Source: Mobula hypostoma | Taxonomy: Eukaryota | Direction: 5' to 3' | DNA: 64,000 bases | Assembly (NCBI RefSeq): GCF_963921235.1 | Contig: NC_086107.1 | Location: 94,366,001-94,430,000 of the forward strand | Shown: one piece after another, positions 1-64,000 of the stretch | Layout of the letters: every line of letters begins with the position of its first letter | How positions within the stretch are numbered: the first letter of the stretch is position 1 | Program-made: the position numbers and the translations under genes | The notes under the pieces: model-generated | What the model was told of the DNA's origin: nothing | Databases searched by the model: none | Seen by the model: the letters and a program-made list of their open reading frames with translations, nothing else

Positions 1-659
1 CTAAAAAAATTGGCACAGCCCCTTTGACCCTCACCAGTATTTTACTGATGCACCACAGATAGCATCCTACCTAGATCACCTACTTGGTACGGCATCCGTT
101 CTGCCCAAGATCTCAAGAAACTGCAGAGTTGCAGACATAGACCAGGACATCATGAAAATCAACCCCTCCACCAATGAATTCTGTCTATATTTCACACACC
201 CTCAGTAAAGCGGCCAACATAATGAAAAACCCCACCTAACCCACTATTCCTCTTCACCTTCCTCCTACGGGGCAGAAGATACAAAAGCTCAGGCCACCAG
301 ACTCAAGGACAGCATTTATACCTCAGATGGTGAGGTTAACAGTCCATCTTATTGAACTAGGGGTCTGTTCATAAGACTACTGAACAGTCCCCTAGTTCCA
401 TAAGATGGACTATTAACCTCACAATCTGCCTCACTGTTACGATCTTGACCCTTGTCAGCCTGCACTGTGCGCTTTCTATGTAACTGTAACACTTTATTCC
501 GCATTCTGTTACTGCTTTTCTGTGTACTACTTCACCTTGACATAGGCTATACATAAGGCTACACAGAAAAGAAACAACAGAGGAATTGAAGATGATACAA
601 GGATAGTGTTCCTATGATTTAATGTCTTAAAATCCCTAACTCATTCCGTTCAATCTGTA

Positions 660-1033
660 TATATCCCCACCCGAGTGGTAGGGTGGAGATATGTCTCTAC
701 TAAAGGAGGTGTCAGACGCTCCTTCCCTCCACTAGCCTGCAGTTCACTCTTGGACAAGGTGTAGCACCTGCTTAGCCCTTTGATCAGGGTCATGTGAAGC
801 CATGGGAGCAGGTGGTGGACAGTCGTATGAGTAACCAGTGTACATGACAATTCCTGGTTATGCAACCACTGACGTCAGGCAAACAATCTCTGAAGAGTAT
901 TGATAATAACTGGGGTCACCCGTCTTGTAAAGACACTGCCCAGAAGGCAGCAATGGCAAACCACTTCTGTAGAAAAATCTGCCAAGGACTATCATGATCA
1001 CTATGATCACCTACATCATATGACGACGACGAC
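660..1033 (+). mobile_element. RTE-associated short retroelement (SINE-like)
   Basis: Contains GCAATGGCAAACCACTTC, resembling an RTE/BovB-type terminal motif, and ends in a (GAC)n tail; boundaries approximate. Confidence 0.45.
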
Positions 1034-1381
1034 ATCCCACCCCTCACTTCGAGACCAATCCAAAATGTGATAGCAAAGACTGAACACAGTACCACAGATA
1101 AGAATCAGGATATGGTTCTATGCAAATGATGCTGAACATTCTCTGTTTTAAATGTCAGCACCCTTAACACAATACTCAACACTATGTGAGCACTTGCCTT
1201 ACTTTGGCTGTGTTGCAAATACCGAATTTTCATGACTCCTTGTGTATTTCTAACAAGCACCAAGTGAGTTTAACAGTCGTGGTAAAGGGATAGCTATGAG
1301 TTTAGCAAAGAATGACTTACACAAACAGCCAAGGAATTAACAAAGATGCATCTGTGGTACTGAAGTTATGGGCAACACTAA

Positions 1382-2153
1382 GGCTACGCCCACACTAGAC
1401 TGGATAATTTTGAAAACGCTGGTTTCGAGTAAAAATGATAGGCATCCACACCAGGTGTTTTTGAAAATACCTCCGTCCACATTAAAACGGGTATTTGAGC
1501 GAATCGCCTCCTACTGGGCATTCGCAGGACACATCTACAGAAAGCAAGCGAAGAGGAAACGGTACACTTGGTGCACGTTTCTACATACGAGAAGAACTTA
1601 AAAGGAAATTGCCAAAGGACGGACAGCTGTTGGCTCTCGCGCAGGAGGACTTAAAACTAAAAAAACAAATACTGGAGCGTATGGAGGCAACCGACAGGGA
1701 GTTCATGGACAGTATGACCCAGCTGACAACGAACATTGAAAAACTGACTAACTCTGTTGCAGAGGGATTTGCAATGATGAGGAATACGATGGCTCCCCCC
1801 CAGTACTTTTCGCCACCACAATAGCAGCCTCACAGCCACTACAATAGCTATACATACAGACACGCAGACCCCTGGGTGGCTCCACCAGCATCTTCCCTAC
1901 TCCCACAGAGGGGTCACCCTGGAAACATTTCTCTTCACCGATGAAAGGGACAACAGGTTTGTTAAAACCTCCGGTTACCCCTGTACACACTATAATGCTC
2001 AACCGCCGTTTTCAGATTTAAACACTCTGAAGAGTGTTTTAGAAAAGCTCTTGTTTTCGGGTGAGGAAAACGCCATTTCAGTGTGGACGGAGGGTCAAAA
2101 CCAAGTGAAAAAGCTTCGGTTGCGGATTTATTCAATCTAGTGTGGAAGTAGCC
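1382..2153 (+). mobile_element. PIF/Harbinger non-autonomous deletion derivative
   Basis: TIRs GGCTACGCCCACACTAGAC...ATCTAGTGTGGAAGTAGCC flanked by TAA at 1379-1381 and 2154-2156 (Harbinger-type TSD); internal coiled-coil ORF remnant 1495-1824. Confidence 0.85.
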
Positions 2154-3456
2154 TAAATGGCAGCAAGACATTCTGCAGCAGAAGGATGAACACTGAACCA
2201 TACCACACAGGAGAAAGAAGCCCTTCAGCCCATTACGTCCGCGTCGACCAAAATGCCAATACAAACTAATCCCATCTCCCTATTCATCAGAATCAGAAAC
2301 AGGTTTCGTACCACCGGCATAGGTCATGAAATTTGTTAACTTCAAGGAGTGATCTCTCAGAAAGGCGATGTCCATTATTAAGGGCCCCCATCATCCAGGT
2401 CATGCCTCTTCTCATTGTTACTGTCAGGAAGGAGGTACAGAAGCCTGAAGGCACACACTCAGCAATTCAGAAACAGCTTCTTCCTCTCTACCATATGATT
2501 CCTAAATGGACACTGGACCCATGACCATCACCCCACTTTAAAAAAAAATGTACCTTCTGTTTTTGCACTGTTTTTAATCTATTTAATATAAATATATACT
2601 CACTGTAATTGATTTACTTACTTTTCTTTTTTTCTATATTATCATGTATTGCATTATACTGCTGCTGGTAAGTTAACAAATTTCATGACACATGATGGTG
2701 ATAATGAACTTGATTCTGATTTATTGCAGTATAGTAAAGCTTTTTATGTATCATACTGTACTGCTGCCACACAAAAGAAAATCATAACTTGTGCCTATGA
2801 GAATAAACCTAATTCTGATACAGAAGGGAACATTCACCAAATGGGGGGTGGGGGGTGGGGGGTGGAAACAATTATCCTGACCATCATTTCCATCTGATGT
2901 TTCAGATAGGAATTGAAGGTCCTGGCTCCAAAACCTGTTCCAAGAATAAAAGTTAAAAGCAAAGATTATCCATCAATATTAATTAGTGACTAGGAAGCTG
3001 TGAAATTGAATGTCTACTTAACATAACATTTTTCTCTCTTTATGTCGAATGAATGGAGCAATAAAAATTACGAGGCGGTGTTTACACAGAAAACACATTT
3101 GCCTAGTCACGTTTTACTCAGAATTCTCAGCCCTGAGGGAAATAAAAACATCCTGTCACCACAGTCAAATGATTAAAGAGCAAATGAGTGAGCACTTTGT
3201 GCAAGCAAACTGTAAGTAGTCATTAAAATAAGATTCCAATTTCTTAATGAAGACAGTGGTAATAAAGTTAGACCAAGGAGTGGCAATGAGGCCAAGCATA
3301 GATCATAAAGGGTGAAGATCGTGAGTGCAAAGATTGAAGGAGGAATAGCATCGTAATTGTGTACAAGTACACAGCTGCATAATATCTTTAACTTCAACAC
3401 GTCCCATTTACAGCTCGGAGTCAGAGTGGAGGGAGTGTTAAGTAAGTCAGCCCTAC

Positions 3457-3545
3457 CCTTTAACTGGTTCAATCACAGTAGCACCGGTGTAGTCCTCTCC
3501 ACCCTCTGTTTTCACCACAGGCATCACCAGGTCATGCTTCATCGC
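3457..3545 (-). CDS. POLD1: POLD1 coding exon (exon 14 equivalent), 89 nt
   Basis: gctag|GCG...AAA GG|gtagg; [30 protein letters not shown]. Confidence 0.96.
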
Positions 3546-4348
3546 CTAGCAACACAGATGATTAATGCAGCATCTCAGTCTATGTTGACATCTCCGGAAC
3601 TACCATGCAAATTATATTTTTAAAACAACAATTGCTATTTTATTTGATATAACAAAATAATAATAAGAGTAGAGCTTCAGAGAATACATTGCCTTTGCAC
3701 TTATACAGTAGAGCATCCTGTATAAAGAGCCCAAAGTTCATCATCTTTTTTACCTCACCTTTAACAAATGTCATATATATACCTTACCAAGTAAAACGTT
3801 ATCAGATGGTTAACAAGTGTTACTAAACAAACTGACAGTATCGCTAAAGGAAATACCAGGGAAGATAACAAAAGGTTTGTTGAAAGGTTTTTTGGAGTAA
3901 GAGATAGAATGTAGGAAATAAAGAGGGAAAAAACTCCAGAGATTAAGGCCTCAGCAACACAGTAATGGTGTAGAAGTTCAATATGAAATGACGAACATGG
4001 TGTGGTGCCTCAAAAAGACTAAGGGTATCGTCAAGGATGGCTGCCACCCTAGCCATTCTCTTTTCTATCTTCTGTTAGATTAGGGTGCAGAGTTGATAAT
4101 TTTCTTGCAAACTAACCTTCCTAGGCTTGCTTGCATTTTTATATAATCATCAATATATATGTAATAGTTCAGTGAACTTTTCAGTAATTAAGATACAGTT
4201 GCTTCTACATTTTCCGAGAAACTTCTAAGTTTGCAGCAGCAGGTGTCACGCAACTTGAACCTGGTTATTTTACAGGTTAAACATTATCATTGGGATTTTT
4301 GTTGTCTCTAGTCTGAGAGTGAGACGACCATAACTGTGTTTTCCCTTT

Positions 4349-5063
4349 CAACACACATCAAAGTTGCTGGTGAACGCAGCAGGCCAAGCAGCATCTATAG
4401 GAAGAGGCGCAGTCGACGTTTCAGGCCGAGACCCTTCGTCAGGACTAACTGAAGGAAGAGTGAGTAAGGGATTTGAAAGCTGGAGGGGGAGGGGGAGATG
4501 CAAAATGATAGGAGAAGACAGGAGGGGGAGGGATAGAGCCGAGAGCTGGACAGGTGATAGGCAATAGGGGATACGAGAGGATCATGGGACAGGAGGCCTA
4601 GGGAGAAAGACGGCGGGGGGTGACCCAGAGGATGGGCAAGAGGTATATTCAGAGGGACAGAGGGAGAAAAAGGAGAGTGAGAGAAAGAATGTGTGCATAA
4701 AAATGAGTAACAGATGGGGTACGAGGGGGAGGTGGGGCCTTAGCGGAAGTTAGAGAAGTCGATGTTCATGCCATCAGGTTGGAGGCTACCCAGACGGAAT
4801 GAGGCTTTTCATTCTAGGATGAGGGAGATGTCTTCATTTTTTAAAGAAAGGGGCTTCCCTTCCTCCACTATCAACTCTGCTCTTAAACGCATCTCCCCCA
4901 TTTCACGTACATCTGCTCTCACTCCATCCTCCCACCACCCCACTAGGAATAGGGTTCCCCTGGTCCTCACCTACCACCCCACCAGCCTCCGGGTCCAACA
5001 TATTATTCTCCGTAACTTCGGCCACCTCCAACGGGATCCCACCACTAAGCCCATCTTTCCTCC
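4349..5063. mobile_element. Young Penelope-like element with internal inversion
   Basis: 4349-4800 is the reverse complement of the Penelope 3' end (homologous to ~10080-10515); 4801-5063 is a plus-strand RT C-terminal fragment (MSSFFKERGFPSSTINSAL) homologous to ~9430-9670. Confidence 0.8.
4411..4446 (-). ncRNA. Minimal type I hammerhead ribozyme motif in a Penelope terminal repeat
   Basis: Minus strand reads AGTC-CTGACGA-AGGgtctcggCCT-GAAA-CGTC-GACT: stem I AGTC/GACT, core CUGAnGA, stem II AGG/CCT, GAAA, GUC triplet. Confidence 0.65.
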
Positions 5064-5065
5064 CA

Positions 5066-5530
5066 TCAAAATCATTCCAAGATTGAACGGCTTGTCATAT
5101 GAACAGCGTTTGATGGTTCTCAGCCTGTATTCACTAGAATTCAGAAGAATGAGGGGTGAGCTCATCGAAACCTATCGAATGGTGAAAGGCCTTGATAAAG
5201 TGAACATGGAGAGGATATTTCCTATGGCGGGAGAGTCTAAGACCAGACGGGACAGCCTCAGAATAGAGGGATGTCTATTTAGAATGGAGATGAGGAGGAA
5301 TTTCTTTAGCCAGAGAGTGGTGAATCTGTGGAATTCTTTGCCACAGGCAGTTGTAGAGGCCAAGTCTTTACGTATATTTAAGGCAGATGTTGATAGATTC
5401 TTCATTGGTTGGGGCATGAAGGGATAAGGGGAGAAGGTAGGAGATTGGGGCTGAGAGGAAAATTGGATCAGCCATGATGAAGTGGCAGAGCAAACTCGAT
5501 GAGCCAAATGGCCTGATCTTATGTTTTTAT
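5066..5530 (+). mobile_element. CR1-type LINE 3' fragment
   Basis: GLSYEQRL..LYSLEFRRMRGELIETY..FFSQRVVNLWNSLP is the conserved CR1 ORF2 C-terminus, followed by 3' UTR. Confidence 0.85.
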
Positions 5531-5910
5531 AAGGGGCTAAAACCTGCTCACAATACTGCAAGGCCTTAGAGATGCCTTATAAAGCCTCAACATTTACATC
5601 CTTGCTTTTATATTCCAGTCCTCTCAAAATAAATGCACTTGCTTTCCTCACCACAGACTCAACTTGCAAATTAACCTTTAGGGAACCCTGTACAAGGACT
5701 CCCAACTCCCTTTGCATACCAGATTTTTAAATTTTCTTTCCATTTACAAAATAATCTATGGTTTTATTTCTTATACAAAAGTGCATGACCATACACTTCC
5801 CAACAGTGTATTCCATCTGCCACTTCTTTGCTGTGTAACTCTTAATTTGTCTAAGAGTTTCTGCAGCCACCCTGCTTCCTCAAAAATATCTGCTCCTCAA
5901 CCTATCCTTG

Positions 5911-6736
5911 TGTAAGGGGTTTCTTCTTTTATGTTATTGCTAAGGCTAATAAAATGACTTCTTCATTATGTTAACTGCTGAGACAGTGGTTCTCTCTCTA
6001 GCAGCTTGTTTGGGTTATAATTACTGATAATGAGAATTGGATTCATTTGCTAACCAATTGGGATAGATGTTATTCTTTCTTGTGTGTCTGTAAGCTATTG
6101 TTTTCACGGGCTTTGTCAGAAGGCGCGATGGGGACCCCAAGCGGGAGTCCGAGGCTCAGGGTCTTCAGCAAGGAGAGGAGACGAAGACAGACTCTTGTGG
6201 AGCATCTGGTCGACTACTGTGGTTGGCAGGAGGCAAAGAATAGGAATAAAGGGAACCTTTTCTGACTAGCGGCCAGTAACTATCGGTGTTCCACAGGGGT
6301 CTGAGTTGGGACCACTTCTTTTCATGATATATGTTAATAATTTGGATGACGGAATTGATGGCTTTGTGGCTAAGTTGATACAAATGTAGGCCCCTGGTAA
6401 GCCTCAGGCTCGCTCAGCTCACTTTCGTCTAGCGGGAGCAGCCTTTGGCCCCGCCAAACTGGGTAATCAAGTTTGTGTGGATGCTGTGTGATGTACCCCA
6501 CCATGCCAAATATCAGACAGTACACCATATGCGATTAAATGATTACACTTTATAAGTATTTACTGGAATTATGTAATTAATAGAGATACAATATAAAAGG
6601 AAAGTAAAAGGTGCCAAACTTATCAAAAAGTTTAACCAGTTTGTGCACAACCGTTGGAGCTCAGTTAACATCACACAGCATCCACACAAACTTGATTACC
6701 CAGCTGAGCGAGCCTGAGGCTTACCAGGGGCCTACA
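5911..6736 (+). mobile_element. Solo LTR, internally rearranged, inserted in a CR1 fragment
   Basis: Starts TGTAAG, ends CCTACA, flanked by CTTG/TTTG; CR1 sequence continues on both sides; interior carries an inverted copy of its own right junction. Confidence 0.6.
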
Positions 6737-8359
6737 TTTGTATCATCCGCAAACTCTTTACAGGACTGTGTGGAATCGAACTTGGGTTGCTGGTGCTGTA
6801 CAGTGTTACTGCTAACTGTTATACTACCATGATGCCACAGTTTGAATGGTTTTCTATCCCGGTTTGCAACGTTGAGTTTTCGAAATGATCCGTGAATCCT
6901 ATCCTAATTTGTACTGCCTTGTTTATTTGTCTGCACTCCACTTGCTGCCCTTCCCAAGCCCCTGGTCAGTAACAAATGATTGTCTTGAACATGTTTATTG
7001 TGATTGCAAGACCGTGTTGGGGCACTGGGAACGCAGAATACGGTGAGTCAGATTCACTTGTTCAATGGCAAGACTGGCAGTGGGGGAGCTGCAATGCCTC
7101 CGTTGTTGCTCGGTCAAGGCCCTCAAGCCTCGGGGTTGTCTGTTGCGGCCACTGGGGTAAGAGACACTGGAGCCGGTTGTGTGCCACTGCCCTCCGTCCT
7201 GGGTTGAGGGCTGGCCCTCCCATTGGTGCTGCCCTCCAGTGTTCACCTGGTGGAAGACAAGCCGGTTGCCGTTCGTTTGGAGCTGAACTTGCACAAAATA
7301 AAAACCACCGTGGATGGTTCTTGCAGAAACATGGCTCCAGAACAACTTCCACGCACCATCATTCTACAGGCCATGACACTCAGGGACTTGGGCTATATTT
7401 TTTTGTAACTATGTTTTTCTACTATCACAGTTATGTGTTATAATAGCCATATGATGTATGCGACCGTTGATACTGTGTATTGCAACTTGGCTTCAGAGGA
7501 ACAGTGTTTCATTTGGCTGTATTCACGTGAATGGTTGAATGATCATTAAACGTGAACTTGATCACCAGTCTCAATGGCTTTGCCCCTCCCTATTTCTGCT
7601 ACCTCTGACTTGAGGATTCAGCTCGCCAGTTCTAGAGGTGTGGATTCAGACCAGCTCAGTGTCATAAATCAGGGTGCTTTGCGTGAAGCTCACAGGGTAA
7701 ACATTACGCAGCGATGAGTGCAATACAGCAGAATAGTGCAAAGGTAGTAGTATACTCTGAGGCAATGCAAACCAGGAGTGAAGTTTGATCCATCCAAGCA
7801 CCGTTTTGATTTGGAAAGGTCGAGTACGAGCCAGAAGCAGTCCACAGTGTATCGAGGCAGTGAGGCCGGGGCTCGGGCCCCCAGTTCAGAGGGTGACCCA
7901 GTGCCTGGACAATTTAAACGACAGGCCAGATGCACTGAAAAGGCAAGGTGTTCAGGACCGGAGGCAAGGGTCGAGCCCGTTCTGCTCCGGGACATTTAAT
8001 CCGCACTCCTCAGCGCTGAGGCTGTGCCCTTCCCCAACTGCTGTGGGTTCAGTGACTGAGCTTCGCAGTGATTTGCCCCCGTGTGAGGGACTGAGACCGG
8101 GACTATTGGCCCACTTCGGCTGCTCCCAGCTTCGGGTTTATGGACTCAATTCCGTTCTGAGTCCTGATGCTTGCTTTATTGCTTGCATGATATGATTTGC
8201 TTTTTTTCCTCTCTGCACATTGGGTGTTGCTCCTCTTTTTAAATTGGGTTCTTTCAGGTGTCTTGTTTAGTAGCTGCCTGTGAAGCAGAAGAATCTCAAA
8301 GCTATACGATTTATACGTATTTTGATAATAAAATGAACTTGGAAACAAAAAATAAAATC

Positions 8360-9030
8360 GTATCCTTAGAAAGAGGTGACGCAATCGGAAAGTGTAGAAT
8401 CCTTGTGGGTAGAGTCTGCAAAGGTAAAAAAGACCTTAATGGGAGTTATATACTGGCCTCCAAACAGTAGTAAACAGGAGGTAGAAAAGGCAAAAGGGCA
8501 CTGTTACAATAGTCATGGGGGATTTAAATATACAGGTAGAGCAGGAAAATCAGATTGGTGTGGAATGCCTACAAGATGGCTTTTTAGAGCAGCTTGTGGT
8601 TGAGCCCACTAGGGGATCAGCTATTCTGGATTGGGTGTTGTGCAGAGATCTGGAATTGATTAGCGAGCTTAAGGTAAAGGAACTCTTAGGGGCCAGTGAT
8701 TATAATATGATAAAATTTGAGAGAAAATCAGACATATCAGTATTACAGCGTAAAGGGAATTAGAGGCATTAGAGGAGAGCTGGTCAAAGTTGATTGTAAG
8801 GGGACACTCAACGAATGACTGCAGAACAACAATGGCTGGAATTTCTGGGAGCAATTCGGAAGGTACACGATAGATACAGCCCGAAGATGTAGTAGTATTC
8901 TAAGGCAGGATGACACAACTGTGGTTGACAAGGGAAGGCAAAGCCAACATAAAAGCCAAAAGAGGACATGTAATAAGAGTAAATAGTGGGAAGTTAGAGG
9001 ATTGGGAAACTTTTCAAAACCAACAGAACA
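8360..9030 (+). mobile_element. Decayed CR1 ORF2 (endonuclease region) fragment
   Basis: Motifs GVIYWPPNS, MGDLN and FLEQLVVEPTRGSAILDWVL appear in shifted frames. Confidence 0.75.
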
Positions 9031-9062
9031 TCCTCAGACTGTGTCAACCACTGAAACATACA

Positions 9063-10515
9063 ATGGAATGCCTCTTCGTTGGTTACGTGGAACAGTCTGT
9101 GCTCCAAACCTATTCTAGTACTGCTCCCCAACTTTTCCTTCGGTACATTGACGACTACATTGGTGCTGCTTCCTGCATCCATGCTGAGCTCATCAATTTC
9201 ATCGGCTTTACTTCTAACTTCCACCCAGCCCTCAAGTTCACTTGGTCTATCTCGGACACTTCTCTCCCCTTTCTCGATCTCTCGGTCTCCATCTCTGGAG
9301 ACAGACTGTTCACTAACATCTTCTGCAAGCCCACTGACTCTCATAACTATCTCAACTATACCCCTTCCCACCCCACCACATGCAAAAATGCCATTCCTTA
9401 TTCCCAGCTCCTCCGTCTCCAGGATATCTCAAATGTCCTCTTTCTTTAAGGATCGTGGTTTCCCTTCTGCTGTCATCAATGATGCCCTCACCTGCATCTC
9501 CTCCATTTCCTGCACTTCAGCTCTCAGCCCATCCTCCCGCCACCACAACAGGAACAGAGTTCCCCCTTGTCCTCACCTACCACCCCGCTAGCCTCCGGAT
9601 CCAACACATTATCCTCCACAACTTCCGCCACCTTCAACAGGACCCCACCACTAAGCACATCTTTCCCTCTCCACCTTCCGCAGGGATCGGTCTCTCTGCG
9701 ACTCCTTGGTCCACACGTCCCTCCCCACGGATCTCCCACCTGGCAATTATCCCTGTAAGCGCAAGTGCTCCACCTGTCCCTGCACCTCCTCTCTTGCCAC
9801 CATTCAGGGCCCCAAACAGTACTTCCAAGTGAGGCAACACTTCACTTGTGAGTCTGTTGGGGTCATCTACTGCATCCGGTGCTCCCGGTGCGGCCTCCTC
9901 TACATCGGTGAAACCCGACGAAGGTTGGGGGAACCGCTTCGTTGAGCACCTCTACTCCGTCCGCCAAAACAGACAGGATCTCCCAGTAGCCACCCACTTC
10001 AACTCTGCTTCCCACTCCCATTCAGATATGTCCATACATGGTTTCCTCTACTGCCATGATGAGGCTAAACTCAGGTTGGAGGAGCAACATCTCATATACC
10101 GTCTAGGTAGTCTCCAGCCTCTTGGTATGAACATAGAATTCTCCAACTTCCAGTATTTCCCTCCCCCTCCCTTCCCCATCCCTATGTCACTCTGCCCCCT
10201 CCCCCAGCTGCCTGACACCTCCCTCATGGTTCCGCTTCCTTCTATTACCCATTGTGTTTTCCCCTATTCTTTCTTCGCCTTTCCTGCCTATCACCTCCCT
10301 GCCTCCCTTCCCCCACCCCTTTATCTTTCCCCTTACTGGTTTTTCACCTGGAACCTACCAGCCTTCTCCTTCCCACCCTCCCTCCACCTTCTTTATAGGG
10401 CCTCTGCCCCTTCCCCCTACAGTCCTGACGAAGGATTCTGGCCCGAAACGTCAACTGATCGTTTCCACGGATGCTGCCCGACCTGCTGAGTTCCTCCAGC
10501 GTGTTGTGAGTGTTG
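9063..10515 (+). mobile_element. 5'-truncated Penelope-like retroelement (RT C-terminus, Cys linker, GIY-YIG endonuclease, terminal repeat)
   Basis: RYIDD RT motif; PCKRKCSTCPC linker; VIYCIRCSRCGLLYIGETRRRLG GIY-YIG motif; frameshifted; 3' end has hammerhead-like AGTC-CTGACGA...GAAACGTC at 10421-10456. Confidence 0.9.
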
Positions 10516-10837
10516 TTTTATGTCAATGTTTTGATATACATGTGACAAATAAAGTTAATCTTCCTTTGTCTTAAATCTTTCTCCAAGTGCAATTTCCTGA
10601 GAAAATAATATTGCTAATTCACCTTTACAGTTCAAATTTAGTTTTTAAACTAGATGTTATAAAAATGTATGCTCACCTTTCTCTAAAATAATTGTTATCA
10701 AGGTTAAATCGTTCACTCCCCAATCTGTTATACAAATTGACCATGGAGTTAATATGGGAGAAATTCCCATTATATCGAGAATTTTAATAATCAGTTAAAC
10801 TAATGCTTAACTAAAAAGCATCATTTAGGAGTTTTAC

Positions 10838-11029
10838 CTGTCGGAGCAATTGAGAAACTACTTTGATTTGCTGCCCTCGTGAGAGGAGGTAAGAGAGAGG
10901 GACTCCTGTTACTCTTGCCATCTCCATGTAGTTAATGACGCACATCAACTTCTCCAACAGCCGCAAGGGCAGGTAGGCATCCTTCAGGCAGTAAACAGCC
11001 AGCCGCCTTCGTGTCTGCTCATTACCATT
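10838..11029 (-). CDS. POLD1: POLD1 coding exon (exon 13 equivalent), 192 nt, ExoIII motif
   Basis: tttag|AAT...CAG|gtaaa; [64 protein letters not shown]. Confidence 0.97.
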
Positions 11030-11582
11030 CTAAAGCAAACAGAATGAGGGTGGGGAGGTGAACAAGGGGTGAAGGAAAGGTGCAGGCAACAAAGCAAAAT
11101 TAAACCAGCTGATGCCTGCAGCACACAGATCAAAACAAAATTCCACAAAATTTTACAAAATTCACAATTTTAAGTCAGGAAATAATTAAACTGTAGTTCA
11201 AAACAAATTTGACTCAATTTTATGATAGATTCATAATTTCTGGATGCGTCTGTTCGACCGCACTCCACCGTTCACTACGGAAGTCATACCCTGGATCTCC
11301 TGCTCTCAACCATCTCTCAGCCTCCTCGTCCCCCATCAACCACTATGTGAACTTGTTTTTAAAGTGGACCACTCATGAAGGACCTAGAAATGTCTTGAGC
11401 AAGTGTCGGACAACTGTTCATTGAAAGACAATGCTACCCAATTGAAACTAAGTTAAGAGGAACCATTCAGGGGAATTTCTTGCCACCAACAGATACAAAA
11501 ATTCATTCTGAGGAATTACGTCATGAATTGACAGAGCGAGGTGTCACAGCCTCTGTTCCTCATTCATCACTAAGCATGCCTA

Positions 11583-11705
<123 letters not shown>

Positions 11706-14700
11706 CTAAAGTAACATAACACCTCAAATAAGTCAATTAGCAACTGTCAATTAGAAAAAGACTTCTTGCCTCGACCACATGATGTCGGAGTAGAATTAGA
11801 CCATTTGGCTCATTAAGTTTACTCCACCATTCAATCATAATTAATTTCTTTTTTGGCACCCTGCAACCCTTAACCCCCTTACCAATCAAGAACCTATCGC
11901 TGCCTTAAATATACCCAATGATTTCGCCTCCACAGCCTTCTGAGAAGATTCAAGTTTATTTATCACTTGTACATCGAAACATGGTGAATTGTGTCTTTTG
12001 CATGAACAACTGATGTGCTGAGAAGCAGCCCTCAATTCTTGCCAAACATTCAGACACCAACACAGCATGCCCACAATGCTTGGCAGAACAACACCGAACA
12101 CAAGCATCACAACACGTAAACAAGTCTCGTTCCTCTCTCACACCCACATACATACAATAGGATTTTAGCCCCAGGACAGGCAATTTACTTCGTCCTCCAG
12201 TGGAGTGGCAACAAATTTCAGATTTGATTGTCAACAAGGTGGAGATGTTATTTCAAATCCACACCAAGCGGTCTCCTGGTTGGGAAGCTGAGGATCCAGT
12301 TGCAGAGGGAGGTATAAAGGCCCAGGTTCTGGAGCTTTTTGATCTGTAGGAACGATTGTGTTAAACACTGAGCCACGTTGGTCCATAGCATAAAAAAGCT
12401 TGGGGATCCCCTGAACTAGACCCTAGCCTTCTGTCCATATACTCAACAAAACTTCTCTGAAATGGGGTGCAATCAAACCACATTAACACTTCCACGGGCA
12501 GCTCAGCCCACAGCATCATGGCTCATTCCCTTTGGCAATGGTCATTGAGGGATACATCCTGCCTAAAATAAGGCTGCTCTTTGAATGGGTTTTTTTGGAG
12601 GTGAGGAGGGAGGGCTCATCGTCATTTACCTCATTTTTGCTGTCCATTTACACTACTATCGTATTTTAACATATTGCAATGTACTGCTGCCGCAAAACAA
12701 CAAATTTCACAACATACGTCAGTGATATTAAATAGGATCCTGATCCTGAGCTACAGGTGAACATTGTTCTCAAAAAAGGACCTTCTTTCAACCACACAGT
12801 CCTTATTGAACACTGCAGTGCCATTACAGGTTTACATGCACAATTCCTGCACTAGGCAGCAACACTGGATAGATAATGTGCGGGCTATTAAGTCCATGAA
12901 ACTACTTCAAACATGCCTTTGGCTTTCACTGCTAAATGGTCAATTACTAATCAGATTACTAGTAACATAAGGCAACTCTCAGGTAGGAGGAGCAACATCT
13001 CGTTCTGCCTGAGGAGCCTCCAACCTCTTGGCATGAACATTGATTTCTTTAATTTCTGATAACTTGCCCCCACTCCCCCATCTCTTTCTTTTCTACTCCC
13101 CATTCTGGTTCTCCTCTCACCCCTTTTCTCCTCAGCTGCCCATCACCTCTCTCTGGTGCCCTTTCTCCCATTGTCCTCTCCTATCAGATTCCCCCTTCTT
13201 CAACCATTTACCTTTTTACCTATCACCTCCCAACTTCTTATTCATTCCCCCACCTCCATCCTCAACTCATTTCACCTGTCATCTTGTACTCCTTATGCCC
13301 TCTCGCTCCCCACCCCACCAATCTGCTTATTCTGGCTTCTTCTCCCTTTCTCTCCAGTCCCGATGAATATCCTGACGGCGTAAAACATCAACTCTTTATT
13401 GCCCTCCACTGATGCTGCCTGACCCAAGTTCCTCCAGCATTTTGTGTCTGTTGCTCCAAATTTCCAGCACCTGCAGACTCTAAACACAAGAGATTCCGCA
13501 GATGCTGGAAATCCAGAGCAACACACACACAAAATGCTGGAGGAACTCAGCAAGTCAAGTTGCAGATTCTCCTGTATACCTAACCTCACAATTCTGCCTC
13601 TTGGCTCCAAACTGCCCAGTAAAATTGAAAACTCTGGAATATTTAAGCACCTGGACTAGGCTTCCCCTCAGCCATCTAAGTCGAAGAGGACACAAGTGAG
13701 GGTGTCCTCTTAATTTCAAGTCAAAGTCAAAAACTAGGTCATGGTCTCTTTTCGCTGCTGTTATCGGGAAAGAGGTACAGGAGACCTGGGTCCCACACCA
13801 TCAGGTTCAGGAGCAGTTATTACCATCAGGCTCCTGAACCAGCGTGGATAACTTCACTCACTTCAACACTGAACTGATTCCACAATGGATGGACTCACTT
13901 TGAAGGACTCTACAACTCATCTCAGTATTATTTACTTATCTTCAATAAGCTCATTGGTGCTCCGTTATCCACAGTTATTAATCTCACTGACGCTGTATGT
14001 GAGAAACAGGGAGTGATGAAATGTTAAGTACTTGCAACACAGTGTAAAAGAAAGATAAGGGCCCACATAAACTTGAGTATTGTTGAATAGAACCATGTCC
14101 ATATCTGACCTATGTTTGATTTTCATAAGTAGTCTAGATCTGAGGGTCTGGGTGTATGCAGATTGAATGGGATGAGTCTGGAGTTTAAGACATTAAAATA
14201 TGACAAGTCAAAGTAAATTTATTATTAAGGTACATATATGTCACCATATATTACCCCAAAATTCATTTTTTACAGGCATTCGCAGTAAAACAAAGCAATA
14301 GAATAGATTCAATGAAAAGCTAACACAAACCAAGACTGACAAACAATGCGCAAAAGACAACAAACTGCAAAAACAAAACAGGCAAATAATAAGTAAAGAT
14401 TAGACTTATTTGTCACACGTACATCGAAACATACAGTGAAATGCGTTGACCAACACAATCATGGGATGTGCTGGGAACATCCCACAAGAGTTGCCACGCT
14501 TCTGGCACCAACATAGCACGCCCACACTTACTAATCCTAACCCATATGTCTCTGGAATGTTGGAGGAAACTGGAGCACTCGGAGGAAACACACAGTCACA
14601 AGGAGAATGAACAAACTCCTTACGGACATTGAACGAACTTAAGTTAATCCCCTCTGCCTGTTCATGGTCTATATCACTACACTCCATGAACAGCCAGAGT

Positions 14701-14770
14701 TCATGATGCATATTGCTACTAACATCACAATCAGGTTTTATTTGGCAGATGATGGTAATTTTGTGGAAAG

Positions 14771-14771
<1 letters not shown>

Positions 14772-14810
<39 letters not shown>
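14772..14810. repeat. (CA)n microsatellite
   Basis: About 19 perfect CA units. Confidence 0.95.
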
Positions 14811-14812
<2 letters not shown>

Positions 14813-15768
14813 GCTGGAAGAACAAGCAGCATCTATGGAGGGGAATAAACAATCAACATTTTGGGCCAAGACCCTTCATCAAGACTTTCACTGACCCGTA
14901 CAATATGAAATTTGTTGTTTTGTGGCAGTAGTACAGTACAACAAAAAGGCCTAGACAGAATGGATGTGGACAAGAAGTTTCCTATAGTGGGGGAGTATAG
15001 GACCAGAGGGCACAGCCTCAGAACAGAAGAACATCCCTTTAGAATAGACATAAATCTGTGGAATTCATTGCCACAGTCACGGGTTATAGTTAAAGCAGAG
15101 GTTGATGAGTTCTTGATTAGTAAGGGCGTCAAAGATTATGAGAAGATGGCAGAATTGGACTGAGAGGGATAATAAATCAGCCATGATCAAATGGCACAGC
15201 AGACTCAACTCCGCCAAATGTCTTCATTCTGCTACAACTTTATGGTCTAAAATTACCACAAATTACAAAACAAATAGTGGGGGGAAAAAAAAGGAATAAT
15301 GGGGTAGTGTTCCTGGATCATTCTGAAATCTGATGGCAGAGGGGTAGAAGCTGTTTCTAACTTACTAAGTGTGGGCTTTCCAGACCTCATACCTCCTCCC
15401 AGATAGTAGTAATGAAGGGCGCACAAGCAGGAAAAGGGATGGACTCCTGAATTTAAGGAGAAAGATCAAGTGGAACCTTAAAGACGGTAATATCTAGATT
15501 AGCACATTAATAGGTGTTGAAATAGGAAGTTAACACAGATAGGTATGGTCAGATAGATGGTGTACAGAGGAGGGCTTGCAATTAATGGGGCATTGGAAAC
15601 TATCCTTGGGGGAGCTGTATCAGGTCAGACACCATTAAGCAAAACGGAATTTCCTCATCAGGTTTTTTGTACTGTGTGAAGAGATTTTAACTTCGTTGTC
15701 AAGGCATTGGGTACACATAGATAACAGCACACAGGAAAAAAGGTGCAAAGATTGGGAGAGATTAGAAG

Positions 15769-15841
15769 GAAACAGACTGACTTAAGGCAGAAACAGACTG
15801 ACTTAAGGCAGGAACAGACTGACTTAAGGCAGGAACAGACT
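15769..15841. repeat. 21-bp tandem repeat, about 3.5 copies
   Basis: Unit G(A/G)AACAGACTGACTTAAGGCA, head-to-tail without spacers. Confidence 0.9.
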
Positions 15842-16164
15842 AAGAGAGAGTACAAGGTCTAAAATGAGATGCACACAAAGTGCTAGAGGAACTCAGCAGA
15901 TCAGACACATCTCAGGCAGGGGTGTCAAACTCATTTTAAGTCACGGGCCAGATTGATATAAATGCGACTTCATGCGAGCTGGATCAGTTGTGCACGCACG
16001 CGTGCTCGCACAGCTTTCGTTGCCTTCGTTTTTTCAACCTGCTCTCATGTGTCTCAGTCTCTGCTATAACTACAAAGTGTTTCACTTTACAAATTTTGTT
16101 TCTTATGAAGAAGATTGCCTAGCAAGCATTATTTTTATGATTGGTATTAACTTACAGTCGTAGG

Positions 16165-16925
16165 TTACAAGAGACCAAGAAGATCATTGTGGACTTCAGG
16201 TATGCCAGGAGTCACACTCACGTCCTCATCTACATCAACGGAACTATAGTGGAACATGCATCAAGCTTCAAATTCCTTGGTCTCCACATTTCCAAGGATC
16301 TCACCTGGTCCCTGAACTCCTCCATCCTGATCAAAAAGGCGCAACAGTGCCTTTATTTCCTGCGGAGCATGAAGAAAGCTCACCTCTGTTCCAGGATACT
16401 GACTGCCTTTTACCGCTGTACCACTGAGAGCATACTCACCAACTGCATCTCAGTGTGGTATCGCAATTGTCCTGTATCGGACTACAAAGCACTCCAGCAT
16501 GTGGTGAAAACTGCCCAGTGGATTATCGGCACCCAATTGCCCACCATTGAGAACATCTAGCATAAACACTGCCTGGGCAAGGCGAAAAGCATTATCAGGG
16601 ATGCATCTCACCCTAACCACGGACCTTTTACTCTCCTCCCATCCGGTATGCGCTGCAGGAGCCTCCACTTCCGCAGCGGCAGGCACAGGAAGAGCTTCTT
16701 CCCTGAGGCAGTGACACTGCTGAACCTCTCATCACAGCGCTAAGCAGTATTGCATCCATATTGTACTGTATCAGTATTTTTATATTTGTGTGCTGTAGCA
16801 CTTTTTTTAATTCGCATTTATTTTGTAAATAACACTATTCTTTGCATTTCTGGTCAGATGCTACATGCATTTCATTGGCTTTGTATCTGTACTCGGCACA
16901 ATGACAATAAAGTTGAATCTAATCT
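16165..16925 (+). mobile_element. Rex/Babar-like LINE 3' fragment nested in the hAT element
   Basis: KTKKIIVDFR-like, FKFLGLHISKDLTWS and ESILTNCISVWY motifs; ends AATAAA..(AATCT)n. Confidence 0.8.
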
Positions 16926-17278
16926 AAGAAAGTTGTGATGAGAGAGAGAAAAAAACGATGCTATTTTGACTAAGATTGTTTTGGGAGCCACACCCTTTCC
17001 ATTAATAAACCATTTGAAATCGAACATTAGCAGACACAAATGTAGACCTAACGAAACAAATTGTAAATGTAGGCTACACAACTGCACCTAATTTTTATTA
17101 GCCTGCTTCCAGCAATCAAACTCAGACAATGAACACAGTTCGCCTCTAATTTTTATTGAAGTGATCACATTTACAATAATAGAATAGTCAGAAAATGAAT
17201 CACAATATTATGACACTCAATATTTCATAATGCATTTTGCTTACATGTCGCAGTGCATCGAACAGTGTCACTTATTTT

Positions 17279-19076
17279 TCACTTGCTGCTTCCAGACACC
17301 TGACACCTCTTGGCTTTAACCAGCCTGTCAACATCAGGGACCAGTTTCTGGGCAGTTGTGATTTTCATAATGTCATTTAGATGTCTGTGTGTCAGCTGCG
17401 AGCACAGTGTGGATTTGTTAATGTTCATTATGGAGAACGCCTGCTCACAGAGATATGTTGTCCCGAACATGCAAAGGATCTTTGAGGCAAAGTCTGTCAT
17501 CTTGAGGTACATCAGTCCCAGGTATTGATAGAGTGAGTCCAGACCCACAGTCTCAAATTTATATTTCAAAGCCGAGTTACACAGAATTTCAATTAGTTCC
17601 ATTTGGAGTTCCTCCGGCACATCTGATGCAGTGAGCAAAGGAGTGAGAATTCCTTCTCGAGCTGAGTGAAGACTTGGAAACGATTCTGAAACTCACTTTT
17701 CAGCCGTGATATTTCATCCTTGTACCTGTCCACGTTGTCATTATTCCCATGAGCGACACGCACAGACTGCAAAGAGGGGAAATGAGCTGGGTTGCTCCGG
17801 GATAGTTGCAACTCCCACAGGCCTAATTTAACTTGAAAGGTGTGAATGCTGTCGTAATATTCCGTAACAAGTTTGTTGCGGCCTTGCATGTTAACATTAA
17901 GCACATTTAAGTGCTCTGTTATATCCACCCAAAATGCAAGATCATGAAACCAATCTGGGTCATCTAACTCTGCCACTGGCTTCCCTTTCTCATTCATGAA
18001 TAGTCCAATTTCCGCACGCAATTGAAAAAACGTTTGAGCACAACCCCTCTGCTCAACCAGCGGACTTCAATGTGGTAGGGTAGGCCGTGTCCAATATTAC
18101 TTTCGGACAAAAGTGTCAAGTTGTTGATGGTTGAGTCCTTTGGCTCTAATAAAATTAACCGTTTTGATTACTACATCCATGATATTGTCCATTTCCAGGC
18201 TCCTGCTATATAACGCCTCTTGCTGTATAATACAACGAAATTTCCAGAATTCCTGCTCTGGATTCCCCGTCTGAAGTTTCTCTCTGAGTTTCCCAACAAC
18301 ACCTGCCTTTTCCCCGACCATGGACAGTGCGTCAACTGTTGCCACGCTGACAGCGTGACTCCAGTCAACCCCCAATCTGTCCAAGGCCTCGACGAGGCTG
18401 GAGAAAACGTCGTTCGCTGTTGTGGTGTTTGTCACGGGCACCATCTCCACAAACCCCTTGGTGACGGTCAAAGATGCATCAACACCATGAATAAATATTT
18501 CTAATTGAATTAGATCAGTCATGCCGGTGCTCTCATCAATTGCAATACAGAAGGCAATAAATGACTTCACTTTGTCTTTTAGTTGACTGTTCAAATCTCT
18601 TGCAAGGTCCCCGATTCGCTCTGCCACAGTATTTCTTGACAAGCTGATATTACCAAAAGCCTGTCTCTTCTCAGGGCACACCAGCTCAACCGCCGTCAGC
18701 ATGCATGCTTTGATGAATTCCCCCTCTGAGTATGGCTTCGACGCAGCAGCTATTTTGTTGGCAATAATATAGCTGGCCTTGACAGCTCCATCATGAGTCT
18801 CTCGACTTTTGGTGAACACTGATTGCTGTTTTTTCCAGAGCTGCTTCAAGCTCGTTTACCTTTCACATTCTGAGTCGCCCTGCGTACTTGTCATATTTTT
18901 CTCCATGTGACATCTCATAGAGTCCTTTGATATTGTACTCTTTTGCCACAGCCACTTGTTGCGAGCACATCAGACACACAGGTTTACCGCTGACCTCACA
19001 GAAGAAAAAAACGATCTTTCCAATTAGCTTGGAATATCCAACGTTCGATGTCAACTTTTCTTTTCTTGGAAAGCAC
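17279..19076 (-). pseudogene. hAT transposase pseudogene
   Basis: Frameshifted pieces: LSKKRKVD..FQ..W, PVCLMC..VAVAKEYNI (BED-like), IAIDEST, CIIQQEAL, EVRWLSRG, FGTTYLCEQAFS (dimerisation domain); TDGA and HCxxH motifs degraded. Confidence 0.9.
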
Positions 19077-20349
19077 TTTGAACCACAGCAGCAAACAGTC
19101 TCAGCCTTGCTACAGGTGCTACTTACCTGAGTACTCTGTGTGTTTATACTGTGTCTGACGACGTAAGTGGGGCCCTAGTGGTCTTCAGTGCTGGGTGGTA
19201 GGTTCTTATGCACAGCCGGTGGTTAACTGCTGCCTATTGTTTTCTAAGTACACACAACAAGCTGCTGGCGCAGCAGGTGGCACAGACAGTAGTGGGAGAG
19301 AGAGCGGCTGCCGTACAGATACATAATAAATGGTCATGAATATACATTTTTTTCCCCCCAAATCATCCTGCGGGCTGGATTGGACCCCTTCGCACCCCTG
19401 ATCTAAGGAGAGGAATAAACAGTCATTGTTTCGGGCCAGGACCTTTCAACTGGACTGTAAAGAAAGCAGGCAGAAGCCAGAATAAGGTGAGGGAGGAAGA
19501 GGTGGAAGATGGGTGGGGAAAAGGGGGAGGTGAAATGTGGAAGATGGGGTTTTGTACACACTGTTAATCTAAGGGAAGTATAAAACAAGGATAGCAAGCT
19601 TCAGGGACATAGGACTAAATTATAATATCGTTAGCAGGCATTTGGGTACACCAAAAAGAGGTATGGATTCTAAATGCTCCTAGGACAGGTAAGAAAGGGA
19701 AAAAAGGTCGGTGGACAGTGTTAGTAAAGAATAATAGAGCCAGTTTGGGAGAGAGACCACCTTGGAACAGTCAAGGACAGAATTGAGATGCTTGGATATA
19801 ATAAAAATCAGAAGGGTGAGCAAGTCACTGGGACCCCACGCTACAAGCTGGGGAAGAACAGAAAGGCATTGAGCAGCAAATCTAGAGAAAATGCAGAGAT
19901 ATTCACCTTTATCCATCTCTGCAGGACCCAGAGTGGTGATAACTAGGGACAAAGACCAGAGCTCTCCCCACCATTAAGTACATTTACATGGGGCACTCAC
20001 AAGAAAGCAGCATCAGGGATCCCCACCATCCAAATCCATGCCCTCTTCTCACTACCACCATCAAGCAGGAGGCACCACACCACCAGATTCAGGAGCAACC
20101 CAACAACCACCAGGTTCCTGGACTAACGTGGATAAGTTCATTCATTACTTCTCTCTGAACTGATTCTATGACCTATAGACATACTTTCAAGGACTCTTTT
20201 ACAACTTGTGTTCTCAGTATTATTTTTTTTACTTGCAGTTTGTCTTTTGCACACTGACTGTTTGTCAGTCTTTGTCTATGCATAGTTTTTTGTAGTTTGA
20301 TTGTATTTCTTTTTCCCTGTAAATGCCTGCAAAAAAATGAATTTCAATA

Positions 20350-20825
20350 TACACCCAGTGGCCGCGTTATTAGGTATACCAGTACACTCACTTGGTAATG
20401 CAAATACCTAATCAATCAATCATGTGGCAGCATAAAAACATGCAGATATGGTCAAAAGGTTCAGACCAAACATCAGAATGAGGCAGAAATGTGATCTAAA
20501 TGACTCTGACCATGGAATGATTGCTGGTGCCAGATGGGTTGGATTGAGTATCTCAGAAACTCTCACACACAACAGTCTCTTAAGTTTGCAGGGAATGGTG
20601 CAAAAAACAAAAAAAAAAAAAAAAAAATCCAGTGAGCGGTAGTTCTAAGGGCGAAAACACCTCATTAATGAGAGAGGTCAGAGGAGAACAGCCATACTGA
20701 CAGGAAGGCGACAGAAACTCAGATAACCACGCGTTACAACAGTGGTGTGAAGAAGAGCATCTCTGAATGCACACATGTTGAACCTTGAAGTGGATGGGCT
20801 ACAGCAACAGAAGACCGTGAACACT
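20350..20825 (+). mobile_element. Tc1-like non-autonomous element (transposase HTH remnant)
   Basis: TIR-like TACACCCAGTGGCCGCGTTATTAGG; MRQKCDLNDSDHGMIAGAR..GLSISET remnant; homologous to 38409-38920. Confidence 0.65.
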
Positions 20826-21742
20826 GATTGGTAAGGACTTTGACAATAAATTTACTTTGAATTTTAATATGAAACTTCAAATATCGAAACACAGACCTGG
20901 TTAGTAATAACAAAAGGGGTGAGGGTGGGGAGGAATTTCTGAAGGGTATTTGGAAGATCTTGTTTGAGTACTTTGCTGACCCAATGCGGAAGGCAGCATT
21001 ACTGGATTTGGTTCTGTGAGATGAGTCAGCTCATGTGAGAACATGTTATCAGTGGGCGAACCTTTAGAAGCAACTAAAATACAACTTCTAGAATAGAACA
21101 TTACAGTACAATACAGGGCCTTTGGCCCACAGTGTGCCTGTCTTTCACCTACTCCAAGATCAACTGAACAATTCCCACCCCATACCCTTCATTTTCTACC
21201 ATCCGTGTGCCCAAGAGTTTATTAATGCCCCTAATGAATCTGCCTCCTCCACCACCACTCTCTCTAAAGAGAGTGTGGGGAATATCTGTGGGGGGGAAAT
21301 AACCTGTGCCAAAGTAAAATTTAGAGAAAGCCCAGTTCCAACGGAATGAGGAATGATCTTCCAGACAGCTGAACAAACGACGTCAGACTTACTGACAATG
21401 AAGTTTGCAAATACTTTTCACTTGTTGATGGAATCAAAGCTTTACAGACGAAATGTAATTGGAACAATAGAAGACCTCAAGCACAGATACAATCCCCCCA
21501 ACAGACAGAAGGTCAAGAAAAGTCAGAATACGATTCTGCAATGTTAAAGAGAACAAAAAGACACAGCCTAAGAACACAAGGTCTCCCCCTTAGAACAGAG
21601 ATGAGGAGGAATTGCTTTAGCCAGTGGATTCACAGATATTTTCTGACTCGGTTTAGCCAATGAGCCTCAACTTCTGGACTTCCAAAGCAAGCTTCCATTA
21701 TCATTAACACTGGGTAACTACTCATTTCACAGCTTTACCTAC

Positions 21743-21883
21743 CTGCAAGAGATCAAATTGTACCCTTCCTTCAGTGTTGAGCACTTTGTTCTCTCTGCGA
21801 CCCATCTGGCGAGACTGAAACGAGGAATCCCGGATTACCGTTTTTACGCTGGGAATACGGCCCAGGAATGGGAACGTTGTTAC
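21743..21883 (-). CDS. POLD1: POLD1 coding exon (exon 11 equivalent), 141 nt
   Basis: ttcag|GTA...CAG|gtagg; [47 protein letters not shown]. Confidence 0.96.
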
Positions 21884-23103
21884 CTGAAAAATACATCACT
21901 CTTAAGCGTTAGCCAGCTCCAAATCTCAGGTTAAATATGATAGGATAACCTGTTGTAAAACACTGGTTAATTTTATTTTCATGTTAACCAACACCCAACT
22001 GACTGATTCCTATTTTCGCACTGGCCATGTTTCCTTAATCTTGCACAGACTCCCAAAAGACAGGAAGAATATGCAACGAAAAAAAGAGAAATTCAGTAAA
22101 ATGGCTGCATTGAGATTCGATCATAACCCTCATCCACTGAATTTCTAATCTCAGCCACAATACCACAAAGAGGCATCAATCAAAGAATGAAAGGAAACTG
22201 GTGGACAGATTGGGCCTATATACAATAAATACTTCACAGGAGGCTTCCATGAGACCAGTTGTTTTTGTATTAGTTCCTGGATAATGTTAGAACATTCTCT
22301 CTTTTCCTTGTAGATTTCACCCTCTTTCAAATACTTGTGCTATTTCCTTTCTAAAGTTATAATCGAATGGCACCATAAGGGTTAGCACAATGCTTACAGT
22401 GCCAGCAATCAGTTCAATTCCTGCCGCTGTCCGTAAGGAGACTGTATTCTCCACACGACTGTGAGGGTTCACCCCGGGTGCTTTGGTTTCCTCCCACATG
22501 GCAGAGACAGAGTAAGTTGTGGGCATGCTACGTTGGTGCCAGAAGCATGGCGACACTGGCGGCCTGTCCCCAGACTGTGTTGGCCGTTGACGTAGACGAG
22601 GCATTTCGCATGTTTTGATGTACATGGGACAAATAAAGCAAACCTTTAATCTTCCTCTATATAATGAATTCTAAATCACATCTCGTCACTGTAGAAAATG
22701 TCTTCTCTGTTCACCTATTCTGGCTACAACTACCTCAGTCCCTACAAACTGTTTATCATTCATGATGCCAAGCACCTGCATCAATGTGCCCTGAACAATG
22801 CCAGTATCTCAATTATCCCCACATAGATGAAGTCTCTCAACACTGGCATCATACAAGTAAATCAATATCCTCTCCTTATTAACTGGCCACTGGGCAATAA
22901 GCAGTTCAGATGGCTGCCCTGCTTCTCAGCCACAAACACTGGGATAAAGAAAAACTGGATTTTTTTTGTTTATAATAAATCTATAACACAGAAATGACCC
23001 AAGTGATGCAAGCTAGTCTTCCTCTTACACTACCTTCACCTAACCCTATCACTATAACCTTTGCCTTTTGTTCTCCCTCTTGGGAATTTACCTTTTATCA
23101 AGT

Positions 23104-23305
23104 TGTGGTGATATCACGTGCACTGATGATGTGCTAGTTCCTGACCGGATAGCACTGAGCATGCGCGGGGTTTGCCAGAATGTATCAGCATGTGGCAGGG
23201 TTAAGATGTGTTTGTTTATTTCTGTAAACAAAAGTTCTTTAATTCTTCCAGAATACGATTCTTTGTTGTTAAACCACGGAATGTTTAAATAGAAGTAACA
23301 TAACA
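23104..23305 (+). repeat. 5' LTR (202 bp)
   Basis: TGTGGTGATATC...GTAACATAACA; direct repeat of 24943-25141. Confidence 0.95.
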
Positions 23306-23319
23306 TGGTGTCAGAAGTG
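23306..23319 (+). promoter_or_regulatory. Primer-binding site (tRNA-Leu-like)
   Basis: TGGTGTCAGAAGTG immediately after the LTR; complementary to CACTTCTGACACCA, the 3' end of vertebrate tRNA-Leu(CAA) as I recall it. Confidence 0.85.
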
Positions 23320-23403
23320 CTTTTGGAAGAATAATACCGGAGAATTGAGAAACGGAGATAATCGAAAAAAAATAAGAAAAAAGTTCGAACAGTAATCGGT
23401 AAT

Positions 23404-24245
23404 ATGGAAGGCTTACAACCCCCACAAAAACTTCAGCTGACTGGGAATGTAGCTGAGAATTGGAGGATCTTCAAGCAACAGTTTGAAATATATTTATCGG
23501 CCATTGGAACTGATAAAAAAGCAGACAAAACCAAAGTGGCTACCCTGCTCCATGTAATCGGGACTGACACAGTAGAGTTATATGATAATTTTGTCTTTGA
23601 AGATGGAGATAATTTCAATTTAAAGTCGATAATGGACGGTTTTGAAGTATTTTGTATACCGAAGCATAATTTAACGTATGAGTGATACAAATTCTTCACG
23701 TGTCTGCAGAAGGCTGCTGAAACAATTGATCAGTATGTGACTGAGTTAAGAAAGCGTAGTAGAACGTGCAAGTTCGGATTGCTCACAAAATCACTTATTA
23801 AAGATAGACTTGTTTGTGGCACTCAAGATAATGCTCTAAGAGAAAGGCTTTTGCGCCAGCAAGATTTAAATTTTGAACAAGCATTCGCGCTCTGCAAAGC
23901 TTCTGAGTCCGTAAAGTCGTAGGCTGAAGAGCTTTTTGTTGAAAACTACAATGTAAATGCTGTAAAAAAGCACGAATATATCAAGAAATATAATAATGTC
24001 AACAAACCCGACGGAGAGCAAGACAGCATTTCAAAAAAAGTCATGTGATCGCTGTGCGCGGGAACACAGTCCAAATCAGTGTTTCGCATATGGCAATATT
24101 TGTTATTACTGTGGTAAGAGTAATCATTTTTCATGCTATTGTAGAAGTAGAAAGAAGGAAAATGAAATGAAACAAATAAATGCAGTGATTGAAGATGAAC
24201 GTGAGGAATTTTATATAGAAACGCTTTGCGCAAATACTGACATAG
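23404..24245 (+). pseudogene. Gypsy gag pseudogene
   Basis: ATG at 23404; GNVAENWRIFKQQFEIY, LIKDRLVCG, RERLLR; knuckles CDRCAREHSPNQC and CYYCGKSNHFSCYC; stops at 23683 and 23920; a frameshift near 23960-23995. Confidence 0.9.
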
Positions 24246-24431
24246 AATATAAAAGCAGTAGCTGCAGTGTCTGAGACGACCAAACAGGAGGCAATTGATG
24301 ATGTGAAAAAGCAATGGCAGGAAGAGGCTGTTTCAATGCAAGCAATAATGAAAGAGACACGGAGAGAATAGGAGATTCAGTCTAATCACCATCTAGAGCA
24401 AGAACGCTGACAGTGGGCACAGTATAAGCAA
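24246..24431 (+). pseudogene. RABEP1: Captured RABEP1 (rabaptin-5) N-terminal coiled-coil fragment inside the LTR element
   Basis: NIKAVAAVSETTKQEAIDDVKKQWQEEAVSMQAIMKETRRE*EIQSNHHLEQER*QWAQYKQ aligns ungapped to human RABEP1 about aa 87-148 as recalled (NIKAIATVSENTKQEAIDEVKRQWREEVASLQAVMKETVRDYEHQFHLRLEQERTQWAQYRE); 41/62 identical by hand count. Confidence 0.88.
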
Positions 24432-24929
24432 GTAGTGACAGCTCAAGTAACAGAATTGAGAAGTTTTATTGAAATGATGAAGTCTCAGCATTAAAAAAAA
24501 GAGATGACGCAGTTAATGAATGAATTAGATGACAAAAAGAAGATTCCTATTTCATTACCAATGGAAGTGGAAGGAATTAGGAAAGATACCGTCCAAACAG
24601 AAGCAGGGAAGCAGATTGCTGAGGAGGATAGCATGAACTACTTACCTGAAATTCCAGATTCTAACCAGGAAACATGTGAGAGTAAACCAAAAAGTTCAGT
24701 TGAGATACATGAAGAAAAGCTTAAAGCAGAAAAGAAGAAAAAGAAGAAGCACAAGAAGAGTCATGGCCCAGACAGCGAAGAGCCAACTTCAAGAGTTTCA
24801 GTTAGTTGACATAGATTTGTTTATTGGTTAATGTTGTTATTTGTTTTTCTTCTTAAGGAGAAGATGATGTGTTTCTTCAGAGAATTACGTATTTGTTTTG
24901 ATTAATGTTGTTCTTTATTTTTTCTTTTT

Positions 24930-24942
24930 AAGGAAGGGAAGA
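24930..24942 (+). promoter_or_regulatory. Polypurine tract
   Basis: AAGGAAGGGAAGA directly abutting the 3' LTR. Confidence 0.85.
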
Positions 24943-25141
24943 TGTGGTGATATCACGTGCAATGACGTGTCAGTTCCTGATTGGACAGCACTGAGCATGC
25001 GCGGGGTTTGCCAAAATGTATCAGCATGTGGCGGGGTTAAGATGTGTTTGCTTACTTCTGTAAATAAAAGTTCTTTAACTCTTCCAGAATATGATTCTTT
25101 GTTGTTAAACCACAGAATGTTTAAATAGAAGTAACATAACA
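24943..25141 (+). repeat. 3' LTR (199 bp)
   Basis: Direct repeat of the 5' LTR; about 14 substitutions and one 3-bp indel by hand alignment. Confidence 0.95.
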
Positions 25142-26697
25142 CAAGTTTTTTGCTGTCATAGGTTTTAAGATTTTAAGATGAGTTTTACTTGTCACTTGTA
25201 CGTTACAACATACAGTGAAATACGTTGTTCGCATCAACGACCTACACAGTCTGAGGATGTGCTGGGGGCAGCCTACAAGTGTCGCCATGTTTCTGGTACC
25301 AGCACAGCATGCCCACAACTCACCAACCCCTAAGCTTTTGAATGTGGGAGGGAGCTGGAGCCCCTGAAAAAACCCAGTCGCGGGGAAAACACTCAAACTC
25401 CTTACAGACAGTAACCAGAATTGAACTCTGATCACTGGCACTGTATGCTAACCGCTGCATTATGGTGTGTATACATACACTGGGTGTAAATGCCATGAAA
25501 ATTAACTTTCTGCTGCAGGAACACAGTACATTACAAGAACAGGGCAAAGACACAAACTTAAATTAACATAAAATAACTTGCATGTATGCAAATTAATAAA
25601 CAAAATAAAATGGGTGTTAGTGCAAGATAGAGACAGGACAAAGGCATCCAGTCCAAGGTACCTCATGACCGTGAACATTTTTAGATCCTTTCAAAAGTTC
25701 CATTGCACGTTGAGTATAACAAATGTGACCACATCTAGACTCCAAATCCCCTGCTGAACCGTATCAGATCAATCATGAGAATTGGCTAGTGCGCATGCAG
25801 CCAATTGATCACATAGTTAATCGATTGGGCCTCCTACGTGCAGAGGCCTGTCTTTTTGCACAGGCTTTCAAGCGCACACTTTTTTTCCATTCTAGCGGGC
25901 TCTGCTTGTCTCTACAGCACTGAAAGTTTGCCTAGCATGTACAGTTACTAACGTGACTCAGTTAAAACATTCAATCATACTACTCTGTTGTCATTTCTTG
26001 CTCCGTGCATACGCAACACCTGCCACCTGACATTTTCAAAGCACTGAAATAGGAAACAGCTTTTGTTCTCATTTTGCTCAGAGAGCAATGCCATGAGTTC
26101 ACCGAACAAACGGTGTCACTCATCTCCAGTTAGCTGACTCACAATGAGAATTAGCAAGTGCATAAAAGGGAAGGACTTGCAGAATGATGAGGCTCAAAAT
26201 TAAGTTTGTAAATATTGACTCAATTCCCTTTGTAAGCATTGGCCTGTTTCAACCTTTCACTCTGATACTAGATGATGAACCTGGTCAGATGACAGAGCTC
26301 TCACTGGGTGAGCATTTCAGAGACAGTTGCCACAATTCCCTGACCTTTACAGCAGACAGTATGGGAAAGTATCTAACTGAGGAAGGGGAAATTACAATGC
26401 TATCAGGCAGGAACTTGGAAGCATAAAATATACCAGGGGGAAATGCACAACAGAAATGCGGAGGTTGTTTTGGGAGCTCCTGCAGAGGGCTCTGGATAGG
26501 TTTGTCCCATTGAGGCAGGGAAAGAATGGTAGGGTGATGGTGAACCGTGGTTGACAGGAGATGTGGAACACCTAGTCAGGGGGAATAAAGAGCTTACTTA
26601 AGATTTAGGAAGTAAGTCAGACAGCGCTCTAAAGAGTTACAAAGTAGCCAGTAATGGACTTAGGAGAGCTAGAAGAGAATGTGAGAAGCCCTTGGTT

Positions 26698-27702
26698 CAG
26701 TCAGTCAGTGGGTGCCGTCCCGAATCTGGGGTTGGCAGCTATGCACCTCCATCTTCCTCGATCTTGCGCTCTTTTTCTGGCCTCAGCATAACTCAACCCA
26801 GTCCATTGCCTCACATTATCGTACCAAATGGTTTGCTGCCTTCTTCTTTCCCTCTTTCCTTCTATCATCCCTTCCAATAACAATTTCTGCAGTCCACCAC
26901 CTCTTAACAAGTGTCCAGCATATTCCAGCTTCCTTTTCTGCACATTCTTCAGCAACTCCTTTTCTCTCCTCGCCCTCTTCAACACTTCCATATTACTGAC
27001 CTTCATCACCCATCTAATTTTCTGCATTCTCCTTAAACGCCACATTTCAAATGCCTCCAGTCATCGTTGCGCTTCCTTGCGTAAGGTCCATGATTCGATT
27101 CCATACAACAGACTGTTCCAGACGTAGCATTTCCAAATTCTACAACGTAGCCCAAAGTCCGACCTCTTGCCACATAGCACGTCACCCAGGCTCCAGTATG
27201 TTGATCTTGCAATCTCAATTCTTCGTCTAATTTCTGTATCACATTTCCCATCCTCTGTGACCACCTGTCCCAAGTACACAAACTTCTTGACTTGCTCTAT
27301 GCCTATGCCATTAATTTTGAGACTGATTTTGGAGACTTCTTTCTTCCGTGATGCTACCATCATCTTCGTCTTTGCAGCATTTATTTTCATTCCAAATCGT
27401 TCTCCTTCAGCATTTATCTTATCTATTATTCTGAGTAACTCGTCCTCAGTCTCGGCTAACAACACTGAATCATCTGCATACCTCAAGTTCTTCACCGTCA
27501 CTCCACCAATTTGGACACCAACTTCATCATTCAACACCCTGAAGATTACCTCTGAGTAAACATTAAATAATAAAGGGGAGATAATGCAGCCCTGGCGAAC
27601 CCCTTTTTGGATCTCAACTTCCGGTGAATTCCCACCACAGTTCTTACTACTGCCTTCTGATGCCAGTACAGACTCGCAATCAGTCGAACATCTTTCCCAT
27701 CC
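26698..27702 (-). mobile_element. 5'-truncated RTE-clade LINE inserted in a CR1 fragment
   Basis: GVRQGCIISPLLFN, LRYADD, LLYGIESWT, LEAFEMWRLRRM; (ACTG)n tail; TSD AGCCCTTGGTT at 26687-26697 and 27703-27713. Confidence 0.9.
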
Positions 27703-28582
27703 AGCCCTTGGTTAAGTAGGATTAAAGAAAATCCGAAGGTCAGGAGAACAGGCGGATGACTAGAGTGAGGGTAGGTCCAATCAAGGATAAAATAGGAAAT
27801 GTGAGCCTAGAGTTGGAGGAGGAAAGTTAGTTCTTAATGAATACTTTGCTCACCAGTGCGAGAGACCTTGACAATGTGAGCAGGACAAAACAGACTGATG
27901 CACTGGAACACGCTGATGTCAAGAAGCCCAGGTCACTGCGGTCAGAGGTCCGTGCTAGTCCAGAAGTCAGAGTCCGAAGATGAAAAACTGGGCAGAGTCC
28001 GAAGTTGGAGGCCTGGTGTCTGCAAATCTGAGAGTTTGGCTAAGGACTGGAGGCCCAGAGGTAGCCTGCCCTGGGGATGGAGGCCTGTCAGTGTGTGAAA
28101 GTAGGTGGGTGGGGAAGGGCTTCTCCTTGCTACCGTTGTCTTGTTTTATTGTTCCTGCTTGTGTTTGTTCTGCTGAACATTGTGGGCATGCTATGTTGGC
28201 ACTAGAATGTGTGGTGATGCTTACGGGCTGCCCCTGGCATATCCTTGACTGTGCTGGTTGTTAATGCAAACAATGCATTTCACTGGATGTTTCAATGTAA
28301 TAAATAAATCTCAAGATGAATCTGAGTCTAACTGTTGGATTGGATAGGCAAATTGACTTCCTTTTGTATGACAGAATTCCAACTCACCAAAGTGCTGGAC
28401 GAGACTCTGGGTGCTGACTGGGGTAACCCTGCTCTACCTTTACTTGCACCAGAGATAAGTCGCCAGGCTGTTCACAAGGTTTGTTAAAAATGTTATATGT
28501 GCATAAATTATCGACAAGTCAAGGGAATTCTAGGTATGATGAAAAAAAACAAGGTGACAAAAAAATGCACCATCATTCTTAC

Positions 28583-28687
28583 CTTGAGCACCTGTGCCCT
28601 GTTGATCAAGTATGGCAAGTCAAAGTTCTGAATGTTGTATCCAGTAATTATATCAGGATCAGCTACTCGGATAAATTCTGACCAAGT
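28583..28687 (-). CDS. POLD1: POLD1 coding exon (exon 10 equivalent), 105 nt, ExoII motif
   Basis: ctcag|ACT...AAG|gtaag; [35 protein letters not shown]. Confidence 0.97.
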
Positions 28688-31600
28688 CTGAGGAAAAAGA
28701 GAAAAATATTCAAAGGTTTTTGAAGTCCTCAAATTGTACATCAATATTTGAAAATAAACTCATCAGAATGCTCTTCACTGTACATCTGTGGAAATTTGCT
28801 AGAGTGCTTTAGCCTTAGCCGCTGGCCTGCCTTCCTCATAATTGCAGCAACATGATGAGCCCAGGATCGATCTTCAGGGATGTTAATATCCAGGAAATTG
28901 AACTTGCTCGCCTTTTCCCTTGCTGATCTCTTGACGAGGACTGGTGCATGTTCTCCTGACTTCCCTTTTTGAAGTCTACAATCAATTCCTTGACCTTACT
29001 GACACAGTGCTAAGTCATTGTAGTGACACCACTCAACTAGCCGATCGATCTATCTCACTACCATACGCCTCCACGTCACCATCTGAGCTTCAGCCAACAA
29101 CAGCTGTGTCATCGGCAAATTTATGGATTCTGTTTGAGCTGAGCGATGTTGCGTCAGCTTGTGGATAAAGGGAGAGATATTTTTCCAAAGGATTTCAATC
29201 TTAACAAGACAAATTTGAATAACAAATTCCTACTCAGTGTCTGACAAACTGGCTCACGCACTGCAAGATCTCTGCTGAGAAGCAGGGTGTTGTCCTACAG
29301 AAGGAGCCCAGCATGGGGAGAGAAGCAACTCAAAACCAATTACAGTAAGATGGACAGCTGACCTACCTGGTCAACGAATGATATAATATCAAACTCGACA
29401 ATAACTAGAACACATTTCTATACAAAAGTATTATTTTCTCTTTGTTACATAGAATGTTACAGCAGAGAAAAAGGCTCACTAAGCCTAAATGTTCATACAC
29501 AACACCCACCTCCCACTCTCTATCATTCATTCAACACAGCCTATTCTCATCTACACTCGCTCTGTTAAATCTTTTAATCATAAATGTTGGTTCAAGGTAT
29601 AAATTTGGGTTATTTTTCTTGTGGTTTAACTTTCCTATGCTTGCTTATGATTTTTATATAATCACCTGTATACATGTAGGTTTTATATCAGTATATATCA
29701 GCAGGTTTTCTAGTAATTGTAGAATAACAGATTCTACTTTCTAGAAGCTTCTCAGTTTTTCTGCAGCAGGTGTCAAGTCACTTAAATCTAGCTATTTTAT
29801 AGGTTAATTGTTATTACTGATATGTCATCATCTTTGGCTAAATATGAGATCACCACGACTTCTTTGTCTTTGCTAATTTTTTTCTTGCTTTTCATCCCTT
29901 TAACACTTAATAAAATGACTGCAACCACCAAGTTTTATGCCTCCATACACTAGATCCACCTGCTTTCTAAAGAGCAAACAAATATTGAGATCTGGTAATG
30001 CAATTTGGGGCCAATCTCCACTATGGAAGCTCAGCGAAGAGGTTGAGCCTCAACAGCGAGCTTCCAAATCTTGAAGTACAGCGTCCTTCCACAAGAGCAG
30101 AATTAAGCCATTTGGCCCATTGCATCTACTCTGCCATTCAATCACGATTGATATTCTTTCCTCAAACCATCCCCCCACCATTCTCCCTATAACCCCAAAC
30201 CCCATTGCCAATCAAGAACCCAACAGTCTCTGCCTCACATTAGTTTCCCAAGGAGCCTCTGAACATCATGTCAGAAGTGCCAGGTATGGCATTTCCCTGG
30301 AATAAAAGACTGGGCCTTGTGGTTGCTGCAACTCATGATATTTAATAAGCTTACTTTCAGGTACAGAATGTGGGTAGCACAACCGAGACCAGTATCTACT
30401 GCTGTTGAACGGAGTAGCTGCCTAGGCCATTTCGTAAGGCAATAAAGTGACCCACACTGCCGTGTTGACCTGAAATAACAGACAAGGCAGTACCAGCAAA
30501 TTTCCTTCCCCAAAGTAAATAGGTGAGCAAAATGAGTTTCTATAAAACTCCATGAATTTCATAATCATTGCTAATACTAGCTCCTCACCTGGAATTAGTT
30601 TGATTGAGTATGTAGCTTTGAACGCCAGTCCCCCAGACCTTCAATTGAATGGCCCCAGACAACTGGTCTACCAACAGACACTAAGGTACAATACCTTCAG
30701 CATCATTTAACTAACCTTTCACTGACATTCATTTCTAAGATCAACAGAGACAAATATTTCAAAAGAAAAATTATTAGCTTTATTTGTCACAGGTACATCA
30801 AAACAGTGAAATGTGTTAATTTACATCAACGACTACAGACCCTGGATGTGCTGGGGGCAGCCACAAGTGCCGCCATGCTGCTGACACCAACGTAGCTTGC
30901 TCAGAACTTACTAACCCTAACCAGTTCCCCTTTGGAAAGGTGGAAAGAAACCTACACAGTCATGAGGAGAGTGTACAAACGCCTTCCAGAGGGTGGCAGG
31001 AATTGAACCCTGATCGCCACTTTGCCCCCCTCAATATTTCTATTGCATACTAAATTTACAGCCAGCAAAAAGCAGTGGATACAGCACTGTCCACCACAGG
31101 AAAAGCCCTCCCCACCGTTGAGCTTGTACATCTACTAGGCTTCTGGCTTCTGAAAGTGACCCAGATACTGAACTGATTCCACAACCAATGGACTCACTTT
31201 CAAGGACTCATTATCAAAGTATGTAGACTATATACAACCTTGAGATTTGTCTCCTTAGGGAGCCACAAAGCAAAGAAACTCAATCAAAGCCATTTTAAAA
31301 AAAGACTGTCAAACACCCAATGTGCAGAAAAAAAAATAAATCCAGCAAACAATAAAAGTAAGCCTGAACTGAAGTTCATGGAAGTGAGTTCACAGCCCTG
31401 AAGCCAGTCAAAGCCATTAGCTGCAGGCGGCAACCTCAGTTCAGCACAGAGACCAGTAAACCTTGCAGCTCGTCCCTCTCCTCCAGCCTCTACACCCTGA
31501 CCTTTTCAATCTGGCCTGGTGCTTAAATCGGCCAAACAACGGTTGTTCCTCACTCTCCGATCCAGGCCCTGCCATTTCGATCCACTCTCAGGCCGGGATC

Positions 31601-33639
31601 TGCCATCTCAATTAATTGTTTGTTTGTTTGTATTTGTGCAATTTGTCTCCTTTTGGACATTGGTTGCTTGTTCATCTTTATAAGTAGTTGTTTCATTAAT
31701 TCTGTTATGTTGCTCTGTATCCATTGTGAATGCCTGCAAGAAAACTAATCTCAGGGTAGTATATAGTGACAAACGTGGAGATCGATAATAAATTTACTTT
31801 GAAATTTACTCTCAACGAGACCTTGTTGCTAGATCTCTTTCACAAAGTGCCTGACAGTGGACTGAACTTCCTACTGAATCAATAAAAATTTTCTGTACTC
31901 ATAAGAAACTACATGGATTGCTACCAAAAGTCTGCAGAAAATAAATATCTGGATGTAAAAGATTGTTGACGTGTGGATTCTTCATTTTTATTTTGGTAGT
32001 ACAGGTTCCCAGAATGTTGGTTAGATTAGCAAGGTTATACTACTGCCTATCCATAACATTTAGGATTTGCTGGACCACTTCAAGAGTCATAACAAGTCAA
32101 CCAGCGAGTATAGACAAGAGTCCTGCATAGACCAGGCAGAGCCATGAAGGTGATTTTTCATTCTAGTGAAGAAACTAGCAGCTTTCACGGTGCATTTCTT
32201 CCCTGAGTAATAGACCAAATTACCTGATTTATCGAATTCAATTTCAGTGCTCTCCATGGTGATATTTAAACTTACAAACACAGAGATTCCGCTGGAAATG
32301 CAGAGCAACACACACACAAAATGGTGGAGGAAATCAGGCCAGGCAGCGTCTATGGAAAGAAATAAACAGTTGATGTTTCAGGCCGAGACCCTTTGCATCC
32401 TCATGCACCCTAGATTCTGCACCCTTCTGATGAAGGGTTTTGGCCTGAAGCTTCGACTGTTTGAACTATACAACCTCAGTCACTGGTCTAGAATAACTAC
32501 TTCACTATGGCGCACGCGGAAAGAAAAAAAAAGTTTGATTACCCAAAATCAAACTAGCTTTCTCCCCCAAAATCAAACTAGTTTTCTCCCCCACCTCCAC
32601 TGAATGGAACAGAAATGCTGATGGTGAAGCTGTGTGCACCCAGCCGAATGGGCACAGTCCTCCTTCTATGTAAATTTGACTGAATACTGCTTTAGCTGGC
32701 TAGATCTAAAAGTGGAGAGGCTGCAGACACAAAACCACAGAGGATTTTTTTTTTTGCATAAGCCTCACTTCATTCCAGAACGTGGGCCATTAGAATCTGC
32801 CCTTTGGGGAAACTAATCAGTTCTCCATCAGCGGCGCTTTCAAAAAGTATGCGATAATATGCAGATAAAATACATATATAAAACGGGATAAATAGAGTTG
32901 CTGAGAAAACACAAGAATAGCCTACTCTGCAATCCACCACTGATTCTGCAAAGAGCAAAAAAAATACAAACACTTCCTCTCATATACAACCTCATTTCTT
33001 GAGATGCAAGCAGAGTTCAGGACAAGTTTCCCAACTAACATTGAGTCAGCGCAAATACTCTACTGATTCACAGAGCAACACCAGCACAAGCCCTTCAGCC
33101 TAACTTATCCGTGCCGACTAAGATGCCCGCTGAAACTAGTCCCATTTGCTTGCGTTTGGCTCTATATCCCTCTGAACCTTTCGTATCTGTGTACCTGTCC
33201 AAGCGTCTTATAAATGTTGTTATTGTACCTGCCTCAACCACTTCCTCTAGAAGTTCGTTCCTTATACTCACCATCCTCAAGCTGCCCTTCAGGTTTGTTT
33301 TAAATCGTTCCCCTCTCACTTTACAACTACGCCCTCTAGTCTTCAATTTCCTTTCCATGGGAAAATGACTATGTGCATTCACCATATCTATACCCTCTCA
33401 TGATCACCCATTCTTCTCTTACACTCCAAGGAATTAAGTCCTGCCCTGCCCAGTGTCTCCCTATAACTCGGGCCCTCAAGTCCTGGCAAAATTTTGGTTA
33501 ATCTGCTTTGCCCTCTTTCCAGATAATGGCTTCTTTGCTATAACAAACGTACAGAGCACACCAAGTGCGACCTCAGCAATGTCCTTCACAGCTGCAGCAT
33601 AGTTCTGAGCAAGTGCAGCATTGTCACAAGTGTTAGCTT

Positions 33640-34500
33640 GACATAAAAGACACAGAATCAGGTTCAACATCACAGACACGTCATGAAAATTGTTGTTTCA
33701 CGGCAACCATACAGTTCACATAAAATGTATATAAAAAATTAAATTTAATAATTAATGCAAAAAGAGAACAAAAAATAGTGAGGTAATGTTCGTGGGTTGG
33801 TTCATTGTCCGTTCAAAAATCTGAAAGCCGAGGGGAAGAAGCTATTTCTAAAACATTTGAGTGTGTGTCTTCAGGCTTCAGTACCACCTCCTTGATGGTA
33901 GTAAAAAGAAAAGAGTACACCTGAGTGATAAGGGGTTTGTAAATGATGGGCGCCGCCTTTTTTGAGGCATCACATTTTGAAGGTGTCCTCAATGTGTGGA
34001 AGAGCTGGTGCCCATGATGAAGCTGGCTGAGTTTACAACCCTCTGCAACTTTTTCTGATCCCGTGCAGTGGCCCCACAATACCAGGTGGTGAGGCAACCA
34101 GTTAGAATGCTTGCCACACTACATCTGTACAGATTTTAAGTGTCTTTGGTGACATACCAAGTCTCCTCAAACCCCTAATGAAATATAGCCTTCTTTGTAA
34201 TTGTATCAATATATTTGAGTCCAGGATAGGTCCTCGGAGATGTTGACACCCAGGAACTTGAAACTGCTCACCCTTTCCACTGCTGACCCCTCGATGAGGA
34301 CTGGTGTGTTCCCTGTACTTCCCCTTCCTGAAGTCCACAATCAATTCCTTGGTCTTACTGATGCTGAGGGCAAGGTTGCTGTGGTGACACCACTCAACCA
34401 ATCTATCTCTTACTCCTGTACATCCCTTCTTTACCCTCTGAGATTCTACCAGCAACAGATTTGTCATTAGCAAATTTATAAATGGAGTTTGAGTCATGGA
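33640..34500 (-). mobile_element. Rex/Babar-like LINE 3' fragment
   Basis: LVEWCHHSNLALSISKTKELIVDFRK and RLYFIRGLRRLGMS motifs; frameshifted. Confidence 0.7.
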
Positions 34501-35222
34501 TCTACTCATGCCTTTGCAGGTCATTGCAAAGGACTGTAAAGCACTTCACAAAAAAAAACAGGGCTCTCCAATGCCCTAATCAATATTTACCCACTGACAA
34601 GGTTACTTTGTTATTTATATTTCTGGGAGATCTTCCCAAATTGCATTACAATGTAGACCAAAAGACATAGGAGCAGAATTAGGCCATTTGGTCTCTGGAG
34701 TCTGCTCTGCCATTCCACCACGGTTGATTTCAAGGACTCTACAACTCATGTTCTCATGTCATTTATTAACTCGTCGTCTTTTGCACACTGGTTGTTTGTC
34801 AGTCTTTGCTTATGTATAGTTTTTCATAAATTTCTATTTATTTCTTTATTTTCCTGTAAATGCCTGCAAGAAAATGAATCTCGAGGTAATACACGGTGAC
34901 ATACGTGTACTTTGACAATAAATTTACTTTGACTTTGTATTTTAGCTCTCAGCCTCATTTTCCTGCCTTCTCCCTGTAAGCATTTGACAGTCTTACTCAC
35001 CAAGTTAAGACCATAAGACATAGGAGCAAAACTTCACTGGCTGGAAATCCACTTACATTCAATGATCACAAACATTTTCACTTTTACCTCAGGAACCTTC
35101 ACTGTTCAGTGACACCCACTGAAGGAGCACAAGCACTTGGTTATCAGACAAGCACCAGGCCCTCTTCAGCACCAAGGCAAAATGGCTTGTCATTATCAAG
35201 TTCATACTGTAGGTGAAAACCA

Positions 35223-35525
35223 GGTGGCACGGTAGCCCAGTGGTTAGCACAATCACTTTACAGCACCAGCAACCACCGATCAGGGTTCAATTCCTGCCGC
35301 TGTCTGTAAGGAGTTCGTACGCTCTCCCCGTGAATGTGTGGGGTTTCCTCCCACATTGCACAATGTACATTTAGGGTTAGGTTTAGTGAGTTGTGGGCAT
35401 GTTATGTTGGCGCTGGTGGTGTGGATGCCCAGGCCGCCCTCAGCACAATCCTCAAACTGTGTTGGTCACCGACACAAATGACACACTTCACTGCATGTTT
35501 TGATGTGACAGATAAAGCTGTAAGC
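35223..35525 (+). mobile_element. tRNA-derived HE1/V-SINE-like SINE (representative copy; others near 22370, 41995, 51810, 55450, 58130, 60090, 63661)
   Basis: A box TAGCCCAGTGG, B box GGTTCAATTCC, central GGTTTCCTCCCACA domain; dispersed homologous copies in the window. Confidence 0.8.
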
Positions 35526-36782
35526 CTTATAAACACCAGTGAAATGTGCATAACTGTAAAAAATAAAATTTCACATTAGATATTTGCATTCAACTGGGAG
35601 TTACCCACAATCTCAGTAATGAATATATTTAAACACAGAAAACCTCCATGCTCAGGAAGGAGAACTACATTGTAGGAGGGTGGTCAGTTCTCATTAGAAC
35701 TTAGAAGCACAGCACAGGAACAGGCCCCATGGCCCACTATGTTGTGCCAAACTATCTAAGTTAGCAGTAAAATGCTAAATTAATCCCATCTACCAACACA
35801 ACATTCATGTGCTTAAGAGTTTCTATTGTATCTGCCTCCACCACCACACCAGGCAGTACATTCCAGGCACCCACCACTTTCTGAATTAAAAACTCCCCCC
35901 CCCCATATCTCCTTTTAAATTGCACCCCCCCACACACACACATTACATACATGCCCTCTTGGAGCAATATTGCGCTGATCTAATTAAACTAGTAATTAAA
36001 CACCTACAGTAACTCTTTCTTTCTTCCTACACAACGTCCATATCCCCCCATTCTCTGCATGTCCATGTAGCTATCTAAAGAGCCTCTAAAACACCTCTAC
36101 CATATCTGCCTCCACTTTCATCTGAGCTAGCTCATTTCAGGCACCCATCATGACATTTTTAAAAAACTAGCCCCGAACATCTCCTTTGAATTTTCCCCCT
36201 CTCACTTTGAAGGCATGTCCACTGATATTAAACATTTTAACGCTGGGAAAAAGATACCAGCTATCTGCTCTATCTATACTTTTCAATCTTATAAACCTCT
36301 ATCTGGTCTCCTCTCAGCCTCAGCCACTCCAGAGAAAGCAACCCAAGTTTGTCCAACGTCTCCTTATTCCCACTAATTCAGGCAGCATCCTGGTGAATTA
36401 TTTGCACCATCTCCAAAGTCGCTATATCTTTCCTATAACAGGGCAACTGGAACTGAATACAATACTCAAGATACAGCCCAGCTGTAGGCTTTTATAATGC
36501 TGTAACATTACTTCCCAACTCCTGAACTCGTTTTTTCAACTAATGAAGACAAGCCATCTGCCTGCTTTATCACCTGATCAACTTGAGTAGCCATTTTCAG
36601 GTTTTCAGGGAGGTATGGATTTGGACCCAAAAACTCCTATGAAAATCAATATAGTTAAGGGTCTTCAAAAGAATAAACTGTCCAAGAGGATGATACAATT
36701 TATTCCTGTTAGGTCCGAAGATTGACACAAATCACTAGCAAAGAGAAGTGAATAATTCAGTACACTCCATCGGTTCATATAC

Positions 36783-36949
36783 CTTCAGAAGTTCACTCTC
36801 CTTCTCGAAGCATAGCACCTGCGATCCAACAATGCTGGCACAAGACTTGAGAGTGAAGACGTTACGGATAAAAGGATCCTTCTCGCCCTGTCTCAGCATC
36901 ATGTTGCCAATCTGTATCACAGGGTCCTTCTCAGCCTCTGGAAAAACAC
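36783..36949 (-). CDS. POLD1: POLD1 coding exon (exon 9 equivalent), 167 nt
   Basis: tttag|GT GTT...AAG|gtata; GVFPEAEKDPVIQIGNMMLRQGEKDPFIRNVFTLKSCASIVGSQVLCFEKESELLK. Confidence 0.96.
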
Positions 36950-37499
36950 CTAAACAAACGCAAGTGTTAGACCATAAGGAACAGAATCAGGTTTGGGTGC
37001 ACGTCCTCATATTTGCCCTGCCATCTAAGTCCTGGTCCCAACTCCACTTACCTGCCTGTTCCCCTTAATTTCAACTCCCAGACATTCATCGATATCAGCC
37101 CAGACACAGGGATTCCAACCTTTTTGATGCCATCAACCTATACCATTAAGCAAGGCGTCCATTGACTCAACCACACATTCATGAGGGTAAGAATTCTAAA
37201 GGATCCCAAACCTGAAAACAAAAAGACGTTCTCATCTCAGCCCTTGAACTGAAATGATGTCTCCATATATCAGATATCCCCATGAGGGGAAGCATACTCT
37301 CAGAACCTACCCTGCCAAGCTCTCTTAGAACATCTCACTAAGATTACCCTTCATTCTCAGGGTTGAATGTGAAATAAAATCTACAGAGGAATCACACATA
37401 AATAACCAACTAAATATTAAACATTGTAAGGTACAGAACAGTTTAACTGACACTTCAAATACCATGCGGCAGGGAGATGTATTATATGCCAATGTGGGA

Positions 37500-38190
37500 A
37501 ATAACCTAACCTGAAACAACCCAAGCCTGAACATGGAGAAAACACAGGAAATCACTGTGGACTTCAGGAAGGTGCAGATGAACAACCACCCCACACCCCC
37601 GCAAATACATGGCTCCTCTGTAAAGACAGTTACGTGCACCAAGTTCCTGGGAGTTCACATCACAGATGACCTCACCTGGTCCCTTAATATCACCTCCCTG
37701 AACAAAGTAGCACAGCAGCACCTCCATTTCCTGAGAAGGAGAGGCAAGCAAGGCTCCCCGACCCCCATCTTAAATGTGTTTTACAGGAGCAGCATTGAGA
37801 GGGTCCTGACAAGCTGCATCTCCATCTGGTATGGGAGCAGCCGAGCATCAGGCCAGAAGTCCCTACAAAAGACTGAGAACAGCTGAGAGGATCATAGGGG
37901 TCTCCCTACCTCCCATGTGGGACATTCATCAGGGCCCTTGGTATTATTAAGGATCCCATCTATCCATCCAGCATCCCCCTTTGACTTTCTACCATCAGAC
38001 AGGAGACTATGATGGATAAAAACAAGAACAGTCAGGATGGGAAACAGTTTCTTCCCCCTAGTCATAATACTTCTGAACTCTGCTGCATGATATTTGAAGT
38101 GTCACTGGTTAAACTGTTCTGTACCTTACAATATTTAATATTAATGCACTTCAGTTTGTTATTTATGTGTGATTCATCTGTAGATTTTAT
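37500..38190 (+). mobile_element. Rex/Babar-like LINE 3' fragment
   Basis: KTQEITVDFRK..KFLGVHITDDLTWS..VLTSCISIWYG. Confidence 0.75.
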
Positions 38191-38408
38191 CCAACACACA
38201 ATAACTTAAGGTACCTTTGTTTCTCCAAACCAGGGTGTGAAGCATTGTCTCATTATATACATATATTTAGTTAAACGACAATAAACTTAACTTGAAAAAT
38301 AGGCTCTTAAGCACAATGGTCACACTACTTATCAAGTATCCATTTAAATTAGAGCACACTAAAGCAACTTTGTATTATTCTTATATTATATTTAAAATAT
38401 CATAATTA

Positions 38409-38920
38409 TACTCAGTAGTCACTTTATTAGGCACACGTGTACATTAATGCAAATATCTAATAAGCCAATCATGTGGCAGCAACTCAAAGCATAAAAACAA
38501 GCACACATGGTCAAGAGGTTCAGTTGTCGTTCAGGTCAAACATCAGAATGGGGGAAAAATGTGATCCAAGTGGCTTTGACTGTAGAACCGGCTTCACTAT
38601 CCCAAAAAATGCTGATCTGGGATTTTCACACACAACAGTCTCTACAGTTTACACAGAAATGGTGCAAAAACAAAAATCATCCAGTGAGTGGCAGTTCTAT
38701 GGTAAAAACATCTTGTTGATGAAAGAGGTCAGAGAAGAATGTCCAAGAGTGGTTCAAGCTGACAAGACAACAACAGTAATCCAAATAACCACTTATCACA
38801 GCAGCGGTGTGCAGAAGAGCATCTCTGAAAGCACAGCACATTGAACCCTGAAGTGGATAGGCTACATCAGCAGAACACCACTCCAGGTACCACTCCTGCA
38901 CCTAATAAAATGGCCAGTGA
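38409..38920 (+). mobile_element. Tc1-like non-autonomous element
   Basis: Imperfect TIRs CTCAGTAGTCACTTTATTAGG / CCTAATAAAATGGCCAGTGAG; MGEKCD..LGFSHTTVSTVYTE HTH remnant. Confidence 0.7.
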
Positions 38921-40177
38921 GACCACATAACTAAAATTCAACTGTTTTGCTGAGGTCCAGTATAAATAAGATACTTGATGAATGGTGATTGATTGGAATG
39001 TTGGTAATTTTTATATAAAAATTGCCAGCATTCCTATCAATTCCCCCTAGATTCTGCCATTCGCCGAGATATTTGCCAATTTTAGGTGAATGGGAGAATC
39101 CAGGAGGAACTGAATTGGCAAGCCTACCAACCTACATGCTTTGGGATGCACAAGGATACCAGAGCACCCGGAGAAACCCATACAATTGCATAAAAATTTC
39201 ACCCAGACAGCACTGGAGGTGAGGATTGAACCGCAGTCTCCGGACCCGTGAGCCGTGAGCTCAATTAGTTTGTGCCAATATAACTCTGGTGACCATCTTC
39301 AAGACTGCCGCACCCAGATGTCTATGGCTGGAGTATGATGGCCTCAGGTCCCTGGGGCTGTGATGCCCAGGACTGGTGAAACAGGAATACTCGCAGGTCA
39401 TTAGGAACAAACCAGACTTTTTCAAACTGTCCAAGTCTCAAGTATTATCAAATTAAATTGGAAATGAAGAGAGGCTGGTGGCAGATGCAGGGTGAAAAGA
39501 ACACTTTCCCCCAGATCAACAAAAAATTACTGGAGGAAGTCAGCAGGTCAGACAGCATCTACGGAGTAGAACAAACAGTCAACGTTTTGGACCGAGACCC
39601 TTCATCAAGGCTCATCAGATCATCAGCTCTTTCATCATAGTGTAATAGCCACTTCACATCGTTTACAGAGAAAGATCGCTGAGATAATAATCAAAAACAA
39701 ACAACACCCATTGGCAAAAACAGTCCTCTTTCTCTTCACACAACTTTATAATAACTCACTCTACAAGTTTATGTCCCACTTGAGTGAACTTTGTTTTGGT
39801 AAGGCATTATCCACCGCACTACGATTGAGATTTAGAGCACATGTAGAAAGCACTCGGGCTGTGCCAGTACTTTGCTGGAGAGATCCAATTAACTGAGCAA
39901 CAAAAAAATACTTCCACTAACAACTTTTCTATCCAAAACATCCCTTCCTACCCTCTCAACATTCAGACACACAAATGCTGCTCGACCTGCTGAGTTCCAG
40001 CGTCTTCAGTCTTTCGTGTCTCCTGTGTACACACATCTTCCTCTCAGCTATTTATTCATGAGTACCAAGTCACTTATTCCATATTCTAACACTATTCAGA
40101 ATCACATTTATTATCACAGTCTTGTGATGTAAAGTTTTCTGTTTTACAACACGAAATACTAAAAATTACAAAATAAA

Positions 40178-40960
40178 TGTAACGCCCTGGTTAGGAGTCC
40201 TATTGCTATGCTATGAGGTACTTTAGTTTAGCAGCTTTCTATAAAAGTGCTGTGTCCTACTGGCGAGAGTGTTTTGGTTTTGGCTAAAGATACGAAGCCA
40301 TGTTGTTCAACTTAGGAATGTTGAGTCAGCCAATCAGGATAGTGGGATGCAGAGAAGGTTCGAGAGAGAGCTGGGCAGCGATAGATTTCTGATGGACAGT
40401 CGTCAGACGTGATCTTTTGGCAGAAGATGCGAAGAGGAGTGATTCAGGGAAGACGCCTGGATGATCCTATCCAAAGAGAAGACCTTAATGCGAGGAGCGC
40501 TTTGTGAGACAAGGGAGTCCAAGAAGAGAAGTTCTCCCCATGATTGGTGATGAGAATTCAGTGTCATGAGTAAAGTGGTACACTCAACCACTACAGAAAT
40601 TAGCTCCACCATTTATGTGCACACTTAGACTGGTTTAAATGTAATGGGCATTTTTATTTTTTTTTCTTTTCCTACTGCTTGATAAACCTGAAATTGGTGA
40701 ATATACTTCCTTTATAAATTGTATTGTTATTTCTTTATGACCGATAATTATGTATGGGCAGTATTTACACAGTAATCATTCAAATCGAAATTGCTTTAAT
40801 CAGAATTCTCAACGTTCCTGTTTGATTGAACCCCAAATCATACCAATCCTAGACTTATATTGTTCAGAAAGGTGGCCTTCCCACCACTGAGCCACATGGC
40901 TGTTAGCAGAGTTCGCTGACAAGCCAAGCTGCCATATGAGCTCTGAAGAGGGGGCTTACA
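40178..40960. mobile_element. Solo LTR (783 bp)
   Basis: TGTAA...TTACA inverted termini; 4-bp TSD TAAA at 40174-40177 and 40961-40964. Confidence 0.8.
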
Positions 40961-42279
40961 TAAATAAAATATTGTTTATGGACCATTCAGGAATCTGGTG
41001 ATAGAGGGGAAGAAAATGTTCTTGAATCAGGCTCCTAAACCTCCTCCCTGATGGTAATAACAAGAAGGCGGCATGCATCTCTTAAAGCGAGGGTCCTTAA
41101 AAATGATCATTAACGTTTTTATGGATCTGTGCTGATCTCAAACAAAGCAATGACATGGATTGAGAAAAAAGATGACAATTGGAACACTGGCTAAAAAAGT
41201 AACAGGAATGTATCCTGGTGATCAAATTGGCACTATCCCACAGACCATCTACTCTAGCACCCTTGGTCCTCCATTCTGGAACCTCGATGCTAGCGTCACC
41301 TCTACTGTATGATACCAGTTGAGACTGTATGGTGTTGTGCCATGAGCCCAGTGCAAACACGAGCCTCCCCAGCCTCTGTGCTGGGAACCTAAAGCGGACT
41401 ATTGCCTTCTACTATGCAGAGACTCACTGAGTGGAGTGATAACCTGTACATACTGGTGTCGGGCAGGCATCAGCAGCACAGAGCTCCAGACTGTAGGCTG
41501 TGGAAGTTGGCGGCCCGATGTCTGAGAGTCCACTGGAGGATGGAGGCCCGGAGGAGGCCTGCCCTGGGTTTGGAAGACCATCTGTGTGAATGGGTGGGAA
41601 GTGGAAGGGACGGAGGAAGAGAGGAAGGGCACTTGTTTTGCTTTTGTTTTTTCAATGCTGTTGTTGTTGCTTCTTGTTTTTTTTTGATAGGACATGGTGG
41701 GCATACGATGTTGGCACTGGAATGTGTGGCGATGGTTGCAGGCTGCCCCCAGCACATCCTTAGGTTGCATTAGTTGTTAATGCAAATACCGCATATTAAT
41801 AGAAGTCTGTAATCTCTCTCGTCACCTCTTCTGGGAAGTGATACAAGCCACTCTCTGTATTTGGGTGCAAGATTGAGGACAGACCCCACGAATACCAAAG
41901 TAAACCAATTCTCATGAACAATAGAGGGAATACGACTAGGAATGATTTAAAGTAGTGTGCATTCATGAAATCAACCAATACTAGCAAGCTCAGCGTGGGT
42001 AGCACAGTAGTGTTGTACTTAGCGTAACACCATTATAGCATCAGTGACCCAGGTTCAATTCTGCTGTTTGTAAGGAGTCTGTACGATCTCCTTGTGCCCA
42101 TGTGGATTTTCCCTGGATGATCCAGTTTCCTCCCACATTCTTAAGTCGTACAGGTTAGTACGTTAATTGGTCACGAGTGTAATCTGGCAGCACAGGCTCA
42201 TTGGCTCGGAAGGTTCTCGTACTGTGTTGTGTCTCAAGATCTAAAAGGTCGAAAAATGTAATGTACTTTGCTAACATTA

Positions 42280-42680
42280 TAGTACTGTACAAAAGTCTTA
42301 GGCCCCCGAGATTTTTTTTTTTAAATATATTGGCTTCAGATGGTATTAGTTCCACAGAGCCCTGATCTCAACATAGAGGCTGTCTGAGATTACCTGGTGA
42401 GACAAAAACAAGCAAGGCAGCCAAAAACTGTGGCAAGTTCTCCAAGACGCTTGGAGCAACCTACCAGCTGATTTTCTTATAAAACTGCACAACAGTGTAC
42501 CTAAGAGAATTGTTGCAGTTTTAAAGGGTGGTCACATCAAATATTGATGTGCTTTAGTTTTTACTACTTACCATTCCTTGTAATTTTTATATTTAGAAGC
42601 TTTTCATTTCATTATTTTTGAAATCACCTTCACTTTACAGAATTTTTTTTACATGTGCCCAAGACTTTTGCACGGTACTC
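42280..42680 (+). mobile_element. Tc1-type MITE with transposase C-terminal remnant
   Basis: TIRs AGTACTGTACAAAAGTCTTAGGC / GCCCAAGACTTTTGCACGGTACT; PQSPDLNIEAV-like remnant near 42353. Confidence 0.75.
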
Positions 42681-42848
42681 TCAATATGCTTGATACACCT
42701 GCTAACTATTCACCTATTTGAAAAGAGGCTTGGTGAACCAGAATCAGGTTTATCATGACAAAGTTACAATAAGAAATTTCAAAAGTAGTGCAAAAAGAAA
42801 GCAAAATAGTGAGGTAAACAAATATTCCTTAAGATTTTAATAACCTAC

Positions 42849-42978
42849 CCTTCCGGCCTGCACATTCAATATCAAAGCTTAGCACTCGAAGCGGAGCGAT
42901 TTTCTGCCATTCTCCTTCAGCGGGGTGGCTGATCAAGTCTGTCCAGGCGACGTCCACTTCAATCTGCGCCAGTGACAC
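42849..42978 (-). CDS. POLD1: POLD1 coding exon (exon 8 equivalent), 130 nt, ExoI motif
   Basis: ctcag|GTG...AAG G|gtagg; [43 protein letters not shown] (FDIEC). Confidence 0.97.
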
Positions 42979-45119
42979 CTGAGCAACATGCCAAAGGAAA
43001 CCACTCGTTAGCAAAGAGCTGCTAAGTTTCTTCTTAACTTTATTCATGGTTGTGACCAACATTGGGGAAAGACAGCCTTTGCTCTCTATTGCCCATTTTC
43101 TTTTGAGAGGTTTTCTGCTAGAACAGCTGCAGTCCCAGATCAGCACACAATCTGCTGGAAAAAAAACTCAGCGGGTCAAGTAGCATCTGTGGGAATGGTT
43201 TTGGTCATGGGGAGCCAGAGGTGGCAGTGCCAGGCAACAGGAAAGGGATAGTGGCCATGTTCGAGGAATGAGGATGCTAGGGTCAAAAAGAGGTGACAGT
43301 GAAAGGTTTAAGGGTTTGACAGAAAAGGTGCTGAGAATTGAAAATGAGAAAATTAAGAGGTGTAAGGAAGGAAAGAAAATCAAAGAGGAGAGGTGGAGAA
43401 AAGAGCAGGGAGGGAGGGAAGAAGGATAAATGAGAGATGTTGCTGATATGATGTACTGGGTACTCAAAACATTTCAGTTCTCAGTGAAAGGGAATGATAG
43501 GGCTGACTGGTCTCAAATGCTGCAGTCAGCAAGACATTTAAAGGAATTAAAATCTAAATGTGTCTCTGTTAACCAGTTGTGCAATAACGTTAAAAGAAAC
43601 AAGGCACTTCTCAAAATGAGCAGCCTGTATCACGTGCAGTCAGAAACAAAAGGTTTCTGTTTTGGTTGGGATTAACGACTCGGCATTTCTGTAGGAAAAA
43701 AAAGCATGCTTAAAACACTGTCTTTTTAGTAACTGTCATAAATATGGAAATATTTATTTTATAACATGAATTAGGGACATATACAAGTCCACGAGAAAAA
43801 GACCTCATAGTATTAAAACGGCGATAGAAAACTCAGAACTGAACAGCTTTCAATTTCTTTTGTGGGGTTTAAACAAAGCTGAAATTCTCTGCAAGTCAGG
43901 CAGTGTCTGTGACTGGAGAAGCTGCAAGAAGATAATCAACGTGAAGCATTAACCATACTCATGCTGCTTGGCCTACTGAGTGTCTACATAAGTTTTCTTT
44001 TATATTCCAGATTTCCAAAAATCATGAGATTTTGCTTTAGTTTCTTGTATGACTACGTAGATTGTGAAGCTGAGAGGTTGAACCATTTCCATCACAGGAC
44101 AAATGATAAAAATTAGGCCTCCTGCAGCAGCCCATCTTCCAACACAATTGCCAACTTTGCAACAAGGGATTTTGCAAATACTGGATGTACATCTCCGATC
44201 AACTGAAAGAGTTCGAACAGAAAAAGCCAGTCGTGCGCTGCAGATTTTTTTTTTGGCAATTTAAAAAATCCAAATTCACTAGAGGATAAAGGTCTGTGCT
44301 GAGGTTAAAGGACTGCGTTTGTGCGTGAGTGGGAGGAAGGAACAGGGCTTGTTTTGCTGTTGTTGTTATTTTGTTACTTGGGCTGTGCTCTGCCGAGCAT
44401 TGTCAGCATGCTACATTGGCACCAGAACGTGTGGCGACACTTGTCGGCTGCCCCCTCACACCCTTGGGTAATGCAAACGATGCTTTATACTGCACACTTC
44501 AATGCATGCTTGATAAATAAACTTGAATCTTCAACCTAGTAAACAACTTGAATTACTGACAAAATTATTTCATGGTCTTAGGTGCTCTGAGGTGACATGA
44601 TGTACATGTCATCTCAGGAGAGAACTGTGGTCAGTGCTTATTTCAGGCAGGTCTCAGCTATTCTAACTAAGGTTCAGAGTAACAGATTTAGATAAAATCT
44701 GGTGCTCATACATCTAGGTCAGAAAGTCATGAGTTCAAGACCCACTTCAGATACTTGAGCAGAATATCAGGTGTCAACACTAAGGGCATATTGCACTGTC
44801 TGAGGTAGCAATTTTTTTGAATCCGGTCCTTTTGACGACCCATTAGCTTCTCAGCTGAATATAAAGAATCTCTCACTAGTACTTCAAGAAAGAGAAGGGA
44901 AGAAACTCCCCTCCTTAGCCATTAGTGAAGCCTCAACCATTGCTTAGAGACTCAGCAAGCCAGTCCTGAAGAAGGGTCTGGGCCTGAAATATTGACTGTT
45001 TATTCATTTCCATAGATGTTGCCTGACCTGCTGAGTACCTCCAGCATTTTGCGTGTGTTGCTTTGGATTTCCAGCCTCTGCAGAATTTCTCGTTTTTAAG
45101 CCTATTTATTTGTTTACTA

Positions 45120-45725
45120 AAATGTTACATCTGGTCAATCTCGCTGTATGCTTCTGAAACATGGACTATAACACCAGAACTCCAAAGAAACTTAGAAGCA
45201 ACAGAAATGTAGTTTCTTAGAAGAATTCTAATATACGAATTAATCTAATCCATATGAATATAGAGTTAGGAGTTTGTTAATGTGATTCAATATACTGTAT
45301 CTGGTATTATATTTTGTCTTTTGTTTTATAATATGTATTCTCCTGAACTCTATTCTTCTATATGGAAATCAATAAAAATATTGAAAAAGAAAAAGAATGC
45401 TGAAAATATCATATAGAGACAGGGTAACTAATGAGACAGTACTCCAATGTGCCCACACAAAAAGATCTTTAATGAGAACGTTAAATGAGAGGAAACTTAA
45501 ATTCCTGAGCCATGTTATCAGAAAGGGAGAAATAGAATGCCTTTCATTACAAGGCTGTATGCCTGGGAAACGCGGAAGAGGAAGACAAAGAGGAAAATAT
45601 ATGGACACTGTGAAAGAACTAACAGATCTAAGGGTGCAAGATATTATTGACACTGCGTGGGATCATTCGGTGTGGAAAACTATGATCGCCCAAGCATGTA
45701 ACACACAAGGCACATGGAGAAGAAT
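45120..45725 (+). mobile_element. RTE-like LINE 3' fragment interrupted by an A-tailed insertion (45227-45392)
   Basis: LKISYRDRVTNETVL..GKRGRGRQR motif; insertion flanked by AAGAAT duplication. Confidence 0.7.
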
Positions 45726-46739
45726 TTGTTTACTGGAGCTCTGTCAAGTATAAACCAAAGAATGATACCAAAGTCTGGCCACTCCCTCAATATAGAGTAC
45801 CCAGCACCTTTGTGTGAAACAGTTGACTCTTTCGTCCCCTTTACATCTTTCCCCTCTCACCATAAAACTGCCCTCTAATTTTAAATTCCCTTATCGGAGG
45901 AAAAGACTGCATCCACTACAATTGCCATTTAATTGGCTACAAAGTACTCTGGGATGTGGTGAAGTTATAAAGCGAGTTATAAAAATAAGTTATTCTAAAT
46001 ACAAAACACAAGAGATTCTGTAGATGCTGAAAATCCAGAGCAACACAACACGACACACACACACACGTACGTGCTGGAGGAACTCAGCAGGTAAGACAGG
46101 ATCTACAGAAAGGAATAAAGTGTCAACATTTCAGGCCAAGACGCTTCATATTCTAATAGTTGCAAAGAAATTTTCATTGTGCCACATTCAACAAATTTCT
46201 TCCATTTCCCAAAACTACACTTTGACAGAATGTGCATTTTTCTGTCTCCAAGGAGTTCAGCAGATGGACAGCAACCACCAGGAAAGGAGTGGTGGTAAGG
46301 GAGTGGTGAGAGTAAAGATCAAATTTAACGTTAGGTTATAAAAAGCTTGCATTTTTGAACCACGTTTCTAGGCCACAGAGAATGCAGATGCTGATTTAAG
46401 TGTTTTCAAAGTGTAGTCAGTTTTGCAGCCAATCCTCCACACACAAAGCTAGAGGAACTCAGCAGATCAGGCAGCATCTATGGAGGATGCAGGGGAATAA
46501 ACAGTTGATGTTTTGGACAGAGACCCTTCATCAGGACTGGAAAGGAAGAGGCAGAAACCAGAATAAGAAGGTGGAGAGAGGGGGTACAAGCTGGCAGAGG
46601 ATAGGTGAGACCAGGTGAGCGGGAAGGTGGGTGGATGGGGGGGGGGTAGAGAAGGGAAACGAAGCAAGAAACTAGGTGGCGGTAGGAGGAAGAGGTAAGC
46701 GGATGAAAGCAACAAGAGGAAATTAGTTCCGCCATCCAC

Positions 46740-48140
46740 ATCAGAATTAGGTTTGTTATCACTGGTGTGTCGTGAAATTTGTTAACTTAGCAGCAGCAGT
46801 TCAATGCAATACATAATATAGAAAAAAACAAAATAATAATAAATAAGTAGATCAATTACATTATATGTATATTGAATAGATTAAAAATTGTGCAAAAAAC
46901 AAATAATATATGTTGAAAAGTGAGGTAGTGCTCACAGGTTCAATGGCCATTTAGGAATCAGATGGTAGAGGGGAAAGAGTCTGTTCCTGAATCGCTGAGT
47001 GTGCTCCTTCAGGCTTCTGTACCTTCTACCTGATGGTAACAGTGAGAAAGGGGCATGTCCTGGGTGCTGGAGGTCCTTAATAATGGACGCCGTCTTTCTG
47101 AGTCACCCGCTCCCTAAAGATGTCCTGGGTACTTTGTAGGCTAGTACCCAAGACGGAGCTGACTAGATTTACAACCTTCTGCAGCTTCTTTCGGTCCTGT
47201 GCAGTAGTCCCTCCATACCAGACAGTGATGCAGCCTGTCAGAATGCTCTCCACAGTACATCTATAGAAGTTCTTGAGATACCAAATCTCTTCAAACTCCT
47301 AATGAAGTATAGCCACCGTCTTGCCTTCTTTATAACTGCATCGATATGTTGCAACCAGGTTAGATCCTCAGGGATCTTGACAACAGGGAACTTGAAACTG
47401 CTCACTCCCTCCACTTCTGACCTCTCTGAGAATTGGTATTGGTCTTGCCCTTCCCGAAGTCCACAATCAGCTCCTTCGTCTTACTGATGTTGAATGCCAG
47501 GTTGTTGCTGCGACATCACTCCACTAGTTGGCATATCTCGCTCCCGTACGCCCTCCCGTCACCATCTGAGACTCTACCAACAATGGCTGTATCAACAGCA
47601 AACTTATAGATAGCATTTGAGCTATGCCTAGCCATACAGTCATGGGTATATAGAGAGTAGAGCATTGAGCTAAGCGCACACCCGAGATGCACCAGTGTTG
47701 ATCATCAGCGAGGAGGAGATGTCATCACCAATCCGCACAGACTGTGGTCTTCCAGTTAGGAAGTCAAGGATCCAATTGCAGAGGGAGGTACAGAGGTCCA
47801 AGTTCTGCAACTTCTCAATCAGGATTGTTGGAAGATGATATTAAATGCTGATCGATGAACAGTATCCTGACATAGGTTTTGGTGTTGTCCAGGTGGTCTA
47901 AAGTCATTGAGGTTGCATCTGCCATTGACCTATTGTGGCGATAGGTAAATTGCAATGTGTCAAGATCCTGGCTGAGGCAGCAATACAGTCTAGTCATGAG
48001 CAAACTCTCAAAGCATTTCATCACTGTAGATGTGAGTGCTACCGGGCGATAGTCATTAAGGCAGCTCATATTATTCTTCAAGTACTGGTATAATTGTTGC
48101 CTTTTTGAAGCAAGTGGAAACTTCCACCCATAGCACTGAG
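46740..48140 (-). mobile_element. Rex/Babar-like LINE fragment
   Basis: CLNDYRPVALTSTVMKCFE..LQFTYRHNRS motif plus 3' UTR. Confidence 0.8.
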
Positions 48141-50305
48141 AGGTTAATGAATATATGTGGTATGTCAGGTGTTTGAAGCTTGAATTTATGGGAAACCGTT
48201 CACATGTTGCAGTGTCCATAAGTTTGGTGTTGCAACCAGCCACCAAAGCCTTAAATTATATCATTCTCTTTGAAACCCTCCAAATCATAAGTAAATATCA
48301 ATAATAAGTGTTAGGGTAGAGTCAGAAAGACATAGTACACTGCAGCACAGAAACAAGCCCTTCCGTCCATTTAGTCCATGCACACTATTTTGCCTGGTCC
48401 TATCCACCTGCGCCCATTGTAGTACTTAGCCAAACTTCTCTTAAATGCTGAAATTAAACCCACTATTCACCATTTCCACTTGCAGTTCATTCCACACTCT
48501 CACCACTCTCCAAGTGAAGTTCCCCTTCATGTTCCCTATAAAGAGAACATCTTTTGCCCTTAACCCATGACCTCGTTTCACCCAACGTCCATGGAAGAAG
48601 CCTGCTTGTGTTCACCCTATCTATATCCCTCAATTTTGTATACCTCTATCTGGTGTCTGAAAAGAGAATGCTGTCCAAGTTGCATGCCATCTTGGACAAT
48701 GTCTCCCATCCACTACATAATGTACTGGTTAGGCACAGGAGTACATTCAACCAGAGACTCATTCCACCGAGATGCAACACAGAGCGTCATAGGAGGTCAT
48801 TCCTGCCTGTGGCCATCAAACTTTACAACTCCTCCCTTGGAGGGTCAGACACCCTGAGCCAATAGGCTGGTCCTGGACTTATTTCCTGCATAATTTACCT
48901 ATTACTATTTAACTATTTATGGTTTTATTACTATTTAATTATTTATGGTGCAACTGTAACAAAAACCAATTTCCCCGGGGATCAATAAAGTATGACTATG
49001 ACTATGACTAAATCTCACCTCATTCTTCTGTTCCTGAGAATAAAGTCCTACCCTAATCAGCCTTTCCCTATAACTCAGGTCTTCAAGACCTGGCAACATC
49101 TGTGTAAAATTTTCTCTGTACTCTTTCAATCTTATTGATATCTTTCTTGTAGGCAGGTGACCAGAACTGCACACAATACTCCAAATTAGGTTTCACCAAC
49201 CCCTTATACAGCTTCAACGTAACACCCGAACTCCTGAAATCAATACCAACTTGCCAAAAGCTCTCTTTTACGACCCCATCTACCTATGAGTAAAAAAATT
49301 TCAAAATCTCCAATGTCAAATATTCAATTCGGTCCAAATCTGATAAACTCTTACTTTGAGATTGTGATTTCCAGTTCTTAGATCCCCCAACAGAGGGAAC
49401 ACATTCCCAGTAACTCAAGTCCCTTATCTGTGGAAGTCATTGTTTCCTGCAAGATAGTGCCAGTGACCAATGGCAACATCGTGCAGAAAGCTCACAAAGC
49501 CACTAGCTACTCTTCTCCTCAAAGGACTTCTTCTGAACTGTGATTGATTACAGTCTGGAATTTCCCTTTTAAGGATACATTTTTGAACCGACTAAACAAG
49601 CTGGCGATTCTGAGATCTCCGGGGGATTCTGCGTGATTCAGAGTGCAGAGTGCAGCTACGGTCTTCGCTGGGGGTGCACGCTGTGTCGATTCCTAATGGC
49701 AGAATACAAACCCATGGTCAGCTCCTTTACTCTACGTCGATTAAAGCGCCAAACAAGATTAAAATTAAGGACGAGCGGAACTGAACGTCTCTTCGGCGCC
49801 GTCTATCAGCGTTAGACCAGTATCTCTCTTGCTGCTGCCAATTGCCGCAGGAGTCTTGGATCCCACGCTGCAAGGTTCGGCGGCTCATGGCTACGGACTC
49901 TGGGGTTTGATGTTTAATGTCCTCAGCGCTGAACATGCTCCAGGGCTGTAAACTCACTTTAGGGAGCGCTCCAGTTCATGTTCCATGTGTTTTTCAGCAC
50001 CCTTTCTTACTATTTGCACGATTTGATGGAGGCATTCGGCACGGAATTGGCTCTGCAGCTGTGACTTGCAGTCGACAGCGCTGAACTGACTGACTTGTTG
50101 GCTCCTACAATTTGATGCTTAATGTTCCTGGGATTATTTGTGCGCTTTTTTTGGTAGTTGCGCCATTTCTTCTTTTGTTCACACTTTGGGTGTTTGATGG
50201 TCTTTGTTGTGTGGAGTTTTTCCTTTAAACGGGTTCTGTGGTGTTTCTTTGTTTTGTGGCTGCCCGCAAGAAGACGAATCTCAAGGTTATATATTATATA
50301 CATGA

Positions 50306-50600
50306 AGGTATCCGTTAGTCTTGCGAGACCATGGATCTGCGCCTGGAAAGTCTTCACTCTCCAGGACAAGGTTGTATGGAAGACCAGCAGTTGCCCATGC
50401 TGCAAGTCCCTCCTCTCCACAACACCAATGTTGTCTAAGGGAAGGGCATTAGGACCCATACAGCTTGGCACCGGTGTCATCGCAGAGCAATGTGTGATTA
50501 AGTGCCTTGCTCAAGGACACAACCCATTCCCTCAGCTGGGGCTCGAACTCACGACCTTCAGGTAGCTCGTCCAATGCCTTAACCACTTGGCCACGTGCTC
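50306..50600 (-). mobile_element. tRNA-derived SINE (second family)
   Basis: Minus strand begins GCACGTGGCCAAGTGGTTAAGG (A box), then GAGTTCGAGCCC (B box) and a GTGTCCTTGAGCAAGGCACTT core. Confidence 0.75.
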
Positions 50601-51526
50601 ACACACATAATAAATGTACTTTGAATATTAATGTTATTAGCATCATGCAGATGTTTCTGTAAGAATAGAGAGAAGAGTACAACCGTAAAATACTGCAGCC
50701 AGCACATGAAGCTCAAAGCAATACAACAAACACAAAATGCTGCAGGAACTCAGTAGGTCAGGCAGCATCTACAGAGAGGAATAACAGTCGACGTTTCGGG
50801 CAGAGGATCTTTATCGGGACTGGGGAGAGGACGGGGAAGAGATAGGATCTGGCAGATATTAGATGAGACCAGTGGAGGGGGAGAGTGCAATGATATAGGT
50901 TAAAAGGTGGAAGATGGAAGAGCTAAAGGGTTGAAGAAGGAGAAATTAAACCAGTTCCACCATCCATTGGAGCATTTGTTCATAACAAAACCACTCTTCA
51001 AAATAGTACCATAGGATCACCCACACCTACTCGGGAAAGCCGTCTTGATTTAACATTTCATCCAATGGAATGGCACCTCCATTATCACAGCAGCTCTCAG
51101 TACTGGTAAAAATGAGCCTAGTTTTGGGACTTCCTCAGCTCCTGGATCAGAGGTGACTATCCCAAGCACCAAAAGCTGATAATTTACTAATCCAAAAGAA
51201 AACACTGAAATGTTAAAGCAATTAATTTCACTCCCAACATCCCCTCCCAACTCCACCATAGATGGGCCCATGCCCGGATGTGAATGAGGGGGGTTGGGCT
51301 TGGGGTTAGCAACTCAAAGTAAAAACCCAAAGCCACAGAAACGCAAACAGGATCTCCAAAGACCTCATCCCTGGGAGAAAGATCATTGAAGATGGCCTAC
51401 ACCTGGAGACAACTTGAAAGACTGGCCTAGAATGGGAAGCTGCTGTCGGTGGTCTATACCCCAGTAGTGGTGATGAGTTTAAATAAGTCAGTCAACCCCC
51501 TCCAACTAGCCTTCAGTGGTACACAC

Positions 51527-51647
51527 CTTCTTGGGACTGTCCAATGTTGCATTCTCATTTCCTGTTGGTTGATCTTCCCTTATCTGGTACTTCCCAGCAG
51601 GTAATTCGATCCAGTTGCAGCCAACAACATCACAATCCACCATGAAT
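51527..51647 (-). CDS. POLD1: POLD1 coding exon (exon 7 equivalent), 121 nt
   Basis: ttag|A TTC...AAG|gtgtgt; [40 protein letters not shown]; phase matches both neighbours. Confidence 0.92.
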
Positions 51648-53079
51648 CTAATGAAACATTAAATGAAACACAAAGTACAAGCATTGCAATAAAATAATTT
51701 CAATGGTGGACAGGAATCAGCCATGATGTATTGGCAGAGCAAACTAGATGGGCTGAATGGCCTCCTTCCACTCCTATATCTTATGGTCTAATCTACTCCT
51801 TTCAAAAGAGCACCGCGGTAGTGTAGTGGTTAGTGCAACACTATTACAGCGTGGGGCAGAGTTCCGAGTTCAATGCAACATCATTTGTAAGGAGACCATC
51901 TATCCACCTCATGGAATGCATAGGTTTTCATTGGATGCTCCAGTTTCCTCCCACAGTCCAAAGACCTACTAGTCAGTAAGTTAATTGGTCATTGTAAATT
52001 GTCCCATGATTAGGCTATGGTTAAACTGGGGGATGCTGGGGCAGCACAGCTCAAAGGGCAGGAAAGGTCTATTCCACACTGTATCTCAATAAACAATCCC
52101 TTCAAAACCACGAAAAGTTTTAAGAAACAGACCAAGTAAACTGGACTCCTACCACAAGAAATCTGTGTGATCTACTGGATTATCAACAGCATCCCCGAAG
52201 TTAAACAGATGTCTTAGTGGGAGGGGGAAATTCCTGGGTTTGGTACTTTAGACAACTGAAAGTTCAACCAATCATGGGGAAATCAAAATTGGAGATGTAC
52301 AAGAGACTAGCTTCAAAGAACTGTAAACAACTTGGAACTCTGTAGGGCTAGAGGGTTACAGATATGAAAGGGCTACAACCATGCTAGGTAACCAAGGTCT
52401 GCATGCATCGTAAAATGGAGGAGCCTTTTAACAAGTAAAATTTTTTTAAGAGGTTAAACTTGATAAGGCAAGATTAGCTTTGTGTCACTGGATATCAAAC
52501 ATGTCATTTCTGTCAATTCAACGGGCATTGTGCTGGGCAGCCCACAAGTGTCATCATACTTCAGGCAGCCACATCACATGCCCACAACTCACCAACGCAA
52601 CACACAAAATGCTGGCGGAACTAACCGTACATAGTTGGAATGTGGGAAACAACCCGAACACCCTCAGGAAGCCCAGGCAGTCACGGGGAGAACGTACAAG
52701 CTTCTTGCAAGCAATAGAGAGAGTTGAACCCCCAATCAACGAAAGCTGACTCTGCAAAGCGATGTGCTGCTACACTACAGTGCTGCCCTGGAGCCAGCAG
52801 TTTCAGATGAACTTACGTTAATGAAAGATGATGGAAAGCCAGACAGAAGTGGCAGCAAGGAAGCACAGCAGTTAGCATAGTGTTTTCAAAGTTCAAGATA
52901 AATTTATTATTGAAGTACATATCTATCACCAGATACAACCCTGTGGGCATACACAGTAAATCCAAGGAACACGATAGAATTAATGAAAGACCACAGCTAA
53001 TTGGATCAATGAAGGACCTCGCCAAATAGGAAGGACAAACAGCACGAGCAAAAGACGACAAACTTTTCAAAAACAAAAG

Positions 53080-55424
53080 AAAAAATTATTATTGTAATAA
53101 GCAATAAATATCAAGAACACAAGATGAAAAGTCCTTGAAAGTGAGTCCATAGGTTGTGATGGGGCAAGTGGGGTGGATTGAAGCTATCCCCCCTTGATCA
53201 AGCGCCTGATGGTTGAGGGGTAATAAGTGCTCTTGAACCTGGTGTTGTGGATCCTGAGGATCCTGTACCTCCTTCCTGATGGCAGCAGCAAGAAGAGCAC
53301 GTCCCGAGTGGTTTTGGTCCCCGATGGTGGATGCTGCTTTCCTGCGACAGCACTCCATTTAGAGGTGCTCAATGGTGGGGAAGGATGCGCCCGTGATGGA
53401 CTGGGCTGCATCCCCTATTTTTTGTGGGATATTCCATTCAAGGACATTGGTGTTTCCATACCAGGCCATTATGCAATCAGCCTATACACTCTCCAGCACA
53501 CATCTATAAAAATTTGTCAAAGTTTTGGATGTCACGCCAAATCCTCACAAACTTCTAAGTATAGGCACTGCTGTTCTTCATGATGGCACTTATGTGCTGG
53601 AGCCAGGAAGATCCTCTAAAATGATAACACCAAGCAATTTAAAGTTGCAGACTCTCTCCACTTCTAACCCCCGATGAGGACTGGCTTATGGACATCTGGT
53701 TTTCTCCTCCTGAAGCCAATAATTAGCTCTGGCATTGTGAGAGGTTGTTGTGGTACCACTCAGCCAGATTTTCAATCTCCCTCCTATATGTTGATTCATC
53801 ATCACGTTTGATTTGGCCAACAGTGGTGTTGTCAGCAAACTTGAATATGGCATTGGAGCTGTGCTTAGCCTCAAGTCACAAGTACAAAGCAAGCAGAGCA
53901 GGGGCTAGGCACACAGCCTTGTGGTGCCCTTGTGCTGATGGAGATGTGTAGGAGATGTTTTTGCCAATCTGAACTGAATGGGGTTTGCAAGTAAGGAAAT
54001 CCAGAATCCAATTGCACAAGGAGGTGTTGAGGCCTTGAAGTTTATTGATCAGTTTTGAGGGGATGATACTATTGAATGCTGAGCTGTAGTCAATGAAGAG
54101 CATCCTGATGTGTGCATCTTCACTGTCCAGATGTTCCAAGGTTGAGTGAAAAAGCCGATGAAATGGCCCCTACGGTTGACCTGTTGTGACGGTAGACAAA
54201 CTGCAGTGAATCCAAGTCGCTTCTCAGGCTGGAGTTGATATGTTTCATCACATCTTCACAAAGCACTTCATCACAGTGAATGTAAGTGCTGCTAGATGAT
54301 AGTCACTGAGGCAGGATACCACATTCTTCTTAGGCACTGTATAATTGAAGCCTGCTTGAAGCAAGTGGGTACCGCAGACTGCCAAAGCGAAAGGTTCAAG
54401 GTCTCGGTGAACACTCCAGCCAGTTGATCAGCACGTCTTTAATACTTGGCCACGTACCTCAATCTGGGTTGGATGCTTTCTGTAGGTTCATCCTCCTGAA
54501 GAAGGCTCTCACGTCAGCCTCAGAGACTAAAATCACAGGGTCATCAGGGCAGTGGGAGTTTGTGAAGGTTCCTCCATGTATTGACAATCAAAGCAAGCAT
54601 AGAGGGCATTGAGCTCATCTGGAAGCAAAGCCCTGTTGTCACCTATGTCACTTGATTTCACTTTGCAAGAGGTAATAGCGTTCAAGCCCTGCCTCAGCTG
54701 TTGAGCATCCTGCAGTCCGAAACGTTTAATCCAAAATTCCCACCACACGAGGTGGCTTTCTGGAAATTGTACCTATACTTCTTGTATCTTACTTGGTTGC
54801 CAGATATGAATGTCACTGATCAGGCCCTCAAAAGATTGCAGATCTCATGGTTCATCAAGGGCTTCTGCTTGAGGAAGATTCTGAATGATTTTGTGTGGGC
54901 ATACTCATCTACGATTACTTTTATAAAATCTGTGACAACCATGGTGCGTTCATTCAGATCCTCTGTGTCCTTGAACACGGCCCAGTCCACCGACTCAAAG
55001 CAATCTTGTAGCCGCTCCTCTACCTCCCGCGACCACTCTTTTGTTGTCCTCATCTCTGGAGCTTTGCTTTAGCCTGTGCCTATACGTAGGTAAGAACACA
55101 GCCAAATAATCAGATTTCACAAAATGTGATCTAGGCGTGGAATAGTAGGCATTTCTAATCATAGGATAGCAGTGGTCAAGTGTGTTGGGACCCCTGGTGC
55201 TGCAGGTTATATGTTGATAATAACTGGGCAGAGATGTCTTCAAACAAACCTGATTGAAGTCCCCGACAATGATCTGAAAGGTGTCAGGGTCGTCTGTTTC
55301 TTGTTTGGTGATGGCAGCACTCGATATCTCGAGTGTGTGATTAACACTGGGCTTTGGTCGGTATGTAAACTGCAGTCAGGATCACAGAGGAGAACTCTCT
55401 TGGCAAGTCAAATGGTCAGCACTT
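53080..55424 (-). mobile_element. Long decayed Rex/Babar-like LINE (endonuclease through RT to 3' UTR)
   Basis: [46 protein letters not shown] and LLPSGRRYR motifs in order. Confidence 0.85.
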
Positions 55425-58400
55425 AACGTCTGAGTACAACAAAGAGTTGATCAAGGATTTTACAGCGCTTGTGTTCTCTGATTGAGGTTCAATTACTACT
55501 GCTGGCTGCAAGGAGTTTGACCACGTGGGTTTCCTTGGGTGCTCTAGTTTCCTCCCACATTCCAAAGACGTACAGGACAGGGTTAGTAGGTTGTGGACAT
55601 GTTCTGTTGGCACCAGAAGTGAGGCAACTCTTGCAGGCTGCCACCAGCACATCCTCGGATTGTGTTGGTCGATACTGACGCATTTTAAAGGAAGATTAGC
55701 TCGGGCAGGAGATAATACCAGGCATGACTGAGCTCTCAAAGCACTCAATCACAGTAGATCATATCGCAGTCCTACAAACAGTAGCAGTAACTTTGGTTTA
55801 TATTAAGTGTACAAGGAGGCCCAGAACTCAGACAAGAGCAGCAGTAGTGGTAAAGGGATTAGTGTGTGTGTGGGGGGGCGGGGGTGAGGAGAGGCGAAAA
55901 GGGTGGAACTTGTCCACAAAGTGAAAGGGTGGGTGCCAGAGAACAGAGCCCATGTTACCTTGGACAGTTCAATTCCTGCCATTCTCTGTAAGGTGTTTGT
56001 ACACTCCCCCAGTGACCATGTGGGTTTCCTCCCACATTCCAAAGACATACCGGTTAGGGTTATGAAGTTGTGGGTATGCTCAGTTTGTGCTAGAAGCATG
56101 GTGACACTTGTGGGCTGCTCAGAGTACATCCCTGGACTGCTCTAGTCGTTAACACAAATGAACCATTTCACTGTATGGTTCAATGCTTCACGTGACAAAT
56201 AAAGAAAATCTTTATAATTGCATTTAGTCTTACAGTGATCAGGGTTTCAGCGTCAAACAATGACACAAAAGGGGAACACAGCCAAGTCTTAACGATGACA
56301 AGAAACCCATCGAGGCCAAAGGTGACAACAATGTTTCAAATGGTCCGGTTCAGCTTCAGGTAGTTGTCAGAGACAGGGGAATGAAGTCACTCTGAGAATC
56401 AAAGGTAAGTGCATCCACACAGCACCCATATTCTGTAGGTTCAGAGCACAAAACAACTGAACTAACATCATCATCAGACCTGTCGAACACTTCCCATCAC
56501 CACTCGCTGCGGGTTTGCTGGTATTGACATGATTTGGCCACAACACCCAAATGGATCAAAAATAAATGAACAGAATCAGTATCTTATTTAAAAAAAACAA
56601 TCTTGGTGCAGATAGTGCAAAAATCTCCACGACATCTGCCACTACAAAGCTGACATCAGCCAGTTTGGTTAGAACAGCAATGGAAACTGCAAGCAGTTTC
56701 AAACTCCTGGAAATGCACATGTCACACAGCTTCTAATGGTCCCAGAACACATCTTCTATGGTCAAGAAAGCTCACCAATGCCTCTACTTTCTTGAGGAGG
56801 CTGAAGAGACCTGGACTATGCACATCAGTACTCACGACCTTCTACAGATGTGCAGTGGGACAGCAGCCTACCGTGCTGCATTACCATGTGGTACGGAAAC
56901 TTCACTGCGGTGGACAGGAGGGCTCTACAACTGGTAGTGAAAACTGCCCAACATCACCCATCAAGGATATATACACACACACAGAAAGATGCCGGAAAAA
57001 AGGCCCGCAATATCATGAAGAATCTTACCCACCCTACTCATAGCCCTGGAGTAACAATCATTTCACTCTCCTTTACACTTGTCTGTGAAGAATGAGCAAG
57101 CAATTGTGATGTGGGAGACAGCAAAGCATTTTATGCCTGAACTTTGAACTTTTCAATTTTGAAGGATGTTTGAGGTGCAAAGTGACAACTGCATCTGAAC
57201 TTGACTTTGTTAAATTATTCTACAATGTACTTGGCTCTCTGTACTAAAAATAAACAGTATAAGTGGTGGAAACTGAACCCACTTTCTATCACCGGTAATT
57301 TTTTTTTAAATTCAGGTTTCTTCCCCTTTCCTTTCCAGACTGGATGAAGAGTCTCGACCCAAAACATTGACTGTTTATTCCCCACCATCGATGCTGCCCG
57401 ACCTGCTGAGCTCCTCCAGCATTCTGTGCTCGTTCCTCTGCCATTTCCATAGTTCAGGGATGCCCCCTAGAGGCAAAAGCCCAACACTGCAACTGCCCCA
57501 CAAAGAAAAGGTGAGATTACAGCAATAAAAAACCTCCCTAATGTTCAAATTGCGTACACCATACACAACTGTGAGATTCATCTTCTTGCAGGCACCCACA
57601 AAACAAAGAAACACAATAAACCACAAAGACCGACAAACATCCAATGTGCAAAAGAGGACAAAGTGTGCAAATAATAAAAAAGAGTAAGCAACTAAAACAT
57701 AGAACCGAGCTGCAGGGTCCGTGAAGGTGAGTCTGTGGCTGTAGAGTCAGTAGAGCACTGAGGCAAATGAAGCCAGTCCAGGAGCCCAATAGCTACAGGG
57801 CAACAGCTACTCCCGAGCCTGGCAACATGGCATCCAGCTCTCCTACCCCTCTCACCCGATGGTAGTAGCAAGAAGATAGGCAGACTGGCCAAACACAGGC
57901 AAACATGATGAACACCGGTTCATTTTCTGCTCTCGAGTCTCGACGCTTTAATCTGGGTCTACATTTTTAAATCGATGCGGAGCAGTGGATGCGAACACCA
58001 GTTCATTTTCAGCTTTCAGGCCCCGACACTTTAATCCCTGCCAGTGATAGCCAACCTTCCTCTTGAAGGTGCCATACCTGATAGACAGGTTGGCTGAATT
58101 CTTCAGGAGATCATATAATCAGACATCGAAACACAGTGAAAAGCACCATTGACGTCAACAACCAACACAGACCAAGGGTGCGCCGGAAGCAGCCCACAAG
58201 TGTCGCCATACCTCTGGTGCCAAAATAGCATGCCCACAACTTATCAGCCCCAACCCATACTTTGGGGTGTGGGAGGAAATCGGAGTACCTGAAGGAAACT
58301 CACACAGTTCACAGGGAAAACGTACAAACTCCTTACAGGCAGTAGCAGCAACTGAACCCCAACCATTGACACTGTAAAGTGTTACCCTAGCCACTATAAT

Positions 58401-59406
58401 ACCACGCTGCTCTTAATTGTCTTTCTGCATAACACTCTGTAAAGATATCACTATATTCGTCATCCTGCTATCGTTTTTACCTCAATATACTTCTGTTTGG
58501 TATGATTCATTCAAATGGCAAGGAAACATTTTTCACTGGATCTTAGTACATGTGACAATAAACTATTTTACCCAAAAAAAGTGAGAAACCACCACAATGT
58601 CAGAGGAATTGCCGCTCACTTGAGACTTTTAAAATTCAAAGATTCAAAAAAACTTTATTGTCATTCTAACTGTACATCAGCTCTGCAGGGCAGAATGAGA
58701 CAGCGTTTCTCAGGAGCAGTGCAATCATAACAAACACAACACTAAATAATAAACATAATAATAAATAGTAAAACACAACAGCCACATGTCAGTTAAAATC
58801 AAGTTATAAGTGTCCAGTGCAAGTTAAAAGTGTCCAAAGTCCTGCCTGAAAGATACAGTGACACAAAACCAAATGGCAAAAAAGGCTCCTCCTGGTATCC
58901 TGGCCCTATGTATCCCTCAATTCATATCTACTAAACAGATTATCAGGTTCAAGAACAGCTACTTCCCTTCAAATACTTGTGTTAGTGGTGAGGGTTCTGC
59001 TGATTTTGTTCAAGAACTCAAGAGATTTTACAAATGCTAGAAATCCAAAGTAACAACACACACACACGCATGCGTTTTGGGTCGATCTTAAGAGTGGGGG
59101 AGGTGGTCAGCACAAAATCATGGGCCAAAGGGCCCATATTGTGTTGTGATGTTGTGTTCTATCAACCCTAATCACTACAGTTTAGCAACACAATGGCCAC
59201 CTTGATTACTTTGCACTTTTTTGTTCTAATTGTGCTCTTTCTTGTAAAATTTCAGCACAAATTATGGTTTTTTTTTGTGAATGGTGCTTATATTCTGCTA
59301 AGTGCCTGTTATGCAGCTGCAAGTTAAGCTTTTCATTGTATCCGTGCATCTGAGAATAATGACTCTGACTCCAAGGTCGCTGTAGGACCTAACTGTGCAG
59401 AAATTA

Positions 59407-59552
59407 AACGCAAACAACAGGAATTCTGCAGATGCTGGAAATTCAAGGACGGAGGGTCCTGACGAAGGGTCTCGGCCTGAAACGTCGACTGCGCCTCTTC
59501 CTATAGATGCTGCTTGGCCTGCTGCGTTCACCAGCAACTTTGATGTATGTTG
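59407..59552 (+). mobile_element. 146-bp Penelope terminal-repeat mini-insertion with hammerhead motif
   Basis: TSD TGTGCAGAAATTA at 59394-59406 and 59553-59565; GTC-CTGACGA-AGGGTCTCGGCCT-GAAACGTC-GAC at 59456-59489. Confidence 0.85.
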
Positions 59553-59823
59553 TGTGCAGAAATTAGCTGTTTCCTACATGATGCAAGACTCAAATTTATT
59601 TATCACTTGTACATCGAAGCATACAGTGCAATGCATTGTTTGTGTTAACAACCAACACATCCGAGGTTGCACTGGGGGCAGCCCGCAAATGTCGCCAGCC
59701 ATTCCAGACCTACAATGATTCACTTCAAAAGTACTTTATATCAGATGTCAAGTCTTAATACGCAGATGTCATAAACAACATTTCTTAATCAATTGCTTTA
59801 ACACTCACAGGAACAGTAAATAC

Positions 59824-59992
59824 CTGATTTCAAAGTCTATGTTGGCCTCATATGCTTGATAGTTGGACATTGGCGTTGAGCCAAAGCGGAAACCTTGCTC
59901 CAGCAAGCGTTTAGCTGGGGCAATGAGACGAGGTAGTGCCATTGTGATTTTCAAGAATGGTGACTTCTTGTTTCCCCCATAGCCGTACATAT
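59824..59992 (-). CDS. POLD1: POLD1 coding exon (exon 6 equivalent), 169 nt
   Basis: tacag|AT ATG...ATC AG|gtat; MYGYGGNKKSPFLKITMALPRLIAPAKRLLEQGFRFGSTPMSNYQAYEANIDFEIR. Confidence 0.96.
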
Positions 59993-61683
59993 CTGTAACA
60001 GCACATTCATCCATTAGAGGCAACCACTCAGCAATATTTTTATTTTATTTATTTAGAGATGCAGAACAGAACAACCCCTTCTGGCCACCCAGGAACCCAC
60101 CTACTTAACCTGAGCCTAATCATGGGACAATTTACAGTGACCAATTAACCTACTGACCCGTATATCTTTGGACTGTGGGAGGAAACCGGAACACCCGGAG
60201 AAAACCCACACAGTCATGGCGAGAACATACAAACTCCTTACAGTCAATGCCAAAACTGCACTCTGAACTCCGACACCCCAAGCTGTAATATATTAGTTAT
60301 ACTGCACAGAAACAGGTCCTATTCCACGCCAACCAAGATATCTATCTGAGCTGGTCCCATTTATCTACTTTTGCCCTGAATGAAAAAGTTACCCCCCACC
60401 CCAGTCTCTTTTACATCTTTCTCCTCTCACTCAATCTACCCTGGGGAGAAAAAAAAAAGGACTGTGACCATCCACCTTATCAATGTCCATCATGATCTTA
60501 TAACCCTCTATAAAGTCACTCATCAACCTCCTATACTCCAAGGAATAAAGACCCACATGGCCCAGTTTCACCTTATAAGGAGTTTTCACTGGTTGGGATA
60601 AGCTTTGAAATATCATAAAGGGATATGAAAGGAGTTATTGAACTGGATTTTTTTCTTTATAATCTAAAGAGCCACAGAGCAACACAGGTCTTTCAGCCCA
60701 GTTCATCCATCCCAACCAACATGACCATTTAAATGAGTCTTTTTGCCCCAGCATTCCCCTAAATCTTTCCCATCAGTATACTTCATTGGGCAGCTTGTTC
60801 CACATACACCACCCTCTGCATTAGGTTCCTCCTTAGTTCCATTTTAACCCCTTCCCCACTCACCTTAAACCTATGCTCTAGTTTTTAATTCCATTAGTTT
60901 GAGAAAAACAAAGACAGTATTCACCCTATCTATGCTACTCCATAGATTCACCTCTGCAAGTCCTATGCGTGAAGGAATAAAGTCCCAGGCTGTCCACCCT
61001 CTCCCAGTAACTCAGGCCCTCAACTCCTGGCAATATGCTCATAGACTTTCTTTGCACTCTTTCCAGCTTAATGACAGATTCACTCTAAAAGGTAAACAAA
61101 ACTGCACACAATTCTCCAGCCTCACCAACATCCTATAGACCTAACATAACGTCCCATTGCCTGACAGAATTCACTCTTCTCCAGTGTCTGCACAATCTCC
61201 CTCCTCCAGCAACGTACAAGTTTTTGTCAGTTCAGAAAGACTTCTGATCATCCGCCTCTTACTACTTTTAGACTTCCTGATGCTCCTCAGGGCAAGTTTT
61301 TGGCCCTTCTCAGTCGCAGAGAAATACAGCATGAAACAAACCATTCAGCCCAATTCAACCATCACAATTCAATTTGATGCCGACCATCAAGTGTCTATGT
61401 TTGACCCATATCCTTCTGAACCCTCCTATCCATGTACAATTCAAAAATATCTTTTGAATTTTAAACACAAGAGATTCTGCAGATGACAGATATCTTGAGC
61501 AACACAGACAAAACGCTGGAGGAACTCAGCAGGTCAGGCAGCATCTATGGAGGGGCATAAGCAGTCAACGTTTCAGGCTGAGGTTCCTCTAGCATTGTGT
61601 GTGAATTTTGTTATGAATTTTGGTGTCCCAGCCATTACATAAGACAATAATTGGAGGTCATCTATATTGAATATCATACTCAC

Positions 61684-61809
61684 TCTCTTTCAGACAGATA
61701 TCAACTGCCAGTACTGCTTGAGAGATGTTATCCTTGTTTGACCTCATGTCCTTAATCACAATGCTATTCAGCTCCCGTTGAAATTCATGGAGATGCTCTG
61801 GACCGAAAC
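61684..61809 (-). CDS. POLD1: POLD1 coding exon (exon 5 equivalent), 126 nt
   Basis: ggcag|GT TTC...GAG A|gtgagt; GFGPEHLHEFQRELNSIVIKDMRSNKDNISQAVLAVDICLKE. Confidence 0.95.
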
Positions 61810-63439
61810 CTGCCATAGGAATTGTTATGGGGTTAATTAAACTAAACCCAAGGAATTGTTACAGGGTTAATTAAACTGAAGCCAACTGAGTGGATACTTG
61901 GGCATGTTACAAGTGTGATGGCAATTGACACATCACTGCAATGAGAAATCACGACGGGCATTTTATTTAAAATGCAAAAGTACTGAGTGTACAATCAATG
62001 CCAGGTAATGGGTTGGGCAGCAGCCATTCAACTCTGACACTCAACACTTCCAACACTAGCAGAGGTTCAAAACGAATCATCAAAGTGCACACATTACCAT
62101 ATACTATCCCTAGATTCATTTTCTTGCGGCCATTCACAGTAAAAGAAACACAATAGAATCAATGAAAAACAGCACTCAAAGACTGGCAAGCAACAAATAT
62201 GCAAAAGACAACAACTTTTTTCACTGTGCCCATGGTCTGCTCTTTATCAAATTATGGTATTGCTTTGCACTGCTGTAACTATAAGTTATAATTATGTGGT
62301 CTTGTCAGTGTTAGTCTTTGGTTTGTCCTGTTTTTTTTGTGATATCACTCTGGAGGAACATTGTATCATTTCTTAATGCATGCATTTCTAAATGACAATA
62401 AACGAGGACCGAGTGTCCTCATAATCTAATCTAATCTAAACTATGCAAATACAGTAAACAGATACACACATACAAATGAATAGATAGATGAATTAATTAA
62501 TTAATTACATACATATTGAGAACATGAGTTGTAGAATTCTTGAAAGTGAGTCTGTAAGTTGTGGTATCAATTCAGAGTTGAGGTCATTGAAGTAATACCT
62601 GCCAGTTCAGCAAGACATATGCAAGGTCCTTTGCAGTTTGGTTACCAAAAATTAACACCAATTCACACCCTACTCCCTGCATCTCGTTCTGCGCTAGCCC
62701 CCAGCTCAGGAGAGAACTGCCAGCTAACAGCATTGTTCAGATTGGCAAGCTGCCTTCACCTCGACTGTGCATTGCAATGCAGAGGTACAGAACAAACTGG
62801 AGGCTAAACGTTGGCCTCACACTCAACTAACAACTATCCAGGGTAGAGCAAAGTCGTGCCAAGCTAGTGGACCAGGTCAACTTTGCATCTTCTTGGCATA
62901 CAAGAATGTAGAACAGCCTGCCCTTCAACCCACAATGTTGTGCCGACTTTTAACCTACCTCAAGATCTACCTAATCCTTCCCTCCTGCATAGCCCTCCAT
63001 TCTTCTTTCATCCATGTACCTATCTACGAGTCTCTTAAATGTCCCTAATCTGCCTCTACCACCACCCCTGGCAGTGTGATCCACGCATCCCCCTTATACT
63101 TTCCTCCTATCACCTTAAAATTATGCCCCCTTGAGTCATTTCCACTCTGAGGGGAAAAAAAAAGTGCTATCCACTTGATCATCTTGCACACGAAAAGAAA
63201 ATCTTAAGCAGAGGGATTAGTTTCAGTAATGCAATAAGTTTGCACTAGTACAATGTGGAGGGGACTGAGTGCACATCTTGGTGAAAAAATGAGAGCAAAC
63301 AATAACAGAGCTCATGTGTTATCTTGGACTTTGAAATGGTGATGCAGATATTTCTGCATCTCAAGTCTTTGTGTTGGATCACAGATTCAACAAGCCGGAT
63401 AAACATTTTTCTGATAGTGTGTGGGTTTACATATCTCAC

Positions 63440-63580
63440 CAGAAGGGGCTAGAACATAGAAGTATGGCATAAACCCGTGTATATGGCAGCAGACGCTGTT
63501 CCCTTCCATTGTAATTCCAAACATTCGTGTCACAGGAACAGGCCCCTGTTTATTCCCAGGCATTCCAGTAACGTAAGACC
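63440..63580 (-). CDS. POLD1: POLD1 coding exon (human exon 4 equivalent), 141 nt
   Basis: tatag|GG...TCT G|gtgag; translates [47 protein letters not shown]. Confidence 0.95.
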
Positions 63581-64000
63581 CTATAAGAGAAAGGAAAAGA
63601 AAATACAGTTATTAAAACTGGAATCTTTGTGGAACGTTGCTTTGTACAAAATGCTTAAATAGGCGGCAAGGTAGTGTAGCAGTTAGCACATCACCTTACA
63701 ACATCAGTGATCAAGACTGGGATTCAAATGACCATTACACACTCTATGTCAACAATCTTTTCCAACCAGAAATATATTTTCTACAGACATTTCACTGCAA
63801 TCTATTAATACAGAATTGTCATATTAGTATCAAAAATTATACAGTGGATTGGAGTTCAATCCTCTGACAGGCATTTTGTGAAAGAGAGAAACAGCTACAA
63901 GGTCTCATTGAGAATAAATTTAATTTGCAATAGAAATATCGGGGGTGGCATGGTAGTGGACCAATTAGTATGATGCCTTACAGTTTAACATTCAGGATAC

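Follow-up and report, generated by a model that had tools for sequence, protein, structure and literature searches.

The window (the whole 64-kb stretch of DNA that was analysed) contains an element complete with LTRs at 23104-25141; it is 2,038 bp long and has a 5-bp target duplication (Table 1). By its LTRs, its duplication and the homology of its gag, it is a Ty3/Gypsy LTR retrotransposon. Over 199 aligned bases, the LTRs differ by 14 transitions, 0 transversions and 3 gap columns (K2P 0.076). There is no tRNA gene in the window. No second copy of the element is found within the 64-kb window, and the host-derived cargo described below has no separate target duplication; the sole duplication borders the whole element.

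Homology to pol is absent from 24245-24942 in searches with Pfam profiles and in tblastn with Gypsy polyproteins. Since its own reverse transcriptase, RNase H and integrase are missing, the element is a non-autonomous derivative and not a complete Ty3/Gypsy member. The window copy has five in-frame stops and two frame breaks, and its LTRs are 7.6% apart; an earlier description of this copy as a pseudogene is borne out by the stops and frame breaks.

Table 1. Features of the element and its target site in the window
Feature	Position	Strand	Basis
5' target-site duplication CAAGT	23099..23103	+	identical five bases border both LTRs
5' LTR, 202 bp, TG...CA ends	23104..23305	+	direct repeat with 24943-25141
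Putative primer-binding-site-like stretch, TGG start	23306..23320	+	position directly after LTR and TGG alone
gag capsid-like part, frame 1	23404..24006	+	homology to Gypsy polyprotein P0121
gag frame change, frame 1 to frame 2	23997..24035	+	tblastn pieces of Gypsy polyproteins switch frame here
Two CCHC-type zinc knuckles, frame 2	24044..24142	+	similarity to P0121 and P0198
In-frame deletion junction, gag linker to RABEP1 ~residue 86	24229..24231	+	protease and RABEP1 5' part missing
Host RABEP1 fragment, ~residues 86-153	24231..24428	+	homology, Pfam Rabaptin, exon boundary
Host SH3KBP1/CIN85 C-terminal coiled coil, ~residues 617-666	24429..24584	+	protein and PDB matches
Probable pol ORF 3' end and 3' untranslated part	24585..24929	+	link via P0209
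Polypurine tract, purine run AAGGAAGGGAAGA	24930..24942	+	position directly before 3' LTR
3' LTR, 199 bp	24943..25141	+	direct repeat with 5' LTR
3' target-site duplication CAAGT	25142..25146	+	matches 5' copy

The capsid-like part of gag shares 122/198 positions with the N-terminus of P0121, a Gypsy polyprotein of 1,285 aa; it has in-frame stops at 23683-23685 and 23920-23922. Among 595 candidates, 76 are gag homologues at E<=0.001. The long ones mostly have RVT_1, RNase H and integrase domains; PF13975, PF00078, PF17917/17919, PF17921 and PF00665 are present in most of them, compared by domain content rather than by domain order. Other copies have small insertions relative to the window at 23997 and 24032-24033, where the gag frame changes. 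The zinc knuckles are identical to P0121 residues 212-276 at 31/68 positions and are 63% identical to residues 5-72 of the chimeric protein P0198; Pfam zf-CCHC matches this region weakly. The gag and zinc knuckles which the first-pass annotation had placed upstream of a RABEP1-like peptide are real, and this gag is homologous to Gypsy polyproteins. No autonomous ray partner was found; the protein that best matches gag, at 62% identity, clusters with one from a teleost. A Pfam match of Dark_CARD on gag was rejected, being under threshold (17 bits, cut-off 25).

Elsewhere in the window, the minus strand carries family-B polymerase exons at 42832-43167, 36738-36986 and 28511-28759; a set of 130 minus-strand ORFs of 38-81 aa includes none below 23000.

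Sequence from two host genes

Behind the zinc knuckles, a peptide resembling RABEP1 (rabaptin-5) had been claimed from 24246, with stops at 24369-24371 and 24408-24410; in frame 3 it reads as quoted. A comparison with the Rabaptin profile of Pfam had also been proposed, and PF03528 matches clearly (E 4.1e-27, 95.5 bits against a cut-off of 26.7), aligning query residues 1-126 with profile 79-203 when the frame is read through its stops as X. Among the 120 matches listed in the peptide search, 115 are to RABEP1 and 5 to SH3KBP1; rays top both groups. The fragment is identical to sawfish RABEP1 residues 92-163 at 56/72 positions. Over 59 comparable residues, it agrees with Mobula RABEP1 (manta ray) at 53 and with koala RABEP1 at 44. 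Among 23 hosts compared, only Mobula, Hypanus and Hemitrygon have the QWAQY motif of the fragments, which marks the donor lineage. Of the differences from host RABEP1, at least four are unique to the window copy, the stop at 24408 among them.

The C-terminal Rab5-binding domain (PF09311) is absent. Since only ~residues 86-153 of a protein of 828-867 aa are present, this is a fragment and not a RABEP1 gene. The RABEP1-derived sequence begins slightly upstream of the claimed 24246, at ~24231, in the zinc-knuckle frame. At the gag|RABEP1 junction, frame 2 reads YIETLC and then ANTDIE. This junction is in frame in the window, and the frame is broken 12 bases on by a 2-base gap absent from other copies. 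Those copies hold two extra bases at 24243/24244 and are in frame there, as expected from the 2-nt loss which had been predicted at the junction.

RABEP1 had also been thought to replace pol directly at the zinc knuckles. In P0198, the two stretches joined at 24229-24231 stand ~140 residues apart with a protease in between; the window copy is therefore a deletion derivative. Loose ends of other copies extend into protease and into upstream RABEP1.

The RABEP1 exon 127/128 junction is located at ~24354 in the window, without an intron. Among short (<=200 aa) RABEP1-like ORFs, 34/60 stop exactly at residue 127; ORFs stopping there go on into unrelated sequence whose first residue is G (intron read-through), and 8 of the 34 begin at residue 60. 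The first-pass annotation had raised the question of whether the segment crosses a host exon junction, and the window does read across 127/128 without a break. This absence of an intron at a conserved exon junction shows that the RABEP1 piece was derived from spliced mRNA.

The same peptide had been read as RABEP1 through 'LPME' to 24809. This part of the claim fails: from ~24429 the sequence is SH3KBP1 (CIN85) instead, and the RABEP1 alignment is gapped and weak. BLASTP can stretch it to RABEP1 residue 225, with 20 gap positions over the SH3KBP1 stretch. The region 24429-24584 is identical to SH3KBP1 (P0117) residues 617-663 of 668 at 40/48 positions; its extent was also aligned against six batoid SH3KBP1 proteins. 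It matches CIN85 coiled-coil structures (PDB 5abs, E 9.3e-9; 2n64, E 2.1e-8). Pfam finds no SH3 domain anywhere in the element, and since the three N-terminal SH3 domains are lacking, this is a fragment of SH3KBP1 only. In the chimeric protein P0209, the sequence runs across what appears to be an exon boundary of SH3KBP1, near residue 604/605.

An extra in-frame stop codon is present in the SH3KBP1 part of the window at 24492-24494, and an extra codon at this position is common to most contigs. It may be a stop in the other copies as well; if so, SH3KBP1 would be mostly untranslated in the main burst. A heptad-register scan over the RABEP1|SH3KBP1 join is uninformative, as the register shifts already within RABEP1. 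A match to SLU7 (5xjc_Z, residues 119-179, E 0.0084) was rejected; it falls on a low-complexity tail rich in K and E and is not supported by Pfam.

The ORF as read terminates at 24807-24809. The stretch 24585-24806 belongs to neither RABEP1 nor SH3KBP1; it probably represents the 3' end of pol from the element itself. In tblastn with six full-length Gypsy polyproteins, nothing matches it at E<1 save P0130 (E 0.39), and the colinear tail match to P0124 is weak (best z 3.8 for local alignments against shuffles). P0209 passes from SH3KBP1 into a stretch matching the integrase tail of P0124 (residues 1213-1226), and the window matches P0209 for 6 residues beyond the SH3KBP1 end; the pol-tail reading is kept as probable because P0209 connects SH3KBP1 to that tail. 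A 57-nt duplication (24815-24871 and 24891-24946) follows, the second copy of which spans the polypurine tract into the 3' LTR.

Relatives and copies in rays

A search of 1.84 billion representatives gives 86 matches at E<=0.001; chimeras occupy the first two places, and one further match is also chimeric. These three gene models, XP_059819315.1, XP_072880776.1 and XP_072897951.1, are annotated in Hemitrygon akajei and Hypanus sabinus. The order in P0198 is zinc knuckles, protease with DTG, RABEP1 ~residues 62-153 and the start of SH3KBP1. In P0209 it is a region matching P0124 285-463, SH3KBP1 540-667 and a region matching P0124 1213-1226. gag and RABEP1 are in one frame in both P0197 and P0198; P0197, an automatic gene model, returns to RABEP1 and has a deletion of its own. 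The relatives are annotated by NCBI as proteins, with open frames of 258-321 aa. The protease|RABEP1 and RT|SH3KBP1 junctions, like the return and the deletion in P0197, are known only from automatic gene models, which can splice past defects or fuse adjacent copies and are biased to open frames. An AlphaFold model of P0198 from the single sequence has a mean pLDDT of 45.6; one confident helix (residues 226-300, pLDDT 83-97) is predicted across the RABEP1|SH3KBP1 join, and the remainder of the model is poor.

In several rays, relatives of the window element appear to have multiplied to many copies. In DNA runs of three organisms, 1,717, 1,810 and 1,475 contigs lie on the element at >=80% likeness. 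Summed contig depth, a rough proxy for copy number, is 1,104-7,554 over the host-derived part (24254-24583) in run X1, compared to 6.1 on unique flank, and 5,961-26,422 compared to 29.6 in run X5. For the RABEP1 part alone (24254-24385), it is 1,104-1,883 in X1 and 5,961-8,153 in X5. Over the contigs of the three organisms, the host-derived part is at ~100-700 times unique-flank depth; the window copy is the sole whole DNA copy seen. The zinc-knuckle|RABEP1 junction lies within two contigs (X1 record 8, X9 record 31), and X9 record 32 spans RABEP1, SH3KBP1 and tail; the bridging contigs come from organisms A and C. High depth, together with the bridging of identical junctions, indicates that the chimera was propagated. 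All three junctions visible in DNA (zinc knuckle|RABEP1, RABEP1|SH3KBP1 and SH3KBP1|tail) are in frame. Run X18, guessed to be RNA, has 71 contigs over gag and 24386-24791, with a depth of 0-1.35 over 24254-24385.

The RABEP1 fragments are 87-90% identical to host RABEP1, compared to 82-83% to other element copies. Fragments nearer to the host than to each other form what reads as a star-like decay pattern. A contig of organism B crosses the same flank/LTR boundary as the window, with 3 differences in ~181 bases; the insertion is thus shared. Variants without gag and RABEP1 (joint 23337 to 24453) are found in two organisms, so coding content is not required for copying.

Origin of the chimeric family

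The window very probably contains an old, dead copy of a non-autonomous Ty3/Gypsy family of myliobatiform rays, which carries cargo from two host genes and was spread in trans. The family would have retained gag (capsid-like part and zinc knuckles), and protease in some members, and would have lost reverse transcriptase, RNase H and integrase. In place of these, it would carry the intron-less N-terminal RABEP1 and C-terminal SH3KBP1 coiled coils in the gag frame, and then the tail of pol. Spliced host mRNAs may have been co-packaged with element RNA, with reverse transcriptase switching template at short homologies; the junction microhomologies are read at the protein level only. An exon start lies no more than two codons from the 5' end of the RABEP1 piece, and this join may therefore stem from splicing of a read-through transcript instead. 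In the order we infer, SH3KBP1 would have replaced RT-RH-IN, RABEP1 would have been inserted behind protease, and protease and the start of RABEP1 would then have been lost by in-frame deletion in the window's subfamily. The chimeras were presumably copied in trans by enzymes of an autonomous relative, and the window copy would have decayed neutrally afterwards.

The first-pass annotation had proposed a Gypsy element with pol replaced by RABEP1, and a Gag-rabaptin fusion at the level of the family. The loss of pol and the RABEP1 cargo stand; a second donor, SH3KBP1, and a stepwise history have to be added. The family-level fusion agrees with the bridging contigs and the stingray gene models, and other copies have gag and RABEP1 in one frame.

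It is very improbable that a single RABEP1 capture replaced pol right behind the zinc knuckles, with RABEP1 reaching 24809. The strong match at 24246-24428 and the gapped BLASTP stretch to residue 225 fit this; however, 24441-24584 is identical to SH3KBP1 at 40 of 48 positions and matches the CIN85 coiled coil, the RABEP1 alignment over this stretch needs 20 gap positions, and P0198 shows that protease formerly stood between knuckles and RABEP1. A processed RABEP1/SH3KBP1 pseudogene, or an unrelated insertion into a single gag-only copy which never propagated, can practically be discounted. It would fit the lack of a second copy in the window, but in three organisms the contigs reach depths well beyond those of a single copy, with the same junctions bridged, and gene models of two stingray species have the same RABEP1|SH3KBP1 join. 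Moreover, the cargo has no target duplication of its own, and host-gene exons cannot bridge gag|RABEP1 or SH3KBP1|tail. If the gag-coiled-coil fusion were a domesticated single-copy host gene, the window would be a decayed paralogue; the open frames of 258-321 aa in the NCBI proteins would be expected from such a gene. This is very unlikely given that there are many copies, which have diverged from one another (82-83% identity, against 87-90% to host), that LTRs and a target duplication are present in the window copy, that the three gene models differ in architecture, and that no orthologue outside stingrays is found among 1.84 billion representatives.

The coiled coils of the chimeric family may instead have been selected, replacing RT/IN self-association or bringing Rab4/endosome contacts, and so giving the family its success. 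Several observations are consistent with this. The three DNA-visible and four gene-model junctions are all in frame, and both donors are coiled coils of endocytic adaptors; the CIN85 coiled coil trimerises (PMC10786037) and the N-terminal region of rabaptin-5 binds Rab4 (PMC4102244). At least four window differences are private, which suggests that the spreading sequence was nearly host-like, and a single helix is predicted over the join in P0198 (residues 226-300). Selection is nevertheless unlikely: copies decay in a star-like manner, gag-less variants were copied too, the extra codon at 24492-24494, shared by most contigs, may be a stop, the RABEP1 piece covers the Rab4-binding region only in part, and gene models favour open frames. 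It is more likely that the cargo is a tolerated passenger which keeps the gag frame open, rather than an adaptive module.

Were the fusion protein functional, the family would be among the rare transposons that recruit host oligomerisation/trafficking modules for their own assembly. It is conceivable, though doubtful, that a ray Ty3/Gypsy lineage twice took coiled coils from endocytic adaptor mRNAs (the trimerisation coil of CIN85 and the N-terminal, Rab4-side coil of rabaptin-5), placed them in frame behind gag and protease instead of RT-RH-IN, and that the self-associating Gag-protease-coil was then selected for entering or hijacking helper particles, possibly at endosomes; if true, this would explain the success of the family as a parasite of a parasite.

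The family has practical consequences regardless of function. Copies are already annotated as host proteins, e.g. 'rab GTPase-binding effector protein 1-like' in Hemitrygon akajei, and dispersed RABEP1/SH3KBP1 coiled-coil fragments can mislead ray gene prediction, orthology calls and RNA-seq counts. It also forms a natural series of intermediates (SH3KBP1 only; protease, RABEP1 and SH3KBP1; the protease-less form), which would allow a base-by-base reading of capture, by splicing or by template switching, from stingray assemblies.

Comparison with known systems

Host-gene capture by LTR retroelements is well documented in oncogenic retroviruses, a few endogenous retroviruses and plant elements such as Bs1. 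The literature search found no vertebrate Ty3/Gypsy element with host gene fragments, and no report connecting rabaptin with a vertebrate Ty3/Gypsy element; SH3KBP1/CIN85 in connection with retrotransposons lay outside this search.

In acutely transforming Gag-onc retroviruses (Gag-Myc, Gag-Abl), host mRNA replaces replicative genes in the gag frame; these viruses are replication-defective and helper-dependent. Their accepted origin is a 5' join by read-through/splicing and a 3' join by reverse-transcriptase template switching. The ray element is similar in that spliced host sequence replaces replicative genes in the gag frame. Gag-onc viruses are exogenous, are subject to somatic tumour selection and carry catalytic or regulatory oncogene parts; in contrast, the ray element is a retrotransposon of the germline, its cargo consists of short structural coiled coils, and it shows no sign of pathology.

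Plant elements with a similar architecture include maize Bs1, which retains gag, and barley BARE-2, which keeps gag and LTRs without a working pol and is mobilised by an autonomous relative. BARE-2 shares gag/LTR retention and pol loss with the ray element but has no host gene fragments. In PMC13317346, Bs1 is described as a non-autonomous LTR element with three transduced host-gene segments in a hybrid reading frame; BARE-2 is named there too. Like Bs1 as described there, the ray element is a non-autonomous LTR element with several host-gene segments in a hybrid reading frame. Bs1 is a plant element with low copy number, the chimeric gene of which is reported to be transcribed and translated; the ray element differs in its cartilaginous fish host, its Ty3/Gypsy backbone, its two coiled-coil fragments and its apparently high copy number.

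Crocodilian endogenous retroviruses have captured KIT-ligand and nectin3 mRNAs, according to PMC4299795. On that account, they and the ray element are vertebrate LTR retroelements which carry intron-less host mRNA in several copies in related species. The crocodilian elements are described there as ERV4-like, and their ORFs, nearly complete in length, form separate genes that are under purifying selection; unlike these, the ray element is Ty3/Gypsy and has short fragments of two genes fused to gag. The ray family is a vertebrate counterpart of maize Bs1 and of the Gag-onc retroviruses.

Anatomy and class of the element

The LTR element is 2,038 bp in total, and no further copy was found within the 64-kb window. 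A stretch beginning with TGG directly adjoins the 5' LTR on its 3' side, and the same five bases, CAAGT, stand at both outer edges. The two LTRs differ by 14 transitions, 0 transversions and 3 gap columns over 199 aligned bases (K2P 0.076). Close upstream of the 3' LTR a stretch of about 57 nt is doubled (24815-24871 and 24891-24946), the two units agreeing at 81%; around this duplication, about 72-77 bases are absent from some contigs of other element copies.

The gag read-through (23404-24048, translated with X at stops) matches 76 of 595 candidate proteins at E<=0.001. Most of the long homologues (about 1,290 aa) have aspartic protease, RVT_1, RNase H and integrase domains, and several bear names such as Gypsy integrase-like or K02A2.6-like. 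The best match is P0121, a 1,285-aa Gypsy polyprotein (122/198 identical, within its first 196 residues). The frame shifts between about 23997 and 24035; in the frame that follows, the zinc knuckles share 31/68 positions with residues 212-276 of P0121. The earlier assignment to Gypsy therefore holds.

Three exons of a family-B DNA polymerase exonuclease domain, presumably POLD1 from its motif, lie on the opposite strand with the element downstream of them; no further polymerase exon was found below 23000 in the window. RVT_1 fragments in the window belong to other retroelements, probably LINEs, unrelated to the Gypsy copy, and the three ALKBH8_N ORFs, being dispersed, look more like members of a repeat family than like a gene. 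An inverted repeat pair (22512-22607 and 25217-25323; 62 nt complementary at 82%, 41 nt at 76%) flanks the element at a distance; its two arms are probably copies of a short repeat unrelated to the element.

Features of the Gypsy element and its neighbourhood in the window
Feature	Position	Strand	Details
5' LTR	23104-23305	+	about 200-bp direct repeat, found by two methods; starts TG, ends CA
3' LTR	24943-25141	+	about 200-bp direct repeat, found by two methods; starts TG, ends CA
Purine run	24930-24942	+	immediately 5' of 3' LTR
gag in-frame stops, window copy	23683-23685, 23920-23922	+	
Family-B DNA polymerase exonuclease-domain exons (PF03104)	42832-43167, 36738-36986, 28511-28759	minus	profile 38-80, 73-148, 148-184
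RVT_1 fragments	27064-27711, 47818-48255, 53879-54169	minus	
ALKBH8_N (PF09004) ORFs	16141-16557, 37515-37883, 56654-57040	+	E 2.5e-15, 1.4e-11, 8.5e-4

Two host fragments in the gag frame

The element has a Gypsy gag, lacks pol and carries, in frame with gag, two host fragments without introns; the first-pass annotation had proposed one, from RABEP1. Frame 3 from 24246 yields the peptide quoted there, with stops at 24369 and 24408. The read-through matches the Pfam Rabaptin model (E 4.1e-27; 95.5 bits, cut-off 26.7) and is identical to sawfish RABEP1 residues 92-163 at 56/72 positions, which bears out the RABEP1 origin. A protein search gave 130 matches at E<=0.001 (proteins of 329-2000 aa); the 120 matches listed comprise 115 RABEP1 and 5 SH3KBP1, and rays lead both groups. 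When the fragment was aligned with 23 host RABEP1 proteins (59 comparable residues), 53 residues equalled both Mobula species, 52 equalled Hypanus, Hemitrygon and Pristis, 46-50 equalled the ten sharks compared and 44 equalled one mammal. P0010, the predicted Narcine bancroftii RABEP1 isoform X9, contains an RVT_1 domain, probably from a retroelement absorbed into the gene model.

The second fragment derives from SH3KBP1/CIN85. Among solved structures, read-through residues 49-114 match the SH3KBP1/CIN85 C-terminal coiled coil (5abs, E 9.3e-9; 2n64, E 2.1e-8); rabaptin is absent from the matches in that search. Residues 66-113 (24441-24584) are identical to skate SH3KBP1 617-663 (of 668) at 40/48 positions, and aligning this stretch with RABEP1 requires 20 gap positions. 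The "LPME" motif, formerly equated with rabaptin "VMPME", thus belongs to SH3KBP1, where it corresponds to "LQMEVEGIKK". The host-derived part stops four codons short of the SH3KBP1 stop codon.

Three chimeric stingray gene models are related to the element. An exhaustive representative search gave 86 matches at E<=0.001, of which the top two are non-RABEP1 proteins and the third stands further down. P0198 (XP_059819315.1, Hypanus sabinus by identity look-up) comprises zinc knuckles, a protease with a DTG motif, RABEP1 from about 62-153 and the start of the SH3KBP1 coil; the part preceding RABEP1 matches residues 219-393 of the Gypsy polyprotein P0124. P0197 (XP_072880776.1, Hemitrygon akajei) resembles it, with RABEP1 sequence resuming behind the SH3KBP1 coil; it is annotated as 'rab GTPase-binding effector protein 1-like'. 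P0209 (XP_072897951.1, H. akajei) lacks RABEP1 and joins P0124 285-463 (protease and RT start), SH3KBP1 540-667 and P0124 1213-1226 (integrase tail). All three are copies of this transposon family that the annotation of two stingray genomes treats as cellular proteins.

The window copy is a deletion derivative. In frame 2 its gag linker ...EEFYIETLC runs straight into ANTDIE, so the RABEP1-derived part begins at about 24231 in the gag frame; in P0198 about 140 residues, the protease among them, separate the counterparts ...EEFYIDVLC and ...EANTDME. Twelve bases past the start of the RABEP1-derived part, two bases present in other copies are missing from the window, which breaks the frame and agrees with the 2-nt restoration proposed earlier. 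Past SH3KBP1 the window tracks P0209 for six more residues. A K/E-rich tail with weak likeness to Gypsy pol tails (best z 3.8) follows, and this stretch is probably the pol 3' end. An SLU7 match in the tail was rejected as low-complexity noise.

Propagation and decay

Words of the element occur in sequence runs of nine organisms. Contigs of four runs were compared with 23000-24960 at >=80% likeness, and 1,717, 1,810 and 1,475 contigs match in the DNA runs of coded organisms A, B and C. Over the RABEP1 part (24254-24385) the summed depth is 1,104-1,883 against 6.1 for unique flank in run X1 and 5,961-8,153 against 29.6 in X5, and that of the SH3KBP1 part is higher still; these sums are not copy numbers and are taken solely as a sign of many copies.

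Many copies share the junctions of the window element, as expected of a propagated chimera rather than a single secondary insertion. Record 32 of run X9 (24349-24658) covers RABEP1, SH3KBP1 and the tail. The zinc-knuckle/RABEP1 deletion junction is bridged by X9 record 31 (24037-24327) and X1 record 8 (24033-24243, continued by a loose end). Both differ from the window by 11-14%, which shows the protease-less subfamily to be multi-copy in its own right. Loose contig ends indicate that other copies continue into protease and into upstream RABEP1, and variants without gag and RABEP1 (23337 joined to 24453) occur in two organisms. In organism B a contig runs across the flank/LTR boundary of the window copy (23000-23181), differing from it at three positions; the window insertion is thus older than the A/B split.

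The window copy is a pseudogene that died long ago: its coding part has five in-frame stops, its frame is broken twice, and its LTRs have diverged by 7.6%. At least four of its differences from host RABEP1, including the stop at 24408, are private, and nearly all other contigs read differently there. Three element-borne RABEP1 fragments are 87-90% identical to myliobatiform RABEP1 and 82-83% to each other, a star-like pattern of neutral decay whose founder was close to the host sequence. In the comparison with 23 hosts, the element fragments have QWAQY in common with Mobula, Hypanus and Hemitrygon only, which places the capture in Myliobatiformes.

Capture, function and known parallels

The exon junctions show that spliced mRNA was the source. 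Among RABEP1-like short ORFs (<=200 aa, representative search), 34 of 60 stop exactly at residue 127 and go on with G and unrelated residues, the signature of read-through at a phase-1 splice donor; one of these ORFs, P0225, shares 90% identity with ray RABEP1. Eight of the 34 begin at residue 60, some preceded by residues such as 'FFSP', which would fit a translated pyrimidine-rich acceptor. The window reads unbroken across 127/128 (about 24354), as does P0198 (residues 62-153), and P0209 spans an apparent SH3KBP1 exon boundary near 604/605.

At the protein level, joins in the stingray relatives fall on shared residues (..LEVI/..KEVIKKAP, ..GIKKA/..QKATVL, ..YKE/..EEVKAQ), as reverse transcriptase template switching predicts, a comparison made on amino acids and not on DNA; the three relatives are automatic gene models, in which a join might in principle be an intron placed by the prediction. 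The RABEP1 5' join (DTE then LK, residue 61/62) lies at most two codons from an exon start and would fit a splice-mediated join, as in the classical oncogene-capture model. We infer that the fragments were captured by template switching, with one 5' join possibly made by splicing, and that an autonomous relative mobilised the chimeras in trans; the order of capture events is likewise a reconstruction.

Selection of the in-frame coiled-coil fusion for function is an unlikely alternative in view of the variants without gag, which spread too, and of the extra codon at 24492-24494, common to most contigs and a stop in the window. It would accord with the fact that all junctions are in frame (three visible in DNA, four in gene models alone) and that each donor segment is a coiled coil from an endocytic adaptor; the coil of CIN85 forms trimers (PMC10786037), and Rab4 is bound by the N-terminal region of rabaptin-5 (PMC4102244). 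When P0198 is modelled with AlphaFold from the single sequence, one confident helix (226-300) covers the join, the rest of the model being poor.

In practice, the chimera family matters for the annotation of ray genes. The literature searched, which did not extend to SH3KBP1/CIN85 with retrotransposons, contained no Gypsy-rabaptin chimera and no such elements in rays. Among known systems, Gag-onc retroviruses are a near parallel to the ray chimera. The nearest parallels also include maize Bs1, for its transduced host fragments and hybrid ORF, and crocodilian ERVs, for host mRNA capture; in the parts of the two sources concerned, the Bs1 ORF is made from three transduced host fragments (PMC13317346) and the ERVs captured KIT-ligand and nectin3 mRNAs (PMC4299795).

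Follow-up and report, generated by a model that had tools for sequence, protein, structure and literature searches.

The window, by which we mean the whole 64,000-nt stretch of Mobula hypostoma DNA that was analysed, contains at 23104-25141 an element that has an LTR at either end and a polypurine tract, and that is flanked by the 5-bp target duplication CAAGT (Table 1). Both LTRs read TGTGGT..ATAACA, with a p-distance of 0.070 over 199 nt, and the PBS-like TGGTGTCAGAAG stands directly 3′ of the first of them. Between gag and the 3′ LTR there is no reverse transcriptase (RT), RNase H or integrase, and pol is represented by its last codons only. The copy carries five stops and two frame changes, in agreement with its earlier reading as a pseudogene, and lacks about 125 nt of the 3′ untranslated region of sister copies, with which its gag shares 84-88% DNA identity. 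Furthermore, its pol-tail remnant at 24588-24603 has a 33-nt in-frame deletion relative to a sister family in which SH3KBP1 is the sole host piece (L049). The element is a complete but decayed non-autonomous LTR retrotransposon of the Ty3/Gypsy type, a dead copy. The genome is also rich in reverse transcriptases of LINEs; one lies at 27061-27711 of the window, and a LINE is found inside another locus, L031.

Table 1. Anatomy of the element in the window (positions are those of the whole stretch).
Feature	Position	Strand	Remarks
5′ target-site duplication CAAGT	23099-23103	no strand	identical 5 nt at 25142-25146
5′ LTR, TG...CA ends	23104-23305	+	direct repeat with 24943-25141; boundaries common to sister copies
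PBS-like sequence, begins TGG, abuts 5′ LTR	23306-23323	+	by eye on sequence
Decayed gag	23404-24228	+	stops 23683 and 23920; frame change within about 23922-23966
gag CCHC zinc knuckle (CX2CX4HX4C)	24101-24142	+	
RABEP1 mRNA fragment, two partial host exons	24229-24433	+	exon-exon joint 24354/24355
SH3KBP1 (CIN85) C-terminal coiled-coil fragment	24430-24587	+	stop at 24492
RABEP1/SH3KBP1 crossover, zone common to both	24430-24437	+	
Short pol (integrase) C-terminal tail remnant, ..TVQTE	24588-24603	+	comparison with L049
SLU7 mRNA fragment, three host exons	24600-24781	+	joints 24620/24621 and 24704/24705
pol tail end EEPTSRVSVS and stop codon 24807-24809	24778-24809	+	in-frame match to KKEPTSEFQL of sister forms
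3′ untranslated region	24810-24929	+	second polypurine-like run 24865-24877, then TGTG, tail restart
Polypurine tract AAGGAAGGGAAGA	24930-24942	+	adjoins 3′ LTR on its 5′ side
3′ LTR	24943-25141	+	repeat of 5′ LTR
3′ target-site duplication CAAGT	25142-25146	no strand	identical to 23099-23103

A first-pass annotation, made from the letters alone, had read the region behind gag as a captured fragment of RABEP1. Translation of 24246-24809 returns exactly the peptide it gave (NIKAVAAVSETTKQEAIDDVKKQWQEEAVSMQAIMKETRRE, stop, EIQSNHHLEQER, stop, QWAQY...), with the stops at 24369 (TAG) and 24408 (TGA) where it had placed them; a third, at 24492 (TAA), had gone unmentioned. Its assignment of 24246-24431 to RABEP1 is borne out by the Pfam Rabaptin profile PF03528, which matches the peptide, stops replaced by X, with an E-value of 4.1e-27 and a score of 95.5 bits (gathering cut-off 26.7). 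The match covers profile positions 79-203, of which the true RABEP1 part stops near peptide residue 63, the rest reflecting the coiled-coil likeness of the adjoining SH3KBP1 piece. A ray RABEP1 protein shares 53 of 72 residues with the window peptide and, over about 192 compared sites, the DNA of the fragment departs from the RABEP1 coding exons of this genome at 11 (about 94% identity). These exons lie at C71:53174326-53174589(-) and 53165164-53165280(-), and the 9-kb host intron is absent from the element. Thus, the fragment spans a host exon junction and was taken up from spliced mRNA; its capture by an LTR element had been proposed in the first-pass annotation. The piece is not a functional RABEP1 paralogue, being about 68 codons long and without the Rab5-binding end; host exons matching Rabaptin profile positions 254-486 were found at the C71 locus only.

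In its original form, however, the proposal of a single RABEP1 capture running to 24809 and joined to gag at GAC ATA GAAT ATA is already refuted and has next to no likelihood, even if the homology of 24246-24431 and the common frame of gag and RABEP1 in sister copies agree with it. RABEP1 occupies 24229-24433 only, the host exon diverges after QWAQYKE, and the LPME taken for its continuation belongs to SH3KBP1, which is followed by SLU7. Gag and RABEP1 actually meet at about 24228-24231 (LC|ANTD), which is five codons 5′ of the named site. The latter marks a later length difference only, although the 2-nt shortfall deduced there, before NIKAV (about 24243-24246), is genuine in comparison with the host exon and most sister copies.

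The other two pieces are likewise of spliced origin. The SH3KBP1 piece has 40 of 48 identities to residues 584-630 of ray SH3KBP1 and matches PDB 5abs/2n64 with an E-value of 9e-9. It crosses at least one exon junction: at the point where the element continues into coding sequence, the host has an exon end, TTACCA|GTGAGT. The SLU7 piece, with 44 of 56 identities to ray SLU7 (E 2.5e-18), corresponds to host exons at C21:67580193-214, 67583226-309 and 67588984-9065 with 87-91% identity (blastn), and crosses two exon junctions, the element lacking the 3.0-kb and 5.7-kb introns that the host gene has there. About 52 codons of SH3KBP1 and about 60 of SLU7 are carried; the SH3 domains of the former and the Slu7 domain (PF11708) of the latter are not. 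The region behind gag is therefore a mosaic of three spliced host mRNA fragments, RABEP1, SH3KBP1 and SLU7.

This mosaic belongs to a family. At least 1321 first-look candidates for the element were found in the genome, 40 of which were scored; neither this number nor the other first-look numbers (264 for RABEP1, 238 for the non-coil part of SH3KBP1, 257 for RT, 93, and 13132 for whole SH3KBP1, the last of these taking in SH3 exons of other genes) are copy numbers, and our counts are lower bounds. Scored copies came to at least 40 for the SLU7-bearing form and at least 86 with RABEP1. The window layout recurs in at least 19 further copies (L002-L020), which are colinear with it over the 5′ LTR and the entire internal region and 84-89% identical. 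Among 21 two-LTR loci including the window, the 5-bp target duplication is perfect in 11 and has one mismatch in eight, all of them different, and is unclear in two; the LTR pairs of copies are 6-15% diverged. The chimera was thus propagated as a family, as the annotation had supposed, and is not a single copy.

Four arrangements were recognized, namely the R-form (gag-PR-RT start-RABEP1-pol tail), the C-form (gag-PR-RT start-SH3KBP1-pol tail), type A (gag-PR-RABEP1 with an SH3KBP1 coil patch) and type B, the window form (gag-RABEP1-SH3KBP1-SLU7-pol tail). Pfam start positions were useless for separating subfamilies in the genome scan, because the coiled-coil profile reaches into the gag tail. 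The forms qualify two statements of the first-pass annotation. Gag is joined directly to RABEP1 in the window form, but this is secondary: older forms keep the protease and, in part, the RT start ahead of RABEP1 and the pol tail, and the original RABEP1 crossover sits in the RT gene. Similarly, pol has been replaced for the most part, but its final codons persist, as does the polypurine tract. Between lineages the RABEP1 cassette is 91-93% identical where gag is merely 70-71% identical, and it must therefore have moved between diverged backbones.

A parent-like copy, L032, has PR, RVT_1 and RT_RNaseH_2 in order. In addition, P0036, a 55%-identical relative whose N-terminus matches gag, is a gag-PR-RT-RH-IN polyprotein of 1285 aa (PR 284-369, RT 469-623, RNase H 689-819, integrase 933-1090). 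The chimera aligns to it by its two ends alone, over residues 38-400 and 1207-1285, its pol tail being the C-terminus of the full polyprotein. The order of pol domains in these two relatives (PR-RT-RNase H-integrase in the full polyprotein), rather than the window itself, places the family in the Ty3/Gypsy lineage. Predicted proteins of two stingrays, Hypanus sabinus and Hemitrygon akajei, show these chimeric junctions too.

Microhomology was read at the five joints for which the two parents could be compared. It amounts to 6 nt at RT/RABEP1 (AGAGCT), 8 nt at RT/SH3KBP1 (GTCATAAA), 7 nt at SH3KBP1/RABEP1 (AGTGGAA), and 4 nt each at pol tail/SLU7 (GAAG) and SLU7/pol tail (AAGA). Such microhomology of 4-8 nt is a mark of template switching by reverse transcriptase. 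The sequence at the joints has neither a poly(A) tail nor a LINE-type duplication at the captured fragments. The 5′ crossover of RABEP1, inside AGAGCT, falls on nt 2-7 of the host exon. A position so near an exon start is a coincidence that could hint at a different route. Splice-mediated capture was considered here and excluded, because the element's C precedes AGAGCT in five of five chimeric copies and the parent lacks a GT donor at this place. Read-through or splice transduction, after the retroviral oncogene model, was likewise rejected at this joint, where the base before the crossover is the element's and not the first of the exon; as host intron or flanking DNA is absent from both junctions, a read-through route is not indicated.

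The frame was kept throughout. All eight host/element junctions and all three shared deletions that were read are in frame, for which the chance expectation is (1/3)^11, and open frames of 396 aa (gag-PR-RABEP1-SH3KBP1) and 563 aa (gag-PR-SH3KBP1-tail) exist. In the window copy, the gag knuckle lies directly upstream of the RABEP1 piece but in another frame. Of 24 sister copies, 21 have the knuckle and RABEP1 in a common frame, and a single frame for both is therefore most likely for the founder of the subfamily, as the first-pass annotation had proposed for the ancestor. Since the frame is unbroken from gag to the pol stop at every junction read, founders presumably encoded Gag(-protease)-host-coil fusion polyproteins. 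Lineages with a broken frame apparently did not amplify, although the sample consists of amplified forms only and out-of-frame chimeras may exist unseen.

With pN/pS and codon-position counts on RABEP1 and SLU7, no clear protein constraint was detectable among copies. Differences at codon positions 1/2/3 are 105/102/101 for RABEP1 and 145/117/148 for SLU7, and pN/pS is 0.58 and 0.43 between host and copy and 0.68-0.69 between copies (pairwise Nei-Gojobori, uncorrected for transition bias). This pairwise test is without power to show constraint, because the RABEP1 differences are flat over codon positions. In four contig runs of uncertain type, contigs bridge gag, RABEP1 and SH3KBP1 (24135-24458) as well as SH3KBP1 and SLU7 (24550-24791), alongside contigs of the spliced host genes SLU7 and RABEP1; because DNA carry-over is possible, we make no claim of expression from them.

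In our judgement, template-switch capture of spliced host mRNAs followed by amplification of the family is, with high probability, the best explanation. An ancestral RT at work on element RNA would have jumped at short microhomologies to spliced host mRNAs, presumably co-packaged in the same particle, and then back, whereby most of pol (about 800 codons) would have been exchanged for host coding fragments. Later switches, together with recombination between chimeric RNAs and in-frame deletions, would have given the R-form, the C-form, type A and type B; we infer this order of events from comparison of the forms. Without RT and integrase the chimeras must have used enzymes of autonomous relatives, by which they would have been copied and inserted in trans, the needs in cis (LTRs, PBS-like primer-binding site, polypurine tract and gag region) having been kept. 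The anatomy, the spliced-mRNA origin of the host pieces, the microhomologies, the amplification with distinct target duplications and the unbroken frame are observed; co-packaging, mobilisation in trans, the sequence of events and the reason for keeping the frame are deduced.

Acutely transforming retroviruses are defective and helper-dependent, and in them intronless host sequence replaces pol as a Gag-onc fusion through non-homologous RT recombination. The ray element is also defective, with pol replaced by intronless host coding sequence fused to Gag. It differs in having no env, no infectious cycle and germ-line spread, and what it captured were segments of coiled coil or of charged residues instead of domains for growth control. 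A second comparison is maize Bs1, the original work on which is reportedly that of Jin and Bennetzen (1994) and of Elrouby and Bureau (2001, 2010). In the accounts given by PMC5131818 and PMC13317346, Bs1 is a defective LTR element with parts of three unlinked host genes inside, like the ray family. According to PMC5131818 it is found in a plant in 1-5 copies, one captured region of the three being out of frame, whereas the ray family has a vertebrate host, all three fragments in frame, several recombinant sister forms and a range of more than one species. The mechanism and hallmarks of LTR-mediated retroposition in metazoans were described by Tan et al. 2016 (PMC5131818), where the Swain and Coffin model is cited. 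The likeness extends to an internal retrocopy between discontinuous parts of an LTR element, a partly replaced ORF, partial mRNA, exon-exon junctions, multi-gene chimeras, and renewed retroposition of the products as 'pseudo-LTR retrotransposons', and microsimilarity at fusion points has a median of 6 bp there against 4-8 nt here. Cartilaginous fish and a high-copy family are not among the cases described in the passages cited here. The ray family shows intron-less host sequence, exon junctions, part-ORF replacement between LTRs, microsimilarity and no poly(A). A literature search for a link between rabaptin and retrotransposon gag, judged by titles and abstracts, returned nothing relevant.

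Two other accounts of the family's origin and maintenance carry little weight. Had a LINE-made processed pseudogene landed in one element copy and been spread by segmental duplication, for which the abundance of LINE reverse transcriptases would offer the means, a poly(A) and a duplication around the fragments might be seen, and neither is; the host fragments substitute for pol instead of interrupting it, the joints have microhomology, and the copies, on many contigs, each possess a separate pair of LTRs and a separate 5-bp duplication. Such a DNA-level origin is already contradicted and has a probability close to nil. That the Gag-RABEP1-SH3KBP1-SLU7 frame serves the ray as a domesticated chimeric gene, comparable to what has been proposed for maize Bs1, might be read from the long open frames of some copies and from their annotation as proteins by gene predictors in the two stingrays. 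We consider this most improbable, given that the copies number tens to hundreds and are dispersed, decayed and diverged in their LTR pairs, and given a window copy broken by stops and frame changes, flat codon-position differences, and no single conserved locus identified.

A rival reading is that the host pieces were kept as helpful: the RABEP1 and CIN85 coils fused to Gag might add a multimerisation or endosome-targeting module, close to the speculation of the first-pass annotation on endosome tethering or oligomerisation, or exploit helper particles, and so give a replication advantage. Retroviral Gag can assemble with a leucine zipper in place of NC, endocytic adaptors supplied two of the three pieces, both coiled coils, every junction examined is in frame, the RABEP1 cassette moved between diverged backbones, and the numbers of chimeras and of relatives with RT are similar (264 and 238 versus 257, all crude first-look candidates). 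However, constraint among copies is undetectable, the SLU7 piece is no coiled coil, the candidate counts are crude, and frame continuity could instead serve RNA stability or translation in cis. We therefore hold this reading only tentatively, as a minority possibility. Its fuller form, in which ray Gypsy lineages repeatedly gain, swap and retain in-frame RABEP1/CIN85 coils and a Gag-coil assembles, traffics or parasitises helpers better, is rather unlikely.

The mechanism itself is known from LTR-mediated retroposition and from maize Bs1, and multiplication to so many copies has rarely been seen. The ray family stands out by its many copies, by its mosaic of three genes and by a frame that is unbroken wherever a junction was read; a function of the host coils is a candidate only. 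As a practical matter, ray genomes already contain such copies under the mistaken labels 'RABEP1-like' or 'uncharacterized', and repeat masking is advised. Host-mRNA capture, known mainly as single or few-copy cases, can thus found families of tens to hundreds in a vertebrate, and captured cassettes can be shuffled among diverged element lineages. The question raised is whether non-autonomous elements need a translatable frame from gag to the pol end, or gain from host coiled coils. If the latter were true, nature would have produced in the ray chimeras an equivalent of the 'Gag-zipper' constructs made in the laboratory, and host-domain capture would be a driver of non-autonomous retroelement success.

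Sequence comparison shows a mosaic of three genes in the host-like segment of the element, RABEP1 being only one part of it. The translation of 24246-24809 reads NIKAVAAVSETTKQEAIDDVKKQWQEEAVSMQAIMKETRRE*EIQSNHHLEQER*QWAQY..., and the RABEP1-like peptide that the first-pass annotation had reported at 24246-24431 was recovered letter for letter; with X at the stops, the translation matched Pfam Rabaptin (E 4.1e-27) and shared 53 of 72 residues with ray RABEP1. However, RABEP1 had been thought to run on to 24809, and it occupies only the first part of this stretch (see the table). A solved-structure search assigned residues 49-114 of the peptide to the SH3KBP1/CIN85 C-terminal coiled coil (5abs, 2n64; E 9e-9), and residues 119-179 to the C-terminal region of SLU7. 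The protein search agreed, returning ray SLU7 (E 2.5e-18; BLASTP identities 44/56) and ray SH3KBP1 (E 2e-11; 40/48). Thus, the LPME previously likened to VMPME of RABEP1 is really SH3KBP1 (ISLQMEVEGIKK).

Features of the element in the window, microhomology at the joints of the family, and the SH3KBP1-only form
Feature	Position	Detail
LTR pair		202 + 199 nt; TG..CA ends, 7% diverged
TGG...		immediately 3' of the 5' LTR
Decayed gag		CCHC knuckle at 24101-24142
RABEP1 fragment	~24229-24433	
SH3KBP1 fragment	24430-24587	
SLU7 fragment	24600-24781	
Polypurine tract	24930-24942	
Target duplication		5 bp, CAAGT
RT/RABEP1 joint		AGAGCT
RT/SH3KBP1 joint		GTCATAAA
SH3KBP1 back to RABEP1 joint		AGTGGAA
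Pol tail/SLU7 joint		GAAG
SLU7/pol tail joint		AAGA
L049 (C-form)	G000:C21:167526800-167530800	carries SH3KBP1 only

The element (23104-25141; 2,038 bases) has full LTR-retrotransposon anatomy, and RT, RNase H and integrase are all absent from its interior between gag and the 3' LTR. This copy is dead. It carries stops at 23683, 23920, 24369, 24408 and 24492, of which 24369 and 24408 had been noted earlier and 24492 had been missed, together with frame changes near 23922-23966 and 24243-24246, and it lacks ~125 nt of the 3' region of sister copies. Its LTR divergence, taken with a neutral rate that is probably slow, makes an age of tens of millions of years likely. The 3' region shared by copies of the window's form, type B (window 24810-24929; L003:3190-3430, L005, L019), contains a second polypurine-like run and, next to it, TGTG, the bases with which the LTR opens. 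The pol tail then begins again at ..FQLTDAD.. and proceeds to its stop codon, beyond which lie another UTR and the real polypurine tract; the missing ~125 nt belong to this second tail. The arrangement resembles the trace of one more aberrant event, either template switching or plus-strand priming.

Elsewhere in the window, an 83-aa open frame at 28508-28759 (-) has a match to the family-B DNA polymerase exonuclease domain (PF03104, E 5e-13). It probably represents an exon of a host gene for a replicative polymerase, and the element may thus be situated within this gene or close to it. A 216-aa open frame at 27061-27711 (-; RVT_1, E 6e-19) is, by its motifs, part of a LINE-type reverse transcriptase and has no relation to the LTR element. 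A 68-aa frame at 20436-20642 (+; ..RPNIRMRQKCDLNDSDHGMIAGARWVGLSISETL..) had no match in a Pfam search; we take it to resemble the DNA-binding end of Tc1/mariner transposases.

Exon structure shows that all three fragments derive from spliced messages of the genome's own genes. The RABEP1 fragment crosses the kind of exon junction that the first-pass annotation had proposed as a sign of mRNA capture: it runs through one exon to ..MQAIMK and unbroken into the next, ETLREYEIQ.., the two lying 9 kb apart in the host gene on contig C71. The SLU7 fragment spans three host exons (87-91% identity), taking the last part of the first, the complete 84-nt second and the beginning of the third, with the introns of 3.0 and 5.7 kb gone. 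The host SH3KBP1 exon (contig C18) ends TTACCA|GTGAGT, where the element instead continues into the next coding sequence.

The chimera was indeed propagated, as had been supposed. A DNA search of the 3.48 Gb genome gave 1321 first-look candidates, 40 of which were scored; in loci L002-L020 the whole element, with both LTRs and the three host pieces, is colinear with the window at 84-89% identity, and most of these loci have separate 5-bp duplications. Among 21 loci with both LTRs, the duplications are perfect in 11 and have one mismatch in 8, all different, and the LTR pairs diverge by 6-15% (median 8.5%). The chimera therefore transposed many times as a unit, long ago. The SLU7 part alone gave 93 candidates (40/40 scored were full length), and the Rabaptin profile 264, with 86 element copies and 2 host exons among the 88 scored. 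By first-look counts, chimeras (264 RABEP1, 238 SH3KBP1) are about as frequent as RT-bearing relatives (257).

Three sister forms were found. Type A (L031, L033, L034) reads gag-knuckle-protease (DTG)-RABEP1, with RABEP1 beginning earlier, at LKRQN; an SH3KBP1 coil sits inside RABEP1, which resumes at ..DLGRRLSEGQ and gives way to the pol tail ..RSYLVQTEDGAVLRKNRK.. One copy retains a 396-aa open frame spanning gag-protease-RABEP1-SH3KBP1-RABEP1-pol tail. In L031 (1661-3289, -), a LINE with a 417-aa reverse-transcriptase frame interrupts the protease, a nesting that followed insertion. The R-form (L035, L036) keeps ~60 RT codons, to CHQLKTE, then RABEP1 alone (Pfam E 6.7e-50), then the pol tail. 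The C-form (L049) joins gag-PR-RT start, ~120 residues of the SH3KBP1 C-terminus and pol tail in a single 563-aa frame; its 40 scored copies, from 238 candidates, are 95-98% alike, and this family is thus younger than the window's. In a parent-like copy, L032, the protease runs on into RT and RNase H. The library protein P0036, a 55%-identical full polyprotein (gag-PR-RT-RH-IN), aligns to the chimera over just two stretches, residues 38-400 and 1207-1285, indicating that ~800 pol codons were replaced and that the tail is the true pol end in its own frame. The type-A junctions ..DSDTE|LKRQN.., ..YKE|EVKAQVKELRS.. and ..QMEVE|HELTGLRR.. recur in proteins predicted for Hypanus sabinus (P0016) and Hemitrygon akajei (P0017), and P0019 of H. 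akajei is a C-form. Chimeras, annotated in both species as 'RABEP1-like' or 'uncharacterized', are therefore present in at least two ray species.

Microhomology was read at those joints where both parental sequences were readable, and each such joint lies within a short string common to both parents. The original RT/RABEP1 crossover falls at nt 2-7 of the host exon (G000:C71:53174589 region). A splice joint was rejected here, since the preceding base comes from the element and no donor site exists in the parent; the position within the first 7 nt of an exon is a coincidence that could hint at another route. What distinguishes type A from the R-form is a deletion between a pair of ACAGAG repeats. 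Type B shares its SH3KBP1-to-tail joint with the C-form, and has the SLU7 insertion, a 33-nt deletion within the pol tail, and a deletion that starts at the gag end (..VLC|EN..), reaches into RABEP1 (..E|ANAD..) and takes out the protease. This deletion places the window's true gag/RABEP1 joint at ~24228-24231; the GAC ATA GAAT ATA site formerly named as the junction lies five codons further on and marks a difference of 2 nt in length.

Although gag knuckle and RABEP1 are frame-shifted in the window copy, 21 of the 24 sister copies of type B have both in one frame (exceptions L016, L023, L025), supporting the in-frame Gag-rabaptin founder proposed earlier. Every host/element joint (8/8) and shared deletion (3/3) that was read preserves a single frame running from gag through to the pol stop, 11 events for which the chance expectation is (1/3)^11, in a sample of amplified forms only; the forms were located through DNA or six-frame searches, with no selection for long ORFs. 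This frame filter could reflect a useful Gag-coil protein, a reading that we consider unlikely; it could equally reflect a requirement in cis, for instance that translation, or stability of the RNA, extend as far as the usual pol stop. When 25 copies were compared with the host exons, differences fell evenly over codon positions in RABEP1 (105/102/101) and SLU7 (145/117/148), with pN/pS of 0.43-0.69 uncorrected for transition bias, a weak test because divergence is mostly post-insertion decay. The RABEP1 cassette is 91-93% identical between window and R-form, against only 70-71% for gag, and the SH3KBP1 piece is 89% identical between window and C-form, against 76% for gag. Together with the RABEP1 end points common to the R-form and type A, this means that the cassette moved between diverged backbones. 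That the cassette is more alike than gag is also suggestive of use of the fusion protein.

The process itself, LTR-mediated retroposition via microsimilarity-dependent template switching, is already known: Tan et al. 2016 (PMC5131818) describe, among other material, multi-gene chimeras and re-retroposed 'pseudo-LTR retrotransposons'. A search of the literature confined to rabaptin with retrotransposon and gag returned nothing relevant. Among the cases described, the closest single one is maize Bs1, an element of 1-5 copies that has a hybrid ORF and pieces of three host genes. From Bs1 and the known cases, the ray family differs in its vertebrate host, in its copy number, in having all three fragments in frame, and in the exchange of cassettes among sister lineages.
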